A stretch of 64,000 bases of DNA. It comes from a virus. The position numbers and the translations under genes are program-made. Location of the stretch: the IMG/VR virus record IMGVR_UViG_3300006931_000007; one strand, 5' to 3'. Positions 1 to 64,000 of the stretch are shown piece after piece (positions within the stretch are counted from its first letter, which is position 1; the number at the start of each line of letters is the position of its first letter). The notes beneath the pieces were generated by a model. The model saw only the letters and a list, made by a program, of their open reading frames with translations, had not been told where the DNA came from and did no database searches.

Positions 1-1003
1 CGTGGAAATAATCGGCGTGGGCAATTACCTCGACGCGCGCGCTGTCATCGCTTTCAATATCCATGATGACGTGTTCGCCGTCGAATACGCTATCAACCCG
101 AGCCCTCCAGATTTGTCCGTTCAACAAACCAATATCGTGGTTGTTCCGAAGACAGACAAGTTTGTCGCCTTCCTGCGGTAGCGTCGAGGACCGCTTCAGC
201 AATTCCCGGGTGCGACCGTTCGAGCTTGTGCGGGTGGCGTTACGCCCAACAAGGAGCTGGTCTGTAGCGAGGACCGCGGCGGCGAGTTCTTCCCGGGGCA
301 TACGTGCCTGCGGCACCACACGGCTTTCGCCGTAGGTGCCTGGGCGTAGCTCGCGGCCTTCCCGAATCTCCTTGGACATCCAGATGATCGGGTTATCGGT
401 CGCCTGGCGGTGGATTTCGGTCAGGAGCAGATCAGGCTTGCCGGTGAAATAGCTGTTGCCCTTTACCGGCGGGAGCTGTCCCGGATCGCCGAGGAGGAGG
501 ATTGGGCACTTGAAGCTCAGAAGGTCCTCACCCATCACTTCGTCAATCATGGAGTATTCGTCCACAACCAGGAGCGCGGCTTCAAACAGGGGGCTTTCCA
601 TATTCAGCTGAAACATCGGACGCGCCAAGTTCATCTTCTCGGCGTGGATCGCGGCTTCAACTTTCTCGATCAGTGTTTTGGGCGGAGGACTCTGCGCCAT
701 GAATTTCGCGCGTTCGGCTTCGAGGTCCTTCAGCCGTTGCTGTGATTTATCTTTGGGCGTATAGATCAGCTTATGGATTGTGCTGACATTCGTCGCGCCG
801 GCTTTGGTCAGAACGTGTGCCGCCTTCCCGGTGTACGCTGCGAAGTAGACGGGACCCTTGACGGTCGAAGCGAGGTGCTTGGCCAACGTTGTCTTCCCGG
901 TGCCGGCGTATCCGGCAAGCTGAAAGAACGGTTTGTCTTTAGTTTGTAACCAGCGCCCAACAGCATCAAGCGCGTGGACCTGCTGGGGTGACCAATTTGA
1001 CAT
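1..1003 (-). CDS. RecD/Dda-like SF1 DNA helicase, C-terminus cut by window edge
   Basis: Manual translation from ATG 1003 (MSNWSPQQVHALDAVGRW...). Walker A GYAGTGKTTLAK, LLVVDEYSM, LLGDPGQLPPV and TEIHRQ helicase motifs. Frame stays open to position 1, so it is absent from the ORF track. Confidence 0.85.
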   Translation of the reverse strand, partial: MSNWSPQQVHALDAVGRWLQTKDKPFFQLAGYAGTGKTTLAKHLASTVKGPVYFAAYTGKAAHVLTKAGATNVSTIHKLIYTPKDKSQQRLKDLEAERAKFMAQSPPPKTLIEKVEAAIHAEKMNLARPMFQLNMESPLFEAALLVVDEYSMIDEVMGEDLLSFKCPILLLGDPGQLPPVKGNSYFTGKPDLLLTEIHRQATDNPIIWMSKEIREGRELRPGTYGESRVVPQARMPREELAAAVLATDQLLVGRNATRTSSNGRTRELLKRSSTLPQEGDKLVCLRNNHDIGLLNGQIWRARVDSVFDGEHVIMDIESDDSARVEVIAHADYFH

Positions 1004-1012
1004 GATGGGCGT

Positions 1013-1023
1013 GCTCCATTTCT
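1013..1023 (-). promoter_or_regulatory. conserved leader/SD box AGAAATGGAGC (copy 1)
   Basis: Exact 11-mer on the minus strand. GGAG lies 10 nt before ATG 1003. Confidence 0.6.
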
Positions 1024-1049
1024 CGAAAAAGAGGGGGCCGAAGCCCCCT
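1024..1049 (-). terminator. intrinsic terminator (GC hairpin, TTCG loop, T-tract)
   Basis: Minus strand reads AGGGGGC-TTCG-GCCCCCT followed by CTTTTTC. It sits directly after the stop of 1071..1898. Confidence 0.7.
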
Positions 1050-1070
1050 AAAGGTCCGCAGCGAGCGTGA

Positions 1071-1898
1071 TCAGAATTTCGGCTTGCCGGGTTCGGAACC
1101 TTGCTCAGTATCATCACCCGAGCCCGGGGCCTGCGATTCATACGCTGCGCGAGCCTTACCGCTATCAATCAAGGCTTTTACAGCAACCGCTTCCTGGAAC
1201 AGGGGATCAGACGGCGCGAGACGGCACGCCAGCGCGTTTTCGCCATCAAAGGTAATGTCCCAGTTGTAGAACTGACCCTTGGTGTTTTTCTCGGAGACCG
1301 TTTTCAGGCGATAGCGATGCGCGAACAGCGGAGCCGGAATGCGGCGACCGTCGGGGAGCGCAATCTGAATCGTCTTGGCTTTGGTCTGCCAGGCTTTGTA
1401 TTTCTTGATCTTGGTCGAGCTGAATGAGAGAACGGCTTGGCAGGTGCTGCCATCGTCCATCACCGCGATCCCGTATACATAGAACGTTTCCAACAGCTCA
1501 TTACCATCCGGGGTCTTGTACACGCCGAAGTCTTGACCAGAGATACAAGCGCGCACCAGCTCGCTTTGAACTTCATGGATACCGACGAAGCCACCGCCTG
1601 CGTCGCGGGGTTTCCACTCGACGTAGCAATGGTTGGTGGTAGCTGGAACAAACGCGATACCGTTTTTGGCCTCGAACACTTCGCCGGTAACGGTATTGAT
1701 GATCATGCCTTGACGCAACGCTTCGTTTTCCTGAATCTGGGGGCTCAGAGCCTGGAGAATCTGGAGGAACGGAATAGCATAGTCATCACTGGTTTGGTTC
1801 TCGAAACCCGCGCCAGCATACGCTTCGTAATCCACGTTGGTGGATAGATCGGTTGACGCTTTCGCGCCGACTTCTTTGCTTGCTTTTTCAGTAGCCAT
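1071..1898 (-). CDS. hypothetical protein in the replication/recombination block
   Basis: 275-aa ORF, co-directional, with a terminator downstream. No motif I can assign. An ssDNA-binding or annealing role is only a positional guess. Confidence 0.7.
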   Translation of the reverse strand: MATEKASKEVGAKASTDLSTNVDYEAYAGAGFENQTSDDYAIPFLQILQALSPQIQENEALRQGMIINTVTGEVFEAKNGIAFVPATTNHCYVEWKPRDAGGGFVGIHEVQSELVRACISGQDFGVYKTPDGNELLETFYVYGIAVMDDGSTCQAVLSFSSTKIKKYKAWQTKAKTIQIALPDGRRIPAPLFAHRYRLKTVSEKNTKGQFYNWDITFDGENALACRLAPSDPLFQEAVAVKALIDSGKARAAYESQAPGSGDDTEQGSEPGKPKF

Positions 1899-2060
1899 GA
1901 TGTATTTCCTATCAAAGTGAGCGGGTTATTTAATGACCCCCGGTCGAAAAGTCACGCCGTACTCTCCGGCTGTCCCACACTTAACCTGGTGGCGGTAATT
2001 TTGGTGCCCGTCGGGCCAGGGGAGAGGCCCATCACCTCCGCTCCCCCGACCTCCCGGACA

Positions 2061-2618
2061 TTAAACCTTGATGCGCGATACGCGCTGGCGGTGTACGCCA
2101 AACAGCTCCAGGGGGATTTCCTCACCCTTGCTTAGTTTTTCTTTCACCCAGGCGCCGAGCGTCTGAGCATGTACTGAGGTCTGGTCCTCGACTTCAAAGC
2201 CTTCGGCGGTCAGGCGCGCGCGGAGGTCATCGGCCTTCTCATCTTCATTCTTGCCGAAGCTGAGGGTCACGACACGCTTGATCAAGGCCGCATGGCCGTG
2301 CTCGCGTAACCAGGCAAAGGAACGCGGGGCAACCGCTTTCGGGATACTGGCGCGGATCGTCTCGGCGACTTCAACAGTCAGGCCGGAGGCGGTTTTGAAC
2401 GAAGCCATACCGATCTGGTCCATGAGTTCAGGCACCTGACGTTCGGCGAAATCGCGAAGGACTTCTTTGGCTTTGTTCAATTCGGCTTCGATCCGCTTCA
2501 CTTCGGCTTCGGCGCCGGCTTGCAGTTCAGCGAGCTTTGAGAGTTGGGCGAGGTCACCACTTGCGGCGGTCTCGGGTTGGACATAGTCCAGATAGGATTC
2601 AGTGGGTTCAGTTGACAT
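2061..2618 (-). CDS. coiled-coil hypothetical protein
   Basis: ORF 2061..2630. I prefer the second in-frame ATG (2618), 6 nt after the GGAG of the leader box. The N-terminal half is A/E/K-rich (LAELQAGAEAEVKRIEAELNKAKEVL). Confidence 0.7.
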   Translation of the reverse strand: MSTEPTESYLDYVQPETAASGDLAQLSKLAELQAGAEAEVKRIEAELNKAKEVLRDFAERQVPELMDQIGMASFKTASGLTVEVAETIRASIPKAVAPRSFAWLREHGHAALIKRVVTLSFGKNEDEKADDLRARLTAEGFEVEDQTSVHAQTLGAWVKEKLSKGEEIPLELFGVHRQRVSRIKV

Positions 2619-2623
2619 AAAAT

Positions 2624-2634
2624 GCTCCATTTCT
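2624..2634 (-). promoter_or_regulatory. conserved leader/SD box AGAAATGGAGC (copy 2)
   Basis: Exact 11-mer. GGAG lies 6 nt before ATG 2618. Confidence 0.6.
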
Positions 2635-2671
2635 CGGGGCGTAGGGGTTCAGGAGTGGGAACTATACGGCA

Positions 2672-3031
2672 TCAATTTTCAGAAGTAAAGAGGCCAGCCG
2701 CTTCCACATTTATGTATCTTTGATCTTTACCGCTCCACTGGAGCAATGACACTTTTCCGCCGTTCATACTGGCAGCGATAGCGACGGCGAAACCAATCAG
2801 AACCGGGTTGCCGACCAACAGCAAATGATCATCCGCGCCGAAGTCCTTCAGTTTGTCCCGAAGCTCCGCGACGATAGGCGCCGACCGGAATGGGGCTGCT
2901 GTTGGGCTGAGGAGATAGACCAATTGACCGTAGCTTTCGGCGGGGGTGAGATCGAACTTGGGATTGAATACTTGCTTTTCCCGATCCCACTTGTGCTGAT
3001 TCTGTACAACAAATACACGGCTCATAGCCAT
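2672..3031 (-). CDS. hypothetical protein
   Basis: 119-aa ORF overlapping the SNF2 gene stop by 10 nt. Coding-like composition. Confidence 0.65.
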   Translation of the reverse strand: MAMSRVFVVQNQHKWDREKQVFNPKFDLTPAESYGQLVYLLSPTAAPFRSAPIVAELRDKLKDFGADDHLLLVGNPVLIGFAVAIAASMNGGKVSLLQWSGKDQRYINVEAAGLFTSEN

Positions 3032-4746
3032 TCCTTCATTCTGTCGCCGGTGATCTGGCTCGCAATATTGAACTTTTCTCTCAGGGCCGTTACGATCTTT
3101 TCATCCACAGTGTCCTCGCCGACAAGATCAACGTACAACACCTGGTTGGTTTGACCGATCCGGTGCGCCCGATCCTCCGACTGGAGGCGATCAATCAATT
3201 TGAAGCTGTTCGAGTAGTATATGACCATTTTGGCCGCGGTCAAAGTAAGGCCGGTTGCGCCAGCCGCTGGGTTGCCAACGAATACCTGGGCCTGCTCCTC
3301 CGGCGGGACGGGCTCGCGCCCAACCACTTGACCTTTGTGGTACAGCGTCCGCTCCCCTTGAAAGATTTCCTTGTTGAACGCGCGCTGGTCATCGTTCACC
3401 TGTCCGTCATACCGAACGGCCTTGATGCCTTTCGCGGTCAGGGCGTCGATAATCAGCGTGATGTCCATCTGGAAGCGAGCCCAGACGATTACCTTGTGGG
3501 CGGAGTTCTCGACCAACTCAACCAGTTGCTCCAGGCGCCGGTTCGCGCCGGGGATAATGTACATTGGCTCCTCTTGATCATCGGTCGGGATATACCCGCA
3601 AGTGATCTGCTGAAGCCGGAGAAGCCGAACCATAGCCAGCGCCGCTATGATTGGTGTATCGCCCTCCTGTTGGGCCTCATTACCGAAGCAATCGGGGCAT
3701 GGGTAAATATAACCATCAGCCTGTATTTCCTTCGTCCCCTTGCAGCTTGGGCAAGCGCCTTCGGGCGCCGGGAGGAGTTCGAGCTGTTCGGCCTCCTTCT
3801 CCAATCCGCCGGTTTCGATCCAGACAATATATTCCTCCTTCATGTCCCGGTAGAGCTTCGCCTGCTCCGGGGTCATTGTGAAGTAGCGTTTCTGGTAGAG
3901 CTTCGGCGGAAGGTCCAACACGTCATCCTTCGTGACGCGAGAGGATATGGGCTGAAGGAGTGTGTTCAATTCGTCCAGGCGGCGATAGCCCAACAACACA
4001 TCGTACTCGGCACCTGTGCGCTGCTTCGTCTTGTAGTTCATGGCGTTCGGGTTCCAACCCTTCTTCCATATTCCGAAGTGCTTTTTGAACTCCACAAAGG
4101 TCGAAAGCTCGGCGCGCTGCCAGTAGGCTTCATCAAGGAACGTGATTTCAGTGTAGGCATCGAACGGACCCTGAGCAATCGGGGTTCCGGTCAGGATGCG
4201 TCTGAAGGGGGCATACTTCGCCGATTTCAATATTGACTTCGTCCGGTCGGTGTCCGGGGTCTTGATCCAATGCCCTTCGTCGAGGACGTACAGGAGCTTG
4301 CGCTTGTCCATGAAGTCGATCAGCGCGCGCTTTCCCCCGTTCGTCATGAAGGCTTCATAGCTGATCGTCAGCCAGGCAAAGCCGTTGTGGTTGATGACTT
4401 CCTTCACGGCGCGAGCGTGCCATTTGGAATCGGCCTTGGGGGCTTGATAATGGAAGGCGCGGACGGATTTCATAACAGCGTCGGGGACGTGCGCCGGGAT
4501 TTCGTCGGCGACCCAATTGCGGTGTACGCCGTTCGGAGCGACTACCAGCACCCCGTCAATAAGTCCGCGGAGCCATAGCCAACAGGCGGTGTCAATGGTG
4601 AGCTTCGACTTACCAGTGCCCTGTTCCCAGAAGATAGCCCGGGCGACTTCTTCGCGGGAGCGTTCCCACTCAGCGCGCTGATGATTGAAGGGATCGGTTT
4701 TGAATTCGTAAAACTGGCCGGGGGCGATTTCATATTGCTGGGTCAC
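3022..4746 (-). CDS. SNF2-family helicase/translocase with internal Zn-ribbon insertion
   Basis: QGTGKS (motif I), LYVLDEGHWIK (DEGH, motif II), QSEDRAHRIGQ (motif VI). A CPSC...CPDC pair sits between the lobes. Start moved from TTG 4776 to GTG 4746, 8 nt after the GGAG box. Confidence 0.85.
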   Translation of the reverse strand: MTQQYEIAPGQFYEFKTDPFNHQRAEWERSREEVARAIFWEQGTGKSKLTIDTACWLWLRGLIDGVLVVAPNGVHRNWVADEIPAHVPDAVMKSVRAFHYQAPKADSKWHARAVKEVINHNGFAWLTISYEAFMTNGGKRALIDFMDKRKLLYVLDEGHWIKTPDTDRTKSILKSAKYAPFRRILTGTPIAQGPFDAYTEITFLDEAYWQRAELSTFVEFKKHFGIWKKGWNPNAMNYKTKQRTGAEYDVLLGYRRLDELNTLLQPISSRVTKDDVLDLPPKLYQKRYFTMTPEQAKLYRDMKEEYIVWIETGGLEKEAEQLELLPAPEGACPSCKGTKEIQADGYIYPCPDCFGNEAQQEGDTPIIAALAMVRLLRLQQITCGYIPTDDQEEPMYIIPGANRRLEQLVELVENSAHKVIVWARFQMDITLIIDALTAKGIKAVRYDGQVNDDQRAFNKEIFQGERTLYHKGQVVGREPVPPEEQAQVFVGNPAAGATGLTLTAAKMVIYYSNSFKLIDRLQSEDRAHRIGQTNQVLYVDLVGEDTVDEKIVTALREKFNIASQITGDRMKEWL

Positions 4747-4753
4747 TTTTGTG

Positions 4754-4764
4754 GCTCCATTTCT
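4754..4764 (-). promoter_or_regulatory. conserved leader/SD box AGAAATGGAGC (copy 3)
   Basis: Exact 11-mer. GGAG lies 8 nt before GTG 4746. Confidence 0.6.
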
Positions 4765-4826
4765 GTGTGTACTCAACGCCCAGAGATAATACCGGGCCGG
4801 CTCGGGTAACGCTCGCGGCTTTTCAT

Positions 4827-5172
4827 GTCTACTCGACTTACTCTGAATTCACTATACTTCGGTTTTAAAAAGTAAACAGGTCAAGTAGGTCCTAAGTCAT
4901 TGATAAGTCTCTTTTAATATATAATTATTATTATTATTACTTAACTTACTTAACTTACTTAACTAGAAACCCTGCAATGCTACCCGGAGCCGGCGCTGAG
5001 TTCTCTCGGGCGCATTCATCGGGAGATTTCGATTTGAAGTGGAGTAAGTCAAGTAAGTCAAGTAGACAAGTTTTAAGCGCATGAAAGCCTTGACGTTTTA
5101 CACAGAAAAACATCTACTTGACTAGCGGAAAAGTATAGCAGAATTGAAGTAAAAACACGATAAGTCAAGCGC
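4827..5172. repeat. AT-rich iteron island A, homologous to island B at 35927..36297
   Basis: 4881-4972 aligns column by column with 35991-36082 (offset 31110). A 35-bp core at 5043-5077 is identical to 36160-36194. At least 6 copies of the AAGTCAAGTAG/CTACTTGACTT box, an (ATT)n tract and (TTACTTAAC)x3. Visibly AT-rich against GC-rich flanks. Confidence 0.9.
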
Positions 5173-5173
5173 A

Positions 5174-5488
5174 TTATTTGGAAATCCACTGCTTGAGGCC
5201 CACAACGATAAGCCCAACAACCCCAGTTAGGAAGATGGTCAGGATGGCCAACATGCCCTTACTTCGGAGTTCTTCGCCTGCTCGACGCCACTGACGGAGG
5301 TGCTGAAAGTCCCTTTGCATCTCAATCGGCTGCGAAAAATCGACGCCGAGCTGTAGCAATGTCTGTTTTACGGCCTCAGCGACCACATCCGTGACGTCAT
5401 CGCGCGTTAAAACCGGGTGGTTTTGAAGCTCCAACCGGGCGGCTCTTTTGGCAATGGCTTCGATTTCGTCCGGGGAAAGGGGCATCAT
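5174..5488 (-). CDS. hypothetical protein with C-terminal transmembrane anchor
   Basis: 104-aa ORF. GAGG lies upstream of ATGATG. The C-terminus MLAILTIFLTGVVGLIVVGL is hydrophobic. Last gene of the structural block. Confidence 0.65.
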   Translation of the reverse strand: MMPLSPDEIEAIAKRAARLELQNHPVLTRDDVTDVVAEAVKQTLLQLGVDFSQPIEMQRDFQHLRQWRRAGEELRSKGMLAILTIFLTGVVGLIVVGLKQWISK

Positions 5489-5549
5489 ACAACCTCAAAA
5501 TGTTTGTATGGCGCGTATAGTACCGGGTCGGGTACTGATCCGCAAAATT

Positions 5550-5723
5550 TTATCCCGGGGCAAGGAGCATGAACGATGACTGCTTGTTCGAGAATCCAGC
5601 CGGCGCGCCGGAGCCGTCGGACTCCAGGTCAACAATGACGCTGTTACCGTCCGGCGGGTTATAGATCGGCGTCGGCGCGAACGCGATAACAATAGTGACC
5701 CCATCGGGTGGTGTGTAGCTCAT
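5550..5723 (-). CDS. small hypothetical protein (57 aa, below ORF-track cutoff)
   Basis: Manual translation MSYTPPDGVTIVIAFAPTPIYNPPDGNSVIVDLESDGSGAPAGFSNKQSSFMLLAPG. Its ATG overlaps the stop of 5720..6142 as ATGA. It fills an otherwise empty gap. Confidence 0.4.
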   Translation of the reverse strand: MSYTPPDGVTIVIAFAPTPIYNPPDGNSVIVDLESDGSGAPAGFSNKQSSFMLLAPG

Positions 5724-6142
5724 AGTTTCGGATACAGCCGGTCATAAGTCTGGGTATTGTAGGGGAAGTCCACAGCCACAATAAAGTAGTCATTGGAATT
5801 CCGATCTAACCCCGAGAACGAAAAAGCCCCGGTGGCGTCGCTCCGCGCCATACCGATCAATTGACCCGAGGGCCTGTGGTAGAGGTAGATTTGGACGAAC
5901 GGGGCAACCGTCGCGCCCAATCCAGAACCAATCTGCGTGATCCCGCGGAGGTTCCCGAGGCGATCCACGTTCAGATAGGCTTGGTTGTTTTGTTGAGTAT
6001 TGATCTCAAGCCGTTTCCACCAGGGCAACGGCTCATCATATTTCTTCCAGGCCTGTTTCACCGTTACAGCATAGCGCGCGATCCGGTCCGCCCGATAGAA
6101 GCCAGGAGGAGCACTGCATTTTGTCGTAATCGTCGCCATCAC
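5720..6142 (-). CDS. tail-fibre-associated protein, C-terminal beta-sandwich-like (tentative)
   Basis: 140-aa ORF, translationally coupled to the fibre paralogue upstream. The C-terminal IYLYHRPSGQLIGMARSDATGAFSFSGL pattern resembles carboxypeptidase-regulatory-like domains, from memory. Confidence 0.6.
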   Translation of the reverse strand: MMATITTKCSAPPGFYRADRIARYAVTVKQAWKKYDEPLPWWKRLEINTQQNNQAYLNVDRLGNLRGITQIGSGLGATVAPFVQIYLYHRPSGQLIGMARSDATGAFSFSGLDRNSNDYFIVAVDFPYNTQTYDRLYPKL

Positions 6143-7266
6143 CAGGTGTCCGAAGTTTCAATGAGGCAGGCTTGGCCGACCGCATTATTGTGGAAATACT
6201 CGAACGTTTTGCCAACTAGATCACCAGTTGCCGGGATATAGAAGTCACCGTGAGACAACGGGTCCGGGTGGCAAATGTTCCACAGCCCAGGCATAATCCC
6301 GCGGTGCGAGGCTGTTTCACCGATACCTACCGGCGCCAGAATTATCGCGCCATCAGCTCCGTTCGGATAGGTAACACCGTTCACGCCCATGTTCGCGCTC
6401 GCGAAGGAGCGGGCCGCATCGGTGTACTTTGAACACGTCACCGCGGTTCCGGTCTGGGCGAAAGTCCGTGCCATCCAATGACCTGTAGTAATTGTATTGG
6501 CATTAGTTGATAGGACCAGCAACGAAGTAGACGTTGCCGTGGCCGACGTACAGGGGATAATGATAGTGTGGTAAGCGTCACCGGATTTGTAAGACGTGAT
6601 ATCACCGAACGCAAACGCAACCGCTGTGGTCCACAGAGCTTGGGCGGCTTGGTTGATGAACAAATAGAACAACTTCCCATTACAAATGAGGGTCCAATCG
6701 CGAGACGCCGAGGAGGCTGCGTTGGATTTAACCAAATAACCTCCGCCGGCTGATTGAACAGCTGTGGGAAAGAGGCCGGTGCCGGTATTCACGGCGGACA
6801 TAGTTTCATAGCCGGTCATCCGCGCGGAAGTCGCGGTTGTATTATCGTCCACCATCAAATAGAAGCCGTTCGAGCCCGCCGGCTGTTTGTACGCAGCAAG
6901 GTTGGTTCCGGTGTAGGGCTTCGTCCAGCCCGAGGACGCCTTGCCTACGGTGCCTTGTACGCTTGCCGTTGCGGGGCTACCAGCGACGGCATAGGTGAAG
7001 GTACTTGCCCCCGTTACGGTGATTGTGTATTCGCCGTTATAGGCGGCGGGCGTGACCCCGGAAATCAGCACCTTCGGGGTTCCGGTCAAACCATGAGCAA
7101 CCGAAGTTGTGACCGTCGCGATTCCCCCGGACTGTGTCAGGGAGGTAGTGGCCAAGGAGCCATAGCCATTTACCAGACAGGCGTCGAGGACGTTAATCAA
7201 GGACCCAACCAAGCCATTCAGCGAGGGGGCGTTGGGATCAGTCGAACGGTAAACACGTACAGTCAT
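6139..7266 (-). CDS. tail fibre / receptor-binding protein, paralogue B
   Basis: 375 aa. Clear paralogue of 7270..8427: both start MTVR..., share SLI.LLDACLVNGYGS and AAYNGE, and end SDTW. Confidence 0.75.
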   Translation of the reverse strand: MTVRVYRSTDPNAPSLNGLVGSLINVLDACLVNGYGSLATTSLTQSGGIATVTTSVAHGLTGTPKVLISGVTPAAYNGEYTITVTGASTFTYAVAGSPATASVQGTVGKASSGWTKPYTGTNLAAYKQPAGSNGFYLMVDDNTTATSARMTGYETMSAVNTGTGLFPTAVQSAGGGYLVKSNAASSASRDWTLICNGKLFYLFINQAAQALWTTAVAFAFGDITSYKSGDAYHTIIIPCTSATATSTSLLVLSTNANTITTGHWMARTFAQTGTAVTCSKYTDAARSFASANMGVNGVTYPNGADGAIILAPVGIGETASHRGIMPGLWNICHPDPLSHGDFYIPATGDLVGKTFEYFHNNAVGQACLIETSDTW

Positions 7267-7269
7267 AAA

Positions 7270-8427
7270 TCACCAGGTGTCCGAAACTTCAAGGTGGATT
7301 TGGCCCGTACTGTAAATGTTGTGAGCCACGAAAATCTTGTTCAATAAGTCGCCTGTGGTTCCGGTAATGTACTCCAAATGTCCGTTGGGACGGGTCTGAT
7401 TGGATGACCAGATACCGGGGACCAATCCGCGGACGCAAAGAGCGGCGGCGAAACCGGGAGGAACTTGTTCACCACACCAGATCGCGCCCAAGGACAACGC
7501 ACCGTCGGGGGCATGCGGATAGGGAAGCGTGCCGCTACCAGTTAGCGTCGAGTTACCCGAGCGGGCACTATCTGATATACGGCAACAGCTAATAGATGAA
7601 CCAATCTGGGTGTACGAACGGGCCAGATAACTACCCAATTGGGTTGTCTGCAAGTTAGCCACAATCGTATTGATGTTTTGAGCCGTATTCGCCGCCGCGG
7701 TGTAACCAGTCAGAATAGTAGCATAGGCGTCGCCGCTGGAATACGAGTTAATCTGCCCAAAGGAGATACCGCCCCCGGTCGATGCGTCGCTGGAGTTATC
7801 CGCAAGAAGGTGAAACAAGTTTCCATTACAAATGAGAATCCAAGGCCGCGCCGTCGAGTTAGCCGTGGCGCTTTTAAACATCCATAAGTTACCATTACCG
7901 CCTTGTTGTGACGGCGAAGGAAAGTAATTCAGACCCGTCGATGCGTCATAGGCAACCTCGCAACCTTTCAGGGTCGCAACGTTCGCGGTGCCGGCGTCGT
8001 TGACCAACAAATAATGGCCGTTCGATCCGACCGGCATTTTGTAAGCGGCCTGGTTCGTTGCACTGAAGGCTTTCGTCCAGCCGCAACCGTTTTTCTTCGC
8101 GGTGATCGTACCCGTCGCCGGGCTCGCCGTTCCGCCGGGGACCGCATAGGTGAAGGTGTTCAAGCCGGTGATAGTGCAATCGAATTCGCCGTTGTACGCC
8201 GCCGGAGTCGCCCCGGCAATCAAGATACGGGTCTTGGGCACAGAACCATAGCCATGGGGTGCCGTAGTCGTGACCGTCGCGACGCCCGCCGCCTGCGTGA
8301 TCGAGGTAATAGCCACCGAACCGTAACCATTCACCAGACAGGCGTCCAGCAACGTGATCAATGATCCATTGTTACCGTTTAGGACGGGAGCGCCCGCGTC
8401 ACTGGAGGAGAAATAACGTACAGTCAT
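7270..8427 (-). CDS. tail fibre / receptor-binding protein, paralogue A
   Basis: 385 aa. Tandem paralogue of 6139..7266. Conserved N-terminal third, divergent middle. Confidence 0.75.
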   Translation of the reverse strand: MTVRYFSSSDAGAPVLNGNNGSLITLLDACLVNGYGSVAITSITQAAGVATVTTTAPHGYGSVPKTRILIAGATPAAYNGEFDCTITGLNTFTYAVPGGTASPATGTITAKKNGCGWTKAFSATNQAAYKMPVGSNGHYLLVNDAGTANVATLKGCEVAYDASTGLNYFPSPSQQGGNGNLWMFKSATANSTARPWILICNGNLFHLLADNSSDASTGGGISFGQINSYSSGDAYATILTGYTAAANTAQNINTIVANLQTTQLGSYLARSYTQIGSSISCCRISDSARSGNSTLTGSGTLPYPHAPDGALSLGAIWCGEQVPPGFAAALCVRGLVPGIWSSNQTRPNGHLEYITGTTGDLLNKIFVAHNIYSTGQIHLEVSDTW

Positions 8428-8428
8428 A

Positions 8429-9511
8429 TTAGAAACCCCTGATCAACGCAACAGCATCATATTTGTCATCTGCTGCGCAATAAATGAAGCCCATGTAGTC
8501 TATCTTGTTCGGGCTGGTCGAGAGACTTATGCCGGTCAAGTCCGTCCCGAAACGAATATGTGAACCCCAGCTGATCGTCCGCCCGCCGGCGGCATCTTGC
8601 TTCACGCGGAGGTTGATCTGTTGGCCGTCGAAGCCGCCGGTGAAGTCAATCGTGGTATTACCGTTCAACGGAACGAAGAATTTGTTGTTGACGCGCCAGT
8701 CAATCGTTAGCGTGGACGAATAGCCAATTGAAGTTGTCGGGTTCCCACCGTTACCGCCAGCACCACCATCGGTTTCAACAAGGTCCCAGGTATCGGTTCC
8801 GACCTTCATCAACCTGATGTAGCCATAGCGGCGATACATCGTCAAGGCTTCGGGGGCATTGATCGTTACGCCGCCTGCGCCGACTATCGAAGTGATGCCG
8901 GTCCCGGCCTGCGTGACCGTGATCTGTGTTCCAATCGGGTAGGACACCGCGCTGTTCAGGGGGATCGTAACTGTGTTGGGCGATGAGCTGGTCATCCGCA
9001 AAATCGCGTTGCGATCATTCGCCACAGCCGTGTAGGTAGTCCCGGCCTGTGTATTGATAATGGGCACGAGGCTTCGACCATCGACCCAAGCATTTAGCTT
9101 GCGGACATAATAGCCGCCGTCATTCGGATCGTCAGAGAACCCAGCACCAGTAACGGGCGCGCCAAACGCAACCCAAGTCGCCGGAGTCGATTTATAGACC
9201 ACCATTTGGTCTACATCATGGACATAGGCGTTCCAGCCATCCTGCGGAATTATGAAATACCACGTGGAATTCCGATAATAAGCAATCTGGTTGGTTTTAC
9301 CGGCGAACACGCCGGTAGCGCCAGAGGGCACAATGTATCGGTCGAGCGGAGACGGCGTGACGATGTCAACAATGTCCATCGCCTTGGATTTAACGCCGAT
9401 CTGGACAGTGGCCCCGATCCGCTGCCAGTTAGCGTCCGCGCCGGTATCCCAACCGCTTTCGCCGAAGGCCCACCCGTACAGGAGCCCGAGGAACGGATCA
9501 GTTGATGCCAC
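8429..9511 (-). CDS. DUF2793-like tail fibre protein
   Basis: 360 aa. The N-terminal pattern (GWDTGADANW..., PSPLDRYIVPSGATGVFAGKTNQIAYYRNSTWYFIIPQDGW) matches my memory of DUF2793 proteins, which sit next to GTA-type host-specificity genes. Confidence 0.6.
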   Translation of the reverse strand: MASTDPFLGLLYGWAFGESGWDTGADANWQRIGATVQIGVKSKAMDIVDIVTPSPLDRYIVPSGATGVFAGKTNQIAYYRNSTWYFIIPQDGWNAYVHDVDQMVVYKSTPATWVAFGAPVTGAGFSDDPNDGGYYVRKLNAWVDGRSLVPIINTQAGTTYTAVANDRNAILRMTSSSPNTVTIPLNSAVSYPIGTQITVTQAGTGITSIVGAGGVTINAPEALTMYRRYGYIRLMKVGTDTWDLVETDGGAGGNGGNPTTSIGYSSTLTIDWRVNNKFFVPLNGNTTIDFTGGFDGQQINLRVKQDAAGGRTISWGSHIRFGTDLTGISLSTSPNKIDYMGFIYCAADDKYDAVALIRGF

Positions 9512-9513
9512 TG

Positions 9514-11823
9514 TTATGCTCCATACCGTTTGCCGTAGTGCGTGCCATATCCGCCGCGCTCGACCGTAAAGTTGTGGGCTTGAAAGCTGGTGCGACCGCC
9601 AACCACGGATTCAAGGTTGACGCGGATCGTCCCATTCAATCTTGCTACTGGCGTCATTGACGGGTCAACGTCGCTGCTCGAATCGTACCAGGAATGAGGC
9701 ACGGTCATTATACCGCTGTCAGCAACTTCCGTCGTCCAAACGTTCGAGACCCCAGTCAAACCCGAGGACAAGTTGGCTAATGTACCAACTTCATTATAGT
9801 ACCGAACGTTGTATGTGGTTCCGACTTCCGGGCCGATGTTACCAGCGGTATGGTCGATAACGGTTGCCAGTTCCTGGGTCCGGTCTCTGTGGGCCCAAGA
9901 CACGGTAAGGGTACTGTAAATGACGTCAGGATAATAGACCGTGTTCAGTTTGAACTGACCCGGAGCATAGGGCTTGGCGTAACGCCCAACAAGGGTCAGT
10001 ACATCCTCGGGGGCGTCCGAAATCGACAACAGTGCGGTCGCGGTCCGCGTCAGTATCCGGGCGTTCAGAACCTCACTGGTTGCGTACTCCGTCGGATCGG
10101 CGGCTTCATTGCCTTCGGCAAAGAAGATGCGCGTGCCCGCCACGTGTTTCGCCGGGACCGTATCGAGACAACCCCGAGCGAAGGTCAACACGCCGGTCAC
10201 TTCGTCGAAAGCATCAACGCGGACGCGCTCGAACTCAATGATGGCGTAGCCGCCAATATCAAAGTTGGTGAAATCACCCTGGAGGCCGGTCAGCACCACC
10301 GACGTTGTCAAGTAATCAATATCAGTTACAAGAGCGCCATGGAAGCAGAATGAGCCATCGGACGCCTCCGTGTATACGCCGCCGGAGGGACGTGTCCAAA
10401 GCTCATAGCTCTGGGTTGCCGTCGTGGGTTCCCCGATAGCCGCGAGGAGGAAGGCGCTGGTGTTCGTCAGGTAAGCCAAATCAGCCGGGTTGAGCGTCCG
10501 TTGAATATCCCAGTAAGACGCCTCAAACACGCGACGGTACGCCGCGGGCTGAGGTGGCTGAATCGGATCAACCCAACCCGAAGGCTGATTGCCAATGTAA
10601 GTTGTCTCAGGAAGCCCAAACACATCTTCGATACAGTCCAGCTGAATCGTCCCGCTGGTTAGATCGCCGAAGTTGATTGCGAGAACGCGCAGGACCATTC
10701 CGACCACGCCGTGTTCCGCCCAGGAGAACTTGATCACGTCGCCAATGGTGATGTCCCAAGCCGTCCGGTTGACCTTCATTTTCACGCGCGCGAGCGGCGT
10801 GGACCTCTGGCGAAGGTCGCGCATAGCGACGCGCGCGGCGATGTTCGCGTTGTCAATGCCTGGGTAGTTTACCGTCTGCGACACAATCCCCTCTTGAGCT
10901 TGTACCGCGGCGAGGTTCTGGACCGTTACCGAATCGTCAGTCAGGAAGCCTTGGGGCCGATATGAAACAACAATCTCGTTGACCATTTCGGCGTAGCTGG
11001 GCCGCTCGAAGTTATCTAGCGAGACAATATTGGTCTCATCGAACTCCTCCAGGGCATCCACGTCATAATCTTCGCGCAACAATTTAATCGCGAATTGACC
11101 ATTGTCCGGGCGGCAATAGAACATGCCGTTGACGTGGCTCATTACCGAATAGATGAAGCTCTCAATGCTATCCTCCGTTGCGAGGATAAACGAAAGCCCG
11201 AAGTTTTCAGCATAGAGCGCATCGGCGACCGCTGTGAAGCTCGCGAGGTCCAATGAGGCTTCGGAGTACCCCATGCCCCAGTCGCTATTCGTCAAACACT
11301 CATAGATGATATGGGCCGCGTTCGCGCTGGTCCCGTTGACCGTCGCCTTCGCAGCATACCAGGTCTTGCCGGGTATCCGCTTGACCTTGAATGACCATGC
11401 CTTCGGATACGGGGACATGGCGCTGACGTAGCATTTGCGTAGAACGATAGACAGGACGCCGCGGAACGCCGGAATGACGGACCCGAGCTGGCCGACCAAA
11501 TAACTGTTTTTGGCCTGCGTCGGTTCCCCCATCATAATATCGACTTGACCGCTGACGCCGCCTTCCTTCTTCTCACCCCCGAACAAATCAGGCGCTTCGA
11601 CGTGAATCTGTTCGGAGACCGTCGTGGGGTGGGGTGAACCCGATTCAGTCCAACCGCTTTTCCCGGTCAGGCTGATGAAACTGTGCGTGTAGCGTTGACC
11701 GGCCCAAGCGACCCGCTCACCAACGATAATCTTCTGGACTTCATCGACCGGGCCGTGACAAACCACCATGTGCATGCCAAGGTAGTATTTATAGCCAATC
11801 GTGACGCTCTTGCTGCTACCCAT
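9514..11823 (-). CDS. tail tip / host-specificity protein (lambda gpJ / GTA g15-like)
   Basis: 769 aa, downstream of the hub genes. The N-terminus MGSSKSVTIGYKYYLGMH is typical of central tail fibre proteins, from memory. Confidence 0.7.
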   Translation of the reverse strand: MGSSKSVTIGYKYYLGMHMVVCHGPVDEVQKIIVGERVAWAGQRYTHSFISLTGKSGWTESGSPHPTTVSEQIHVEAPDLFGGEKKEGGVSGQVDIMMGEPTQAKNSYLVGQLGSVIPAFRGVLSIVLRKCYVSAMSPYPKAWSFKVKRIPGKTWYAAKATVNGTSANAAHIIYECLTNSDWGMGYSEASLDLASFTAVADALYAENFGLSFILATEDSIESFIYSVMSHVNGMFYCRPDNGQFAIKLLREDYDVDALEEFDETNIVSLDNFERPSYAEMVNEIVVSYRPQGFLTDDSVTVQNLAAVQAQEGIVSQTVNYPGIDNANIAARVAMRDLRQRSTPLARVKMKVNRTAWDITIGDVIKFSWAEHGVVGMVLRVLAINFGDLTSGTIQLDCIEDVFGLPETTYIGNQPSGWVDPIQPPQPAAYRRVFEASYWDIQRTLNPADLAYLTNTSAFLLAAIGEPTTATQSYELWTRPSGGVYTEASDGSFCFHGALVTDIDYLTTSVVLTGLQGDFTNFDIGGYAIIEFERVRVDAFDEVTGVLTFARGCLDTVPAKHVAGTRIFFAEGNEAADPTEYATSEVLNARILTRTATALLSISDAPEDVLTLVGRYAKPYAPGQFKLNTVYYPDVIYSTLTVSWAHRDRTQELATVIDHTAGNIGPEVGTTYNVRYYNEVGTLANLSSGLTGVSNVWTTEVADSGIMTVPHSWYDSSSDVDPSMTPVARLNGTIRVNLESVVGGRTSFQAHNFTVERGGYGTHYGKRYGA

Positions 11824-12019
11824 CTTTCATGGCCTCTTCAACTACCATTTGCGCCTGATGGTCTCCGGTCGCAAGGAGCACTTCAGCTTCGACTCCGTTT
11901 TTCAGGAAGTCGTCAAAGTCCAGATTATACCTGTCCGCAAACAATCTCATACCCCGGACGCAATAACCTCTGTTGTTGGCCGCAAGGATCGCGCGCGCAT
12001 GTCGAATATAGACCCGCAT
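11816..12019 (-). CDS. small tail-module protein
   Basis: 67-aa ORF, tightly coupled on both sides. Confidence 0.5.
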   Translation of the reverse strand: MRVYIRHARAILAANNRGYCVRGMRLFADRYNLDFDDFLKNGVEAEVLLATGDHQAQMVVEEAMKDG

Positions 12020-12243
12020 TATTTGCCCGACTTCGTTTTGACTTTGGAGTACCCCAAATTGCCGTACCAGACCACGTTCGAGCTTTTCACAATCACGGTC
12101 CCGAACACTACGGGAATCGGGCGCCCGGGCTCGGCGGTCGGAATCTGAAGATCAGAGAGGATCGGCGGCTTGGGAACCGGCGCTGATGGCGCCATCGCCA
12201 TCGCGATAGCGAAGGCAATAATGAAAACAACGATATACCACAT
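12019..12243 (-). CDS. small membrane-anchored tail-module protein
   Basis: 74 aa with an N-terminal hydrophobic helix (MWYIVVFIIAFAIAMAMA). Confidence 0.55.
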   Translation of the reverse strand: MWYIVVFIIAFAIAMAMAPSAPVPKPPILSDLQIPTAEPGRPIPVVFGTVIVKSSNVVWYGNLGYSKVKTKSGK

Positions 12244-12252
12244 GATGCCTCC

Positions 12253-13065
12253 TCAGAAGATCGGCGTGCCGTTCATCGGATTCTTGTCAGGATAGAACGG
12301 CTGACCGCCGTAATTATCCTCATTGTCAAATTTATCATGGCAGGTCTGAAGCATATGGTCACACCCCGGATACGCCACAACATCATCGGTTCCAACCAAG
12401 CCTTGGAACGGGAGGTTGATGGTTATATCCTCGCCGACGTGATCGACGATAAAGCGCCGCTCAACGTCGCCGTCATCCGTGGTCCAATCGACGTACCCGC
12501 CGGCAAACCAGCCATCTTCGGTCAACGCGAAAGTGGGCGAGGTGAGCACCGTGCCGGTTGTCCCAATCAGAGTAGCAGCAACAGCGAATGACGCGCGCTC
12601 GACGCTACACTGCGCCCCGTAAAGGACATGTGGGCAAGTGGTTTGGTATCGACGGCGAAGCGCCGGACGCTTCAGCGAAGTGAACACAGGTTCGCACCGC
12701 ACTTCGGCGTCGCGCTCCCCGAATTTCACGTTGGTTACGCGGCCCAACCATACCGTTACATACTCGGCGAGCCCCTGGTGGAATCGACGAATGGACAGCG
12801 TGGTTACGCTTGACGGCGGGCTCGACCGATACGGGAGGAGGAATGGGAGTGACTTGGACATCTTGAGGTTGATTGGGCCTCGGGCCACTTCCTGAGATTG
12901 ACCGATTTTGTCGCGGCTTATCGGATAGGCAACATACAAGAAACCGTCAACGGTTTGATCCGCGTCGGCGGAGGTATACCGCCATACATTGGTCTGACGC
13001 ACCAGCGTGTAGATTTCAACGGGGTTGCCGTCATACTCGCTTCGCTCAATTGTATCAATGGTCAC
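12253..13065 (-). CDS. tail hub protein, BR0599/DUF2163-like
   Basis: C-terminal YPGCDHMLQTCHDKFDNEDNYGGQPFYP matches the remembered BR0599 (GTA g13-like) signature. Confidence 0.65.
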   Translation of the reverse strand: MTIDTIERSEYDGNPVEIYTLVRQTNVWRYTSADADQTVDGFLYVAYPISRDKIGQSQEVARGPINLKMSKSLPFLLPYRSSPPSSVTTLSIRRFHQGLAEYVTVWLGRVTNVKFGERDAEVRCEPVFTSLKRPALRRRYQTTCPHVLYGAQCSVERASFAVAATLIGTTGTVLTSPTFALTEDGWFAGGYVDWTTDDGDVERRFIVDHVGEDITINLPFQGLVGTDDVVAYPGCDHMLQTCHDKFDNEDNYGGQPFYPDKNPMNGTPIF

Positions 13066-14720
13066 GGTTTAATCTCCACCATGCGGATTGTGGCCATGCT
13101 GATACCGTTCCCGGGCCAGTCGATTTCGAGCCGGTCGGTATCAAACCGCTTCAGCCCGAGGAAGGAAATCATTTGGATTTCGCTGGCGTCTACGCTGATT
13201 GGGCTATCAATCCCGATAATAATGTGTTCAGCATCGTCCAGGGAAGTCCCGGTGATTGCGCGCGCGTGCCAGGAACCATCCGCCAAAAGGATTCCGATAT
13301 GGTTGCGAGCGTCGCCCAGCCCCCGGTAGTTGTCCGCCATAACACGCAAACCCGAGCTGACCAAGCCAGTCATGTCCAGTCGCAGATCGTTCTCGAACGT
13401 CGGAAGCCAGAATGGGCGGAGCTTACCGGCGCGCCGATAAATGAACTCACGGAACGTCCAGGACTCCTCGGGACCGTAGTTGATGAACGTAAATGGGCGA
13501 CCGATCCGGTTGTTGATCCAAGGCGCATAGAACTCCACCTTGCCAGTCTCATAATCGACTACATCCACCCGGGTCAAAATATCGTCGGTGATTTCCCCGG
13601 AATCGCCAAGCAACTGTTCGGTCCAATACAAGTCATAGCCCAGGTATTGAGCCGGCGCCGCGCTCGCCAGGTCGATGTTGTCAGTGACGTTATAGTTCAC
13701 CTGCAGATAGCCTTGGAAGCCCGTCGTGGTCCGCTTAATGTTCCCAGTCACGCGACCGTTGTACACCGGACAGATCGCCGCGGCATCATAACTATTGCCC
13801 AACACACGCGTCAGCGTTATCGAGGCGGCGTCAATCGAGTCGATTTCAATGACTTCGTTCTGAGTCGCAGAAGCCCAAATCAAGAGCAATCCCCCGGCGC
13901 GGAAGTCGAAGTGATCCGTGTCGCAGGGAATAACGATGTCACCTGAAATGAGGTTCGGGACTATTTGGGCTTGAGACCAAACCGGGATCGCCCACTTGCG
14001 ACCGATCCAGCCATATGCGATGTTCTGGGCTCGGGCCATTTCGCCCGGGGGCACCGGGTAGCTCATATTGAAGCTCTGGCGCGCCGCTTGACGGAGACGC
14101 ACCCGCTGCTCGGAACCGTCGTTGGAAACCATGACGTCAGTAGACCATTCCAGGGTTTCTTTCAGCGGCGCCTCCGCCTGGTAGGGCAAGCTCACGATCC
14201 GCGCGCCGACTATTTCGACAACCGCATCATCAACCGTTCCGGTCCAATCGAAGTTGAGGAAGGCGTGAATGCTCGCCGGACCCTCGGCGAGGATCGCAAG
14301 CGGAATGATGATTGTTTGAAGTGGGAACCATACCGCCGGGAGCGCGGGCAGAGTGATTGAAAGGCCGTCGCCGCCGGAGACCAGAACTTGTTCGAGCGTC
14401 TTGTTGGTCAAGTAGCCGTTGAATACAGAAATTGGTCGAGACTGGTCACTGACCAAGTTGCCAATGTCAATGTAGCCGGGCTCAATCAGAATCCGGTTGT
14501 AGAAATCGTCCACAAAGCTCCGCATTTCGGTCCCGGGCTTATGGTCGGTGGCTTCGGCGGCAACAGGCTGGGTATCGGTCTTGGTAGAATCCAAAAGGCC
14601 GGACATGAGCCAGCCTTCGGTCGCGGTCTTGAATTCAATTGGCAGGTCAAGCCACGGCGGTGCAACCGCCGTCTTTCCCCATTCGATCAGGCTGTACAGA
14701 TTCCCCGGAAGGTTCGCCAT
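13062..14720 (-). CDS. distal tail protein-like structural protein
   Basis: 552 aa in the TMP-proximal tail block. The C-terminal half (ETLEWSTDVMVSNDGSEQRVRLR) resembles DUF2460/TIGR02217-type proteins, from memory. Confidence 0.6.
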   Translation of the reverse strand: MANLPGNLYSLIEWGKTAVAPPWLDLPIEFKTATEGWLMSGLLDSTKTDTQPVAAEATDHKPGTEMRSFVDDFYNRILIEPGYIDIGNLVSDQSRPISVFNGYLTNKTLEQVLVSGGDGLSITLPALPAVWFPLQTIIIPLAILAEGPASIHAFLNFDWTGTVDDAVVEIVGARIVSLPYQAEAPLKETLEWSTDVMVSNDGSEQRVRLRQAARQSFNMSYPVPPGEMARAQNIAYGWIGRKWAIPVWSQAQIVPNLISGDIVIPCDTDHFDFRAGGLLLIWASATQNEVIEIDSIDAASITLTRVLGNSYDAAAICPVYNGRVTGNIKRTTTGFQGYLQVNYNVTDNIDLASAAPAQYLGYDLYWTEQLLGDSGEITDDILTRVDVVDYETGKVEFYAPWINNRIGRPFTFINYGPEESWTFREFIYRRAGKLRPFWLPTFENDLRLDMTGLVSSGLRVMADNYRGLGDARNHIGILLADGSWHARAITGTSLDDAEHIIIGIDSPISVDASEIQMISFLGLKRFDTDRLEIDWPGNGISMATIRMVEIKP

Positions 14721-14722
14721 TG

Positions 14723-15652
14723 TTACGCTCTTTTGTAGGCCACGCCATAGTTACCGCAAGGAGCACAAACGATCCCGGTGGCGTTCTTCTGCGTCAACGG
14801 GAAGCATTGCCAGTCCGTCAGTATAACCTCCGCCGGGTCAATGTACTTGTTCGGGCAACCGCGGACGCCGGGAAGTTCGCCCGCGATCCGATATAGACCA
14901 GGTGCAGGGTCAAGAATCGTGACATACATAGGAAACAGCGGAGTGCGGAGCGTCGCGGCATTGGGAGAATCGCGATACAGCCGATCAACCATGCTATTGG
15001 GCCCAGACATACCGGCGCGCTGGTTATTCAGGAGGAACCCGAGGCCCGCAAAGTCGCGGTAATCGCCCAAAGCACCGGAGGCCGGCGCCGCGCGAACGAA
15101 GCCGGCGCCGTTGCCAGCTCCATTATTCAGTTGGCCGTTGAATACTGCTTTTTGATTCCCCGAGGTCACATCATAGAAATAGGTTTGGCCGGATTGAACG
15201 AAGGTTGATTCATAGCAACCCGCGGTCAGGAACTCGCCGCCGGTGAAGGTATCGACCTTGGCGATGTTGCCGAAGGCGATATGGTTGAAGATACCGTTGG
15301 TCAATTCCACCGCGGCGTAGACGCAGGTGCCTTCGCTGTACAGGTATAGGCTCGGATACGGCCCCGGGAAAGCATAGGCGCTCATCCGGGTGTCATAGGG
15401 CTGGCCATTGCCCGTAGTGCTGACAACGTCGGTTGTTTTTGCCGCGAGCGCCATGAAGGCGACGATCCCGTTGCCGGTCGAGCGCGGAACGAAATGCCAG
15501 TACACGCTCCCTTTCTGGAGTCGTTTCATGGTCCGGGAGCCCGACACAGTAACGTCCCCGGCGTCGGAGAAACCGGCGTGAGCGACCGCATAGGCATGCA
15601 GCTGAGAGATAACGTCAACGATGCTGGAGGCTGTAGTCAGCGAAAAGCTCAT
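14723..15652 (-). CDS. virion structural protein (tail)
   Basis: 309-aa ORF between the TMP and the distal tail gene. No assignable motif. Confidence 0.65.
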   Translation of the reverse strand: MSFSLTTASSIVDVISQLHAYAVAHAGFSDAGDVTVSGSRTMKRLQKGSVYWHFVPRSTGNGIVAFMALAAKTTDVVSTTGNGQPYDTRMSAYAFPGPYPSLYLYSEGTCVYAAVELTNGIFNHIAFGNIAKVDTFTGGEFLTAGCYESTFVQSGQTYFYDVTSGNQKAVFNGQLNNGAGNGAGFVRAAPASGALGDYRDFAGLGFLLNNQRAGMSGPNSMVDRLYRDSPNAATLRTPLFPMYVTILDPAPGLYRIAGELPGVRGCPNKYIDPAEVILTDWQCFPLTQKNATGIVCAPCGNYGVAYKRA

Positions 15653-15655
15653 AAT

Positions 15656-16546
15656 TCACCCAAGTTTTATGGCGGCATAATCGCGCCGGCCTGTACGGTA
15701 AGCACTCTGGACAACCAAGTAGTCATCCGCTCCAATATCCATGATGTTCTCGCTCGCGTTCGAGAACCCGGAAACAAAGAATACACCTTCAAGCTCGCCG
15801 TAAACGTTGGCGCCACTATAACTGGCGTGGAGAACCGCGGCCAACAGGCCATAGCCTCCGTCCTGATTGCGACCCAGGAACCAATCTTGCTCCCAAGGCC
15901 AGCAGGTGTTCGGGGTCAACTCCGACCGGATCGTGTCAGTGCGTGCTTGGAAGTTTGCGATTTCAAGCCACGCGCCGTCGAAGTGGCGCAGGTAAGCTGA
16001 TGTCTGCGTCGGGTCCCAGAACGATCCCACCCGGTAAGTGCCCTCAGACCAGCGCACAATCGTCGAGGCTGAAGCGCCGATGAATAATGGGTAGGGCATT
16101 TCATCTGAGGTTGCATACGGATAAATGAAACCGCCGTACAAGGTCTGGTAGGTGGTCGAGACCTTCGCAATCAGAATGAACCGCCGCCCGTTAGCAATTA
16201 CCCAATACGGGATCGCCGACTGCCACAGCGGAAGGTTTGCGGCAGGCGAGACTCCAGGCTGTTGATCAAACGGCTGTAGGGCATTGTACGCGACGGCACC
16301 GCGGACCTGCCAATTGTAGTAATCGCTAGACACGTTCTTGAACTGTCGAATGTTCACGTGAATCTGGTCGGTTCCGGCGAGCCCCGGGCCTTGGAGGTAT
16401 GCAATACGCTCATCGGTGATCGACGTATCGAGCGCGAGCTGCGTCCAAGCCTCCGCTCCCATCGTCCCGGAGGAGAGGTGCGTGATCAACTTGTCAAGCA
16501 GATCGGCCCAATCAGTCGCGGTCCCGGTGAATACGTGGCTGGCCAT
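15656..16546 (-). CDS. virion structural protein (tail)
   Basis: 296-aa ORF immediately after the TMP. The segment ANGRRFILIAKV faintly echoes CNGKLFYLFIN in the fibre paralogues. Confidence 0.65.
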   Translation of the reverse strand: MASHVFTGTATDWADLLDKLITHLSSGTMGAEAWTQLALDTSITDERIAYLQGPGLAGTDQIHVNIRQFKNVSSDYYNWQVRGAVAYNALQPFDQQPGVSPAANLPLWQSAIPYWVIANGRRFILIAKVSTTYQTLYGGFIYPYATSDEMPYPLFIGASASTIVRWSEGTYRVGSFWDPTQTSAYLRHFDGAWLEIANFQARTDTIRSELTPNTCWPWEQDWFLGRNQDGGYGLLAAVLHASYSGANVYGELEGVFFVSGFSNASENIMDIGADDYLVVQSAYRTGRRDYAAIKLG

Positions 16547-16547
16547 C

Positions 16548-19442
16548 TTAATTCCTCACAATGTCTTGAATCGCCGCCGGGTTCCGGCGCATCGTATTGA
16601 TCAGCACCTGTTCGCCCGCCGGAGTGTTCATGAAGTCCTCCAGCAACGCGGGATCAACCAGGTTGATAATCCGCAAGCCGTTCTGACCGTTCTGTTGTTG
16701 GGCTTGCGCATCTTTCGTGTTCGGATCGCCTTTGCGAACCTGGCGAGGCGTCGCAATGCTGACTTTCTCGCCGGGCGTCGCGCGGAAGGCGACCATTTGC
16801 GAATCCTGACCACCCGCGCCGCCGACAACGAAATCACCGCCGGTCTTGAATCCGAGACCGGCGATTTGAGCAACGTTCGCCGCGGCGCTAACGCCGACGG
16901 CTGCGGCCAGCGCATAGTTTACCGGAGGCGGAGCCGACGCCAAAGCCTTTTGCACCGCCAAGACACCGTCAATGGTCGCCTGTGTAACGGCTGCGGCCCG
17001 TCCAATAGCAGCGATCTTGCTATTGCCGGACTTCGAGAGGACGGCGAGGTTGCCAAAGAACTGTTGCGCATTGTTCAATTGAACCGCGCTGGTCTCCGCC
17101 TGGACCTTCGCCCGCATCTGTTGGGCAGTTTGCTCGCTGATCAGATCGGCCTGACGCATTTGGTCAATTTGATCGTACATCGTTTGGAAGCGCGCCATTT
17201 GCGCGTCCAACTGCTCTTGCGTACCGGCGAACAAGTCTTGGTTCTGCGATGCGAGCGCGTCCGTGGCATCACCTTTCGTGAAGCCCGAGGACGGATCAGC
17301 GAGCAGGGCCTGGATAGCCTGAAGCTGGGTGGTAAAGCCTTCGCGCTGCTTGACCGAATTCGACAGCAAAGCGTCTTGGGCTTGTACTACCTTGTTCAAG
17401 TCCTGCATAGCCACGAGGCGTTCGCGGATCGCCGCCGATTCCGCCGCCGAGAGGATGATGCCTTGATTCTGGAGGTCCTGTTGAATCGACATCATCTGGC
17501 TTTCGACTTCGCGGGCGTCCGCCGACATGCCCAACAGCTTTGTCTGCTGGTCCATTTCGCGGTTGAGCTTCCCGATAGGGTCGATCACGTCTTGATAATG
17601 GAGCTTGACAAGTTCCAAATACTGCGCTTCTTTCTCCCGGCTGATCAGACCCTTCTCGACCGATTGGGTCAAGATGTCCTGGGCCTTTTTCATTTCGAGC
17701 ATCGCACCATCTACCGGGTAAATGGTGTTCAGGAGCGAGCGGAGCTGATTCTGAAGTTTCTCCAGCGCCTTCTCCGCCTGCGGATCGGTGAATTGGGTAG
17801 GCTTCCCAATCGGTTTGGTCAGGTCCGCCGGGGCTTCAGTTTTTACCGCGGCCAGCCGATCCTTCCCGATCTGTTCGGCGCGCTTCAATTGGTCATCGAC
17901 AAACTTCTCAAGGGCTCCGCCTTGGGATTGGAAGCCCTCGTTGAAAATCTCGCCGAACGATTTGCCTGCGTCCGCAAATTCAGCTTTGTCGAACTTAACA
18001 AGCTCAATCGGGTCCTTCCCAACAGCTTTGCGAACCTCGTTGATTTTCCCGATGACAACGTTGCTCAGGTCCTCCATCGTTGTCAACACGGCGTTGTATG
18101 CCATCTTGAACGGAGCAATCAGCAAGGTCGGAATCGCCGAGAAGGTCGCGACCACCGCGTTGTAGAATCCGATCAGGAGCCCGCCGATAGCGTCGAAGGT
18201 CCGCGCGACGGCTTTCAATATGCCCGCGAACCCGGTGCCCACCCCCTGATAAAATTGAGAATAGCTGTTGGCCCAATCCTTCGTTGCCTGATCGGTCGAG
18301 GAGGTAACGGCTTGGAAAGCGGTCGAAGCGATCCCGCCCAACCAGGTGAAGAACTCGCCCGCGGCAGCGCGCGCGACTCCGAACGCGGCCACGGCGGCTT
18401 CGCCGAAGGCCCGGAGCACGTCGTTGACGCTGGTCACCCCGTCGATACCAGCATCCATTTCGTCGCCGAAGCGCGCCAGGTAGACGGTGGCAGCGGCTAT
18501 CGCCGCGGCGAGGGCAATGAACGGGTTCGAGTAGATGAGCGTGAACAGGGCTTGAAGCGCCTGCATGAATTTGAAAATCACCGCCGGGGCGAAGGCGACG
18601 GCGAGCGCGGCGCCGACTGACAACGCAATCGTCGCAATCTGGTCGATGTTCTCGGCAATGAAGCGCGCCGCGGCGCCGAAGGCTTTACTGGCTCCAATCG
18701 ACTCATTCAGCTCACCAATATATTTGGTGATCGCGTTGTCGATAACGATGAAGCCTTGACCAATCGTCGTTACCGACTTGGCAAAGTCCTCATCCAGCTG
18801 CGCCGATCCTTTCAAGAAGGCTTCAAAGAATTGTTTGTTGCTAACCTGACCCGATTTAACCATCTGGGTCAGCTTGCCAATACTGCCCCCAGTCGCGTCC
18901 ATACCTCGGGCGACCGTTTGGAGGATCACCGGCGCGCCGTCGATCAACGAGTTGAATTCTTGGGCTTGAATCTTCGCACCGCCGAGCGCCTGACCCAATT
19001 GGAGTAGAGCCCCGGAAGCCTGCGTGGAGGACGTATGCTGAACAGCGAGCGCCTTACCGACGCCCTCAGTGAACTTGATGATTTGGGCCTGGGATGCGCC
19101 CAAGTCAGAACCCGCTCGCGCGGCTCGGGAGTATAGGTCAACCACGTCGCTGAAACCAACCCGAGTTCGTTGCGCCGCGGCGAACAGCTGTTCAGTAACG
19201 GTCTTGGCTTCGTTCGTCGATTTCGTCGCGATAGCGATTTGACCCGCGGCGGCGGACCAGGCATCAGCATACTGTTTGACTTTGTCAATTGCGAGGAAAG
19301 CGAGAACGCCGGCCAGCGCCTTCTTGAGCAGGTCGAGACCGTCCGCAGATTTCTTCGCGGTGTCGCCTATGTCCTCCAGGTTACGCTTGACAACCTTGCT
19401 GCCCTGCTCCTGGATGACAATGTCAATGCGTTCAGTGGCCAC
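16548..19442 (-). CDS. tape measure protein
   Basis: 964 aa, Ala/Gln-rich helical sequence with a hydrophobic central segment. It lies downstream of the chaperone pair. Confidence 0.85.
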   Translation of the reverse strand: MATERIDIVIQEQGSKVVKRNLEDIGDTAKKSADGLDLLKKALAGVLAFLAIDKVKQYADAWSAAAGQIAIATKSTNEAKTVTEQLFAAAQRTRVGFSDVVDLYSRAARAGSDLGASQAQIIKFTEGVGKALAVQHTSSTQASGALLQLGQALGGAKIQAQEFNSLIDGAPVILQTVARGMDATGGSIGKLTQMVKSGQVSNKQFFEAFLKGSAQLDEDFAKSVTTIGQGFIVIDNAITKYIGELNESIGASKAFGAAARFIAENIDQIATIALSVGAALAVAFAPAVIFKFMQALQALFTLIYSNPFIALAAAIAAATVYLARFGDEMDAGIDGVTSVNDVLRAFGEAAVAAFGVARAAAGEFFTWLGGIASTAFQAVTSSTDQATKDWANSYSQFYQGVGTGFAGILKAVARTFDAIGGLLIGFYNAVVATFSAIPTLLIAPFKMAYNAVLTTMEDLSNVVIGKINEVRKAVGKDPIELVKFDKAEFADAGKSFGEIFNEGFQSQGGALEKFVDDQLKRAEQIGKDRLAAVKTEAPADLTKPIGKPTQFTDPQAEKALEKLQNQLRSLLNTIYPVDGAMLEMKKAQDILTQSVEKGLISREKEAQYLELVKLHYQDVIDPIGKLNREMDQQTKLLGMSADAREVESQMMSIQQDLQNQGIILSAAESAAIRERLVAMQDLNKVVQAQDALLSNSVKQREGFTTQLQAIQALLADPSSGFTKGDATDALASQNQDLFAGTQEQLDAQMARFQTMYDQIDQMRQADLISEQTAQQMRAKVQAETSAVQLNNAQQFFGNLAVLSKSGNSKIAAIGRAAAVTQATIDGVLAVQKALASAPPPVNYALAAAVGVSAAANVAQIAGLGFKTGGDFVVGGAGGQDSQMVAFRATPGEKVSIATPRQVRKGDPNTKDAQAQQQNGQNGLRIINLVDPALLEDFMNTPAGEQVLINTMRRNPAAIQDIVRN

Positions 19443-19457
19443 AACCTATCTCCGGGC

Positions 19458-19934
19458 TCAAACGTACTGGTCAGAAATAATATGAGCGCGTGTCACCGCA
19501 TCGACCGCCTCCAACACAGCTTCTTCGACGAAGCCGGCTGGCGCTTGGGCGGACGATCCATCATTCAAATCCTGGATGTACGGGACATTATTTGTAATAT
19601 GGATTTCTTGGCCGGAAGTATAACCCGCAATGACGGTTTCGGCTTGATCAATAGCGGCTTGGGTATTGGCGGCGGCGGTCGAGCCCAACTCACCGGGGAC
19701 ATAGGGCTCAATTTCGGTATCCGGGGCGGCGCCCAAGGTAGCAATCCAGTTGCTTCGGGCGCGTCCCGTATCGACCGGAGTGCCTGATACAACGGCTTGG
19801 TCGGCGACAAGCGCAACTTTTCTAACCAGGGTGTCAGCGTTCTTCGCTACACCCGCGGCTCGAACTTTGATGCGGCGACCAAAGTCATACAGGCTTGGCA
19901 CGGTTGGCACTCCACTCAAGGTACTTAGCATCAA
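19458..19934 (-). CDS. HK97 gp10-like protein
   Basis: The GTPVDTGRARSNW motif is typical of the HK97 gp10 family. The position between the GT chaperone and the TMP is unusual. The start may be later, because it overlaps 19885..20133 by 50 nt. Confidence 0.55.
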   Translation of the reverse strand: MMLSTLSGVPTVPSLYDFGRRIKVRAAGVAKNADTLVRKVALVADQAVVSGTPVDTGRARSNWIATLGAAPDTEIEPYVPGELGSTAAANTQAAIDQAETVIAGYTSGQEIHITNNVPYIQDLNDGSSAQAPAGFVEEAVLEAVDAVTRAHIISDQYV

Positions 19935-20636
19935 GCCGGGTCACCAGCCAAAGAAAGTCCTCACGCTGTTCCCCATAAATCTCGACCGCTTCACAATAGT
20001 CAATCATCATCAGCAGGGAGATCGGCCCGAGGGAGAAGCCCACCGAACGGGTCGAAGTCAAATCAATGAAGCCGCTGTAATACAGCTCAAGCCCCAAGAA
20101 TAACTCCGGCGCGTTCTGTATCCGGTCGGGCAAAGGGAGCCCGAACCGGAAACATTGCTCAATAATCTTTCCCTCTACTGGCCCTTGCTCGAATCCGTAA
20201 GCGAGGACCGCCCAGAGTTTCCCAGGTCGGCTTCCAGGACTTCTTCGCGGAATAACGCGATTGAAGCCGCTTGGTCAACGAGGTCGGCATACAGGTCCGG
20301 GAGGTCATTCATGACCTTCAGGACGTTCTCACGGTTGAAGGTGAGAGTCTTGCCGGTTTCGTCCTCGACGCCCATCCAATCGAGAATACAATGGTCAACA
20401 AAACAGTTCTTTTGCAGTTCGGTCGCCTGGTCATTCGTAAATGTACCGGCTTGAATTGACTTGCGGAACGGCTTGGCAGCGCGCTCCATGGCCTTCGTGT
20501 AGGCTTTGTTATCGCCGCCGGAGCGCGCGATGCGGATGCGCAGCGGCGTGACGCCGTCGCTCGCCTTGCCATACTCTAACCACACGCCTTCGGTTTCGAG
20601 GCTCTTGGACGTTTTGAACGTATTGTACAGGCTCAT
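19885..20636 (-). CDS. tail assembly chaperone G-T fusion via predicted -1 frameshift
   Basis: The -1 frame is open from about 20274 through 19885 and overlaps the 3' end of 20175..20636. The slippery site G_GGA_AAC is in the correct phase. Confidence 0.6.
20175..20636 (-). CDS. tail assembly chaperone (G-like, zero-frame product)
   Basis: 153-aa acidic ORF between the major tail gene and the TMP. It contains a slippery heptamer near its 3' end. Confidence 0.75.
   Translation of the reverse strand: MSLYNTFKTSKSLETEGVWLEYGKASDGVTPLRIRIARSGGDNKAYTKAMERAAKPFRKSIQAGTFTNDQATELQKNCFVDHCILDWMGVEDETGKTLTFNRENVLKVMNDLPDLYADLVDQAASIALFREEVLEADLGNSGRSSLTDSSKGQ
20217..20223 (-). other. -1 programmed ribosomal frameshift slippery heptamer GGGAAAC
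   Basis: The zero frame reads CTG GGA AAC (X XXY YYZ). This is the same class of site as the lambda G/GT GGGAAAG. Confidence 0.6.
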
Positions 20637-20654
20637 TCTCTGTTTCTCCGTAGA

Positions 20655-20679
20655 TGTAAGAAGGGGGCCGAAGCCCCCT
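20655..20679 (-). terminator. intrinsic terminator after the major tail gene
   Basis: Minus strand reads AGGGGGC-TTCG-GCCCCCT followed by TCTTAC. The U-tract is weak. Confidence 0.55.
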
Positions 20680-20683
20680 GCGA

Positions 20684-22210
20684 TTATACGTCAGCGAGGT
20701 TCGGAAGGTAAGGGAGTTCATTGAACAGCAAGGTATGACCCTGCGCGCCTTCCGCGGCGTCGGTCGAGAGGGGCAGCGTGATGGGCTGATCCTGCTCAAC
20801 GTTCAAACGGCCATCGCCGAGCGCGATCAACGGAATATCGAACACCAGACCAGCGTTGTTTTTAACCAGCGCGAAGTCCAGGGTGACATCGGAGTTGTTA
20901 CGCACAGCTTGGACCGCGGCGATGTCTGCAAAATACGCCGTGACATTACCAGATACCTCGAAGGTGCCTGCGGTAACGTCAAACGCGCCCAACACAGCGA
21001 CCGCCTTGTTGGGCGTCACGTTGTTGTTAATCGTCACGGTCAGTTCGGTCAGGAACGCGAACAGCGGCGAGGGGTTCGTGTTACCGGCGGTGATCAAGTG
21101 CATCTTGATCCGGCTGAAGTCCGAGCTGGTATTGAACGCCGGAGAATCGACCAGGTCAGGACGGGTGCCGGTTTTCACGCCAACCACGCCCGCGCGCTGT
21201 TCATTATCCGTCGCAACGAAGCTGAGATCAGCCGTGACCTTATCGGCCTGCTTGATCTGAAGCGCCATTTCGTTCGGAACCGCGCCCACCAGATACTCGG
21301 ACATCACGCCGTCAGCGTCATTGCCCAAGGTACGTTCCAGCTGGTACGTGCGACGCTTGACCAGGCTCGGGGTCTTTTCGTTCTTGATCACGTTACCGAA
21401 GAAGATTTGAACCGTTTTGCCAGTGCCGGTTTCAGCCGCCATCGTCGAAGCAGTCTTGTCCAGTTCGATATACGCCGCGGCGACCGCGCGAACGCGGGCG
21501 AAGCCGTTGTTCAGAGCGTTGGTGAAACGGAGCGTGGAGCTATCACCGCCAATGAAAATCCATTCTCCGGGGATCAAACCGAGCGTGGTGAAGTCGAAGG
21601 TGCCTGAAGCGCGATTGAGGCGCGGGTACGATCCACTGACAACCACATCCAGCGTCGCCGAAGCAAAACGGTGGCCGACCTTCTGGAGCTTGGCGGTAGC
21701 CGCCGGGGTTTCATCGGCCAGGTTCTCTGCGACAACCACGGTGCCAGAGGTCGAAGCCGTGACCGTCTTGAGGCCGTTGTTTGCCGCCTGGACGAAGCCC
21801 GAGGCCAGAATCAGATCGTCAAGCGCGAAGCCGCCGAGACCGGAGGCCGCTGCATAGGTATCGTCCACCGTAGTGACGCCGGTCAAAGCCAGGGCAACGG
21901 AGTTCATCGGCGCTGTGGTTAGCTTCTCACGAATGTCTGCGAAGAAAAAACCTTGCATCAAACGGGTAAAGTTGGTTTGGGTCAAGTCCTGACCGAAACC
22001 GCCGGAGGCGTCGAGGTCGGTGATGACGCCTTTCTTGCGTTGGCGGCTCGGGTTGATCGGATTCCGCGCAAGCAACTTCAGCTGACCGCCAAAGTCGTTG
22101 TAGCCATTCGGCTCACCGGGATACCAGATTGGAGTCACCGGGAGAACCTTGATGCTGGTTTCCTCCGCGTACCGCAAACCAGTTACGTTTGAATCAATCT
22201 TGTTCGCCAT
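20684..22210 (-). CDS. major tail (tube) protein
   Basis: 508 aa, lying between the tail terminator-like gene and the chaperones, and followed by a hairpin as abundant structural genes often are. Confidence 0.7.
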   Translation of the reverse strand: MANKIDSNVTGLRYAEETSIKVLPVTPIWYPGEPNGYNDFGGQLKLLARNPINPSRQRKKGVITDLDASGGFGQDLTQTNFTRLMQGFFFADIREKLTTAPMNSVALALTGVTTVDDTYAAASGLGGFALDDLILASGFVQAANNGLKTVTASTSGTVVVAENLADETPAATAKLQKVGHRFASATLDVVVSGSYPRLNRASGTFDFTTLGLIPGEWIFIGGDSSTLRFTNALNNGFARVRAVAAAYIELDKTASTMAAETGTGKTVQIFFGNVIKNEKTPSLVKRRTYQLERTLGNDADGVMSEYLVGAVPNEMALQIKQADKVTADLSFVATDNEQRAGVVGVKTGTRPDLVDSPAFNTSSDFSRIKMHLITAGNTNPSPLFAFLTELTVTINNNVTPNKAVAVLGAFDVTAGTFEVSGNVTAYFADIAAVQAVRNNSDVTLDFALVKNNAGLVFDIPLIALGDGRLNVEQDQPITLPLSTDAAEGAQGHTLLFNELPYLPNLADV

Positions 22211-22245
22211 GTCGGTGCTCCTAAAAGTTGTCTGGGGCGATGCAA

Positions 22246-22692
22246 TCAGCGCATCTCATCGTATCGAAACTCAACCACAACGTTGAATTGGAAATGCGCC
22301 TTGCTTGGGCCAATTTCTTGAATCCGAGCGTTGCGAAACCAAATACCGCTTGCGGTTCCTCGCCCCTCATATGCGTCCCGGGCGATTATGCCTAATTTTT
22401 CAGCAAGAGACAAGCCTTGGCCTTTGCTGAGTGGAGCGAATACCTGAACCGTGATTATGCCGGGACGGTTGAAACGCCGGGAGCCGGTCGGACCGAAGGT
22501 TGTTTGTTTACTGGTCGCATGCTTAATGAACAGGCGCGCAAAGGGCTCTTCCGGGGGCGGCGGGTCCATAGGGTCTACGCCCTGCCATTCGACCCGGGGC
22601 ACATTTCCTCCGTTCACAGCCGGAGTCTGAGCCTTCCAATAGTCATTGAACAGGGCCTGTATTTCATCCCGCGCGCTATCGAACGCTGTCAT
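22246..22692 (-). CDS. tail terminator-like protein (gpU/DUF4128-like)
   Basis: Start moved to ATG 22692 (ATGA overlap with the upstream stop). Size and position fit a tail terminator. The family call is from memory. Confidence 0.55.
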   Translation of the reverse strand: MTAFDSARDEIQALFNDYWKAQTPAVNGGNVPRVEWQGVDPMDPPPPEEPFARLFIKHATSKQTTFGPTGSRRFNRPGIITVQVFAPLSKGQGLSLAEKLGIIARDAYEGRGTASGIWFRNARIQEIGPSKAHFQFNVVVEFRYDEMR

Positions 22693-23078
22693 TGGCGCAC
22701 CCATAATTCATAGATGATTTTCTCACCGTTCGGGTCGAGAAGATCAGCGGCCTGAATACTCCATATGCTTCCGTCCTCGCGGATCAAGAAGCTGTTCAAA
22801 TCAGGATCGTTAATCAGCCCAACACAGGACAGGTAGACCTGCTTGTCACCGATCCGCGCCAAGGTTCCATCAGCATACACTTTTGCTTCGCGACCCTTCC
22901 CGCTGTAGTTCAGGAACACGCACTGGATTCCGGTTTGATCAACCGGAACCTTCGCGCTGGGCTTCCAAGGATGGTCAGGATCATCGACGCCCGCGGGAAA
23001 AGTACGAAGCGTGGTTGGTCCGCCATTCTTGTCAATCAACTTCTTGGCGAGTGCTATGGCGCTACTGAAGCGAGCCAT
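22689..23078 (-). CDS. head-tail joining protein (tentative)
   Basis: 129-aa ORF between the adaptor-like and terminator-like genes. Confidence 0.55.
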   Translation of the reverse strand: MARFSSAIALAKKLIDKNGGPTTLRTFPAGVDDPDHPWKPSAKVPVDQTGIQCVFLNYSGKGREAKVYADGTLARIGDKQVYLSCVGLINDPDLNSFLIREDGSIWSIQAADLLDPNGEKIIYELWVRQ

Positions 23079-23079
23079 A

Positions 23080-23595
23080 TCAGCCCCTCATCACTTGGCC
23101 GGCGGCGAGCACCAACCCGGTTGATGTCAGCTTCCGATCCGCCGCGGGATAGCGCGGCATCGCAAATGAAGCCCCATTCACATAAGTGACCGATTCTTTG
23201 ATTGGGCCAACTTCTTCCGATTTCGATTGGATCGCCGCGCCGGTCTCATCAGCAACCGGATCGGGCGCCAAGACCGCTGAAAGCGCGCGAAGGGCATATT
23301 CAGCCGTGGCTTCTTTGACCGCAGACGGAATTCCATTTTGGTAAAAGCGGTCACGGTCCCATGCGTTGTTACGGGGCCAGGAAGTATCTTGCTCAAGGTT
23401 ACGGCGGCGCCCGACATAGCTGAAGCGATCATCCAGATAGTCCGTCGCGAGGATAATTGCCTTTTCAATATCCGCGTCCGATTTACCAACATAAGAACCT
23501 CCGCGCGCGTCATGGTAGGCTTTGAACTCGGCAACCGTGATGTAGGCGTTCGCGCCCTCCACGGTCCCGTTATCGTCTTGAACAATCAGGGCCAT
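23080..23595 (-). CDS. head-tail adaptor (gp6-like) protein
   Basis: The N-terminus ANAYITVAEFKAYHDARG resembles gp6-like connector proteins, and the position fits. Confidence 0.55.
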   Translation of the reverse strand: MALIVQDDNGTVEGANAYITVAEFKAYHDARGGSYVGKSDADIEKAIILATDYLDDRFSYVGRRRNLEQDTSWPRNNAWDRDRFYQNGIPSAVKEATAEYALRALSAVLAPDPVADETGAAIQSKSEEVGPIKESVTYVNGASFAMPRYPAADRKLTSTGLVLAAGQVMRG

Positions 23596-24297
23596 TTATT
23601 CAGCCTCCCAAAAGACTTTGTATTTGTCTCGGCGAACCTGGAGAATCAGCCGAACATATCCGCGGTTGATATCATACGCGCTTTGTCCATATCCGGGGTT
23701 GACCCGGCGCGTTTTGAGACTGGTTGTTTCAACGTTCCCGAACCAGCGACGAGCGTCGCAGGTTCCGGTATTGCTACACAACCGGCGATCCTGAAGGACT
23801 CCGCCTTGACCGCCATTGTACCCGGCCAGCATAAAGGCCAGCTGATCGGTCGGCGTCGCGGCGTCGCGAATCTGCGTGAACAAAGTACGATCCATTTCAA
23901 CAAGCGCATCGAGCTGGAACTTGGGGTCATAGCGATTCTCCCAGGCCCAGTCCTTGAGGGATGCGTGTTGGGCCTTCAGGCCTTTGAAATTGTTGAACCG
24001 CTCGGAGCCGTCCGCCTTATAGGCGATGGTGATTTGGCCGAAGCCGAAACCGTATTCACGGCTGGTCTTGAGTTCGGCCCGGGGATTCCAGCAGCGTTTA
24101 TGCGTGAGGGTGATGCAGCTTTCTTGCTCGACTTGACCGCCGAGGGTCCATGGCTCAGGCGCGGAAGCCCAAGCGACACCCTGGACCGCGGCGAGCGTCG
24201 ATGCGTACAGCTTCGCCTGCTCCGGGATATAGCTGCGAACGTCCGCGGCTAGGGCACCCCCGGCAATCAGGCATAGCAGGATCAGGCCTTTGCCCAT
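23596..24297 (-). CDS. secreted/SAR endolysin, lytic transglycosylase-like
   Basis: Start moved to the internal ATG 24297 (the 345-aa track ORF has an Arg-rich, non-coding-like N-terminal extension). It has a signal-like MGKGLILLCLIAGGALAA and an SLT-like catalytic context GGQVEQESC. Confidence 0.75.
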   Translation of the reverse strand: MGKGLILLCLIAGGALAADVRSYIPEQAKLYASTLAAVQGVAWASAPEPWTLGGQVEQESCITLTHKRCWNPRAELKTSREYGFGFGQITIAYKADGSERFNNFKGLKAQHASLKDWAWENRYDPKFQLDALVEMDRTLFTQIRDAATPTDQLAFMLAGYNGGQGGVLQDRRLCSNTGTCDARRWFGNVETTSLKTRRVNPGYGQSAYDINRGYVRLILQVRRDKYKVFWEAE

Positions 24298-24620
24298 AGC
24301 ACTAGCCCGACGAACAGCGAGGCCAGAAGGAAGCAGACGCCGAACACAACGACGGCAGCGGATAGCGAGCCCCCGCGCGCGGCTTCGATCCACTCTGTTA
24401 AATCGACCTGGGGAAGAAGTAGCCGGCAGACCACAACGCTGTTCGCCGCCAGCGCGAGGCCGAACGCGGACCATTGCAGCAGGGTAAAGAGCATGGGCCG
24501 GTCGATGATCAACAGCGGGATCAGCGCGAGCAAGAGGAGGACCCAGGCGGTCAGATCGAAGAAGGGCGTCATGCGTTTGTACAGACGATCCCACTGGTGT
24601 TGCCAGAATTCTTTGTTCAT
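24282..24620 (-). CDS. holin candidate
   Basis: About 112 aa with three hydrophobic helices. ATG 24620 overlaps the i-spanin stop as ATGA and is preceded by TGGAGCAC 7 nt upstream. Confidence 0.65.
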   Translation of the reverse strand: MNKEFWQHQWDRLYKRMTPFFDLTAWVLLLLALIPLLIIDRPMLFTLLQWSAFGLALAANSVVVCRLLLPQVDLTEWIEAARGGSLSAAVVVFGVCFLLASLFVGLVLWAKA

Positions 24621-25141
24621 TTCGGTGCTCCACACAGTTTAACGGCTGACAACGCCCACTCTTGGAGCTTGGTCAGTTGGCGGGCGGCGCCGTCGGCGTC
24701 GGCGGCGATTCCCCAGAGAGACGCTGAAGCCTCTCCCGAAAGTTCGGCTGTACCGGCACCATCAGTTCCGGCGGGGGTGACTCCAGGCGTACTGGGTCCG
24801 GTTGCATTGCAGTTGGACACTGCGAGGCGCAACCGCTTATTGCCAGTGCGCAGATCAGTAATAGTGGCTTGGTCCTTGGTCTTTTCGATCCCGGACTCAA
24901 GCTGGAATTGGGCGCGAAGGTCCGCGACGGTTTGTGCATGATCCTTCTCCATTGTACGATTCTTGGTGTTGGCTTCGTTCAACTGTCGCGTCAGCTCGCG
25001 CTCGCGCTCCAGGTTCTCCGCCGTCGCCTTTTTCCAGGCGTATGAATAGCCGCCCCAAATGCCGAACCCCCCGAGGAGAAGCCCAACAATCAGGACGGCT
25101 ACACCGACCAGCGCAAACTTCTGCCAGTCGAGTCCGAACAT
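24617..25141 (-). CDS. i-spanin (Rz-like)
   Basis: N-terminal TM (FALVGVAVLIVGLLLGGFGIW) followed by a charged coiled-coil. It fully contains a lipoprotein ORF in another frame. Confidence 0.75.
   Translation of the reverse strand: MFGLDWQKFALVGVAVLIVGLLLGGFGIWGGYSYAWKKATAENLERERELTRQLNEANTKNRTMEKDHAQTVADLRAQFQLESGIEKTKDQATITDLRTGNKRLRLAVSNCNATGPSTPGVTPAGTDGAGTAELSGEASASLWGIAADADGAARQLTKLQEWALSAVKLCGAPK
24673..24939 (-). CDS. o-spanin (Rz1-like lipoprotein) embedded in the i-spanin gene
   Basis: Lipobox LAISGC follows KRPRTKPLLLICA. The mature part is Pro-rich (PDPVRLESPPPELMVPVQP). The true start codon is uncertain. Confidence 0.65.
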   Translation of the reverse strand: MHKPSRTFAPNSSLSPGSKRPRTKPLLLICALAISGCASQCPTAMQPDPVRLESPPPELMVPVQPNFRERLQRLSGESPPTPTAPPAN

Positions 25142-25308
25142 TACACGCCGCCCTTATCCGAGCCCTTGATGGGACCGACAGGGCCGGACGGACGGGCAAC
25201 GTGATGACCGCCGTGAACGATGTGCTTGTTGCTCGGACCGTGATGCGCGCCTTTCGACTTGCTCACGAAGTCGCTTGCGCGACTCATTGTGGTTCCGTTC
25301 TTTGCCAT
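25141..25308 (-). CDS. small His/Gly-rich protein (55 aa, below ORF-track cutoff)
   Basis: Manual translation MAKNGTTMSRASDFVSKSKGAHHGPSNKHIVHGGHHVARPSGPVGPIKGSDKGGV. Strong SD (GGAGA) 7 nt upstream. Its stop overlaps the spanin ATG as TAATG. Confidence 0.5.
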   Translation of the reverse strand: MAKNGTTMSRASDFVSKSKGAHHGPSNKHIVHGGHHVARPSGPVGPIKGSDKGGV

Positions 25309-25338
25309 GATAACTCTCCTGCAGGAAAGGTTGATTGA

Positions 25339-25941
25339 TTACTCTTTCGGGCCGCGCGCGGCTTCCCGATTGAAGCCCGGGGCGACGCCTTCGACATCAG
25401 CGCGGGTGAAGCCGGTCGAACCGTACAAGCCTTGTAGGGCTTGGATAGCCGGTTGACCTGCCGCAGTCCAGTGCGCATCGTTCTCGGGATCGAGACTGTG
25501 GACGGCCTTCAACAGACGCTGGTTCAGCTCCGCCGGTTGTCCGTCCCCGTTGGAAACACCCCCGGTTTGCCCGGCTTCGGAGCCAGTTGACTCGCCGCCG
25601 TTTGGTGCTGCACCACCGGCTTCAGACCCTGTCCCGTCGGACTCACTATTGCCTGAAAGCGTTGCTGCCGGGTCGGACTCTTGATTGGTCTGAAGATCAC
25701 CGAGGCCATCGCCGTTCTCCTGGTTGATTTGAGCCGCCGCGGTCGAGAGACCGACCAAGGCTGGGTGCCCTTCCGGGTAGGCTTGATAGCTACGCTCCAA
25801 AAATTGGAGGTCCATCGCTACATCGGTGGGTGGGCCAACCAGGTCGAGCTTGCCTTGAAAGAACTCAAACTTGTTGAGCTTAACTGTCTGGCCGGCGTAA
25901 TGGCCGATCAGTACAACGCGAACTTTAATTGGTGCTGACAT
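25339..25941 (-). CDS. hypothetical head-module protein with G/S/E-rich linker
   Basis: 200-aa ORF downstream of the capsid genes, with a low-complexity central region. Confidence 0.65.
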   Translation of the reverse strand: MSAPIKVRVVLIGHYAGQTVKLNKFEFFQGKLDLVGPPTDVAMDLQFLERSYQAYPEGHPALVGLSTAAAQINQENGDGLGDLQTNQESDPAATLSGNSESDGTGSEAGGAAPNGGESTGSEAGQTGGVSNGDGQPAELNQRLLKAVHSLDPENDAHWTAAGQPAIQALQGLYGSTGFTRADVEGVAPGFNREAARGPKE

Positions 25942-25963
25942 GATGTTCTCCGTTCTGTCGAAA

Positions 25964-26542
25964 TTAAACTTGTTTAACCGCGGCCAGCGAAATCGGAATC
26001 ACGGCAGCGTCCGCCGGTAATACTACCGAGAGAACTGCGCCAGCGATACCGCCATCCACGATAGTGCCGACCAGCGACGGGATCGCACCCTTGCCGTTCG
26101 GAGGAGTGATGGACACGAACAACTTTTTGTCGCCGATGTTGTCGGCGATACCCGCAACCGTGAGCACTTGCGAGGTCGAGTTGTACGCCGCGTTGGCGAT
26201 GACCGGGAGGGCGTTCAAGGCAACAACCAAGGCCGCACCGATTTCGTCGATAGTGTCGTTGGTCACGTCGCCGACTACAGTGACTTCCGCCGGATCAGCC
26301 CCACCAACGCCGAAGCCGCCGCTGATGCGGACATTGAAGGACCAGCCCACCCAATTGGTTCCGGCAACAATGGCCGTGACCGTGGTGTCATTCGCCCAAG
26401 CAAGACCATCCCCATCATAGCGGGCAGAGCAAATTTCTTTGGCAGCGGTTGCGTCGGCAGCGAATACAACTTGGGCGTCCGCGCCTTCAGGAAGATTGTG
26501 ACCGGATTTGTTGCGGTCCATTGTAACTAAATATGCTGGCAT
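25964..26542 (-). CDS. hypothetical head-module protein (possible decoration protein)
   Basis: 192 aa, directly after the major capsid gene and its attenuating hairpin. SD AGGAG upstream. Confidence 0.65.
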   Translation of the reverse strand: MPAYLVTMDRNKSGHNLPEGADAQVVFAADATAAKEICSARYDGDGLAWANDTTVTAIVAGTNWVGWSFNVRISGGFGVGGADPAEVTVVGDVTNDTIDEIGAALVVALNALPVIANAAYNSTSQVLTVAGIADNIGDKKLFVSITPPNGKGAIPSLVGTIVDGGIAGAVLSVVLPADAAVIPISLAAVKQV

Positions 26543-26564
26543 GATGTGACTCCTGAAAAGGGAT

Positions 26565-26600
26565 CAAACAAAAGGGCGGACCAGTTAGACCGGCCCGCCC
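26565..26600 (-). terminator. intrinsic terminator after the major capsid gene
   Basis: Minus strand reads GGGCGGGCC-(9 nt)-GGTCCGCCC (9-bp stem with one G.U) followed by TTTTGTTTG. Confidence 0.7.
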
Positions 26601-26635
26601 TTCGGGTACATCTTGGGCAAAGCCCCCGGGAGGGC

Positions 26636-27568
26636 TTAGTTGGTGATGCCGTCCGCGCAGGCCAGGCCTTTCTCGCTGAACAACGCGAGACCAGCATACC
26701 ACTTCACGCGCCAGATGTGTTCATCGGCATCTTCCTTCTCGCCGACGTCAACAACCTGGATACCCGAGGCGGTCGCAGCGGTCAGGCCGACGATACCGTG
26801 GGTGCGTGAACCGTCATCGAACGTACCCGCGAAGATCGTGGTTTGCGCCGAGCCGGTGCCTTTAACTTGGTTGGTGGGAATGTAGTCGTTGCGGAAGATC
26901 GGGCAACCACTGTACGCCGGAACTTCAGCGCCAGAAGGCAACTCGACAACTTCGTTGATCGACGCACCACCGAGTGCACGCAACAGCGCCTTGTAGCTAC
27001 GCAGAGTGCGGGCATGCATGGTGATATAATCCACCTGGCCGTCTTTGTCCACAACCAAGTCCATGAGCTGGTCGAGGAAGTCGAAGGACAGAGCGCCACC
27101 GTTGTTACCCGTCGCAACTTTCTGGCCAGCGGCGCAGAGTTGGATCAGACCGGCGATTTCGTTACCGGAACCGAGACCGTTGATCAGCTGATCTTGGAAT
27201 TTGCGGCCCGCGCTTTTCGCTTTCGAGGCGATCTGCGTAGCGGTTTGATCGTTACCGTCGCCGGAGCGAGTGGCTTGGATCAGGCCGTTGACTTCCGCAT
27301 CACCCATGATCGTGGTCAGGTTCGAGTTGACCTTGGTGAAGGTTGCAGCCGCTTTACCAGCGCCAGCGCCGGAGAAAGTGGTGCCAACACCTGCCATGAT
27401 CACGTCGCCGAGGACGTTTTCACGGTTGTACGCCAAGCTGTTACCGTCGATTGCGTCGAAGGGCAGCACGTCATACATGCGGTTTACGGTGATGATGTTT
27501 TCGATGACGCCAGCAACCAGTTCATCCTGGGCGAGCTTGGCGGATTCAGCGAGCGTTACAGAAGCCAT
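26636..27568 (-). CDS. major capsid protein (HK97-fold type)
   Basis: 310 aa, after the scaffold gene and flanked by hairpins. The N-terminal region LAQDELVAGVIENIITVNRMYDVLPF is typical of phage capsid family proteins, from memory. Confidence 0.8.
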   Translation of the reverse strand: MASVTLAESAKLAQDELVAGVIENIITVNRMYDVLPFDAIDGNSLAYNRENVLGDVIMAGVGTTFSGAGAGKAAATFTKVNSNLTTIMGDAEVNGLIQATRSGDGNDQTATQIASKAKSAGRKFQDQLINGLGSGNEIAGLIQLCAAGQKVATGNNGGALSFDFLDQLMDLVVDKDGQVDYITMHARTLRSYKALLRALGGASINEVVELPSGAEVPAYSGCPIFRNDYIPTNQVKGTGSAQTTIFAGTFDDGSRTHGIVGLTAATASGIQVVDVGEKEDADEHIWRVKWYAGLALFSEKGLACADGITN

Positions 27569-27693
27569 GATTGGCCCTCCAAAGTGGACAAAGAAATTCT
27601 GCGGTTCAGCCGTGACCGGATCACCCGGGGTCGCGGCCCTTTCCGAATCACTCTTGGGGGCCTGGAGCTTTGGGCTTTCACCAAAGTGCGCTC

Positions 27694-27722
27694 AGTATAA
27701 TCGCACTTGCTACAAAAGAAAA
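27694..27722 (-). promoter_or_regulatory. candidate promoter TTTTCT-N17-TATACT upstream of the capsid gene
   Basis: A weaker member of the TTTACT/TATACT family. It overlaps the T-tract of the scaffold terminator. Confidence 0.35.
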
Positions 27723-27741
27723 GCCCCTTGTTGGGGGCTTT
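27709..27741 (-). terminator. intrinsic terminator after the scaffold gene
   Basis: Minus strand reads AAAGCCCC-CAACAA-GGGGCTTT followed by TCTTTTGT. Confidence 0.65.
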
Positions 27742-27744
27742 CGA

Positions 27745-28551
27745 TTAACGACGATTTTGCTTGTTCAAACCTGCCGCGATCTTCTGCGTGGAGGTCAGCT
27801 GCTGACCTTGCTGCGGTGGGAGTTTCCGGGCGCCGTTCGCCGGGAAGCCTCCGCCGCCTTGTTGCTGTTCAGACTCGAACAACCGGCCATACTTCTCATT
27901 GGCCTTCATCTCAACAACAAGTTCCTTGATCGTCATAGGCGATCCGGTGGCGCCATAGCGAACCTCGCCGGCTCCGTCGATGACGGTCACTTTGAACTGA
28001 CCATCTTCTTCCATGACCTTGACTTGGTTCTTGATGAAGGGCAACAACAGCTCGGGGACGCCTTTCAATTCAGCGACCGCCGCGGTGGCGTTGTTCTCGA
28101 CCAATAGACTGTACAGCTGATCTTGGAGACCCTTGGCGCGGGCATCGCGCTTCGCGAGTTCCGCCGCGTGTGCTTGGGCCAAGCCCGCCTTCACGCCTTC
28201 GATTTTCTTTTCAACGTCGGTCCCTTTCGTGCCAGCGGCCTCGGCAATCGCTTTCACGATGTTTTCCTTGATCGTGGCAGGGCTGTCGCCGAACTCGGCC
28301 AGGGGCGAAAGATCAACCGCCTTGGTTTTGAGATCGTTCCGAAGTTGCTTGTTGGATTTGTTGAAACCGTTGATGGCTTCGGCGACGGGCTTCAGATTGT
28401 CGGCGATACCAAATTTGCCGTCCTCACCTGGAGTGGTCGAGTAGAGCGAACGAAATTGTTCAGGGACTTTGTCGACAGACTCGACGGGGGTGAAATCGAA
28501 TTCCATGTTGGTATCCTCAAGTATCAGCGAATCACTCGCCGGGTGCATCAC
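27745..28551 (-). CDS. scaffolding protein
   Basis: 268 aa, A/E/K-rich helical sequence between the head-morphogenesis and capsid genes. Confidence 0.7.
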   Translation of the reverse strand: MMHPASDSLILEDTNMEFDFTPVESVDKVPEQFRSLYSTTPGEDGKFGIADNLKPVAEAINGFNKSNKQLRNDLKTKAVDLSPLAEFGDSPATIKENIVKAIAEAAGTKGTDVEKKIEGVKAGLAQAHAAELAKRDARAKGLQDQLYSLLVENNATAAVAELKGVPELLLPFIKNQVKVMEEDGQFKVTVIDGAGEVRYGATGSPMTIKELVVEMKANEKYGRLFESEQQQGGGGFPANGARKLPPQQGQQLTSTQKIAAGLNKQNRR

Positions 28552-28569
28552 GCAAGGCGGATTGTAGCC

Positions 28570-29778
28570 CTAGAAAGTTGCGGGGTCAAGTCCCGCGCGG
28601 ACAAAGGCTTCAGGCTTCGTCGCGGCGAGCTGTGACAGGGTCAATTCGTTTCCACGACGGTCTACAAATTCTTGTACCGTGAGATCACCCCGACGGAACA
28701 AGGCACCCTTGGTTTGGCCCAACACCTGATCCTGGAACGCCGCGGGCTGGCGCTTCAAGAACTCCTGATATGTTGTCGCCGCGGGAACCCGGCCAATGTT
28801 CTGAGCAGCCCAAGCAGCGCGAACGTCCTGGATGGGGACGCCATCGGCGCGGGCCTGTTTCCTGAAGTCAATTTCGCGCTTGTCGGGCGTCCGGGTATCC
28901 GTCACGGTCGGACGCTTACCGATGAGGCCAACGCCGTCAATATACGCGACCATGATGGAGCGGCAATTCATATGAGCCGGCGGCTTCGCGTTCGGAGGAC
29001 TGAGGGCGATCAGGCCCGCGGGCAACTCATTATCGCCGACCGGCGCGGCGCAACCGTCCCGGGCTCGACAGATCGCCGAGGTGCGACCGTCGAGCGTGGC
29101 GTGCCAGATACGCGCGGTGATCACATCTTGGTTCGCGTCCCAGACGTACTCGCGCGCCGTATTGGAAACGTGATTCACCGCAGTACGGACGATTGTTTGG
29201 GCGTCACGCCGAGTGATCGACAGAATGCCGTCACTGTACTTGTTCGCTCGGGTCCCGACGATGCGCCGGACAATATCGTCAACAGGCTCGCCGTTGGCCA
29301 TACCGATCTGAAGGGCCTGCGTCAAGCGCACCTGGTCCTGCTGTTCCAGAGTCTTGTACCAATCACCCAACAACCGACCGTGAAAGGGGCGCGAAGTCGC
29401 TATGGCGCGCAACTGATCAACCGCGACGGAGGCGAAATCAACCTGGATCGGAATGGAGGCGAGCAATATATCCACCTCCTTGGCTGCTTCGAGCTTTCCA
29501 AGGTCCGACAGCTCAGGCTTGCTCATGTTCCGGTATTCGGCCATGGTCGCGGCGCGCGCGGTCCGAATGTCCGCCAGAAGGGCTTGCCAGCGTTCGCCGG
29601 TGAAGTCGATGGGTTTGCCCTCGAAGCGCGCCAGGCGAGTACGCAACTGCTCAACAAGATCGCGGTCAGCGAGTTCGAGCAATTGCGCGATCCGAAGGGT
29701 TAAGCCTGAGCTGTAGCGACGCACACCGATCTGGTGCCGAATCGCCGCATCACGGTACTCCTCGTTGGCGGTAGCCAT
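28570..29778 (-). CDS. head morphogenesis protein (Mu F / SPP1 gp7 family)
   Basis: WHATLDGRTSAICRARDG matches the D-x-R-T-x3-C-x3-D-G signature of the family. It lies directly after the portal gene. Confidence 0.75.
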   Translation of the reverse strand: MATANEEYRDAAIRHQIGVRRYSSGLTLRIAQLLELADRDLVEQLRTRLARFEGKPIDFTGERWQALLADIRTARAATMAEYRNMSKPELSDLGKLEAAKEVDILLASIPIQVDFASVAVDQLRAIATSRPFHGRLLGDWYKTLEQQDQVRLTQALQIGMANGEPVDDIVRRIVGTRANKYSDGILSITRRDAQTIVRTAVNHVSNTAREYVWDANQDVITARIWHATLDGRTSAICRARDGCAAPVGDNELPAGLIALSPPNAKPPAHMNCRSIMVAYIDGVGLIGKRPTVTDTRTPDKREIDFRKQARADGVPIQDVRAAWAAQNIGRVPAATTYQEFLKRQPAAFQDQVLGQTKGALFRRGDLTVQEFVDRRGNELTLSQLAATKPEAFVRAGLDPATF

Positions 29779-31391
29779 TATTTAATGGCCTTTTTCTTCG
29801 CTGGCGCCTTCTTAGCAGCAGGCTTTTTGGCCGCTGGTTTCTTCGCGGCTGGGCCTTTCGGCGCATTCGGATCGCCAGCCGGAGGCGTGGAACCGGGGAA
29901 CTGATTGACAGGTTCGCCAGTGAGCGGGTCCACTTTCGGCAGGATCGGCTTGCCGGTTGGATCAAGTTCGATACCCGCGGCACCAAGGGCTTCGGTCGCT
30001 TCGTCCTGAAGTTCTTGGGCATCCTCCTCGGCGTCGAAGTCCTCGGACAATAGGCCGCGCAGGCGGAGTTCTTCGAGGTAGGCAACGCGGCTGATGTCGC
30101 GGCGGTCGCGTGCCTTGTTCAAAGTATCCAGGCCCGCGGAATCAACCTCAGCCACGTCATAATCTTTCACCAACTCGACCGTGCCGCCCTCTGGGAGCTT
30201 CATCCAATCCGCAGTCATCTGTAGAGCTGACGCAATCGAGTCCTCGAAGATAACAACCATTGCTGCGAGGTCGCTGGAGGCTTCCGCCGAGTCGATAGCG
30301 CGACCCGTCGCCGTCTGATCGCCCGGGCGCTCCTTCAGAAACTGAGAGCCATAGCCCGCCATCTGTACTTCAAGGGCTTCGAGGTCCTTGCGACCGGCTT
30401 CAATCGCGGCGCCGGTGTGTTCCACGTAGTAAAACTTGCCATTTGGGTCGGGGTTGTACAGGATTTGGTTCGGCCCAACAACTACTGCAGTGCCGTCCTC
30501 ACCCGAAGCGCCCGAGCAAGCGAGCATCGGGAAGCGCGCGACCGTCAGGATGTGACGCTGGTCCGAGGTCGATTGCCAATGAGCAACGTTCAACCACGCG
30601 AGGTCCGTCAGCGGGGGCTTACCCTCCATGAAGGCTTCGCGGTTGGCGTAGAACGTCACCAGCGGAATGTAATCAATGCCGGTTGCCCAGCTATCGGCCA
30701 TGAACCACTCAGGCTCGCCGTCGCGTTTCTTCGTCGGGTGCGGTTCCCATAGCTCGACCAGGCCGGGTTCAAGGACGCGGATGCGTACCTTGCTCACTTC
30801 AGCAAAGCCGTCACGCACCGTGTAGGTTTCGAGGATGCGGACGTGCATCAGTACCTCGACGCCCTCGACAACTTGGGCCTCGGCGAACAGGACGCATTCA
30901 GGTTTGATCAGGGACCAATAGGGGCGCACACCTTCCTTCCGATCATCAGCCAAAGTACGCGGCTGACCCTCGACCTTGGGTTGAAGGCGGGGCATATCGA
31001 CCAGGACGTGAGCGAACGCCTTGGCGATACCCTCACGGAACCAACGCCGCGCAAACACGTCCAGGGAGTTACCCTGTAAATCGACATCCTCCAGGATCGG
31101 TTCAACGATGGCTGGAGGAACGTCATCATTGACCTTAATTTCCTCAATGAATGGCTTCCCAACCAAGTTTTCCAGCGTTTGCTCTGTCATATTGAGCAGA
31201 ACCGCCCCGGCGATCCGGGCCGCATAGTTCTGATCCGTCTCCTGACTGTACTTCGGGGCATAGGTCTCGCCCGCGGCGCGCATGGCCTCCGTTCCGCCCA
31301 ACAAGGTCTCAAGTAGCACCCAGCGCGGCATCATGCAGTCATGCGCGGCGGAGGTAGTGGCCGGGCTCTTTGGATCTTTCTTGTTTGACAT
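29778..31391 (-). CDS. portal protein with Lys/Ala/Pro-rich C-terminal tail
   Basis: 537 aa, lying between the terminase region and the Mu F-like gene. The C-terminus reads PAAKKPAAKKPAAKKAPAKKKAIK. Confidence 0.75.
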   Translation of the reverse strand: MSNKKDPKSPATTSAAHDCMMPRWVLLETLLGGTEAMRAAGETYAPKYSQETDQNYAARIAGAVLLNMTEQTLENLVGKPFIEEIKVNDDVPPAIVEPILEDVDLQGNSLDVFARRWFREGIAKAFAHVLVDMPRLQPKVEGQPRTLADDRKEGVRPYWSLIKPECVLFAEAQVVEGVEVLMHVRILETYTVRDGFAEVSKVRIRVLEPGLVELWEPHPTKKRDGEPEWFMADSWATGIDYIPLVTFYANREAFMEGKPPLTDLAWLNVAHWQSTSDQRHILTVARFPMLACSGASGEDGTAVVVGPNQILYNPDPNGKFYYVEHTGAAIEAGRKDLEALEVQMAGYGSQFLKERPGDQTATGRAIDSAEASSDLAAMVVIFEDSIASALQMTADWMKLPEGGTVELVKDYDVAEVDSAGLDTLNKARDRRDISRVAYLEELRLRGLLSEDFDAEEDAQELQDEATEALGAAGIELDPTGKPILPKVDPLTGEPVNQFPGSTPPAGDPNAPKGPAAKKPAAKKPAAKKAPAKKKAIK

Positions 31392-31407
31392 GTTATGTCC
31401 CCGAGTA

Positions 31408-33231
31408 TTAAGCAGCGGCTACAGGATACCGATAAAACCGCACCGGCGGCAAACCTTCCGCATTGCGAAGGAAGTTTGTAAATGCGGAGCCATCCGAGTT
31501 CTCCTGCATTGCAGCATAGCTTACCGTCGCGCTTCCGGCGGTAATCGGCGCCGACAGGGTAATATCAACCCGCGTCGTGTCCGCATTTATGACAACAGAG
31601 CTAATCGTTTGGGCAACCCCCGCAACTTCAACCAACCACAAGTTATCAGCGCCTTTGTTTGCAAGGACTTGGTTGAAGAAACAACTCACGACAGTTGTAC
31701 TTCCCGAAACGTTCCGGGCACTGGTTAAGTGAGGATGGCCGACATGAGGCACGTTGTTTCCACTACCGTCGATGACCCGAAGGTTAGGCAACCCCATGAT
31801 CCGATTCGCAATCACCAGAGCGGCACGGCGTCCATTCTCCTTCTGACCAGCAGTAGCTAGGTGGTAACCATCGGTCGAACCGTTCATAGCCACATCCCAC
31901 GTCGGGTATACAAACACCTTTGACGTTTTCGCGGTCGAGGCTTCTTGAATCACCATTTGCGTGAAATCACAAGTTGTGGTTGTACCTCCCGCGTTGCGTT
32001 GTATAGCAAATGAAGTTCCTGCGGTTGCGACAAAGGTAAATTCATATAAGTGATCGCCGGTCAAGCCGCTCGATTGCGTTGCTTGGGCTACTCCGTCAAG
32101 CGTCCATCCAGAAGCTGGGTTGACCAAGTTCAAAGCGATCTTAAACGCCCCAACCGTACAATTCGCCCTGAAACTTATCTTGTATGCGCGACCAATTACA
32201 TAATCGTGCGTAAGAGCAAGCCCATTACCGTCTCCGCCTAACGTCGTCATGCGAACGCCGCCAGCAATGCTCGTGAAATTTGAGGTTGCTGTATTTCCGC
32301 TGATATACCACTCCGGTGCCGCTGCTGTGAGTCCGTTGTTAATTGTTTTCCACGACGAAGTACCGAACGCCGAAGCAATAACAGAACTGTCTCCGTAATC
32401 TTGGTCAAGCTGGCGCTGGCTATCTGCTCCAATCGCTAAAGCGAGAGTAACAGCGGGATCAGTATGGGGAGCCAACTGTGGAATGATGACAGGCACGTTA
32501 CCAAACCAATAACGATAGGCTGAAATCAAAGATACATAATTTGTAGCCCGAGTCTGAGCCGTCCCGCCGGTTTCCCCTTCATGACCGTGGTGAAGGATAA
32601 TCAAGCGAGAGAAATCGCCCTGACATGCCAAGTTCACGCGGTCGCGCATCTGCCCAAACAAAGAAGTGAGCACCGGCGGGTCATCATAAGCGTTCTGCAG
32701 CCATCCCGGAATGAAAGTGGAACCGACCGCACACGGAAGGATCAAAACATCAGCCCCGGTGAGACGCTTGAGCCAATTTGCTAAATCTAACGCCAATGAG
32801 TAGCGCGCGTTGGCTGGGTTTCCCGCGTTCGGCGTCCAGTTGTCTACCGCGCCCGCGTACCGATTGTGGGATGGTTCGGTGAGGTTGCGGTAGACATTAT
32901 CTTTCGCGAGCATCATACAACCGGGAATCGAAAGCGGCAAATTGGCCGGCATAATACCATTGCCTTCTCCGTTCGATTGACCAGCAATAACAATAACCCA
33001 ACGATTGGTCGAACCCAGCTGGCCGAGAAGGCCATGACTACGGTTGTGATTGGATAGGCCGATGGCGGCTTGGTCCGAGCTAATTGGAGTCAGGATATTG
33101 TTGGTGACATCGTATTTGTAATTAACACCATCGACAACATAAGTATCAACTGTATTGAAAATCTGGGTGCCTGAGTTCTTCAAAGCCAAAAGGCGCAATA
33201 CTTCTGTTTTGGAATAGCCGATGGTGCTCAT
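31408..33231 (-). CDS. SASA/DUF303-type carbohydrate O-acetylesterase with inserted and C-terminal beta-domains
   Basis: It has the GQSNGEGNG nucleophile motif, then HHGHEGETGG, and a distal DGYHL (Asp/His) about 370 aa after the Ser. This implies an insertion of roughly 140 aa within the esterase fold. Confidence 0.65.
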   Translation of the reverse strand: MSTIGYSKTEVLRLLALKNSGTQIFNTVDTYVVDGVNYKYDVTNNILTPISSDQAAIGLSNHNRSHGLLGQLGSTNRWVIVIAGQSNGEGNGIMPANLPLSIPGCMMLAKDNVYRNLTEPSHNRYAGAVDNWTPNAGNPANARYSLALDLANWLKRLTGADVLILPCAVGSTFIPGWLQNAYDDPPVLTSLFGQMRDRVNLACQGDFSRLIILHHGHEGETGGTAQTRATNYVSLISAYRYWFGNVPVIIPQLAPHTDPAVTLALAIGADSQRQLDQDYGDSSVIASAFGTSSWKTINNGLTAAAPEWYISGNTATSNFTSIAGGVRMTTLGGDGNGLALTHDYVIGRAYKISFRANCTVGAFKIALNLVNPASGWTLDGVAQATQSSGLTGDHLYEFTFVATAGTSFAIQRNAGGTTTTCDFTQMVIQEASTAKTSKVFVYPTWDVAMNGSTDGYHLATAGQKENGRRAALVIANRIMGLPNLRVIDGSGNNVPHVGHPHLTSARNVSGSTTVVSCFFNQVLANKGADNLWLVEVAGVAQTISSVVINADTTRVDITLSAPITAGSATVSYAAMQENSDGSAFTNFLRNAEGLPPVRFYRYPVAAA

Positions 33232-33255
33232 GGTAAATCCTCAAAGTTAAGTGGA

Positions 33256-33624
33256 TTAATCTTCGCGACGGCAGAAGAACGGCAGGCGGTAGAAATGCCC
33301 CGGCATACCGATCTTGAGCTTGCCTTCGTTGTGAAGTTCGATGAAGCGGTGTTTCTGCTCTTCATCAAAGTGTTGGAAGTAGAACTTGATGGCGGACAAG
33401 GGCTCGCCACCGCTGTTCTCAATGTACACTTTGTAATCCTTGTCGGTCGGACCAAGCTGAATGTCACCAGCTTCGAGACGCGCCATCAACTGATCGGGGT
33501 TGTAGCTCCCGCAATAACTGCAAGTGTCGTTATCCCGCCAAACCATTTCGCCGTTGAACGGGGGCTTCATCATCGAGAGGGTCGCCCCGTTCTCACGAGC
33601 GCGTGGACAAATTTGATCGGTCAT
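33256..33624 (-). CDS. hypothetical protein
   Basis: 122-aa ORF between the large terminase and esterase genes. It contains CSYC. Confidence 0.6.
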   Translation of the reverse strand: MTDQICPRARENGATLSMMKPPFNGEMVWRDNDTCSYCGSYNPDQLMARLEAGDIQLGPTDKDYKVYIENSGGEPLSAIKFYFQHFDEEQKHRFIELHNEGKLKIGMPGHFYRLPFFCRRED

Positions 33625-33683
33625 AATTCAGCTCCTCGGATCGGTTGCTATTCTCGCCGGCCTGACGCGCGCCGGCAAGTTGT

Positions 33684-35219
33684 TTACATCTTACCAGTCG
33701 CGACACCGCGCAGTTTCTTCCGTACACGATAGCGCCAGGCATCGCCGATGTGGTCCTCAGTCTCTGTATCCACATCGTCGAGGTCCTTGTCATCGCGCTG
33801 GAGAGTCGGGATCAGCTCTTGCGACTGCAAACAAGTATCGAACACGAACAGACCAGGCATCTCACGCGGGAGACCGTTGGGCATAGGCAACGCGCCCTTC
33901 AGCGCTTTCCTGATCATTTCCCAACCCTGCTTCCGCGAGCCCGGACCCTTATCAGCAGCCTGCCAGCGCACACCCTTCTTGCGCATGTCCGCTTCGATGC
34001 TGTTACCATTCTCAGTGTCGAAGATCGAAGCATCAGCCGGACCTGGCTTGACCCGATTATGGATGCCCCAATCCTCCTCGCGATCCTTGATGCCTTGGGC
34101 GACTTCGACAGCGAGCATTTTCACGCCTTCGTTCCGAGTACCTGACCAGCCATACCATTCAGCAATCTGGTAGGTGTCGCCCTTGAGCTTGCCATACATG
34201 CGGCCTTGATACTCGAACGGCTCACCATTAGATTCGGCCCACCAGCAGACGCTGAAGGGCGCCGAGCTACCCCAGTCAAAGCTGCGGTCAATCTTCCAAC
34301 CGCGAGGGATCATGGTCAATGGCAGCGACGGAACAACGTGTATTTCGCCATTCCAGATATCATCGAACATGCCCCCGGCGAGAATGTCCCAGGAGCCGTC
34401 AAGCCAGGCTTTCAGTTCGCTCGGGTTCCGCGCCGCGGCCCTGATCTTTTGGATGTAATCGGGGTCAGCGTGAAGAAGTATTTTGTTTTCATAGATCGAA
34501 CCATGGATGGCGACCCGAGGCGGCTGAAGCTCGCCGTCCTTGTAGTCGTCAACAATAACCTTGCCGCGACTCTGCGGAAGGCGAAACCGACGCTTGACCC
34601 AGTTATGCCCTGGACCATAGGGATTGGTGGAGGCGCGATAACAACGCGGCATTCCAGGCTTCGTCGAGCGCGAGCACGACATCATAACGGTGTAACACTT
34701 ATCATCAGGCCAGTTGCAAAGCTCCTCCCAACCAATCCAGGGATAGGCGTGGCCGTGGTAGTTCCAATAGTCATCCTGGGTTTTCATGTGGCGCAGCAGG
34801 AGCTGTTCGCCGTCGGGGAAGGTCCAGGTGTGTTCGACCTTGTTGAACTTCGCGCCGGGGAAGATCAGGCGAAACCATTTCTGCGTCTTGGCGATAACGT
34901 CAGTCAGCTGCGGATAGGTTTGACGGAACAGGATGCCGCGCCATTCGGCTCCGAACCCCTTACCAACGTGTTGGAGGAAGTCCATGAGCAAGCAATCGGT
35001 CTTGCCCGGGCCTCGCGTCCCTTCATACAGGACCTCGAACACTGGACAAGCCAAGAACGCCTCTTGCGACCCGGGCTGAGGAGCCCAAGCACAATGGTGG
35101 TAGGTCGCGCCGTCCCAATACTGGGCGCACAACTCGCCGTCATCGTTGACATACCATTCAATGCCCGGCTCCTTCGGACGTTCGATGGTCTCGGCAATAG
35201 CGTCCGCAAGCTCACTCAT
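33684..35219 (-). CDS. terminase large subunit
   Basis: 511 aa. Walker A-like GTRGPGKTD. Its start overlaps the small-subunit gene stop. Confidence 0.85.
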   Translation of the reverse strand: MSELADAIAETIERPKEPGIEWYVNDDGELCAQYWDGATYHHCAWAPQPGSQEAFLACPVFEVLYEGTRGPGKTDCLLMDFLQHVGKGFGAEWRGILFRQTYPQLTDVIAKTQKWFRLIFPGAKFNKVEHTWTFPDGEQLLLRHMKTQDDYWNYHGHAYPWIGWEELCNWPDDKCYTVMMSCSRSTKPGMPRCYRASTNPYGPGHNWVKRRFRLPQSRGKVIVDDYKDGELQPPRVAIHGSIYENKILLHADPDYIQKIRAAARNPSELKAWLDGSWDILAGGMFDDIWNGEIHVVPSLPLTMIPRGWKIDRSFDWGSSAPFSVCWWAESNGEPFEYQGRMYGKLKGDTYQIAEWYGWSGTRNEGVKMLAVEVAQGIKDREEDWGIHNRVKPGPADASIFDTENGNSIEADMRKKGVRWQAADKGPGSRKQGWEMIRKALKGALPMPNGLPREMPGLFVFDTCLQSQELIPTLQRDDKDLDDVDTETEDHIGDAWRYRVRKKLRGVATGKM

Positions 35220-35761
35220 CGCGAGACCTCCCCCTTGGGCTTATGCCCCGGTGGCGGAGGAGCGGCGGGCCGTCCGGTGTTACCCTTCGCAAGCTCGCCA
35301 TAGCCTGATTCCCAATCGGCAACGGTCATACCCTTCGCGGGTACAACCATGACCCCGCCGACGCGACCTTGGTCAGCACTCGACTTGTCAACGCCTTTGA
35401 ATTCATCGCGACGGGATTTCAACAAGAATTGCGTCAGCGAATCGCTGTACACCTGAATGTGAGTAACAATCTCATCCTTGAACTTACCACCAATCACCGG
35501 CGTCTCGACGCCCTGGAAAGCCCGGCGGTACGCCTCCTTGGCTAACTCATCCGTGTTTGCGTCCTTCGCCTCGATACAACGGGCCGCAAACTCAGGGTCA
35601 CGCTTCTTGTGATCTTGGACTGTGCGAGGGGAGACGCCCGCGGCTTCGGCGGACAAGGTGTCATAACCGCATTCACGCAACGCGGCCAGGAATAACTCTT
35701 TGCGCTCGGGGGTGAACTCAACCGGCGGCTTTGGGGTCATCATTTCACTGCGATTCGGCAT
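35216..35761 (-). CDS. terminase small subunit
   Basis: Start moved to ATG 35761 (GAGGAAG lies 5 nt upstream). HTH-like LSAEAAGVSPRTVQDHKKRDPEF. It lies upstream of the large terminase gene. Confidence 0.7.
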   Translation of the reverse strand: MPNRSEMMTPKPPVEFTPERKELFLAALRECGYDTLSAEAAGVSPRTVQDHKKRDPEFAARCIEAKDANTDELAKEAYRRAFQGVETPVIGGKFKDEIVTHIQVYSDSLTQFLLKSRRDEFKGVDKSSADQGRVGGVMVVPAKGMTVADWESGYGELAKGNTGRPAAPPPPGHKPKGEVSR

Positions 35762-35817
35762 CACGCTTCCTCGGGGCTCGAATATGTGACGCAGCATCAC
35801 GCTTTGTCTTGGCTCGC

Positions 35818-35846
35818 ATTATAGCCCAACCACTTCGATCCGGCAA
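35818..35846 (-). promoter_or_regulatory. sigma70-like promoter TTGCCG-N17-TATAAT for the morphogenesis operon
   Basis: A perfect -10 TATAAT (plus strand attata, 35818-35823) with TTGCCG exactly 17 nt upstream. It sits about 50 nt before the small-terminase start. Confidence 0.45.
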
Positions 35847-35926
35847 CCTCGGGCTCGCGCGCGTAGATCACGACAGACGCACCAGGATAGGGAGCCCAAC
35901 ACAGGGCTTCGGTGCATCTAGTCGCG

Positions 35927-36297
35927 TCTACTTGACTTCGTCCAGCATTACTTCAATATTGGTATACTTCAGGAAAATAAAGTATAGAAGTCAAGTAGCA
36001 CCTAAGTCATTGATAAGTCTTTATTATATTATTATTATTATTATTATTACTTAACTTACTTAACTTACTTGACTAGAATCCCCGGGTGCCGTCTTGGGCC
36101 TCTCGTGACCCGTCGAAACCCCCGCAACCGATTTGACGGGAGATTTTAAAATGAACCCAAGTAAGTCAAGTAAGTCAAGTAGACAAGTTTTAAGTCGATG
36201 ATCCCTAACAGGAAAACCATGTACTTGACTTAAAATGAAGTCAAGAGAAGTATACCAAAATTGGAGTAAAACGTGAGTAAGTCAAGTAGTTGTTGAG
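35927..36297. repeat. AT-rich iteron island B, homologous to island A at 4827..5172
   Basis: At least 8 AAGTCAAGTAG/CTACTTGACTT boxes, (ATT)7, (TTACTTAAC)x2-3, and a 35-bp core at 36160-36194 identical to 5043-5077. Confidence 0.9.
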
Positions 36298-36333
36298 TAG
36301 AGAAAAGACGAAAGCCCTTAGAATCAAGGGCTT
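36298..36333 (-). terminator. intrinsic terminator after the early-gene block
   Basis: Minus strand reads AAGCCCTT-GATTCT-AAGGGCTT followed by TCGTCTTTTCTCT. It lies 55 nt after the MazG-like stop. Confidence 0.55.
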
Positions 36334-36387
36334 ATAAAACGTGAAGTAAAGTTAGTAAGTGACAGCTAACTATACTTAGTGGGGGAT

Positions 36388-36861
36388 TTACAGACCGGCC
36401 GCAATAATAATAGGTGCGAGGTCCGGCGGGGAATAGTTCGGACCCTTCATGATTTTTCCGTCCTCGCGACGGATCGGAAGGCCATCAGCGCCTAGCTTCG
36501 ACATGTTCGAGCGGTGAACTTCAGCCGCAAGGGCCTCCGCCGGAAGCCCAAAGACCAGGTTGCTACCCTGAACGACGTAATCGAGGTCAGCAAGGGCATC
36601 CGCCGCTTCCACTAAATCGACTTTTTCATCTGGAGTAACGGCGACCGCTTTGAAGTAGATTTCGTCAGATTTCTGCACATCGACGTGTAAATGAAGGCTG
36701 ACTCCGAGGGCTAAACACAGCTCACCCAGCTCCTCCGCGATCAATTTCACCCGCAATTCGCGAATTCCGCGTTCAGAAACGGTCGGTTTCGACGGCGCCG
36801 GGTGTCCGAATGCCTCGTGAAAGGCCCGAACGGAGTGAATAGTGTGACCATTATTGCTCAT
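36388..36861 (-). CDS. MazG-like / PRA-PH-like all-alpha NTP pyrophosphohydrolase
   Basis: Start moved to ATG 36861 (AGGAG upstream). LIAEELGELCLALG and EAADALADLDYVVQG are acidic metal-binding helices, and the C-terminus EVHRSNMSK is typical of this family, from memory. Confidence 0.7.
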   Translation of the reverse strand: MSNNGHTIHSVRAFHEAFGHPAPSKPTVSERGIRELRVKLIAEELGELCLALGVSLHLHVDVQKSDEIYFKAVAVTPDEKVDLVEAADALADLDYVVQGSNLVFGLPAEALAAEVHRSNMSKLGADGLPIRREDGKIMKGPNYSPPDLAPIIIAAGL

Positions 36862-36910
36862 GGTGGTGCTCCTTTTCATTTTAAAGTGGCAGGGCTGATG
36901 GTCTGTTTCA

Positions 36911-37279
36911 TCAGCCCTGGGGGTTATCGAGCTTGCGCTTGACTTCGTCAAAGGCTTCGTGATCGACTTCGAGGCCGTTTTCATTAGCCACTACGGTTGC
37001 GAGGTCGCGGAGGACTTCGACCGGGTGGGGTGATTCGATAAAGCGGAAAGCGAGGCCAGACGATCCGAAAAGCGCGCCGCAGAAGCAGCGTTTGCCAAAC
37101 ATACGGAGTCCGACATTGAACGTTTTTACCGACGCAATACAGTAGGGGCAATAGATCATCTTCCAGGTTCGACCGTTCTGGATATGCTCGGCGCTCGCGC
37201 TATAGAAGCGAGTCTCAAACGTCTTGCCTTCGTTCTCCAGCTTTATATCAGACGGTTGAAACAGTCGATTATGCATCAT
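36911..37279 (-). CDS. hypothetical protein (Cys-containing)
   Basis: 122-aa ORF in the early block. Confidence 0.6.
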   Translation of the reverse strand: MMHNRLFQPSDIKLENEGKTFETRFYSASAEHIQNGRTWKMIYCPYCIASVKTFNVGLRMFGKRCFCGALFGSSGLAFRFIESPHPVEVLRDLATVVANENGLEVDHEAFDEVKRKLDNPQG

Positions 37280-37406
37280 CAGCTCCGCGACAGGGGGCCT
37301 TCATCGCTTTGCGAGTGGCCTCATTTTTGAGAGTGAGGAGCCCGCATTTGACGCAGTAGCTCCAGTTGAATATCTTCCCGAGGAAGCTATGTTGGTGCTT
37401 GCTCAT
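37269..37406 (-). CDS. small Zn-ribbon-like protein (45 aa, below ORF-track cutoff)
   Basis: Manual translation MSKHQHSFLGKIFNWSYCVKCGLLTLKNEATRKAMKAPCRGADDA. AGGTGA lies 6 nt upstream. It bridges a gap and overlaps both neighbours. Confidence 0.35.
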   Translation of the reverse strand: MSKHQHSFLGKIFNWSYCVKCGLLTLKNEATRKAMKAPCRGADDA

Positions 37407-37593
37407 CGGCTTTCACCTGTTCTTGAAGCTCGGCCAATACCTTTGCGCGGGCTTCCTTCGTCATAGACGTGATCAGCATCGTCGCAGCCATATCGAGCGG
37501 AGCGTTGGTGAACTCCAGGCGATTTCCGCCAGGCGCCGTATATTTGAGCGAATGAACAATGTTTACCACTTTGGCTTTGGCCATTACTTCCAC
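37387..37593 (-). CDS. hypothetical protein
   Basis: 68-aa ORF, coupled to its neighbours. Confidence 0.55.
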   Translation of the reverse strand: MEVMAKAKVVNIVHSLKYTAPGGNRLEFTNAPLDMAATMLITSMTKEARAKVLAELQEQVKADEQAPT

Positions 37594-37979
37594 CCCATTT
37601 TCAGATCAGAAAGGTTGGTGAGCGCCCCAGTGTAGTCCCAGTAGCGGTCCCATTCGTTGTTACAGTTGTAAACTACCCAAACGCCGTCGGTTCTCCCGGG
37701 GCGAATCTCTTTCACCATCCCATTCTCCCAGCGCGCGTCGCCGTAGTGCTCGGGTTGGTAGTGAACCTTATCGCCGACCTGTAATTGGATCGTGTCCACG
37801 AGGTTCGAGCCTTCGCGGCGAATATCTGCATTCAGGGGCTTCTGGATCGGAAGCGACACCAGCGGATCGCCGAGGAGCGGCGTCACGCGAATGTGGTGAT
37901 CATCCTCGAACGTAATACAGGCGCGCTGACCCTTCAGCGATCCCTCCAGGAACGTAATGAGCTCAACGGGCCGGCGCAT
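37584..37979 (-). CDS. hypothetical protein
   Basis: 131-aa ORF in the early block. Confidence 0.6.
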   Translation of the reverse strand: MRRPVELITFLEGSLKGQRACITFEDDHHIRVTPLLGDPLVSLPIQKPLNADIRREGSNLVDTIQLQVGDKVHYQPEHYGDARWENGMVKEIRPGRTDGVWVVYNCNNEWDRYWDYTGALTNLSDLKMGWK

Positions 37980-38742
37980 GGGCTTTCTCCGCGGCGGCTT
38001 CCGCCTTCAGTATCTTCTTATGAACCGCTTCAAAGGTCCGTGCCGGGGCCTTAATCAGCACCTCGTCATAGGGCCGTGTCTCGACCGGCTTGAGCCACTT
38101 CGATAGCTCGCGGAACGTGATTGGGCGAGTTAGCCGGAGCAGATCGGGGTTGGTTATAAAGAGGCGCATCATTTCAGCGAACCATTCGCCGTCGTTTGGG
38201 CAGTAGTTCGTCAGCTTTTCCTCGCCCGAGGCTTTGCGAATGTTCTTGCTGAATTCGGAATTATAGGCGTTGCCGTTCTTTACATTGCCCAACACGACAT
38301 CGACGTGGTGCCCGATCTCATGCGCCAGGACGCCGTAGGGCTCGCGGTCCACGGTGTACCCCGGATAGGACCAGGACGCCCCGCCGGTTCCGATATGCGC
38401 ACAGCGTTCGAGGCAGATTGCTATGTATGTTGGGCGATAATACGCACAGTGACCGGGTATCCGCCATTCATCCGGCGTGCTCACGCGGACCTCGGGCACG
38501 ATCAGGTTATTGGCTTCGCAGAATTTGGTTATGCGGATCACTCCGCGGTCGAACAGATCGCGTTTGCTCACAGGAAAGGCCCCCGGCGCAGCTGGCGCAT
38601 TGACACGTAGACGATAGCGAAATCCAGGACCTGTTCGAGGACCAGGAGACCGATGATGGTGTAAGCAACGTAGCTCATTCTTGTATCCTCGATTGGAATT
38701 CAGATTTTGCGCCCTCGCCGCGTTGGCTGACCGCGTAGTCAT
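37963..38742 (-). CDS. ImmA/IrrE-like HExxH zinc metallopeptidase (tentative)
   Basis: LAHEIGHH followed by EWFAEMMRLF resembles the M78-type HExxH plus E-x2-A-x3-F arrangement. The start is uncertain: ATG 38742 overlaps the upstream gene by 68 nt, and GTG near 38571 is an alternative. Confidence 0.5.
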   Translation of the reverse strand: MTTRSANAARAQNLNSNRGYKNELRCLHHHRSPGPRTGPGFRYRLRVNAPAAPGAFPVSKRDLFDRGVIRITKFCEANNLIVPEVRVSTPDEWRIPGHCAYYRPTYIAICLERCAHIGTGGASWSYPGYTVDREPYGVLAHEIGHHVDVVLGNVKNGNAYNSEFSKNIRKASGEEKLTNYCPNDGEWFAEMMRLFITNPDLLRLTRPITFRELSKWLKPVETRPYDEVLIKAPARTFEAVHKKILKAEAAAEKAHAPAR

Positions 38743-38923
38743 TCAACTCCCGCCAGAACTTCAATTTGTCTTCGACGGTCTCCGGGGTTACATTGCAATT
38801 CAAGACTTCCCATTCAGTCCAAACAAGTTCAGAACTGAAGTGACAACCGTTGTAGCAACGGCGTTGCGGATCAGTATTGATCAGCATACGCCTCCGCGAT
38901 TCGATAACGAATAGTTGTGTCAT
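38675..38923 (-). CDS. hypothetical protein
   Basis: Start moved to ATG 38923 (GGAGG upstream, ATGA overlap with the 38920 stop). Confidence 0.6.
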   Translation of the reverse strand: MTQLFVIESRRRMLINTDPQRRCYNGCHFSSELVWTEWEVLNCNVTPETVEDKLKFWRELNDYAVSQRGEGAKSEFQSRIQE

Positions 38924-39339
38924 AGAATCCTCCGAATGCCCAACACAGACCGATCCCACCAGGTTGTGAACTGATCGCGCCAGGCGTCCAGGGAGTTCTC
39001 GAACTCGCGCAGGATGCGGGGCCAATCGCTCGGGTGGATGCGGCGTATCACATAGAACTCATAGTGCTCCGCTTGCCATCCCAGCGTTGTTTCGAGGTAC
39101 TTGCCCGCGACCGGATCGAAGTTGAGGTAATGTAGCGTTGGTTGGGCTATGTCGTCAATGTAGATACACTCGAAGATTTCGAGCCCGGGGAGGTCCGCCG
39201 CGTGGTCGATAGCGTATTGCACGCAGTTCTCGTGGCAGCGGTAGTTGAACAGGCCCTGGGTCGATACCGGCTTGATCAGCGGGTAGCGTGACCGAACGTA
39301 TTTGATCAGCTTATTCTGAACAGCAATCTTGCGGGTCAT
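38920..39339 (-). CDS. hypothetical protein
   Basis: 139-aa ORF with ATGA coupling on both sides. Confidence 0.6.
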   Translation of the reverse strand: MTRKIAVQNKLIKYVRSRYPLIKPVSTQGLFNYRCHENCVQYAIDHAADLPGLEIFECIYIDDIAQPTLHYLNFDPVAGKYLETTLGWQAEHYEFYVIRRIHPSDWPRILREFENSLDAWRDQFTTWWDRSVLGIRRIL

Positions 39340-39623
39340 GGTTTCGGTTGTCCTTCAATTCCGGGAACGCGCCAATAGTTTCCTTCCTCATCAGTATGGC
39401 CATAAACCTCTTTGTTCATGATAGCCGGGTGGACATCGTATCGGTGCGACTTGACGGCGTTCGCGCGGTGACTCTCCCAAACCGACTTCTTCGCCGTTCG
39501 GACGTGGTATGGTTCCCGGCCATACTCGCGCTTCAGCCTGAGTATCGTCGTGCGATAGCGGGCGCCGTAGCCAGCGAGGATTCGAGCGGCCCGGCGGATG
39601 CGTTTGGCGGCTTTTCCGTTCAT
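39336..39623 (-). CDS. hypothetical basic protein
   Basis: 95-aa ORF. GAGGAGAAGG SD upstream. Confidence 0.6.
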   Translation of the reverse strand: MNGKAAKRIRRAARILAGYGARYRTTILRLKREYGREPYHVRTAKKSVWESHRANAVKSHRYDVHPAIMNKEVYGHTDEEGNYWRVPGIEGQPKP

Positions 39624-39887
39624 TCAGTCCTTCTCCTCAATCACGATAAGATCGCCCGAGGCGTCGCGCCGACAAAGCAGGCAATAACAGCTATTATACA
39701 TACAGCCGCCGTCCGTTCGACCGCGCAGGTGTATTCCGAGGAAGCAAAGGGCCTTGGTCAGTCGAGTAGGCCCAAACCGCTTCCGGTGTTTGTCGAGTTC
39801 ATCCGCGATCTGAAGAAGATCAGTGCCCGTCAGCGCGTTAAGTTTGTTTTGCTTTACGGCCAGGCGAATGAACTCAGTGTTAATCAT
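39624..39887 (-). CDS. hypothetical Cys-rich protein
   Basis: Start moved to ATG 39887 (ATGATTAA overlap with the upstream stop). The C-terminus carries GGCMYNSCYCLLC. Confidence 0.55.
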   Translation of the reverse strand: MINTEFIRLAVKQNKLNALTGTDLLQIADELDKHRKRFGPTRLTKALCFLGIHLRGRTDGGCMYNSCYCLLCRRDASGDLIVIEEKD

Positions 39888-40140
39888 GAGTGCCGCCGTC
39901 CCGCGCATCGTCGGCCAGGCCTGATTTTGACAACTTCAGTTCAACAACTTCTTCCTCGACGTAGGTGACCACGTTCCAGCCGGTGAGTTTGTGCCAATCT
40001 TCCGCCGACTTTTCGGCGTCCGGGACGTTCTGGTGTTCCTCGACCGTCTTGATTTGGCTCTGATACCCAGCGAGGTCGATGCGCACCCCGGAGTCCTTCT
40101 TGAACGGGTGGTTGTATTTTACGATGCGGACTTCACACAT
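39880..40140 (-). CDS. hypothetical protein
   Basis: Start moved to ATG 40140 (AGGAGAA lies 8 nt upstream). Confidence 0.55.
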   Translation of the reverse strand: MCEVRIVKYNHPFKKDSGVRIDLAGYQSQIKTVEEHQNVPDAEKSAEDWHKLTGWNVVTYVEEEVVELKLSKSGLADDARDGGTHD

Positions 40141-40345
40141 ATTGATGTTTCTCCTTTTCTTGTTGAACACTACATTCTTTGCACAGAAAGAATTCGCGAC
40201 CACCTGTGGTAATCCAACGGAACCGCTCGACTATATTGATCACCCTAAGATCGGGGTCAGTCTGATCGGGCTCCTCAACTTGAACTCGCGGCTCCCGACC
40301 GTCAAACGGGAGGTGATAACGACAATTGCGATTCTCACAAATCAT
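40133..40345 (-). CDS. hypothetical Zn-ribbon-like protein
   Basis: 70 aa with CENRNC ... CKEC cysteine pairs. Confidence 0.55.
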   Translation of the reverse strand: MICENRNCRYHLPFDGREPRVQVEEPDQTDPDLRVINIVERFRWITTGGREFFLCKECSVQQEKEKHQYV

Positions 40346-40698
40346 TCTAGCACCACAACTTTATCAGAGCAGTATTCCTCCGCCGCGGTCAGCGCCCGGC
40401 GAAGATCGGAACGGAAATCATTCAGAGCGAATCGCTCATGAATATCGAAATCGACTGACGGAGCCGCTTCAAGTATCTTCAGGGTCAGGTCAAGCTCGCG
40501 CGCCGTCGCGCCGCAAGGTATCGGTTCGGGTCCCCTGATGCAATTGTTCCAGCCCCAGAGGTGACCGCCGCATTTACCCGCGGAGACGCATGAAGCGTCA
40601 TAGTGGAGCGCGGAGAGGCGAAGCAATCCTTCAACTACCAATACCGACGGCTCCAGATAAAATTTGGGGACGGCTCGAATTGTGATTGGTGTTTTCAT
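40342..40698 (-). CDS. hypothetical protein
   Basis: 118-aa ORF with ATGA coupling. Confidence 0.6.
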   Translation of the reverse strand: MKTPITIRAVPKFYLEPSVLVVEGLLRLSALHYDASCVSAGKCGGHLWGWNNCIRGPEPIPCGATARELDLTLKILEAAPSVDFDIHERFALNDFRSDLRRALTAAEEYCSDKVVVLE

Positions 40699-40865
40699 AG
40701 CTGAGTATCCGTGCGGCGGCGCCGATGGTTTTCAAGTGGAATTCCGTCATCGTCCAACAAGAGAGTCTTGCTGAGATCAACGGGTTTCCGACGTTCCGTG
40801 GTTACTACAACGCGAGGCGCCGCCGGCTTTTCGTCCGGCATAGCTTGGTCTGTGGCGGCATTCAT
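40695..40865 (-). CDS. small hypothetical protein
   Basis: ORF 40695..40880. I favour ATG 40865, 9 nt after GGAG, because the first ATG lies inside the leader box. Confidence 0.5.
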   Translation of the reverse strand: MNAATDQAMPDEKPAAPRVVVTTERRKPVDLSKTLLLDDDGIPLENHRRRRTDTQL

Positions 40866-40873
40866 GTCCATGT

Positions 40874-40884
40874 GCTCCATTTCT
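40874..40884 (-). promoter_or_regulatory. conserved leader/SD box AGAAATGGAGC (copy 4)
   Basis: Exact 11-mer. Confidence 0.6.
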
Positions 40885-40892
40885 CGTGTTGC

Positions 40893-41024
40893 TTAGATGT
40901 TCGCCAGAAGCTCCGCGCGATCTTGCGCTTGTTGCTTCAGCTTTCCCGACGCTTCCGAGGTGAAGTGACACGCACCAACGGCAACGATAACCAGGGCAAC
41001 CAAACTTTCATTTCCGTGCTCCAT
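40893..41024 (-). CDS. possible 43-aa membrane peptide (alternative: 24-aa ORF from ATG 41011)
   Basis: Manual translation MEHGNESLVALVIVAVGACHFTSEASGKLKQQAQDRAELLANI. It would start at the ATG inside the leader box. A 24-aa ORF, MKVWLPWLSLPLVRVTSPRKRRES, starts 7 nt after GGAG in another frame. Confidence 0.35.
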   Translation of the reverse strand: MEHGNESLVALVIVAVGACHFTSEASGKLKQQAQDRAELLANI

Positions 41025-41028
41025 TTCT
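41018..41028 (-). promoter_or_regulatory. conserved leader/SD box AGAAATGGAGC (copy 5)
   Basis: Exact 11-mer, 14 nt downstream of the -10 of the promoter at 41043..41070. Confidence 0.6.
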
Positions 41029-41042
41029 TAATCTGTATAAGA

Positions 41043-41070
41043 AGTATAGTGGAGCCGTCGGAAAAGTAAA
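41043..41070 (-). promoter_or_regulatory. phage promoter TTTACT-N16-TATACT
   Basis: Minus strand reads ACTTTACTTTTCCGACGGCTCCACTATACTTC, nearly identical to the element at 42233..42260. Confidence 0.55.
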
Positions 41071-41075
41071 GTCAA

Positions 41076-41729
41076 CTAATGAATCTTTTTGCGTCTTGAC
41101 CAAAATAAAGCGACAAGCCCTGAGCCCAACAGATAGATCGCTGAGGGTTCCGGGACGCTCGCGACGGTTCCGGGTGTCGTTGGCAGGGTCTCGCAACAGT
41201 CGGGACAGGTCTGGACAACATAGCCCCCGCCTCCACCGTAATAGCTCGGAGGAAACCAGCCCGCGATGTCGTTATGAGTGACAACGATGTCCTGCCCAAT
41301 CACTCCTTCGTCGAAGGGCGTCATGGTCTCCTCGGGGGTGAATGTCGTTGCTTGGGCTTCAGGCTTTGGATCGAACGGTGGCGGACCCTGATAGACGGTC
41401 CAGCCGCTCGGGTCCTCCTTCTCATAGACGCCCATCTTGTTCGGCGCGCGGCGACCGCTCGCCATATCGTCGTTTAACTTTTTGTACATGCGTTCCGAGG
41501 CGAGGCGCTGGGCGCGCTCCTCCGCGGTCATCGGCTTTACGTCGAGCGAGGGGACGGGCTCGCCGTGACGCGAGACCTCGACCGCTGTCAAGCCGCCGGG
41601 GGCAACGGGTCGCAGCCGGTCCTCTGCTTGGGCTTTGTAGCTATCGACCGCGCACTTGGACAGTAGGAGGATCGCGAGCAGGGCGGCAACCGTTGCCCCA
41701 CCGATGAACAGATTGTTACGCGCTTTCAT
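41076..41729 (-). CDS. PEP-CTERM sorting-signal protein with N-terminal signal anchor
   Basis: The C-terminus VPEPSAIYLLGSGLVALFWSRRKKIH has the three parts of a PEP-CTERM signal: a PEP motif, a hydrophobic helix and a basic tail. The N-terminus is FIGGATVAALLAILLL. Confidence 0.7.
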   Translation of the reverse strand: MKARNNLFIGGATVAALLAILLLSKCAVDSYKAQAEDRLRPVAPGGLTAVEVSRHGEPVPSLDVKPMTAEERAQRLASERMYKKLNDDMASGRRAPNKMGVYEKEDPSGWTVYQGPPPFDPKPEAQATTFTPEETMTPFDEGVIGQDIVVTHNDIAGWFPPSYYGGGGGYVVQTCPDCCETLPTTPGTVASVPEPSAIYLLGSGLVALFWSRRKKIH

Positions 41730-41913
41730 GTTGTATCTCCGGGTAATCGAAACGATGGGGAGCTTGGCCCTGACGTTCTTGAAAATTGAAACAGTTTTGT
41801 ACGATCTTCGCCAACTCCCGTTGGGTCAGGTCGCCATCGTAAAATGCCTTGAACTCGCCGCTGAGATAATCCCCGAGCGGAGGAGTTATGGCCACTATGC
41901 GTACAGCGTTCAT
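41716..41913 (-). CDS. hypothetical protein
   Basis: 65-aa ORF, coupled to the downstream gene. Confidence 0.5.
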   Translation of the reverse strand: MNAVRIVAITPPLGDYLSGEFKAFYDGDLTQRELAKIVQNCFNFQERQGQAPHRFDYPEIQHESA

Positions 41914-41925
41914 CCTTGAGGGTCC

Positions 41926-42201
41926 TCAGTATCGGTAAAGGTGAATGACGATAGGTTTCTGGATTTCGCCACGGTCAACACGCCACAGCATCTCACCGAC
42001 ATCACCGGGGAGAATCTTGTAACAGGCGTGTTGCGCTTCGTCCGTTTTCGCATCGAGCTTACAGCGCGCTACGTCGATGACATCACCCTTGCCGGGCTCG
42101 ACCGGGTGGGTGTAGTAGCGCGTCGGAATAACGCGAGGCATGAAGGCGTCCTCCGCGTGCGCGATCCCGGTGAGCAACATTAGCAAAACAAAAGCCTTCA
42201 T
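41926..42201 (-). CDS. small secreted protein
   Basis: Signal peptide MKAFVLLMLLTGIAHA. First gene after the promoter at 42233..42260. Confidence 0.6.
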   Translation of the reverse strand: MKAFVLLMLLTGIAHAEDAFMPRVIPTRYYTHPVEPGKGDVIDVARCKLDAKTDEAQHACYKILPGDVGEMLWRVDRGEIQKPIVIHLYRY

Positions 42202-42232
42202 GATCTAATCCATTTCCTCAGTCTGTTCGAGA

Positions 42233-42260
42233 AGTATAGTGAGACCGCTCGAAAAGTAAA
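42233..42260 (-). promoter_or_regulatory. phage promoter TTTACT-N16-TATACT
   Basis: Minus strand reads ACTTTACTTTTCGAGCGGTCTCACTATACTTC. It is followed by the variant leader AGGAAATGGAT. Confidence 0.55.
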
Positions 42261-42264
42261 GTTG

Positions 42265-42813
42265 TTATCCAATAATTCTTAAATGGTTCAGCGCGCTCAC
42301 CAACTGGATACATTGACGCCGGCAATCCTCCGCCGCATCATGCTTGGGGTCCCCGCCTTCGGGTTCCGCCCAAACACCGATAGTCCGAGCGAGGTCAATC
42401 ACCGTCCGGGTATCGCGCGGCTGATTGTAACGCCAGGGGCGCTTGATTCCCAGGCGGTCATAGTAGCCTTCGAGCACGGTCAGATCAAAGGTTGGACCCT
42501 TCGCCCAAACACGTTCAATCGTCGGGTACTGCCCGAGCCAGTTGCTCAGCGCGTGAAGCACCACGCCGATCTGCTTGGGCTCAATTTGGTCGAGCCCTTC
42601 TTGTTCGCGCCACCAGGCCGTCGTCAGGCGATCCGTTTCACCGCCGGCCATAATCGAGGACATCAGGTCAACGTCCTCGCGGAAGATATCAGGGGGCATC
42701 ATTCCGGTCTGCCAGTCGAATACCAGCGCACCGATCTGAATCACTGCGGCGTCGCGGTTTACACCCATTGTTTCGATGTCAATCATGACGTCTGTTAGGT
42801 TCACATCGCTCAT
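42265..42813 (-). CDS. DnaQ-like (DEDDh) 3'-5' exonuclease
   Basis: Start moved to ATG 42813 (ATGA overlap). Exo I MIDIETMG and C-terminal HDAAEDC motifs. Confidence 0.75.
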   Translation of the reverse strand: MSDVNLTDVMIDIETMGVNRDAAVIQIGALVFDWQTGMMPPDIFREDVDLMSSIMAGGETDRLTTAWWREQEGLDQIEPKQIGVVLHALSNWLGQYPTIERVWAKGPTFDLTVLEGYYDRLGIKRPWRYNQPRDTRTVIDLARTIGVWAEPEGGDPKHDAAEDCRRQCIQLVSALNHLRIIG

Positions 42814-43091
42814 TTCTTGGTCCTCATTTTGATTTCTTCCGACGCAATAAGCTCCTGGACCACCGGGCATTGCTCCGGGGTTTCCTGGCCGTTGACTACT
42901 TCGCAAAAGATGTCGCCGAAACGGCGATCACGTGAAAAACAGTGACAGTCTTTACAGTACCCGAAGCCGCCGTGATTCTCGAAATAGGCTTCAGCGATCT
43001 GTTGACCTGTACATTTACCGCCACCAAAGCGGTGCGGGAATGGATAAGCGATACAGTTGCACACATACTCTCCTTTTCTTTTCTTCCGCAC
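42810..43091 (-). CDS. Cys-rich hypothetical protein
   Basis: 93 aa with a GTG start and about 9 Cys (CNC, GGGKC, CKDCHC, C..V, C). Confidence 0.55.
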   Translation of the reverse strand: MRKKRKGEYVCNCIAYPFPHRFGGGKCTGQQIAEAYFENHGGFGYCKDCHCFSRDRRFGDIFCEVVNGQETPEQCPVVQELIASEEIKMRTKK

Positions 43092-43099
43092 TATTCCAC

Positions 43100-43127
43100 C
43101 GCCGAAAGATCGGGGCCGAAGCCCCGA
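43100..43127 (-). terminator. intrinsic terminator
   Basis: Minus strand reads TCGGGGC-TTCG-GCCCCGA followed by TCTTTCGG. Confidence 0.6.
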
Positions 43128-43168
43128 GCCTTATTTACAATAACCAAACAATTTTAACAACCAACCAA

Positions 43169-43894
43169 TCAATCGTGGGAAATCAGAACATTGGTTGGTT
43201 TGTTCGGCTTGGGGAGGTTGTTACAAACATCCTCCGACAGCGTCGCCGTCGCCGGGTCCGAGGTGAGCGGAATCAGTTGATTGTCGGTAACAGTAACGTC
43301 AAACACCGTCCCGGCCTTAAAGCACTGACCCTTTGCAATCGGTACAACCTTATGGCAAGGAGGCGCCTGAACCGCGGGCAATAACGGAACGCGAACCGTT
43401 GCGGGTTGCGTGTATCCGAAAGTGTAGCCCGCGATTTCGGTTGCAGCAAACACGCTGTTGTCCGTCCGCGTAGTTGGAGCTTGACAATCAAGTACAACTT
43501 GCGTCGAAGCCTGTGCCCCGCTCGGGACGAATAGCCCAACCAGAAGCAGAGCCCCGAGGATAGCCGCCAGCGGCGTACCCGGTGCGCCCGTCGTGGTTTT
43601 CACCTGCGAGGACGGCGTGTTGACCGCACTGTTGATGGTAAATCCCATGAAGAACAAGGCCAGCAAGCCTTCCGCCGAGGACGTACTGACCGCCCCGCTC
43701 AACGCCGACGCGATAGCGCCGCCGAAGATCGTGAACAGCGTCCAAAGCGTCGGACGCCAGCTGTTGGGCCCCCAATACTCGCGCAGGGAGTCGATGCCGC
43801 CCCGCAGGTAGGTTTTTAGAGCGTGAGCGAACGCCCCGAGGAAGATCACACCGACAGTCAGCAGCAACTGCGGCAACAAAGTTTTCCAGTCCAT
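43169..43894 (-). CDS. polytopic membrane protein with extracytoplasmic C-terminal domain
   Basis: 241 aa with 3-4 N-terminal hydrophobic helices, then a Cys-containing beta-rich C-terminus. Confidence 0.65.
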   Translation of the reverse strand: MDWKTLLPQLLLTVGVIFLGAFAHALKTYLRGGIDSLREYWGPNSWRPTLWTLFTIFGGAIASALSGAVSTSSAEGLLALFFMGFTINSAVNTPSSQVKTTTGAPGTPLAAILGALLLVGLFVPSGAQASTQVVLDCQAPTTRTDNSVFAATEIAGYTFGYTQPATVRVPLLPAVQAPPCHKVVPIAKGQCFKAGTVFDVTVTDNQLIPLTSDPATATLSEDVCNNLPKPNKPTNVLISHD

Positions 43895-43931
43895 AATAAT
43901 TTACCTTTACAGTGGGGTTAGGGGTTTGTTT

Positions 43932-43942
43932 GCTCCATTTCT
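43932..43942 (-). promoter_or_regulatory. conserved leader box AGAAATGGAGC (copy 6, not adjacent to a start codon)
   Basis: Exact 11-mer overlapping the TAG stop of 43941..44561. The next gene start is 38 nt further on. Only a 6-codon mini-ORF follows its internal ATG. Confidence 0.5.
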
Positions 43943-44561
43943 AACGAAAGCGTTTCATGGTATCGGAGACACCCTGGAAACTATCGTACTGAATACCGTG
44001 ATCCAAAACCGGACCGCGGCGAGGATAACCCGAGACCGTGCGCTCATAAACAGCGCCAACAGAAGCCTCGCGCTCATGCTGGAAGTTCGCCGCGGGCGGC
44101 TCCGCTTCCGTTACGCGGTCGATGTATCCGAGCGCGCGGGATAGATTAGCCTTGGTGACTTCGAGTTCGCGCCGGGTAGCATCCAGGACCTCTTGGAGAT
44201 TCTTGTTTGCTACCTTCGTCAGCTCGACTTCGGTGGACAGCTTCGACTTCTCAACCAACGCCTTATCGAGCCGCGAGTGAACGTCATACACGTGTTCGTC
44301 GAAGGCTTTAATGATATGGGCTTCCGCCGCGTCGGGGCGATTAAACAGCATCATGAGATAGTTCGCCGCGTCGATGTATTCACCCTTGGCGACCTTGGCA
44401 ATGAAGCGGGTCGCGAGGCGCGAGGGCGGGCACTCTTTCTGACTATGCCAGCCGCTGTAGCCTTTCTCGCGCTTCTCGGCGAGGCGTTGGCGCATTTCGT
44501 GAGCCAGGTTATCGACGCCGCAGTTGTCGATGGACTCGGGGTTGGTCAGTTCTTCAATCAT
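43941..44561 (-). CDS. hypothetical protein (helical N-domain plus coiled-coil)
   Basis: 206-aa ORF with GGAGAAG SD upstream. The N-terminal helices (NLAHEMRQRLAEKREKGYSGW ... YIDAANYLMML) faintly resemble MazG-type folds. Unverified. Confidence 0.6.
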   Translation of the reverse strand: MIEELTNPESIDNCGVDNLAHEMRQRLAEKREKGYSGWHSQKECPPSRLATRFIAKVAKGEYIDAANYLMMLFNRPDAAEAHIIKAFDEHVYDVHSRLDKALVEKSKLSTEVELTKVANKNLQEVLDATRRELEVTKANLSRALGYIDRVTEAEPPAANFQHEREASVGAVYERTVSGYPRRGPVLDHGIQYDSFQGVSDTMKRFR

Positions 44562-44848
44562 GTTTCTTCTCCGTTTCTGATCCGTTTCATAGTATCGGCG
44601 CCCAACAAAGACTCCAACCCGTCCCAGGAGACGGGGAGGCGGTCAGGATCGGGCACCGGGGTTCCGTTTTCAAGCGCGACTTGCATCAGCTCGCGTTCGA
44701 GGTTATGGCAAAATACCTCGAACACCCAGCTTGGTGATTGCGGATTGCAGGTCATCTTGACTATCGAGCGACAATTGGGGTGCGTCGGCGGCAGGCCGTG
44801 TTTCCCCATGATTGCTTCGATCTTGCGGCGGCGTTCGGCTTCGTCCAT
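44558..44848 (-). CDS. hypothetical protein
   Basis: Start moved to ATG 44848 (GAGG lies 6 nt upstream, immediately after the upstream stop). Confidence 0.55.
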   Translation of the reverse strand: MDEAERRRKIEAIMGKHGLPPTHPNCRSIVKMTCNPQSPSWVFEVFCHNLERELMQVALENGTPVPDPDRLPVSWDGLESLLGADTMKRIRNGEET

Positions 44849-44849
44849 T

Positions 44850-45155
44850 TCAGACCTCGAAGCAACCATCAGCAGTTTGGCGCTGGATGGCAGCGAAATG
44901 TTTCAAGAAGCGAGCACGCCTGGATTCGATCTGGACCTTGAGCGACCGACCATTGACCACCTCATCAGCGGAATGGCGACCGTACACACTGTCCAGATAA
45001 TTACGAATTTCAACCGGCGTCGCGGTCGGAACGGCTTCAGCGATTTGGTTGAACGCGAGAGTCCAGTGAGTCTCCGCGATCTGTTTGACCTTCTTGAAGT
45101 CAACGATGGTTCCGAAGAAGCCGTGGCCGGGGTTCGCGGTCGGTATAACTTTCAT
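44850..45155 (-). CDS. hypothetical protein
   Basis: 101-aa ORF. First gene after the promoter at 45188..45216 and its leader box. Confidence 0.6.
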   Translation of the reverse strand: MKVIPTANPGHGFFGTIVDFKKVKQIAETHWTLAFNQIAEAVPTATPVEIRNYLDSVYGRHSADEVVNGRSLKVQIESRRARFLKHFAAIQRQTADGCFEV

Positions 45156-45161
45156 TGTGGT

Positions 45162-45172
45162 GCTCCATTTCT
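45162..45172 (-). promoter_or_regulatory. conserved leader/SD box AGAAATGGAGC (copy 7)
   Basis: Exact 11-mer. GGAG lies 7 nt before ATG 45155. Confidence 0.6.
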
Positions 45173-45187
45173 AGTGTAGGTCTGAAA

Positions 45188-45216
45188 AGTATAGTTACCA
45201 ACGCTTAAAAAGTAAA
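45188..45216 (-). promoter_or_regulatory. phage promoter TTTACT-N17-TATACT
   Basis: Minus strand reads GGTTTACTTTTTAAGCGTTGGTAACTATACTTTT. It overlaps the stop of the upstream gene. Confidence 0.55.
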
Positions 45217-45941
45217 CCCCGGCGACGCTCTTGTACAACTAATTCGGTCAAGGGTATCCAAACCGGCAACTGAGGGTCCTCCGCCTGCATGGCCCATTCG
45301 CCTTTATGCGGACCCTTATCAATCTTGAACATCGCCGTCCAAAGTACCAGACGGCCCACAAGCTGTTCAGCGCCCGCCGGGGGAACGTCCTTGGGCAGAT
45401 AGACCGCCCTCAGCGAATCCCCGATGCCCTGGATCATAGGCCGGGGCCGGCGTAGCTCCAGCACGAGGGCAAAGAGCGTTGACGCTCCCGAGCCGATCAT
45501 TGAGGCGACCCAGAACAGCGAGGTGGGTTCAGGAATCAGGGCCCACAACCCGAGCGTAATCAGACTGATGAGATTGACCAAGAAATAAACCAGTGCCATG
45601 ATATTCGCTCCAGCGAAAAGTCCTGGCATTTTAACCCGGACCGGCTTCAACGGCAAAGCCGTCGCTGAGAGCGATTCGATATGCTGAGACACGTCCTTGA
45701 AAAGATCGTCCTCATCAAAATAAATCCGGTCCTGGTTTTTCGCGCGAACGCGCTCAGTCACGAGGACGCCTTGACAGAGGTCCCAGAATGAATCTTTGTC
45801 GATAAATCCCAGCTGTTCCCGATACTCAGTGAACAGAGTCATAAAGGAACCGTGCCCGGTCTTGCCGTGTTCGGGGCAAACCCATAGGCCCGGGGCAGCT
45901 TCGCCCAGGGCCCTAAAGCCGTGACAAACGCAGGTTCTCAT
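45195..45941 (-). CDS. membrane protein with N-terminal Cys/His cluster
   Basis: Start moved to ATG 45941 (ATGA overlap). The N-terminus is MRTCVCHGF...WVCPEHGKTGH. Two to three hydrophobic helices lie mid-protein. Confidence 0.6.
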   Translation of the reverse strand: MRTCVCHGFRALGEAAPGLWVCPEHGKTGHGSFMTLFTEYREQLGFIDKDSFWDLCQGVLVTERVRAKNQDRIYFDEDDLFKDVSQHIESLSATALPLKPVRVKMPGLFAGANIMALVYFLVNLISLITLGLWALIPEPTSLFWVASMIGSGASTLFALVLELRRPRPMIQGIGDSLRAVYLPKDVPPAGAEQLVGRLVLWTAMFKIDKGPHKGEWAMQAEDPQLPVWIPLTELVVQERRRGLLFKRW

Positions 45942-46417
45942 CCCAGCTGTTCTCCGTGGAGACGGCCCAACATAGTATCGAGGGCGTGCACTTCGTTCGG
46001 CGTCAGCTTTTCGTCGTGGTTGACCAACCACTGAAGGCGGTCGAACAATTCCAGCTCATTGTTCTGTAGCGCGAACTTGTTGGAGTCGAGCCGCTTCAGC
46101 TTCGCCGGGACCTCCTTGGCGAGTTCGGCGCACAGCTTCATTTCTTCGAGAAACGCGCGCTGGGCGTAGATGACGCAGGTGGTTGGGTCGAGCGCGTCGC
46201 CGTACTTATCGGCCAGATACTCCGCCCCGGCTCCTCCCGCGGCGCCGACCATCTTCAGGAGATTGGCCTGACTGCCCGCTTCACCCGGGTCGATTTCACA
46301 ATTGGCCTTGAAACCGGGCTTCAGAGACGAATGGACCTGGACAATGACCGCGAACTTGCGCCAATCGGTATCGAGCCGCCCCAGTTTGACTTCAACCCCT
46401 TCCATCACCGTTGTCAT
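45938..46417 (-). CDS. hypothetical protein
   Basis: 159-aa ORF, coupled on both sides. Confidence 0.6.
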   Translation of the reverse strand: MTTVMEGVEVKLGRLDTDWRKFAVIVQVHSSLKPGFKANCEIDPGEAGSQANLLKMVGAAGGAGAEYLADKYGDALDPTTCVIYAQRAFLEEMKLCAELAKEVPAKLKRLDSNKFALQNNELELFDRLQWLVNHDEKLTPNEVHALDTMLGRLHGEQLG

Positions 46418-47061
46418 ACAGCACCACGCATTTTCTGAACTTCGTTTAAGAACTCCGGGTCATCGCTTTCCCAGAAGCTGAATAGATCGCCGCCGCGCAT
46501 AATGTTGACGCCGTCAACCTCCTCCCAGTGTCCATTGACAAAATGAGGCACCACGGCTTTATCCGCGCCGGCTTCGACGCCCGCCGGGGATTTCGCCCAA
46601 GCAATGGCTTCGTCCGAGGAGGCAAACCCCTTCGGATAGTACGCACTGCCCGAATCCGCGAGAATGTACCACTGATCCATTTCCATGATCAGACCGCTTC
46701 CGGGCTCCTTGAACTCGTTGTCACCAATCGGGTTCGGTCCGTCCTCATGCTGACGCTGACCCGAGGGAAGCGTGATCCATTTGCGGCGGCGGTTGATCGC
46801 CATCTTCTTGTTAATTTCGCTGAGAAGATCGGCGCCCAGAAGCTCGGAGACCTGCATGACCATAATGACCACGTCAGCGCACTCGACGCCGCAAGCGATC
46901 CGGCGCTGTTCGTACAATTCAGCGTCGCCGGTCTCGGCCAGATTGCTGAGAGCGTTCAACAACTCGGACATTTCGACGTTGGCGCGGGTTGCGATAGCCA
47001 GGGGCTTGTTTGGGCCGAAGGTCGCAACACCCCACGCCGTAATCGTTTGTTGAGTTTCCAT
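46414..47061 (-). CDS. MazG-family nucleotide pyrophosphohydrolase with C-terminal extension
   Basis: The N-terminal half has RANVEMSELLNAL and ECADVVIMVMQVSELLGADL, the E-rich helices typical of MazG. Confidence 0.7.
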   Translation of the reverse strand: METQQTITAWGVATFGPNKPLAIATRANVEMSELLNALSNLAETGDAELYEQRRIACGVECADVVIMVMQVSELLGADLLSEINKKMAINRRRKWITLPSGQRQHEDGPNPIGDNEFKEPGSGLIMEMDQWYILADSGSAYYPKGFASSDEAIAWAKSPAGVEAGADKAVVPHFVNGHWEEVDGVNIMRGGDLFSFWESDDPEFLNEVQKMRGAV

Positions 47062-47070
47062 ATCCTGTCC

Positions 47071-47415
47071 TCAGTGCTGGGTTTGTTGATTGCGGAGCAT
47101 TTCGCCTAAGTCGAAGCTGCCCTGCGGTTGGTCGAACTCAATGGGGCGAAGGAAGGCGAGACCGTGATCAGCCGCATAACTCATGTCAAGTGAATACTGA
47201 TCCTTCAGCGAAAGCGGAAGGCCCTGCGCAATGAACAACTGATCAAACATCGCGCCCATAACGGCTTGACGGTCGGCGCCGAGCCGTTCGCAATCTTCGT
47301 TCGCCTTCTCGTGGATGCGCTTCCGCTCGACAAGGAAGTTGTTTGCCACATCGTGGATTTGTCGCGCTATCGCGACGGCCTCCGGGTTGAGATTCACAGT
47401 TGGTTTCATGGTCAC
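47071..47415 (-). CDS. hypothetical protein
   Basis: 114-aa ORF. Confidence 0.6.
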   Translation of the reverse strand: MTMKPTVNLNPEAVAIARQIHDVANNFLVERKRIHEKANEDCERLGADRQAVMGAMFDQLFIAQGLPLSLKDQYSLDMSYAADHGLAFLRPIEFDQPQGSFDLGEMLRNQQTQH

Positions 47416-48593
47416 AGCGGTTCTCCAAGTAGCTTTTCGCCCAGGGTCATGATCGCGTCAACCAGGAAATTCTGGAAGGAGCGGGTTTCATCGTAGGTGT
47501 TGAACTTGAGGTGAAAATACTCCTCCGCCAGGGTTCCGGCAAGCATCTTCGTCCCCATCATAAACGTTCGACGGCTTACAAAGATGGTCCCATTCTCGGC
47601 GCGGCCCAACACGCCCTCGCCGAGGAATTCAGTGACAACTATCGGGTAATCACTGACGGCGTACCCCATCGCGATATTGAAGTTGATCGCCTTCTGAAGC
47701 ATCGCCGATTCTACCGGATCAAGCTGAAGCGCCGGGCCGGCGTGCAATTCGTCCGAAGCCCAAACACGGACCGCTTCGAGCGCGCTGCGGTTGAGGTGAA
47801 TGTCGCGTTTGTTCGCGAGGTCCCGGACGATCCCAATGAACTCCTTCGATGGCAAGCAGCCCTCGAACGTCATCGTGTTCTCATAGGTCTGTTTGGGCGC
47901 CGTCACCGCGCGCTGAATCAGGGCTGGCGTTTTCGATTCGCAGAAGCCTTTACGGATCGCTGCATCAGCGTCCCAGGAATACTTCAGGGTGCGATCTTCG
48001 GTCAGCTCGCACTTCCGTTGAATGTTGTAGGTAAAGCTCGACGGAGTGTTGAGCTTATAGGCCCTGATCCCGCGGTAAAAGACATATTGCGATTGCCCCG
48101 GGTGGATATGGACTGACTCATTTTTCTCAATCGCGTCGGTGCTCAGGATGATGTCGGAGCGAGAGGCCCAGGCGTCGGTGAACTTCTCCCCGCGAACGAT
48201 GATCTGCGTGGATTCCGGGTCAGGCTCGGGGAAGTTCTCGACCTCGACGGCCTCGCCGCGTTCGTCGAGCATGTTACAATACAGCTCGCGCATCGCTTGC
48301 CAAACTTCCCAGGTCTTGCCGAGTTCGGTGGTGAAGCCGATAGCGCGCTTGTTCATTGTCACCAAGTCAAAGGAATCAACCCGGATTTTGGTTTTGCGTG
48401 ACCCGAAGTCGAGACGCTTATTGCCCGACAGAATGCTGATCTCACAGCCTTCCCGGAGGAGGATTGCAACGGCGTACTTCAGCCCGGTTCCGAAAAAGCC
48501 AATGGCTCCCTTGTTCTCCTTCGAGCTGGCGCCGAAGGTAGTGATGGACCGCGGGTCAATGACCCCCTTATTGCGGAATACGACATATGACAT
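47412..48593 (-). CDS. large early protein of unknown function (Gly-rich loop near N-terminus)
   Basis: Start moved to ATG 48593, 6 nt after GGAG. AIGFFGTGLKYAV resembles a nucleotide-binding G-loop, but no full ATPase motif set is recognised. Confidence 0.65.
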   Translation of the reverse strand: MSYVVFRNKGVIDPRSITTFGASSKENKGAIGFFGTGLKYAVAILLREGCEISILSGNKRLDFGSRKTKIRVDSFDLVTMNKRAIGFTTELGKTWEVWQAMRELYCNMLDERGEAVEVENFPEPDPESTQIIVRGEKFTDAWASRSDIILSTDAIEKNESVHIHPGQSQYVFYRGIRAYKLNTPSSFTYNIQRKCELTEDRTLKYSWDADAAIRKGFCESKTPALIQRAVTAPKQTYENTMTFEGCLPSKEFIGIVRDLANKRDIHLNRSALEAVRVWASDELHAGPALQLDPVESAMLQKAINFNIAMGYAVSDYPIVVTEFLGEGVLGRAENGTIFVSRRTFMMGTKMLAGTLAEEYFHLKFNTYDETRSFQNFLVDAIMTLGEKLLGEPL

Positions 48594-48598
48594 GGTTT

Positions 48599-48609
48599 GC
48601 TCCATTTCT
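48599..48609 (-). promoter_or_regulatory. conserved leader/SD box AGAAATGGAGC (copy 8)
   Basis: Exact 11-mer. Confidence 0.6.
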
Positions 48610-48617
48610 GTTGGTGG

Positions 48618-48809
48618 TTAATACTTGTATGCGCACACGTACTTGGGTGGAAGATTGTCGCAGGTGTAATGCTGGTCCGAGGGCTGGACGATCTCAACGC
48701 AATCACCACTCAAAGGATCGCGCAGCACCGTCGGGCGGTCGAAATAGCTGGCAATCGCGCTATATACCATCCATACGATTGCAACCGGAATCAGGAGATA
48801 CCACTTCAT
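48618..48809 (-). CDS. small membrane protein
   Basis: Only the C-terminal 63 aa of ORF 48618..48980 look coding: MKWYLLIPVAIVWMVYSAIASYF, a TM helix followed by Cys. Confidence 0.5.
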   Translation of the reverse strand: MKWYLLIPVAIVWMVYSAIASYFDRPTVLRDPLSGDCVEIVQPSDQHYTCDNLPPKYVCAYKY

Positions 48810-49011
48810 GATTATTCCAAGCATAACCTCGGAGGCGGTTGACCTCGAATTCAAAGCGGTTGCCATAGGACGCCGCGAGCCCGCGCGCAACGTCCGCCGA
48901 TTTGGCGCCCCGCGGGAGGTCGCGTTGGAATATAGCTTTGTAGGCTTCTCGCAATTCATGATGGGTGAGTTCCTGTCCAAGTGAGTATCGTTGTTCCATA
49001 ATCAGGCTCAT
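48760..49011 (-). CDS. hypothetical protein
   Basis: 83-aa ORF starting about 9-16 nt after the -10 of the promoter at 49027..49056. No SD is visible. Its 3' end overlaps the next gene, so the true stop or extent is uncertain. Confidence 0.5.
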   Translation of the reverse strand: MSLIMEQRYSLGQELTHHELREAYKAIFQRDLPRGAKSADVARGLAASYGNRFEFEVNRLRGYAWNNHEVVSPDSGCNRMDGI

Positions 49012-49026
49012 GTTCGCCGCCGGGAA

Positions 49027-49056
49027 AGTATAGTTGTGTGAGTTCGTAAAAGTAAA
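49027..49056 (-). promoter_or_regulatory. phage promoter TTTACT-N18-TATACT
   Basis: Minus strand reads ACTTTACTTTTACGAACTCACACAACTATACTTTC. Confidence 0.5.
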
Positions 49057-49063
49057 GTAATTT

Positions 49064-49276
49064 TCATTGATTCATCGCCGTTCGGATTTCGCGCCGTACT
49101 TGCAGGCGGGCGTTCAAGATCGCGCGGTGGTCGCTCGCCGAGCGCGAACAGGTCACCATGCAAGCCTTACCACAGACCGTGAAGCGGACCTTATAGTGCC
49201 GCTTCCCGTTCTCGACCCGGTACGCAATACCGGCTTCAGCCAGCTCCCGCTTTGTCGCTTCCAGTGTCTCGCTCAA
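49064..49276 (-). CDS. hypothetical protein
   Basis: 70-aa ORF overlapping the primase gene stop. Confidence 0.55.
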   Translation of the reverse strand: MSETLEATKRELAEAGIAYRVENGKRHYKVRFTVCGKACMVTCSRSASDHRAILNARLQVRREIRTAMNQ

Positions 49277-51690
49277 AATGGAATCGGTTCCTCATCCGGG
49301 GGCACCAACTGCGTTTGAACCGCGTCCAGCTTGGGCCAATCGAACGGCCCACCAAAGTTAGTGTCCCAATGTTCTCTGCAAAGATCAACCGGCGGGAGAT
49401 AGATCACATACATGCGTTTCTTGACCAGTACCTCGAAGCCGGTGTCATTCGTCCAGGGCACTTCAACCGTCTCCTGTTTCGAGACCGGATGGCCCGGCGG
49501 GAACGCGCGGAGGAGGAATTTGCCAAACCCGGTCCGACTCATACGGAAGTTGCGGCCCTGGTCCTTGAGGTCCATAACGTAGTCGTCATACAGGAAATCT
49601 TTGATGACCTTTTCCCGCCACTCCTGGTCGCCGCGCAATATCCGACCCTCCCAGAACTTCTCGAACAACCACTGAATTTCGGGGTCCATGCTCAATATTT
49701 TCTGATCCTGCAACGCCTTCGTTTGGGGGACGGCGCGGACTTCGTATTTGCTCAGGTCATAGGTCAGGAGGAAGTGCAGCAGGTTCTCGAAGCCGCCTTC
49801 ATCCAGCTCCAACGACAATTTCTTGAAATAGTTGTGGTCCTGTTTCTTCCCCTCGCCAACTTCCATCACGAAAAAGCGGCGTTCATCGAGACCGGCGGGC
49901 ACCACCCAGTTTTCGTTCGAGGCGAGCATCAGGTGCGTATAGTTCGGCGCCGCCTCGGCGTCTACGCCCTTGCCTTCGATCACCAGGTGTTCTTCCGTGA
50001 TCAGCGTTTTCAGAACTGATTCATGTTTCTTGTCTCCGGCGAAGAAGGCTTCATCACCGAACAGCACGACGGTATCGCGGAGGTGGGCGTTGAAAGAGCC
50101 CACCAAATGCTTCGAGTCCGACACCTGAAGGTAGTGCCGCCCAAACAAGGCCCCGAACTTCTTGGCAAAGAAGCTCTTGCCGGTTCCGCGCTTCCCGCGG
50201 AGCACCACGGCGACCTCTCCCGGGCCGTCCGGGTGCTGAACGGTCCGAGCCATCCAGCCTACCAGGTAGTCATAGTGCTCCTGATTCCCCGAGCAGACGT
50301 TGAGGAATAGATGCTGCATGAAGCCCTTGTGCTTATCGCCCGGGAGCGAATCGCAGGCGAATCCACGCCAGAGGTTGTAAGCGTCGGGAACATCGCGACC
50401 CGGCGAGAAAACAATGGTGTCAAACTGGCGGCGATTCGGGTGATCAATCCAAAAGTTTCCCGCGGCCTTCTCGACCGGCGCGCCGGCTTCGGTACGCCCA
50501 ACAATCACCTTGATGTGGCGGTAACGGTTGCGGAAGTCCTCAAACGATTGCTTGCTGATCTTCGTCCGCTGTAGCGAAGGGTCCATGACCTCGCTGATAA
50601 TTCGGCACTTCCCGCCGATGTCAGAAATGACCGCATGCTTTTCGTTCAGTTTGCGCAGCATCGGGTCGATGGCTTCTTCAAGCGCGCGTTCGATCTGCCG
50701 CAGCGCATAGCCTTCTGGGTCCGGTTTATCGCGGACACTGACCGCAATCTCATTCGATCCGGTGATGACCGCATAGATCATTTCCGGCGGAACTTCGGCG
50801 CGCACGAGGTCGCAACAGACTCTGAACAGCGCCTCAGATCGTGATTGGTATTTCGTCGGGTCGAGCGGGTCCTGTCCGGTCGCGATCAGCGCCAGGGTAT
50901 GGTCCGTGATCGCCTTGCCGTTCTGTTGGGCCCACTCCTTCAGCTCCTCCGTCCCGATATCAGCGACATTGCCCGTCACTCTGACTTTGGGCGGACCGCT
51001 CGCGAGCCCTTGATCACGTGATTGAACCCGCGGCGCCGGGATAAACTGGTCAATGGTGTACAGCGCCGCATCGTTCCATTCTACAAGCGTGGACAATGTA
51101 GGCTGGCGCCCTTTCTTGATCTTCTTCGCTGTCGGAACGTTAATGGTGCCCGGTAGCCGCATGATGCGGTCTACGTTGTGGCAATGGTCCGCCTGGAATA
51201 GCTTCTCCAGCTGAATGTTGTAGGCTTCGAGTTCCTGAGCCTTCTCGACCACGCCGTTGATTTCCAGGCGTTCGCTTGGCTGGAGTTTCCAAAAGCCCTG
51301 ATAGCCACCGCCCGAGTCGATGATGACCGTTGGCGCCGGCTTGAAGTTCTTCAACATCTTCAGCGCGCGGGTCCGCTCCTCGGCGAAATCCTCCCCGGCG
51401 CGCGGGTCAATGTCGATGTGGAGCCATGCCAATCGCGCAATATCTTCCTTGGAGGCTTTATTATCCAACGCCTTCCGAACCGGATTGACGTGAAAGTACA
51501 GATTCTTGATGCCTTGATGACCTTCGATCCAGGCGGCAGCGTCCGTCCACTTGGCCGCGGGAAAGGTCATTGTTTCGGTTTTCCCGTCCGGGATAATCGC
51601 GGTGAGGACCCATGGACCCTCGGGGCTCCACTTCTGAAGGAACTCCACCGCACTTTTTGTATCGTGCTTAACCTTCTTCAGTACCGCCAT
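49273..51690 (-). CDS. primase-polymerase (AEP/RepB'-like) fused to SF3/D5-type helicase
   Basis: Start moved to ATG 51690, just after the upstream TAA. The N-terminal domain has LHIDIDP and DSGGGYQGFWKL. The C-terminal domain has the P-loop LRGKRGTGKSFFAKKF. Confidence 0.8.
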   Translation of the reverse strand: MAVLKKVKHDTKSAVEFLQKWSPEGPWVLTAIIPDGKTETMTFPAAKWTDAAAWIEGHQGIKNLYFHVNPVRKALDNKASKEDIARLAWLHIDIDPRAGEDFAEERTRALKMLKNFKPAPTVIIDSGGGYQGFWKLQPSERLEINGVVEKAQELEAYNIQLEKLFQADHCHNVDRIMRLPGTINVPTAKKIKKGRQPTLSTLVEWNDAALYTIDQFIPAPRVQSRDQGLASGPPKVRVTGNVADIGTEELKEWAQQNGKAITDHTLALIATGQDPLDPTKYQSRSEALFRVCCDLVRAEVPPEMIYAVITGSNEIAVSVRDKPDPEGYALRQIERALEEAIDPMLRKLNEKHAVISDIGGKCRIISEVMDPSLQRTKISKQSFEDFRNRYRHIKVIVGRTEAGAPVEKAAGNFWIDHPNRRQFDTIVFSPGRDVPDAYNLWRGFACDSLPGDKHKGFMQHLFLNVCSGNQEHYDYLVGWMARTVQHPDGPGEVAVVLRGKRGTGKSFFAKKFGALFGRHYLQVSDSKHLVGSFNAHLRDTVVLFGDEAFFAGDKKHESVLKTLITEEHLVIEGKGVDAEAAPNYTHLMLASNENWVVPAGLDERRFFVMEVGEGKKQDHNYFKKLSLELDEGGFENLLHFLLTYDLSKYEVRAVPQTKALQDQKILSMDPEIQWLFEKFWEGRILRGDQEWREKVIKDFLYDDYVMDLKDQGRNFRMSRTGFGKFLLRAFPPGHPVSKQETVEVPWTNDTGFEVLVKKRMYVIYLPPVDLCREHWDTNFGGPFDWPKLDAVQTQLVPPDEEPIPF

Positions 51691-51691
51691 T

Positions 51692-51985
51692 TTACAGCCC
51701 CCAGAACATGCCCAAGCGATCAATCGGCGCGTCACCCGCTTCCATTTGAACTACCCACAAGCGAGTACAGCCAAGTTTCTCGGCGACTTCCTTCTGGGTA
51801 AGTCCTTTACGGCGGCGGAGCAATACACATACCTCATGAGGCTTCGGTGGTCCTGAGAGCGCAACGTTTGGTTTTTGTTCGGCAAGGCCGCGCGCTTTAT
51901 ACTTTGCGCGCATTGCGTTCAGCTTCCGGCGACGGCCTTCCAGCCACTTCAACTCGGAATCTGAAACACTTATTTCGATAGACAT
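51692..51985 (-). CDS. XRE-type helix-turn-helix protein
   Basis: LTQKEVAEKLGCTRLWVVQMEAG is a classic HTH. Confidence 0.65.
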   Translation of the reverse strand: MSIEISVSDSELKWLEGRRRKLNAMRAKYKARGLAEQKPNVALSGPPKPHEVCVLLRRRKGLTQKEVAEKLGCTRLWVVQMEAGDAPIDRLGMFWGL

Positions 51986-52368
51986 TTTAACAACTCCTCA
52001 GTTCTCGGCAGTCTTTCCCACCGGGCGATGACTACAGCATAAAGTTCTTCGCGTGTGGACTTCCCCAAGTAGGCGGACGCTATACGGCCATTGAACAACA
52101 GCCATTCGTTATTACCCACCTTTAGCAACAAAAATACATGACCGCCCGCGCGCTCCCGGCGAACCGCCCAAACACGCTGTTCCTGCGTGTAGTGGTCGAT
52201 TCTCAGCGGCCCGCCGGCCCGCGGCCATTCAGGAGCATATTTCAGCTCAATCCAGCCGTGCGCATAATTGACGTCAGGCGTTCCCGGCACCATATGGTTT
52301 TCAACCCGGATCGGGTCGAGGCCCTTTAGCTTCGGGCGTAGGGCCTCCCACATAGATGACTCAGACAT
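51970..52368 (-). CDS. VRR-NUC / PD-(D/E)xK nuclease
   Basis: GTPDVNY...GWIELKY (PD...ExK) followed by TQEQRVW...AGG. Confidence 0.6.
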   Translation of the reverse strand: MSESSMWEALRPKLKGLDPIRVENHMVPGTPDVNYAHGWIELKYAPEWPRAGGPLRIDHYTQEQRVWAVRRERAGGHVFLLLKVGNNEWLLFNGRIASAYLGKSTREELYAVVIARWERLPRTEELLKCLSK

Positions 52369-52825
52369 GACGGATAGAAACCGTGATGCCTTTGTCCCGG
52401 GCGATGTCCAGGGATTCTCCGACCTTGCGCCGCCACTCCGTTATCCAGGCCTGTTCGCGACCCTCGACGGGCAGAGACGCGAAAACCACGCGACGAATAC
52501 CGGCGGCGGCAGCGCGTTCGATGCATGCAGGGCAGATCGGGAAAGAAGTATAGAGCGTGAACCCCTCCGCCGTCTCGCCATCAAGAAATTCTATGGCGTT
52601 GACTTCCGCATGGACCACGTTCTTGAGTTTGTATTCGCGGTCAGCGTACAGGTGCGGTGAATCATCCTCGCCCGGACGAAAGCCATTGAAGCCTGTGGAC
52701 GCGACGCTGTTGTTGGGCCGAACCAACACAGCCCCAACCTTCGTCGAAGGGTCCTTGCTCCAGGTTCCGACGTGCTTTGCCAGCTCCAAATAACGCTGGT
52801 CCCATCTATCTTGACGCGTGTTCAT
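52361..52825 (-). CDS. dCMP deaminase
   Basis: Zinc motifs VHAEVNAI and PICPACIERAAAAG (HAE ... PCxxC). Confidence 0.8.
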   Translation of the reverse strand: MNTRQDRWDQRYLELAKHVGTWSKDPSTKVGAVLVRPNNSVASTGFNGFRPGEDDSPHLYADREYKLKNVVHAEVNAIEFLDGETAEGFTLYTSFPICPACIERAAAAGIRRVVFASLPVEGREQAWITEWRRKVGESLDIARDKGITVSIRHV

Positions 52826-53007
52826 ACAAGCCCCTTCTCAATAGCAAAACTTTCGCGGAGGAAAATGCTGGTGACTTTTCCGTTCTCTTCACATTCGTCC
52901 GTGATCTGCGACTTCGGGACCCAAACTTCAACGGTTCCGTTATCGACCAGCATTGCCAAATTTGTTTCGGCCTTGACCGTGACTTCAATTTCGACTTCGT
53001 TGCTCAT
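52822..53007 (-). CDS. small hypothetical protein
   Basis: 61-aa ORF with ATGA coupling to the polymerase gene. Confidence 0.5.
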   Translation of the reverse strand: MSNEVEIEVTVKAETNLAMLVDNGTVEVWVPKSQITDECEENGKVTSIFLRESFAIEKGLV

Positions 53008-54971
53008 GATTCATACCCCATCGAATGACCCCAGGAAGCGCCCACCTCCACATCGACTTTTGAGGGGAGTTCGAGCGGCGTACAGTTGCGCATTATCTCC
53101 GCGGCGCGTTCGGCTTCCGCCTTGTCCTCGACGCTGAAGGCGATCTCATCGTGAACCTGAATGATGATGTCAAAGCCCGCGGCGTCGCAATCGACCATGG
53201 CTTGCTTCGTCTGATCGGCGGAGCCGCCCTGGATCAATCGGTTGAAACCCTTATGCGTCCAATCAAAGTTTCCGTCCTTATCGAGCGGGAACCGGCAACG
53301 GCGACCGCTGAGGGTGATGATATAGCCGCGCGACTTCGCGACGTTCTCACATGCCTTGGCCATCTTCTTGATGAATGGCACCTTAGCATCGAAGGTATCG
53401 AGAAGCGCCTGCCCTTCCGGTCCTGCAGCCTCGAACCGGCGAGCCCCTTCTGCCAGCAACGCGCGGCCCTCCTCGCTGTTTATATCGTACAGGCGACCTC
53501 TCGGACCGCGAACGGCGTACATGGTAGGCAGGCCCAGTTTCCGGCACATCTTCGCGCCGCCCATCCCATAGCTCAAGCCCAAATAGATTTCCTTCGCAGC
53601 TTTCCGTTTAATTCCGGCCATGTCGGCCATCATCTGATGGTTGTCCGTGGTCGGGTCGGTGCGGTACTTATCCCGGGCGACGCAGGCGCTGGCCCAAGCC
53701 TGTTGTCCGATAATCTCCCGGCTGATGCTGGCGTAATGGACAGCCATCCGCGGCTCCTGCTGCGAATAGTCGTTTGAAGCCCATAGCCGGCCTTCCTCGG
53801 GCTGATAGATCGCGCGCCACATCGGCGCGAAATCGTCCCGGGCGGGTTGCTGCTGCAAATTCGGGTTCTGACAGCTCAACCGACCGTAGGCCGCGCCCTC
53901 GGATTGACCTGAATCATCGTCTTTCGATTTCCGCAGCTGATTAAACGTACAGTGGATGCGACCGTTGATCATGTGTTCGCGGACGGAGGCACCGAACTGG
54001 CGGAGCTTGCTCACCTTCCGGGCGCGTTCGAGCGCGTTTGCCACCGGGTGGTCTATCCCCTCCAACAGCTCCTTGTCTATCTGCGGCGCTCCCTTGGGCG
54101 TTTTCTGGACACGAACACCAATGAATTCGAGCGCGGGGGCAATAACCTCGGGCTTCCAAACGTCTCCCACATTGACCCGTATTCCTGTTTGGGCGCGGAC
54201 AATCGCCAGTTGTTCGGCTTCGCGTTCGAGGGCCCAACGCTCCACGTATGTGAGGTGCGCTTCATTGATCCGAACGCCGCGGCGCCGTAGCTTGAGGAGG
54301 ACCGGAAGAAGTCGGGATTCAAGGTCATAGACGCCCCACAGGTTTTGTTCTTCAATTTCGCGTTCTTGACGGCGGAGAATATTCAACGGCAACCGCGTGT
54401 CCTCCTCGGCGTATTGCCCAACAAAGCGAGCGGGCAGCATCCACATTCCGGCTTTCGGGTCCACCTTGTAGTCATTCGCGGCGGCGCGCAGCACCGCCTC
54501 ATTCTTGCCCTCAAAACCCCAGCGGGTCGCAATCGACTGCATACTGTAGCTGTTGTGAAGTTCGTTGATCAGCGGGTCAGCAATCTGAATATCGCGGAAG
54601 AAGCGCACCCGGTCAAAGGTGATCTGTTCTTGGGCCAAGAAGTCCAAGTCATAGGGGAGATTCGCGCCGACTATATCGCCGTTGAAGCTCGCGGCCTGCT
54701 CGCGGATATATTTCAGAACGCCTTCCACCGGAAGGTTGTCACCCCCATCGTGCCGGATCGGTAAATAAGCACCCGGGCCATCCTCAATCGCAAAGCTGAT
54801 CCCGGTGATGTAGCTATCGGGGCGACGGACGCCCGGCCCGAGCGTTTTCAGCGTCGGGTCCCGGGTCTCGCAGTCAATCGCGATCCGCTTTGCGCCGGCC
54901 CAGGATGGGAGCGAGTCGAGGCGCGGGGGCCTCCAATCGCTCTGGACGGTATTGAACAGCGGGAATTGCAT
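53004..54971 (-). CDS. family A DNA polymerase with 3'-5' exonuclease domain
   Basis: Exo I IAIDCETRD, motif A NDYSQQEPR, motif B RKAAKEIYLGLSYGMG, motif C IIQVHDEIAF. Confidence 0.9.
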   Translation of the reverse strand: MQFPLFNTVQSDWRPPRLDSLPSWAGAKRIAIDCETRDPTLKTLGPGVRRPDSYITGISFAIEDGPGAYLPIRHDGGDNLPVEGVLKYIREQAASFNGDIVGANLPYDLDFLAQEQITFDRVRFFRDIQIADPLINELHNSYSMQSIATRWGFEGKNEAVLRAAANDYKVDPKAGMWMLPARFVGQYAEEDTRLPLNILRRQEREIEEQNLWGVYDLESRLLPVLLKLRRRGVRINEAHLTYVERWALEREAEQLAIVRAQTGIRVNVGDVWKPEVIAPALEFIGVRVQKTPKGAPQIDKELLEGIDHPVANALERARKVSKLRQFGASVREHMINGRIHCTFNQLRKSKDDDSGQSEGAAYGRLSCQNPNLQQQPARDDFAPMWRAIYQPEEGRLWASNDYSQQEPRMAVHYASISREIIGQQAWASACVARDKYRTDPTTDNHQMMADMAGIKRKAAKEIYLGLSYGMGGAKMCRKLGLPTMYAVRGPRGRLYDINSEEGRALLAEGARRFEAAGPEGQALLDTFDAKVPFIKKMAKACENVAKSRGYIITLSGRRCRFPLDKDGNFDWTHKGFNRLIQGGSADQTKQAMVDCDAAGFDIIIQVHDEIAFSVEDKAEAERAAEIMRNCTPLELPSKVDVEVGASWGHSMGYES

Positions 54972-55447
54972 CAGAAATGTTCCTCAGAATTTGCGCCGGC
55001 CTGAGCAATAAGGGCTTCAACAATACCGTGGGCGGCATCGAGGTCGGTTTCATCACCCCAGAAAGCGAGGAGCGTACACACCATCATTTCGTCCGGGGTC
55101 AAATCATTGGCCTCTCCGAACTCCTCAACCGATACCGCGAGCTGACGGCCCCAACAGATGAGGGTCAACGGCGGAATGTTACGATGCGTCAGGCGATAGA
55201 GCCAAAGCGCGAAACGGTTGCGAGGCTTCGCGACGCCCAACAAGAACAGCTCGCGGAGCTTTTCGATGTAGTGGAGCGCCTTGGTCAGGTCGATAGTTGG
55301 GTCAGGATATTTCTTGCGATTCCGCGCGACATATTTGGTGGCGCAGCCTTCGATATAGCCGATGCTGTTATACACCACCCAGTCCCAGTGTTGAAATTGA
55401 GCCTGGTAGTGGCTCCCGTCAACTTGTTTATCGTTGGCGCTTGACAT
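54971..55447 (-). CDS. DUF3310-like protein
   Basis: The N-terminal QVDGSHYQ ... IEGCATKYVARN pattern matches my memory of DUF3310 (SaV-like) phage proteins. Confidence 0.55.
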   Translation of the reverse strand: MSSANDKQVDGSHYQAQFQHWDWVVYNSIGYIEGCATKYVARNRKKYPDPTIDLTKALHYIEKLRELFLLGVAKPRNRFALWLYRLTHRNIPPLTLICWGRQLAVSVEEFGEANDLTPDEMMVCTLLAFWGDETDLDAAHGIVEALIAQAGANSEEHF

Positions 55448-55643
55448 GTTCTAACTCCTTCAGGGCTTCTCGCAATCGGCGAGTTTGTTGTTGGTAAAGA
55501 TATCCGACCAGCATGGCGTCAGGACCCATCAAGGACTTATGGACCTTAACCAGCTGTTCAGCAAGCTCCTCCACCGTATCATATGCGGCATATTTCAGGG
55601 AGGGCTCGGACTTCCAATCAGCCGCGAGCTTTTCCAGGTCCAT
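55428..55643 (-). CDS. small hypothetical protein
   Basis: Start moved to ATG 55643 (GAGGAAG lies 9 nt upstream). The remainder of the 104-aa track ORF is Arg/Ser-rich and non-coding-like. Confidence 0.5.
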   Translation of the reverse strand: MDLEKLAADWKSEPSLKYAAYDTVEELAEQLVKVHKSLMGPDAMLVGYLYQQQTRRLREALKELEHVKRQR

Positions 55644-56181
55644 CGGCCATTGCTTCCTCGAAGAAGTCCGACAGGCGCCCGCGGTTCGAGTTGAAGTTGT
55701 CCACGAAGAAGCGGACCTCACCCGGCAGCGTACCTTCGTCATGGCGTTTCATTAGTACGTCGAAACAAACCTGGAACATTTGCTGGACGCGCTTGTTGCC
55801 AAGGCGGTGTTCTTCCCAGCACCACAGCCAGAGGTCGAGCGTGTCAACGGCCTTGAGCCACTGAGTTTCCTCCTCTGTCAAGACCTGAGCCAATTCAAGC
55901 GTTTCGAGGATCGCTTGTTCAGCCTCCTCATAAACGCGGCCCAGGTCGGGGTTGGAATACTTCGCCGGGGCCGGCATATCACCCAACCAGCGTTCGCCGA
56001 CATCGTGCCACTGTACGGCCTTGATCAGCGCGAGCGACGGCCCGGGGTGAAGCAGGAGGAGCAGCGACAGCGCACCATAACTGTGTTGGGCGATGTTATA
56101 CTGACCGTGATGGGGGATTATATGACACCGGCGCACCGCGCCGGCCTCCCGAGTCGCGAGGACCTGCAAGAATTTATTCAT
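55618..56181 (-). CDS. HD-domain phosphohydrolase (YfbR-like 5'-deoxynucleotidase type)
   Basis: Start moved to ATG 56181, an 8-nt overlap with the ThyA-like stop. H...HD...D pattern: IIPHHGQYNIAQHS ... VQWHDVGERWLGD. Confidence 0.7.
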   Translation of the reverse strand: MNKFLQVLATREAGAVRRCHIIPHHGQYNIAQHSYGALSLLLLLHPGPSLALIKAVQWHDVGERWLGDMPAPAKYSNPDLGRVYEEAEQAILETLELAQVLTEEETQWLKAVDTLDLWLWCWEEHRLGNKRVQQMFQVCFDVLMKRHDEGTLPGEVRFFVDNFNSNRGRLSDFFEEAMADGPGKARG

Positions 56182-57244
56182 ATGCGACTCCGTTATCATT
56201 CGCTTTAGCCTGGCGCTCAAGATAAGCCCGACGCCGCCGCTCAATCCACTCCTTTCCAGCCAGCTGCCAATCAGTCGCCTTGACGTTGTCGAGGTGTTGT
56301 TGAGCTTCATCAAAGCGGATTTCCCCTTGTCCGGTTTTCTTGAACGCTGCGTGGGCCAGCATCATCGGAACCGCGACCCGACGGAAGAAAGGATCACGCA
56401 AACCCATTGCAGTCGGGTTATCCATGAACATTTCCAGATCATCGCGCCACTGCTCCAGATCGGTACTGATCAGCGGGTAGGGCTCGACCTCGGGCATGCC
56501 CTTGCGCCAAGCGTAGGGGTCCATCACGGTCATTCCGGGAACGTCGAAGTTGGCATGCTCCGCGAGAATTTCCATTGTCTTCAACACTTCGGTATAGGCG
56601 TGAAAGTTCGCCGACACCTGACGATATATCCCCTGCTCGACGCCGACGCCCCGGGCGACATACTCGTGAAGATAGCTGAAATGAACCGCGTTGGCGCCGT
56701 AGGCTCCCCATATAATATCGTTGGAGCGATTGGTCACGGTCATATCCAACCGGCCATCGGGAGCGATCTGGAAAATGGCCTGGAGATTGCAGGGAAGGTC
56801 CTTGCCGAGACGGCCCAAGTCAGCGCGCGCGTCCCACATCGAAAGAACCTGGCGGCGGTCGGTCGGGTCCTTCTTCAGCGCGTCGATAATAACAGGGAGC
56901 TGATCGAACAGGAAATGTTTGCGCCAGCGCCAGCCGTAGGCTCCATGGAAGGTTACGCCGTCATCACTGAAGGAGCGCATGCGCTCGACGTACCGGGCAA
57001 CGAATTCCACGTCATTGCGTCCACCCAACATCCAGAGCGATTCGACCAGGTGAAAGAACGGGTTGGCGTCGCGTTCGGCCCAAAACAGAACGCGCTCCGC
57101 CGGGCGCTCATAGACCGTCGTGACCGGCTCCGGGAACACCAGGACGGGTCCATTGCGCGAATCGCGGGCGACGCCTTCCAGCTTCAGCTGGCGGATCGCC
57201 TCGGGTAAGGCTTGATGGACGTTACGGGCACGAATCACTTTCAT
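56174..57244 (-). CDS. ThyA-family pyrimidine C5-methylase/hydroxymethylase (predicted dUMP hydroxymethylase)
   Basis: Thymidylate-synthase motifs: SRNGPV, ESLWMLGG, AYGWRWR, DRRQVLSMWD, catalytic LPCNLQ, and NRSNDIIWGAYGAN. The hydroxymethylase assignment, as opposed to dTMP synthase, is inferred from context only. Confidence 0.75.
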   Translation of the reverse strand: MKVIRARNVHQALPEAIRQLKLEGVARDSRNGPVLVFPEPVTTVYERPAERVLFWAERDANPFFHLVESLWMLGGRNDVEFVARYVERMRSFSDDGVTFHGAYGWRWRKHFLFDQLPVIIDALKKDPTDRRQVLSMWDARADLGRLGKDLPCNLQAIFQIAPDGRLDMTVTNRSNDIIWGAYGANAVHFSYLHEYVARGVGVEQGIYRQVSANFHAYTEVLKTMEILAEHANFDVPGMTVMDPYAWRKGMPEVEPYPLISTDLEQWRDDLEMFMDNPTAMGLRDPFFRRVAVPMMLAHAAFKKTGQGEIRFDEAQQHLDNVKATDWQLAGKEWIERRRRAYLERQAKANDNGVAYE

Positions 57245-57819
57245 TTCTTGGCTCCTTTCTTCTCCGGCGGGAGGCCGAACTGTTTGTTGAGGTCTTGGAT
57301 TGGGAGTGCGGGCAGATTCACCTTGCCTTCGCCGGGGAGGAAATCTGCGCAGAAGGGCGCGATTTCAGGCCATACTTCACAGAGCTTCTTGACGGTGCTA
57401 ACGCTATCGAGGACAGCGCGAGCGGAGCGCCTGGCGTGTTCGCGGGCTTCGTTATGATCGTTGCGGCGTTTACAAAGAACCGCATAACGTTCGCTCATTG
57501 GATCATTGTTAGCCAATACCAACGCGATATTACTGCGGTGTTTATCGAATATCCGGCGGTGTTCCCCGAAACTAACGCGAGACCAATTGTTATCAATCCC
57601 CTCGAAACGGATACGCAAATCATCGTCCGTCGGCAAGGCCCCTTCTGGCATTGCGTTCATAGATTCTTGTATCTTCTTCGGATAAACCTTGTTGTAAATA
57701 TCGTTTCCGAATTTGAGAAAGTCGGCGTTGATCGCCTTATCTTTATCGTCAAATCCAGCTTTTGCGAGGCGAGAGAGCAATTCATCTTTCATCCACGTAT
57801 TCAAGCGAATCGAGGCCAT
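57241..57819 (-). CDS. hypothetical protein inside the hypermodification operon
   Basis: 192-aa ORF, translationally coupled on both sides. No motif recognised. Confidence 0.65.
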   Translation of the reverse strand: MASIRLNTWMKDELLSRLAKAGFDDKDKAINADFLKFGNDIYNKVYPKKIQESMNAMPEGALPTDDDLRIRFEGIDNNWSRVSFGEHRRIFDKHRSNIALVLANNDPMSERYAVLCKRRNDHNEAREHARRSARAVLDSVSTVKKLCEVWPEIAPFCADFLPGEGKVNLPALPIQDLNKQFGLPPEKKGAKK

Positions 57820-57821
57820 TT

Positions 57822-58745
57822 CTATTCTCCGTTTCTGGTAAGGTCAGTGGCTTTGCGCCAGTCATATTTCGAGCGCATCTTGCCGTCTCCGGCTTGAACA
57901 CGTTCGTACTTATCAAACTCGCAAAGCGAGTGTTCCACGTCGCGCATTTCGAGCCGCGGCCACTTCTCCGGCCAGAGCATCGGGTTGGCGTTCATTTGTT
58001 CCATGAGCAGAAACATTTCGTTGTTGGTCTGCTCCTTCTTCGGCTGCGTGTTCAATTCCCGACCATACAACCGATTCAGCCCGCGGATTGCGCCGGGACC
58101 AGCATTGGCCCAAGTCATAATGTCCGGGGCGTCGCGGAGGTAGCGGGTATGACGGAGGTCAGTCACTACCTCATAGGCCATGAAGGGACCCCAGCCGATG
58201 AAATAAGGCTCCTGAAATAAGTCCCAAACATCTTCAAGCGTCGCCGGAGATTCAAGCCGGCACTCAAACTGATCCCGATATTCCCACAAGCGACCGATAA
58301 CGATTTCAGCAATATAACGGTGCTTAGTCCAAACGTACCATGGTTTGTTCGGATCGGACTCCGCGCGGATCATGTACGCGCCGGTGTAGACCTTGTGACC
58401 CATCGCCGCGAGCCCTTCGAGCGCCGTGGTCAAATACTCCGGGGTGAACTCCGGGTGACTCGGCCAAGCCTTCGATTCGATCAGGGCGGCGAGCGTTGGG
58501 GGCCAGTTAATGTAGCGAGCGATACAAAGCATCAACCAGAGGTTCGGGTGATCGGCGTAGGGCTCGCGGATATTCTCGCGAACCCAAATGGTCACCGTGT
58601 CGAGTTCCCGGAAGATGTTACAGAACCGACCGTCACGAAGCACCGGGTCATCGGTCCACGGACCGGGCCAACCTCCGATCCGCTTCAGATAGATGTTGTG
58701 GCGCGCTTTCATAAAGCGGCTGAGGGCTTCGGTTCTTGGGCTCAT
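57822..58745 (-). CDS. aGPT-Pplase-like DNA base hypermodification enzyme, paralogue 1 (tentative)
   Basis: Start moved to ATG 58745 (ATGA overlap with the kinase stop). WTDDPVLRDGRFCNIFRELDTVT and the C-terminal EHSLCEFDKY resemble my memory of alpha-glutamyl/putrescinyl thymine pyrophosphorylases. Context supports this. Confidence 0.55.
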   Translation of the reverse strand: MSPRTEALSRFMKARHNIYLKRIGGWPGPWTDDPVLRDGRFCNIFRELDTVTIWVRENIREPYADHPNLWLMLCIARYINWPPTLAALIESKAWPSHPEFTPEYLTTALEGLAAMGHKVYTGAYMIRAESDPNKPWYVWTKHRYIAEIVIGRLWEYRDQFECRLESPATLEDVWDLFQEPYFIGWGPFMAYEVVTDLRHTRYLRDAPDIMTWANAGPGAIRGLNRLYGRELNTQPKKEQTNNEMFLLMEQMNANPMLWPEKWPRLEMRDVEHSLCEFDKYERVQAGDGKMRSKYDWRKATDLTRNGE

Positions 58746-59479
58746 TGCGGTGCTCCACAGGAGATACAGACGCCCCGAGGACTGATGTTGGGCTTGTCGC
58801 AGCATGTTGTATTCTGAATCGAACTTTTCTGAAGGGGCGCCGGGTACTCAGTGACCCATGGACTATCAGGGAGAACTGATTTGTGGTGGTTTCGCACCTC
58901 TGGGTCAATAGGGTGACGCATAAAATTTATCAACGCTTTGATATCACGCAAAGCCGTCTGCCAATGAAGATCGCAAACAGCCTCGCCATCAAACATAGCT
59001 TTGTCTCGTACTCGCGCTATCGTGCGGTGCTTATCGGCCACCTGATCCTCTTTGATAGGCTTGCCGCCGTTACGCTCCTGAATCCGGCCCAAGCATATCT
59101 CCAGCGGAGTGTCGAGGAACGCCCAGGCCATGCCTCCGTTGGCACGCGACCAATCGCGCCAAGGGCCATAGATAGTGCTTACTACAACGCCCTCGAATAG
59201 AATGAAATCCACCTGCGGATCGCGCGCGACGAATTCCAAAATGTCTTTGGCGGCTTGTTGAGTTTTTATCCGGTCGCAACCAGCTGTGGTCGCGCCCGCC
59301 GCCGCGCGGGTGTAGTCACCAATAATTGCGAGCCCGTTTGGAATATAGGTGACGGGTATGCGACAATCATGCGCGGGCATGACGATAGACTGAACCTGGC
59401 ATAGCGGATCGGTCGCGAGCGAGCGGAGGAGAGTTGTTTTGCCGGAGCCATTACAGCCCCGGATGTTTATGAATTTCAT
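58742..59479 (-). CDS. P-loop kinase (candidate 5-hmdU DNA kinase)
   Basis: N-terminal Walker A RGCNGSGKTTLL. About 245 aa. It is adjacent to the aGPT-Pplase-like and radical SAM genes. Confidence 0.6.
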   Translation of the reverse strand: MKFINIRGCNGSGKTTLLRSLATDPLCQVQSIVMPAHDCRIPVTYIPNGLAIIGDYTRAAAGATTAGCDRIKTQQAAKDILEFVARDPQVDFILFEGVVVSTIYGPWRDWSRANGGMAWAFLDTPLEICLGRIQERNGGKPIKEDQVADKHRTIARVRDKAMFDGEAVCDLHWQTALRDIKALINFMRHPIDPEVRNHHKSVLPDSPWVTEYPAPLQKSSIQNTTCCDKPNISPRGVCISCGAPQ

Positions 59480-59503
59480 GTCGTGCTCCTTTTCGGGTGT
59501 TGC

Positions 59504-60952
59504 TTAATCTATTTGTTTTATTTCGATGAACTGAGCCGGCTCCTGAACAACCGGGGCGCGTTCGATCTTGTGCTTGTAGTCCGGTGAACGGAGGGCCTTG
59601 GCCACGCCGAATATCTCGGAACCGCAAGCGCCTTTTCCTTCGGTTTCGTCGCCGCAGTGGAGACAACCCGACGGCGCGCACTCGGCGACTTCCTCGAATA
59701 GATCAGCGACCTTGTCCCGGGTGTACATCGGAACCTTCTGGCCGTGGCACTGATCCGCCGTGGTGTATTCGCGCCCAACAGACAACCATTTAGGTTCGGA
59801 GGTCCCGGGCTTCCCGCGACGATACTCATAACAGGTCGCATAGGTCATACCCAATTCGGTCGCCCACTTCTGGTACAGCGCATGGGCTTCGAGCCGGTAC
59901 GATTCGACGATGGTGCGTTGGGCACCGGCCTGGTTCTCCGTGAACAAGTCTTGAAAGGCTTTCGCCCGCGCCGGCCCGAACCGCTTTGTCAGGCGTTCGG
60001 TCATCGCCGGAGCCCATGAATAGCCGGCTTCAACGAATTTGACGATGACGTGGTTGTTACCGACCGCGGCGAGCTTTTCAAACAGGCAACGAATATCGTC
60101 ATGGGTTACGATCCCAGGCACTACTGGATTGCACTGAATCGAGGTATAGATGCCCTGGCGGCGAAGCTCGCGGACTTCTTCGAGGTGGGCATCAAGACTA
60201 ATCGCCCCAGGGCTCAACTTTTGCCAGTCCTCGGGATTGCCGGTGTTCAACGATTTCTGGGCGTAGCTGTAGCGATTCTTTTTCAGCAGATCGAACGCCC
60301 AACCCGGATAGGACAGACGGCTGAGAAAGAACACCGGGAGGCCCAAGTCAGTGAACGCCTCGGCGCCGCGCTGGGTGTTATGGTAAACGTCCTCAATCGG
60401 GAGGAAGGGGTCAGTGAAGCTGCTGAAATAGCCGGCAGCTGAAGCGCGGGTCTTGCTCAGCATCTTCCGTACCTGATCGCCATAGTTCAACGGGACACTT
60501 ATCAAACCTGAGCCCCGATAACCGCGGAAGCCGCTGTTGACGTAGCAGAAGGCGCAACCCACGGTACAATAGCCGCCATAGGGTTCCGTCAGGATCGCTT
60601 CGGAGAAACAAGGGCGCGGGCGCGAGCCCTGCTTGTTGTTATCCCGGTCCTGATACCAACCCTGCAACGGCTTCGCGTTCGGTATCCGAAGGTGCGGCAC
60701 GTAGGTCTTGTCATTGAAACCCAAATACACCTTGACCTCACGCATCGACTCGACGGGAGCGTTGCGGATCATACCCACTTTGGCGAGACGGAAACGCGCC
60801 GTCATCCCGGTCAGCTCATCGAATTCCTCTTCAATTGGTCCGAGGAATTCCCGCTGGTTAGGATCGGGACGCATGAAATAATTGTAGGCTTCCTGGGCTT
60901 GTTCACCAGTATCGCCTTTGAGCCATTCGGTGTGGTCAGATTCGGATTGCAA
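59504..60952 (-). CDS. radical SAM enzyme
   Basis: CX3CX2C cluster in YGGYCTVGCAFCYV. TTG start, 8 nt after AGGAG. Confidence 0.8.
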   Translation of the reverse strand: MQSESDHTEWLKGDTGEQAQEAYNYFMRPDPNQREFLGPIEEEFDELTGMTARFRLAKVGMIRNAPVESMREVKVYLGFNDKTYVPHLRIPNAKPLQGWYQDRDNNKQGSRPRPCFSEAILTEPYGGYCTVGCAFCYVNSGFRGYRGSGLISVPLNYGDQVRKMLSKTRASAAGYFSSFTDPFLPIEDVYHNTQRGAEAFTDLGLPVFFLSRLSYPGWAFDLLKKNRYSYAQKSLNTGNPEDWQKLSPGAISLDAHLEEVRELRRQGIYTSIQCNPVVPGIVTHDDIRCLFEKLAAVGNNHVIVKFVEAGYSWAPAMTERLTKRFGPARAKAFQDLFTENQAGAQRTIVESYRLEAHALYQKWATELGMTYATCYEYRRGKPGTSEPKWLSVGREYTTADQCHGQKVPMYTRDKVADLFEEVAECAPSGCLHCGDETEGKGACGSEIFGVAKALRSPDYKHKIERAPVVQEPAQFIEIKQID

Positions 60953-60978
60953 GGGGGTATCTCCTATGAATGAGAAAA

Positions 60979-61008
60979 AGTCTACTCCAGGACGGGGCGA
61001 GAAGTAAA
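60979..61008 (-). promoter_or_regulatory. candidate internal promoter TTTACT-N18-TAGACT
   Basis: A family member with a weaker -10, lying in the 72-nt gap between the PLP and radical SAM genes. Confidence 0.4.
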
Positions 61009-61024
61009 CTATTATTACTTGGAT

Positions 61025-61873
61025 TTAATCGCCGATATTCCAGAAAACTATTGGCTTTCCGGTCGCTACCAGGCCGGCCAGGACTTCGGGCTTGCTGAGG
61101 AACTTCCACGCCTTCGCGTCATAGAACTTGTTACATGGGAAGGGCACATCAATGTCGCGCGCGGCGTCGGCGTAGCCGTAGCCTTCGTCAACGAATTGAA
61201 TGTTAGGCCCGAGCGGGAAACCAACACAACTTTCAATATATTTCCGGGTGGCCTCCTCGCTCCGCGAATAACCCATGTGGAGTATGACCTGATAATTCTT
61301 CAGGAAACCGGCATAATGGAAGCCCTTCAGGACGCCCGCGGCGACGGTCCCCGAACTGATACTGAGCACCAGAATTCCGGTCAGCGGGATATTGCCCAAC
61401 AGACACGTCCGTTCAGCTTCCACGGCGTTTTCGGTGATCGACTCGGGGAGCTTCAGCGCGTTGGGCATCAGGTAGGAATCGGACCAACCCGCGGCCAATT
61501 GTTTCTTCGCTTGGTGGAACAGGACGGAGGAACGCCCGGCCTGTAGCGTTACCATCTGGGCGCCGAAGCCGTGGGCATACTGTTGCTGCTTCCTCGGGAA
61601 GCCCTCAGCGGGGTCCGCTTTATAGCGCGGCCAGAAGTTCACGGCGACCTTCCCGAGCTGCTGACAGACGTAGCTCACGCACCAACCGGCCTTGGAGTGG
61701 AATGTGTCGAGCACGCCAATAAACTTTTCGTCTCGCGCTTCGATATGAGCAACCACCCCTCGCATCTTACTGAAGGACGGCCCCGGGAACGGGGCGCAAA
61801 GGTCCTCGCGCTTGACGAGGATCGGAATGCCGTTGAGCTGGTAGGTCTCCAGCGGAGTATTGTTGACTAGCAC
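61025..61873 (-). CDS. fold-type II PLP-dependent enzyme (ACC deaminase / Trp-synthase beta-like)
   Basis: ILVKREDLCAPFPGPSFSKMRGV parallels the KRxDL...NKxRK lysine motif of the ACC-deaminase/D-Cys desulfhydrase family. GTG start. Confidence 0.65.
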   Translation of the reverse strand: MLVNNTPLETYQLNGIPILVKREDLCAPFPGPSFSKMRGVVAHIEARDEKFIGVLDTFHSKAGWCVSYVCQQLGKVAVNFWPRYKADPAEGFPRKQQQYAHGFGAQMVTLQAGRSSVLFHQAKKQLAAGWSDSYLMPNALKLPESITENAVEAERTCLLGNIPLTGILVLSISSGTVAAGVLKGFHYAGFLKNYQVILHMGYSRSEEATRKYIESCVGFPLGPNIQFVDEGYGYADAARDIDVPFPCNKFYDAKAWKFLSKPEVLAGLVATGKPIVFWNIGD

Positions 61874-62178
61874 GGTTCAATCTCCCAATAGGTCTCGGCG
61901 TGATTCAGGCCCGGGGTGCCGTCTTTCTTGAGCACAAACCCGGTTGCGCGCCAGTGGAATTGCCCGCGGCCCTCGCTGATTAAGGCTATGCGCACAACTT
62001 GCATACTGCTTCCGCGATACGAATAGCCGGTGATTTCGACAATGTCCCCGGGCTTCGCCGGGGATTCAACCAAGCTGGCCTCCGTGTATTTCTCTAACTC
62101 CTCTCGCGCCATCCGCACGGCTTGTTCCAGGCGTTGTAATTCGGCGACTCGGGCGCCGCTCATTTTGACTATGGTCAT
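61867..62178 (-). CDS. hypothetical protein inside the hypermodification operon
   Basis: Start moved to ATG 62178 (AAGGAAA upstream, directly after the upstream stop). Confidence 0.55.
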   Translation of the reverse strand: MTIVKMSGARVAELQRLEQAVRMAREELEKYTEASLVESPAKPGDIVEITGYSYRGSSMQVVRIALISEGRGQFHWRATGFVLKKDGTPGLNHAETYWEIEPC

Positions 62179-62180
62179 CA

Positions 62181-63053
62181 CTATTTCCTTTTGGGCATGC
62201 AATCGAGAAACTGTGCAGCCGCCGGGCTATCCGACACCCAGGGCTCCAATCCGTTGTTTATTTCGTCAATATCGTTCCAGAGCGGATAGTGACCATTCAT
62301 GTGGCTTTTCCACTTACACAGAACGGTCTCAACCTCCTGAATGTTGATGGCGCGGTCGCCGAGCGGCGGCGCGCGGTGCTTTGCAAAGGTCTTTTCAAGA
62401 TAGGCTGTGACACCTTTCAAGATAACCTCGCGCTTCGGCTTCGCCCCTTCCGGGTACTTGTGCGCCTCACGCTGTTCCCAGAGCATCATCGCCGCCTTCT
62501 CCGGGTCCTTGAACATGAATACTGCGGCGGCGTCGAAATCAACCCGAACGCCCAACACACGGTCGATCATGTCTGCGATCTTGAACCCAATCCATGGACC
62601 GAAGCCCCAGTGGCTTTGAGCCCGAGAAGATACCAGCCCCATCGTGAGCGGTATCTGATCATTGGTCGCATACATGTAATATACCATGTTCTCCGGCTGA
62701 TTGCCGTAGCGTTGGCGTAGGGCTTCCACCGCGTCAGTCGCTATCTTCGCCCGGAAGTGACGGCGCTCATGCCCCCGCGGCCAGCGACCTCCAGCCGGCG
62801 ACTCGCGTTCATTCAACGCGGCCTCGCGCATCCAGAACCAGAAGTCATTCCCTTCGTGTTCGCTCAGAAAGCTCGCGACGCCTGCGTGGTAGTAGCACCA
62901 ATAGGCGATAAGCCAACGCTGTACCTGAGCAAGATTGTAAGCCCCATTTTGTCGAGCGTCTACAAGCGCAACATAAATCGGGTCGAGGTCATAGCTGGTC
63001 AAGAGGTGATCGCCGAACGTTTCAATGTCCAGCCTTTCGTAATTACGGCTCAT
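62181..63053 (-). CDS. aGPT-Pplase-like protein, paralogue 2 (tentative)
   Basis: 290 aa. It shares with 57822..58745 a C-terminal E-x3-LC-x-(F/W)-x-K motif ([12 protein letters not shown] versus VEHSLCEFDKY). The N-terminal DLDPIYVAL pattern is recalled for clade-2 enzymes. Confidence 0.45.
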
Positions 63054-63061
63054 GCGGGCTC

Positions 63062-63088
63062 CCGAAAAGAGGAGGGCCAGAGCCCTCC
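63062..63088 (-). terminator. intrinsic terminator upstream of the hypermodification operon
   Basis: Minus strand reads GGAGGGC-TCTG-GCCCTCC followed by TCTTTTCGG. Confidence 0.65.
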
Positions 63089-63095
63089 CAATCTT

Positions 63096-63557
63096 TTAGT
63101 GTTTTGTTTTGGACGGTTTGTGCGCGGTCCGACGCCGCAAGGGCGTTCTTTCGGTCGCATGCTTTGGAATTCGGCAACCCTTCGGCATGATCAGGTGAAA
63201 GTGCTCCTGACCCGTTGAGTCAAATTCCGAGCGAACGCCATAGCCCTTCTGTTTCAAGTCCCATCCGAACCCGGAGCGGACAGTGGCCTCAGTCCAAGGC
63301 CGCGAGCCCCCAGAAAGCGCCTCAATCAGCTCGCTCATCGTCGCGCCTTCCGGTTTCCGCAACATATCCACGAGAATGGACTGCTTGGTGCCAGCAAGGC
63401 AGGATTTGAGCGGGTATCCGGGCGGCTGAAGGTTCGTACCACGCAGAAAGATTCGAGCGGCGACGTGGCGCCGAGTATCGGCCCGGCGGTCACTGCTCTT
63501 TCGCCGTTCCGGTTGAAACGGCGGGGGTTTTTGCTTACTATCTGTTGAAAAGTTCAT
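63096..63557 (-). CDS. winged-helix-like DNA-binding protein candidate, paralogue 1
   Basis: Start moved to ATG 63557, 8 nt after GGAG. A basic N-terminus is followed by ILVDMLRKPEGATMSELIEAL...WTEATVRSGFGWDLKQKGYGV. Confidence 0.6.
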   Translation of the reverse strand: MNFSTDSKQKPPPFQPERRKSSDRRADTRRHVAARIFLRGTNLQPPGYPLKSCLAGTKQSILVDMLRKPEGATMSELIEALSGGSRPWTEATVRSGFGWDLKQKGYGVRSEFDSTGQEHFHLIMPKGCRIPKHATERTPLRRRTAHKPSKTKH

Positions 63558-63564
63558 AACGTAT

Positions 63565-63575
63565 GCTCCATTTCT
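63565..63575 (-). promoter_or_regulatory. conserved leader/SD box AGAAATGGAGC (copy 9)
   Basis: Exact 11-mer. Confidence 0.6.
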
Positions 63576-63645
63576 AGCGTCCGATAATGGACGGAGGTTC
63601 AACCGTAAAATATCGAGCAGAAAAAGTAAAGCGGGTACGTTATTT

Positions 63646-64000
63646 TTATTCTGTCACCGGGTCAAACAGAGAAGTCTGCTTGGCCTGGGCGGCAGCTTGG
63701 GCCTTCGCTTTTCCGCGCAACGGCGTATGGGCCGGCACAGAATAGCCTAGGGTGACTACCAGTTCAAAACGCTCAACGCCTTCTTCATCCACAAAGGATT
63801 GGACGCCGTAGCCTTTCTGTTTCAGGTCCCAACCGAAGCCCGAGCGAACGGTGGCTTCAATCCAGGGTTTTTTGCCGAACGCGAGACCGGCGATCAGTTG
63901 TTCCATCGTCACACCGCCTTTGGTTTGGAGGAGGTCAACCAACGCGGCTTGTTTCGAGCCGGCGCGGCATGGGCGAGGAGCCTTGTGATCATCGGGTGCG
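63646..64000 (-). CDS. winged-helix-like DNA-binding protein candidate, paralogue 2 (N-terminus beyond window)
   Basis: The frame stays open upstream of the track start (…APRPCRAGSKQAALVDLLQTKGGVTMEQLIAGL...). This parallels …LKSCLAGTKQSILVDMLRKPEGATMSELIEAL in paralogue 1, so the gene is 5'-truncated by the window edge. Confidence 0.6.
   Translation of the reverse strand, partial: APDDHKAPRPCRAGSKQAALVDLLQTKGGVTMEQLIAGLAFGKKPWIEATVRSGFGWDLKQKGYGVQSFVDEEGVERFELVVTLGYSVPAHTPLRGKAKAQAAAQAKQTSLFDPVTE

Follow-up and report, generated by a model that had tools for sequence, protein, structure and literature searches.

5-(2-aminoethyl)-2'-deoxyuridine (5-NedU) accounts for about 30% of T in the virion DNA of Pseudomonas phage M6 (PMC5889632). 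The M6 pathway has been reconstituted, the action of gp54, then gp51, gp53 and gp52, leading to 5-NedU (PMC8989533). In that work, monophosphorylation of 5-hmdU to 5-PmdU was the only phosphorylation observed, which makes outdated the view, taken in an earlier note on the DNA studied here, that the kinase pyrophosphorylates 5-hmdU (PMC8989533). The clade-1 protein gp55 was dispensable in vitro, and K36 of the PLP decarboxylase was proposed to be the aldimine lysine (PMC8989533). Moreover, the authors of the M6 pathway already predicted that metagenomic contigs with an M6-like organisation make 5-NedU. In related systems, the 'tailoring' slot has different contents: PLP and radical-SAM enzymes in M6, an FAD lyase and an acetyltransferase in PaMx11, and a 274-aa 'membrane protein' in Sonora.

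The window, i.e. the whole stretch of 64,000 nucleotides analysed here, comes from an uncultivated soil M6/YuA-like siphophage, a family-level relative of the Mesyanzhinovviridae. The eight minus-strand ORFs that the earlier note had reported were all found at the coordinates it gave, and are followed by a deoxynucleotidase gene:

62181-63053, minus strand: transferase gene (290 aa)
61867-62202, minus strand: ORF103 (111 aa from the TTG at 62202; 103 aa from the ATG at 62178)
61025-61873, minus strand: PLP enzyme gene (282 aa)
59504-60952, minus strand: radical-SAM enzyme gene (482 aa)
58742-59479, minus strand: kinase gene (245 aa)
57822-58745, minus strand: HMUDK_hel gene (307 aa)
57241-57819, minus strand: Nmad5 gene (192 aa)
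56174-57244, minus strand: predicted hydroxymethylase gene (356 aa)
55618-56181, minus strand: HD-domain YfbR-like 5'-deoxynucleotidase gene (from Pfam and orthology to M6 gp59)

For ORF103, gene callers and homology favour the ATG over the TTG start. The longest ORF of the HMUDK_hel gene extends to 58805; the start at 58745 is backed by the alignment with M6. Junctions between the eight genes are overlaps of 7, 4 and 4 nt or gaps of 2, 2 and 24 nt, the exception being the 72 nt gap between the PLP and radical-SAM genes. Since nearly all long ORFs of the window lie on the minus strand, the co-directionality of the cluster is not special.

From the DUF3489 gene as far as those for PolA and dCMP deaminase, gene order is the same as in AN14, M6, YuA and LKO4. 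M6 gp51-gp55, gp58 and gp59 are 64-78% identical over their full length to the orthologues in the window, and the motifs GCNGSGKT, CTVGCAFC with the second Cys cluster, SFSK36, LPCN and VETVLCKWK are the same as in M6. From these sequence comparisons, the region can be assigned as the syntenic orthologue of M6 gp51-gp58. Thus, the module is a new member of the known M6 system, with known chemistry. The thymidine-hypermodification operon proposed in the earlier note is supported as one of the M6 kind. Each enzyme class that it named is confirmed as well: profile HMMs agree, the proteins match their M6 counterparts at 66-78% identity and in the same order, and the catalytic residues are conserved.

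The transferase matches the Pfam family ADDT (formerly aGPT-Pplase2; 7.5e-29) and is 71% identical to M6 gp51 over its full length. Its PDB matches include 25qc_A, 'Amino acid:DNA transferase' (E 1e-139), and the glycinyltransferase gp46 of PaMx11 (8z2m, E 1e-87). The glycine-binding residues D24, W146 and K150 of gp46 correspond to D24, W154 and K158, and its catalytic E243, T244 and C247 to E242, T243 and C246, all conserved. The protein is therefore predicted, as the M6 gp51 orthologue, to be an AADT, more precisely a glycine:DNA transferase converting 5-PmdU in DNA to N-alpha-glycinylthymidine (N-alpha-GlyT).

The HMUDK_hel protein matches the family of that name (formerly aGPT-Pplase1; 7.6e-52) and is 66% identical to M6 gp55. 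In a Foldseek search of the PDB with its AF2 model (pLDDT 89), PaMx11 gp46 was the sole meaningful match (probability 0.97, TM 0.46-0.48). hhalign aligns the GWGPF/GFGPW and VExxLC motifs of this protein and the transferase. The E271/C275 dyad is kept and, in our reading of the alignment, F188 and E192 face the glycine-binding W154 and K158 of the transferase. This protein is the M6 gp55 orthologue, probably a helical partner of the kinase, and structurally a remote relative of the transferase. The two proteins of about 300 aa that had been described as aGPT-Pplase-like paralogues thus do belong to the clade 1 and clade 2 families, distantly related in structure; they are, however, not two transferases, the amino-acid:DNA transferase being the clade-2 protein only. 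The C-terminal motif ascribed to both exists, but in the form V-E-x2-L-C-x-[F/W] rather than E-x3-LC, with a Lys after it, +1 for the transferase (VETVLCKWK) and +2 for the helical protein (VEHSLCEFDK).

The kinase has the Walker A motif GCNGSGKT, matches Pfam HMUDK_HMUD1 (3.6e-18) and is 75% identical to M6 gp54 over residues 1-187, which identifies it, as far as homology can tell, as the orthologous P-loop 5-hmdU DNA kinase. The Pfam search that the earlier note had suggested thus placed the kinase in HMUDK_HMUD1 and the two proteins of about 300 aa in HMUDK_hel and ADDT.

The ThyA-family enzyme (Pfam Thymidylat_synt, 2.5e-19), 74% identical to M6 gp58, carries the LPCN motif with the catalytic Cys152. 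In a PDB search, the hydroxymethylase MilA came best (1e-16), with thymidylate synthases behind (5e-11); at the position of the uracil-reading Asn of thymidylate synthase the enzyme has Asn, where MilA has Asp. It is predicted to be the M6 gp58 orthologue, a dUMP hydroxymethylase supplying 5-hmdUMP. If it were instead a normal thymidylate synthase and the remaining genes had roles in nucleotide metabolism or DNA repair, the DNA would not be hypermodified. Public annotations and PHROG labels such as 'terminase small subunit', 'DNA repair photolyase' and 'threonine dehydratase' would fit this reading, but these are mis-annotations inherited from before the activities of the proteins were demonstrated (PMC8989533), and the Pfam families of 5-hmdU DNA kinases and amino-acid:DNA transferases are matched well above their cut-offs. 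By analogy with M6, whose biochemistry effectively refutes it, this reading is hardly credible. The neighbouring deoxynucleotidase (Pfam YfbR-like, 6.9e-12; 64% identity to M6 gp59), whose gene overlaps that of the hydroxymethylase by 8 nt, is the orthologous HD-domain YfbR-like enzyme of the nucleotide pool, co-transcribed with the module.

The radical-SAM enzyme is 78% identical to M6 gp53, with an identical CTVGCAFC motif at residue 129 and a conserved C-terminal cluster (C425, C430, C433, C443). It matches PHROG 9252 (1.5e-289) and Pfam Radical_SAM at 0.006, under the family cut-off. The PLP enzyme is 68% identical to M6 gp52 over its full length and conserves Lys36 in SFSK, with matches to PHROG 7093 (2.7e-114) and, again under the family cut-off, to Pfam PALP (8e-6). 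Because of these Pfam scores, the assignment of both enzymes rests on their M6 orthology, from which they are predicted to isomerise N-alpha-GlyT to C-alpha-GlyT (gp53 orthologue) and to decarboxylate C-alpha-GlyT to 5-NedU (gp52 orthologue). As a counterpoint, identity to the characterised enzymes is just 68% for the PLP and 78% for the radical-SAM protein, and their specificity could differ.

Taken together, it is very likely that the module makes 5-NedU. This product is expected because M6 gp51, gp53 and gp52, to which the transferase, radical-SAM and PLP enzymes are orthologous, have had their reactions reconstituted (PMC8989533), and predictable because every residue that work on M6 and PaMx11 has linked to catalysis or glycine binding is kept. 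The ThyA-like enzyme (56174-57244) would hydroxymethylate dUMP, and the phage PolA would incorporate 5-hmdU. The P-loop kinase (58742-59479) would then monophosphorylate 5-hmdU in DNA to 5-PmdU, probably together with the helical partner (57822-58745) to which it is coupled in translation and whose start overlaps the kinase stop codon (ATGA). The transferase (62181-63053), using its Cys/Glu dyad, would displace the phosphate and add glycine through the alpha-amine, giving N-alpha-GlyT, which the radical-SAM enzyme (59504-60952) would isomerise to C-alpha-GlyT for decarboxylation to 5-NedU by the PLP enzyme (61025-61873). All steps from the kinase onwards are carried over from M6 biochemistry on the grounds of orthology, synteny and conserved active-site residues. 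The suggestion that the final adduct is unpredictable and may be new is not supported, and a new adduct seems unlikely.

A rival reading has the pathway start as in M6 (5-hmdU, 5-PmdU, amino-acid adduct) but end in a base other than 5-NedU, owing to ORF103, to the divergent PLP and radical-SAM enzymes or to the altered kinase; such a base could be an aminoalkyl-dU with further derivatisation or a different rearrangement. ORF103 lies between the transferase and PLP genes, without counterpart in M6, YuA or AN14 or in 62 related IMG/VR loci, and is thus restricted to its own lineage among these. It stands in the slot that holds the product-determining genes of relatives, and purifying selection acts on it (dN/dS 0.083 in comparison with L002, a close relative). 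However, its AF2 model (pLDDT 95.8) consists of a 30-residue N-terminal helix and a small KOW/SH3-like beta-barrel, with no enzyme-like fold or cofactor motif. Structure searches gave uncharacterised phage proteins and KOW-like PDB matches (EF-P, NusG, Spt5), all of the latter sub-threshold (E >= 0.1). Called an orphan in the earlier note, ORF103 matches no Pfam or PHROG family but has family members in at least 176 representative clusters (E<=1e-3), mostly of about 100 aa, and its homologues occur in unrelated phage contexts with no T-hypermodification genes nearby. Moreover, other M6-like loci carry a 76-aa ORF or a GIY-YIG endonuclease at the transferase/PLP junction, which is an insertion hotspot. 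ORF103 is thus most likely an unrelated accessory gene inserted there, without any detectable connection to the pathway; judging from the model, it is probably not a pathway enzyme. Since the transferase also keeps all its residues for substrate binding and catalysis, and the radical-SAM and PLP enzymes their cofactor motifs, a different product is improbable. It should be noted, as another counterpoint to 5-NedU, that ORF103 occupies the variable 'tailoring' slot between transferase and kinase.

The preferred reading, 5-NedU, also supposes that each step works. If one late step failed, the DNA would carry 5-hmdU, N-alpha-GlyT or C-alpha-GlyT, or little modification, and close relatives are indeed mosaic here. 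The kinases of L002 and the window share 72% identity, against 99-100% for the flanks, and the frame is maintained across an indel-rich linker in L002. Unlike M6 gp54, the kinase of the window has acquired a foreign, Cys-rich C-terminal tail of 58 aa (about 58742-58915), which none of the 88 records of isolate phages with this kinase shows. The ORF at 57241-57819, the other supposed orphan, is a clear member of Pfam Nmad5 (nucleotide-modification-associated domain 5; 5.5e-32) and, strongly diverged from M6 gp56 (32% identity), is assigned by homology as its orthologue. In L002, otherwise 99% identical, an HNH endonuclease ORF takes its place, which suggests that Nmad5 is probably dispensable. 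In M6 itself, too, just about 30% of T is modified. Nevertheless, all ORFs of the module are intact, catalytic residues are all conserved and dN/dS against L002 is 0.00-0.21 across all genes compared. The PLP and radical-SAM proteins are 100% identical in the two phages despite a dS of 0.13-0.18, which indicates strong purifying selection. A truncated or inactive pathway is accordingly rated slightly lower still than a different product. The kinase tail and the divergent Nmad5, to which no role is assigned, form a further counterpoint to 5-NedU.

Two candidate regulatory elements accompany the genes:

63064-63088, minus strand: GC-rich hairpin GGAGGGC-TCTG-GCCCTCC (63071-63088) followed by TCTTTTC, between the DUF3489 and transferase genes
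60978-61008, minus strand: YuA-type phage-specific promoter motif, TTTACTTCT-N15-TAGACTT, directly upstream of the radical-SAM gene

The terminator placed at 63062-63088 in the earlier note stands as far as the hairpin and TCTTTTC go, but it is indistinguishable from chance: the 42 nt spacer folds at -17.8 kcal/mol (z -0.59), and the window holds 14 terminator-like sites against 11.4 +/- 3.9 in shuffles. The hairpin, a possible intrinsic terminator, is kept in L002, where the stem is longer and there is a T5 run. The internal promoter (claimed at 60979-61008) is supported by homology to a repeat of YuA (repeat_region 10500-10527) that carries the annotation 'putative sigma70 promoter requiring phage-encoded cofactor', and by five gene-strand copies of the motif in the window, this site among them, against 0.00 expected. 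Its boxes are invariant in the window, L002, M6, AN14 and LKO4, and it adjoins the radical-SAM gene even in loci where homing endonucleases part the PLP and radical-SAM genes. Because this promoter precedes the radical-SAM gene, the cluster would be transcribed in at least two units.

All eight ORFs called in the earlier note between 56174 and 63053 were borne out, on the minus strand and tightly packed. Neighbouring ORFs overlap by 4-7 nt or stand 2-24 nt apart, except that a 72-nt spacer separates the gene of the PLP enzyme (PLP) from that of the radical-SAM enzyme (rSAM). Because genes throughout the window sit on the minus strand, co-directionality is a genome-wide property and is not specific to this region. 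The cluster runs on unbroken into an HD-domain gene, two small ORFs, PolA and a dCMP deaminase gene. The features are listed below with their Pfam matches and their identities to proteins of Pseudomonas phage M6 (BLASTP), whose pathway to 5-(2-aminoethyl)-2'-deoxyuridine (5-NedU) is characterised.

Genes of the predicted modification cluster and its continuation
62181-63053, minus: amino-acid:DNA transferase (AADT); Pfam ADDT, 'amino acid:DNA transferase', PF18724, 7.5e-29; 71% identity to M6 gp51
61867-62178, minus: ORF103, 103 aa (111 aa in the longer call); no Pfam match
61025-61873, minus: PLP; Pfam PALP, 8e-6, sub-threshold (25.8 vs 35 bits); 68% identity to M6 gp52
59504-60952, minus: rSAM; Pfam Radical_SAM, 0.006, sub-threshold; 78% identity to M6 gp53
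58742-59479, minus: kinase; Pfam HMUDK_HMUD1, '5-hmdU DNA kinase', PF18748, 3.6e-18, 66 bits vs a cut-off of 27; 75% identity to M6 gp54 over residues 1-187
57822-58745, minus: Pfam HMUDK_hel, '5-hmdU DNA kinase, helical domain', 7.6e-52; 66% identity to M6 gp55
57241-57819, minus: Pfam Nmad5, 5.5e-32; 32% identity to M6 gp56
56174-57244, minus: predicted hydroxymethylase; Pfam Thymidylat_synt, 2.5e-19; 74% identity to M6 gp58
55618-56181, minus: HD-domain gene; 64% identity to M6 gp59
53004-54971, minus: PolA; 76% identity to M6 gp62
52361-52825, minus: dCMP deaminase; 64% identity to M6 gp65

Thus the kinase and both Pplase-like proteins match the expected Pfam families, the rSAM and PALP matches being sub-threshold. 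Searches of PDB sequences with the rSAM, PLP and kinase proteins gave no matches. HMUDK_hel and ADDT are presumably the present Pfam names of aGPT-Pplase clades 1 and 2, and the 'two aGPT-Pplase-like paralogues' of the earlier note are correctly named in that older nomenclature. The clade naming is consistent with the annotation of phage AN14 and with the M6 table in PMC8989533. Two ORFs had been regarded as orphans; one of them, 57241-57819, is Nmad5 and no orphan, and the other, of 111 or 103 aa, has no Pfam or PHROG family.

At the nucleotide level, identity to the nearest phages is only about 73-75% and concerns parts of the window (megablast). These nearest phages comprise many Yuavirus phages of Pseudomonas aeruginosa, M6, YuA, AN14 and LKO4 among them, together with Bordetella phages and one Stenotrophomonas phage. 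One gene order is common to the window and the annotated regions of AN14, M6, LKO4 and YuA: DUF3489/HTH gene, AADT, PLP, rSAM, kinase, HMUDK_hel, Nmad5, hydroxymethylase, HD, two small ORFs, PolA and dCMP deaminase. The M6 gp51-gp59 cluster, found also in AN14, YuA, LKO4 and other Yuavirus phages, agrees with the window in genes, order and orientation. Its catalytic motifs are identical, its proteins are 64-78% identical, Nmad5 excepted (32%), and the same phage-promoter element precedes the rSAM gene. Unlike M6, the window is of metagenomic source (G+C about 56%), has a 103-aa gene added between AADT and PLP, carries a 58-aa Cys-rich tail on the kinase and lacks the small ORFs gp50 and gp57 of M6. 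It also has two DUF3489 genes in tandem where M6 has one. These lie upstream of the operon at 63096-63602 and 63646-63942 (minus), with 65% and 53% identity to the C-terminal part of M6 gp49, a single 227-aa gene.

The chemistry of the M6 pathway has been established experimentally. M6 gp54 monophosphorylates 5-hmdU within DNA to 5-PmdU and does not pyrophosphorylate it (PMC8989533); the pyrophosphorylation taken as background in the earlier note is an assumption of the older literature. M6 gp51 adds glycine via its alpha-amine, giving N-alpha-GlyT in a reaction that has essential Cys and Glu residues and an exocyclic-methylene intermediate. The radical-SAM enzyme gp53, which carries about two 4Fe-4S clusters, rearranges N-alpha-GlyT into its isomer C-alpha-GlyT, and this is decarboxylated to 5-NedU by the PLP enzyme gp52 (Lys36) (PMC8989533). 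In M6 virions, about 30% of T is 5-NedU (PMC5889632). In the complex of PaMx11 gp46 with DNA and glycine, Asp24, Trp146 and Lys150 hold the glycine, and Glu243, Thr244 and Cys247 hold the flipped base (PMC11472151).

Comparison with the M6 proteins shows that all diagnostic residues of the pathway are kept in the window proteins. The Walker A motif of the kinase (GCNGSGKT) is identical to that of gp54. The rSAM motif CTVGCAFC (CX3CX2C) is identical to that of gp53, and Cys425, Cys430, Cys433 and Cys443 are kept at the C-terminus. The PLP protein keeps SFSK with Lys36 as in gp52, the hydroxymethylase has LPCN with Cys152, and AADT has VETVLCKWK. Among solved structures, AADT matches the sequence of 25qc_A at E 1e-139 and that of 8z2m, the glycinyltransferase gp46 of PaMx11, at E 1e-87. 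All six of the gp46 residues named above are kept in it: D24, W154 and K158 correspond to D24, W146 and K150 of gp46, and E242, T243 and C246 to E243, T244 and C247. The ThyA-like enzyme matches the hydroxymethylase MilA (1e-16) better than it does thymidylate synthases, the best of which reach 5e-11. It has an Asn aligned to the uracil-reading Asn of the thymidylate synthase PFN motif, a position at which MilA has Asp. Since this Asn is kept, dUMP is the likely substrate of the predicted hydroxymethylase.

It can therefore be proposed that the kinase, AADT, rSAM and PLP would act in this order on 5-hmdU DNA, by a 5-NedU route as in M6. Orthology supports the thymidine-hypermodification operon of M6 type. 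The earlier view that the final adduct could not be predicted and might be new finds no support, since the orthologues of the M6 enzymes keep all the diagnostic residues, and the end product is very probably 5-NedU. Metagenomic contigs of M6-like organisation have already been reported, with 5-NedU predicted for them (Lee et al., 2021; PMC8989533). Judged from its genes, the window cluster appears to be a divergent, uncultivated case of this known, biochemically characterised system. It would extend the M6-type pathway to a divergent soil-metagenome phage, beyond the Yuavirus isolates of P. aeruginosa, with the pathway genes, active-site residues and even the internal phage promoter conserved at 64-78% protein identity. 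Many T-sensitive restriction enzymes should fail to cut the phage DNA, and its nanopore signal should be aberrant at T.

Other loci share the early steps and differ in the tailoring slot. PaMx11 gp46-gp49, which lead from N-alpha-GlyT to 5-NmdU and 5-AcNmdU, have the same kinase and glycine:DNA transferase steps as the window. The PaMx11 slot, however, holds a flavin-dependent lyase and an acetyltransferase, whereas that of the window holds ORF103, PLP and rSAM. A PaMx11-type 5-AcNmdU cluster was rejected, as no FAD or acetyltransferase domain is found between the transferase and kinase of the window; with PLP and rSAM in the slot, the late chemistry should differ from that of PaMx11. Stenotrophomonas phage Sonora (Mesyanzhinovviridae) has the nearest named relative of the window HMUDK_hel (71% identity). 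Its AADT, kinase, HMUDK_hel, Nmad5 and ThyA backbone is the same, but the rSAM and PLP genes are absent. The slot of Sonora contains a lone 274-aa 'putative membrane protein' gene (L057 4633-5457; MZ326860.1 35132-35956), which could represent a third, so far uncharacterised, tailoring cassette and adduct. The enzyme set is also reordered in many IMG/VR loci (L075-L078, L082-L088, L090, L092, L093, L098 and others), which run PLP, rSAM, AADT, kinase, HMUDK_hel, ThyA. The transferases encoded there share just 37-44% identity with that of the window, so the amino acid they use and the product they lead to may not be those of M6.

The two Pplase-like proteins were also compared with each other. 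AADT and HMUDK_hel show no BLASTP similarity (E 6) and no Pfam cross-match. Their hhalign alignment (E 0.035, weak) pairs GWGPF with GFGPW and VEHSLC with VETVLC. The motif common to both is V-E-x2-L-C-x-[F/W], and not the one built on E-x3-LC that had been described. When the AlphaFold model of the clade-1 protein, HMUDK_hel (pLDDT 89), is compared with the PDB in Foldseek, PaMx11 gp46 comes first and is the only meaningful match, over the full length (probability 0.97, TM 0.46-0.48, E 0.17); the next match has a probability of 0.08. These results are consistent with distant homology of the clade-1 and clade-2 proteins, but each score is weak. In the hhalign alignment, the clade-1 protein keeps the Glu/Cys dyad and has Phe and Glu at the positions of the glycine-binding Trp and Lys of the transferase. 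M6 gp55, its orthologue, is dispensable in vitro for N-alpha-GlyT formation (PMC8989533). The HMUDK_hel start and the kinase stop codon share an ATGA, an overlap that points to coupled expression of the two genes.

An internal promoter had been proposed at 60979-61008. A sigma-70 consensus scan does not list this candidate, which matches at 8/12 positions only. The element is upheld as a repeated motif of another type, known from YuA. The YuA GenBank record lists five such repeats; the one at 10500-10527 (28 nt), with the annotation 'putative sigma70 promoter requiring phage-encoded cofactor', is homologous, in position too, to the window copy at 60978-61008. Of nine YuA transcription starts that ONT-cappable-seq found to have a conserved non-sigma-70 motif in common, four were already known (PMC10914365). 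The YuA repeat reads CTTTACTTCT-N-(C)TA(T/G)ACTT (annotation of Ceyssens et al., 2008; Putzeys et al., 2024, PMC10914365). In both phages the motif occurs several times per genome, between genes and on the gene strand, with one copy before the rSAM gene. Promoters of the YuA type are defined by this repeated motif, CTTTACTTCT-N-CTATACTT, in intergenic positions of the gene strand; unlike those of YuA, the window copies mostly read TTTACTTTT, and their spacers are of 11-15 nt and unconserved in sequence. Scanning the window with TTTACTTYT-N11-16-TAKACTT gave five copies where 0.00 were expected, every one of them on the gene strand.

Copies of the promoter motif (TTTACTTTT-N11-15-CTATACTT) in the window
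41042-41070, minus: intergenic, early/replication region
42232-42260, minus: intergenic, early/replication region
45187-45216, minus: intergenic, early/replication region
49026-49056, minus: intergenic, early/replication region; downstream of an 820-aa ORF (49273-51735) and a 70-aa ORF
60978-61008, minus: before the rSAM gene

The copy at 49026-49056 apparently parallels YuA 22639-22666, downstream of the primase gene gp26 and of gp27.

The boxes TTTACTTCT and TAGACTTTTTC are invariant among the window, its close relative L002 (a Logan SRR22868758 contig), M6, AN14 and LKO4; the spacer differs. In a pattern scan of IMG/VR, 30/42 matches were unrelated AT-rich sequences, and the 12 M6-like ones were biased by the exact-match query; an unbiased set of upstream regions was thus collected via the rSAM protein. 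In this set the element is found in most loci at 77% rSAM identity or more, and its -10-like box varies at the third position only (TAGACT, TAAACT, TATACT). The alternative of a terminator hairpin between PLP and rSAM was rejected: a hairpin can be folded there in the window and in M6, in differing registers, and not in all relatives. A promoter is preferred because the element stays beside the rSAM gene even where insertions of 450-520 nt separate off PLP. The sequence at 60978-61008 is thus most likely a phage-specific promoter, which would most likely split the cluster into at least two transcription units.

A terminator had also been placed ahead of the operon, at 63062-63088. A hairpin (63071-63088) followed by TCTTTTC on the gene strand does exist upstream of the transferase gene, and it is retained in L002 with a longer stem. 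Its folding energy, however, is not beyond chance (z -0.59), and the number of terminator-like sites is not above chance either.

The comparison with L002 also bears on Nmad5. In L002, a 130-aa HNH-endonuclease-like ORF (14063-14455) replaces Nmad5 (57241-57819 in the window) between flanks that are 99-100% identical, and this swap suggests that Nmad5 is dispensable. Next to it, the kinase gene (72% amino-acid identity) and some parts of the HMUDK_hel gene form divergent blocks, whose sharp breakpoints lie at about 59420, 58810, 58356 and 58200. This pattern looks like homing-endonuclease-associated mosaicism.

The kinase ends in 58 extra residues that were not found in the isolate-phage kinases searched:

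58742-58915, minus: C-terminal tail of the kinase, ending CCDKPNISPRGVCISCGAPQ

With its four Cys, the CCDKPNISPRGVCISCGAPQ tail could bind Zn. It is absent from the kinases of all 88 isolate records, and tblastn of the tail in 50,697 phage records found nothing. One match, in locus L068, was a tblastn artefact, the L068 kinase being just 184 aa long. The L002 kinase keeps its frame through an indel-rich linker, and its last 21 codons are identical to those of the window. The argument that a tail shared by two divergent kinases proves function was withdrawn: with a mosaic breakpoint at about 58810, sharing reflects common ancestry, and since the 21 codons belong to a recombination block of 97% identity, they do not testify independently to constraint.

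ORF103, encoded in the product-determining slot, is a real gene, as indicated by a dN/dS of 0.083 against its L002 counterpart. An indexed search found only two close homologues and an exhaustive phmmer search 176 representative clusters at E<=1e-3, most of about 100 aa. Its model (pLDDT 95.8) shows a 30-residue helix followed by a small beta-barrel that resembles the KOW domains of EF-P, NusG and Spt5, below significance (Foldseek, PDB); BFVD matches are uncharacterised phage proteins. Assignment to a known family was rejected, since these PDB matches are sub-threshold, ORF103 and 63 family members gave no family in Pfam and PHROGs, and a pattern scan of IMG/VR found no relative. A link to T-hypermodification was likewise rejected. 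The homologues sit among small early genes of unrelated phages, the kinase, AADT and ThyA genes are absent from three such contexts, and none of 62 IMG/VR loci bearing the rSAM gene has ORF103.

Some homologues do lie near genes resembling those of base modification, which may be coincidence. On one Logan SRR10034625 contig (L010 615-2454 and 6001-6318), an ORF103 homologue occurs with genes for an adenylosuccinate-synthase-like protein (PF00709), a YfbR-like HD protein and, as a weak match, a dATP/dGTP pyrophosphohydrolase-like protein (PF04447), a set typical of 2-aminoadenine (Z-base) phages. Another (L008/L009) is near an N6/N4 methyltransferase and a PAPS-reductase-like gene.

Since its homologues have unrelated contexts and the AADT-PLP junction varies among M6-like loci, ORF103 is regarded as an accessory gene in an insertion hotspot. 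The cluster as a whole is such a hotspot, in which both homing endonucleases and small accessory genes insert. At the same junction, other M6-like loci (Bordetella-phage-like) have a 76-aa ORF (L018 6035-6265; L023 1597-1827) with an N-terminal hydrophobic (membrane) segment and a CSKCGRV Zn-ribbon-like motif. L023 also has a 168-aa GIY-YIG endonuclease there (1824-2330), and LKO4 an HNH endonuclease between PLP and rSAM. That ORF103 and the Cys-rich kinase tail are functional parts of the modification machinery is thought highly improbable. If they were, they might serve as specificity factors that bind DNA or protein, and so could alter which thymidines are modified, the modification density or the final adduct. 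Together with HMUDK_hel and Nmad5, they offer modest leads but no evidence of new chemistry.

The exact ORF103 protein is also encoded in two JGI metagenomes and on a 67,135-bp ENA metagenome contig (ERZ27251806 k141_7473632), whose gene order and product lengths equal those of the window from the DUF3489 gene to PolA and whose locus coordinates agree with the window's. This contig is most likely the source of the window, and the window appears to be nearly the whole of a genome of about 67 kb in circularly permuted form. Judged by size and order, the ORFs of 584 aa (3022-4776), 189 aa (2061-2630) and 275 aa (1071-1898) would correspond to the SNF2-helicase, DUF7307 and Pam3_Gp34-like genes of L002. 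In L002 these stand upstream of genes for a RecD-like helicase, RNR and a DUF3489 protein, so that the window phage would have its helicase and RNR genes in the remaining 3 kb or so of the contig, outside the window.
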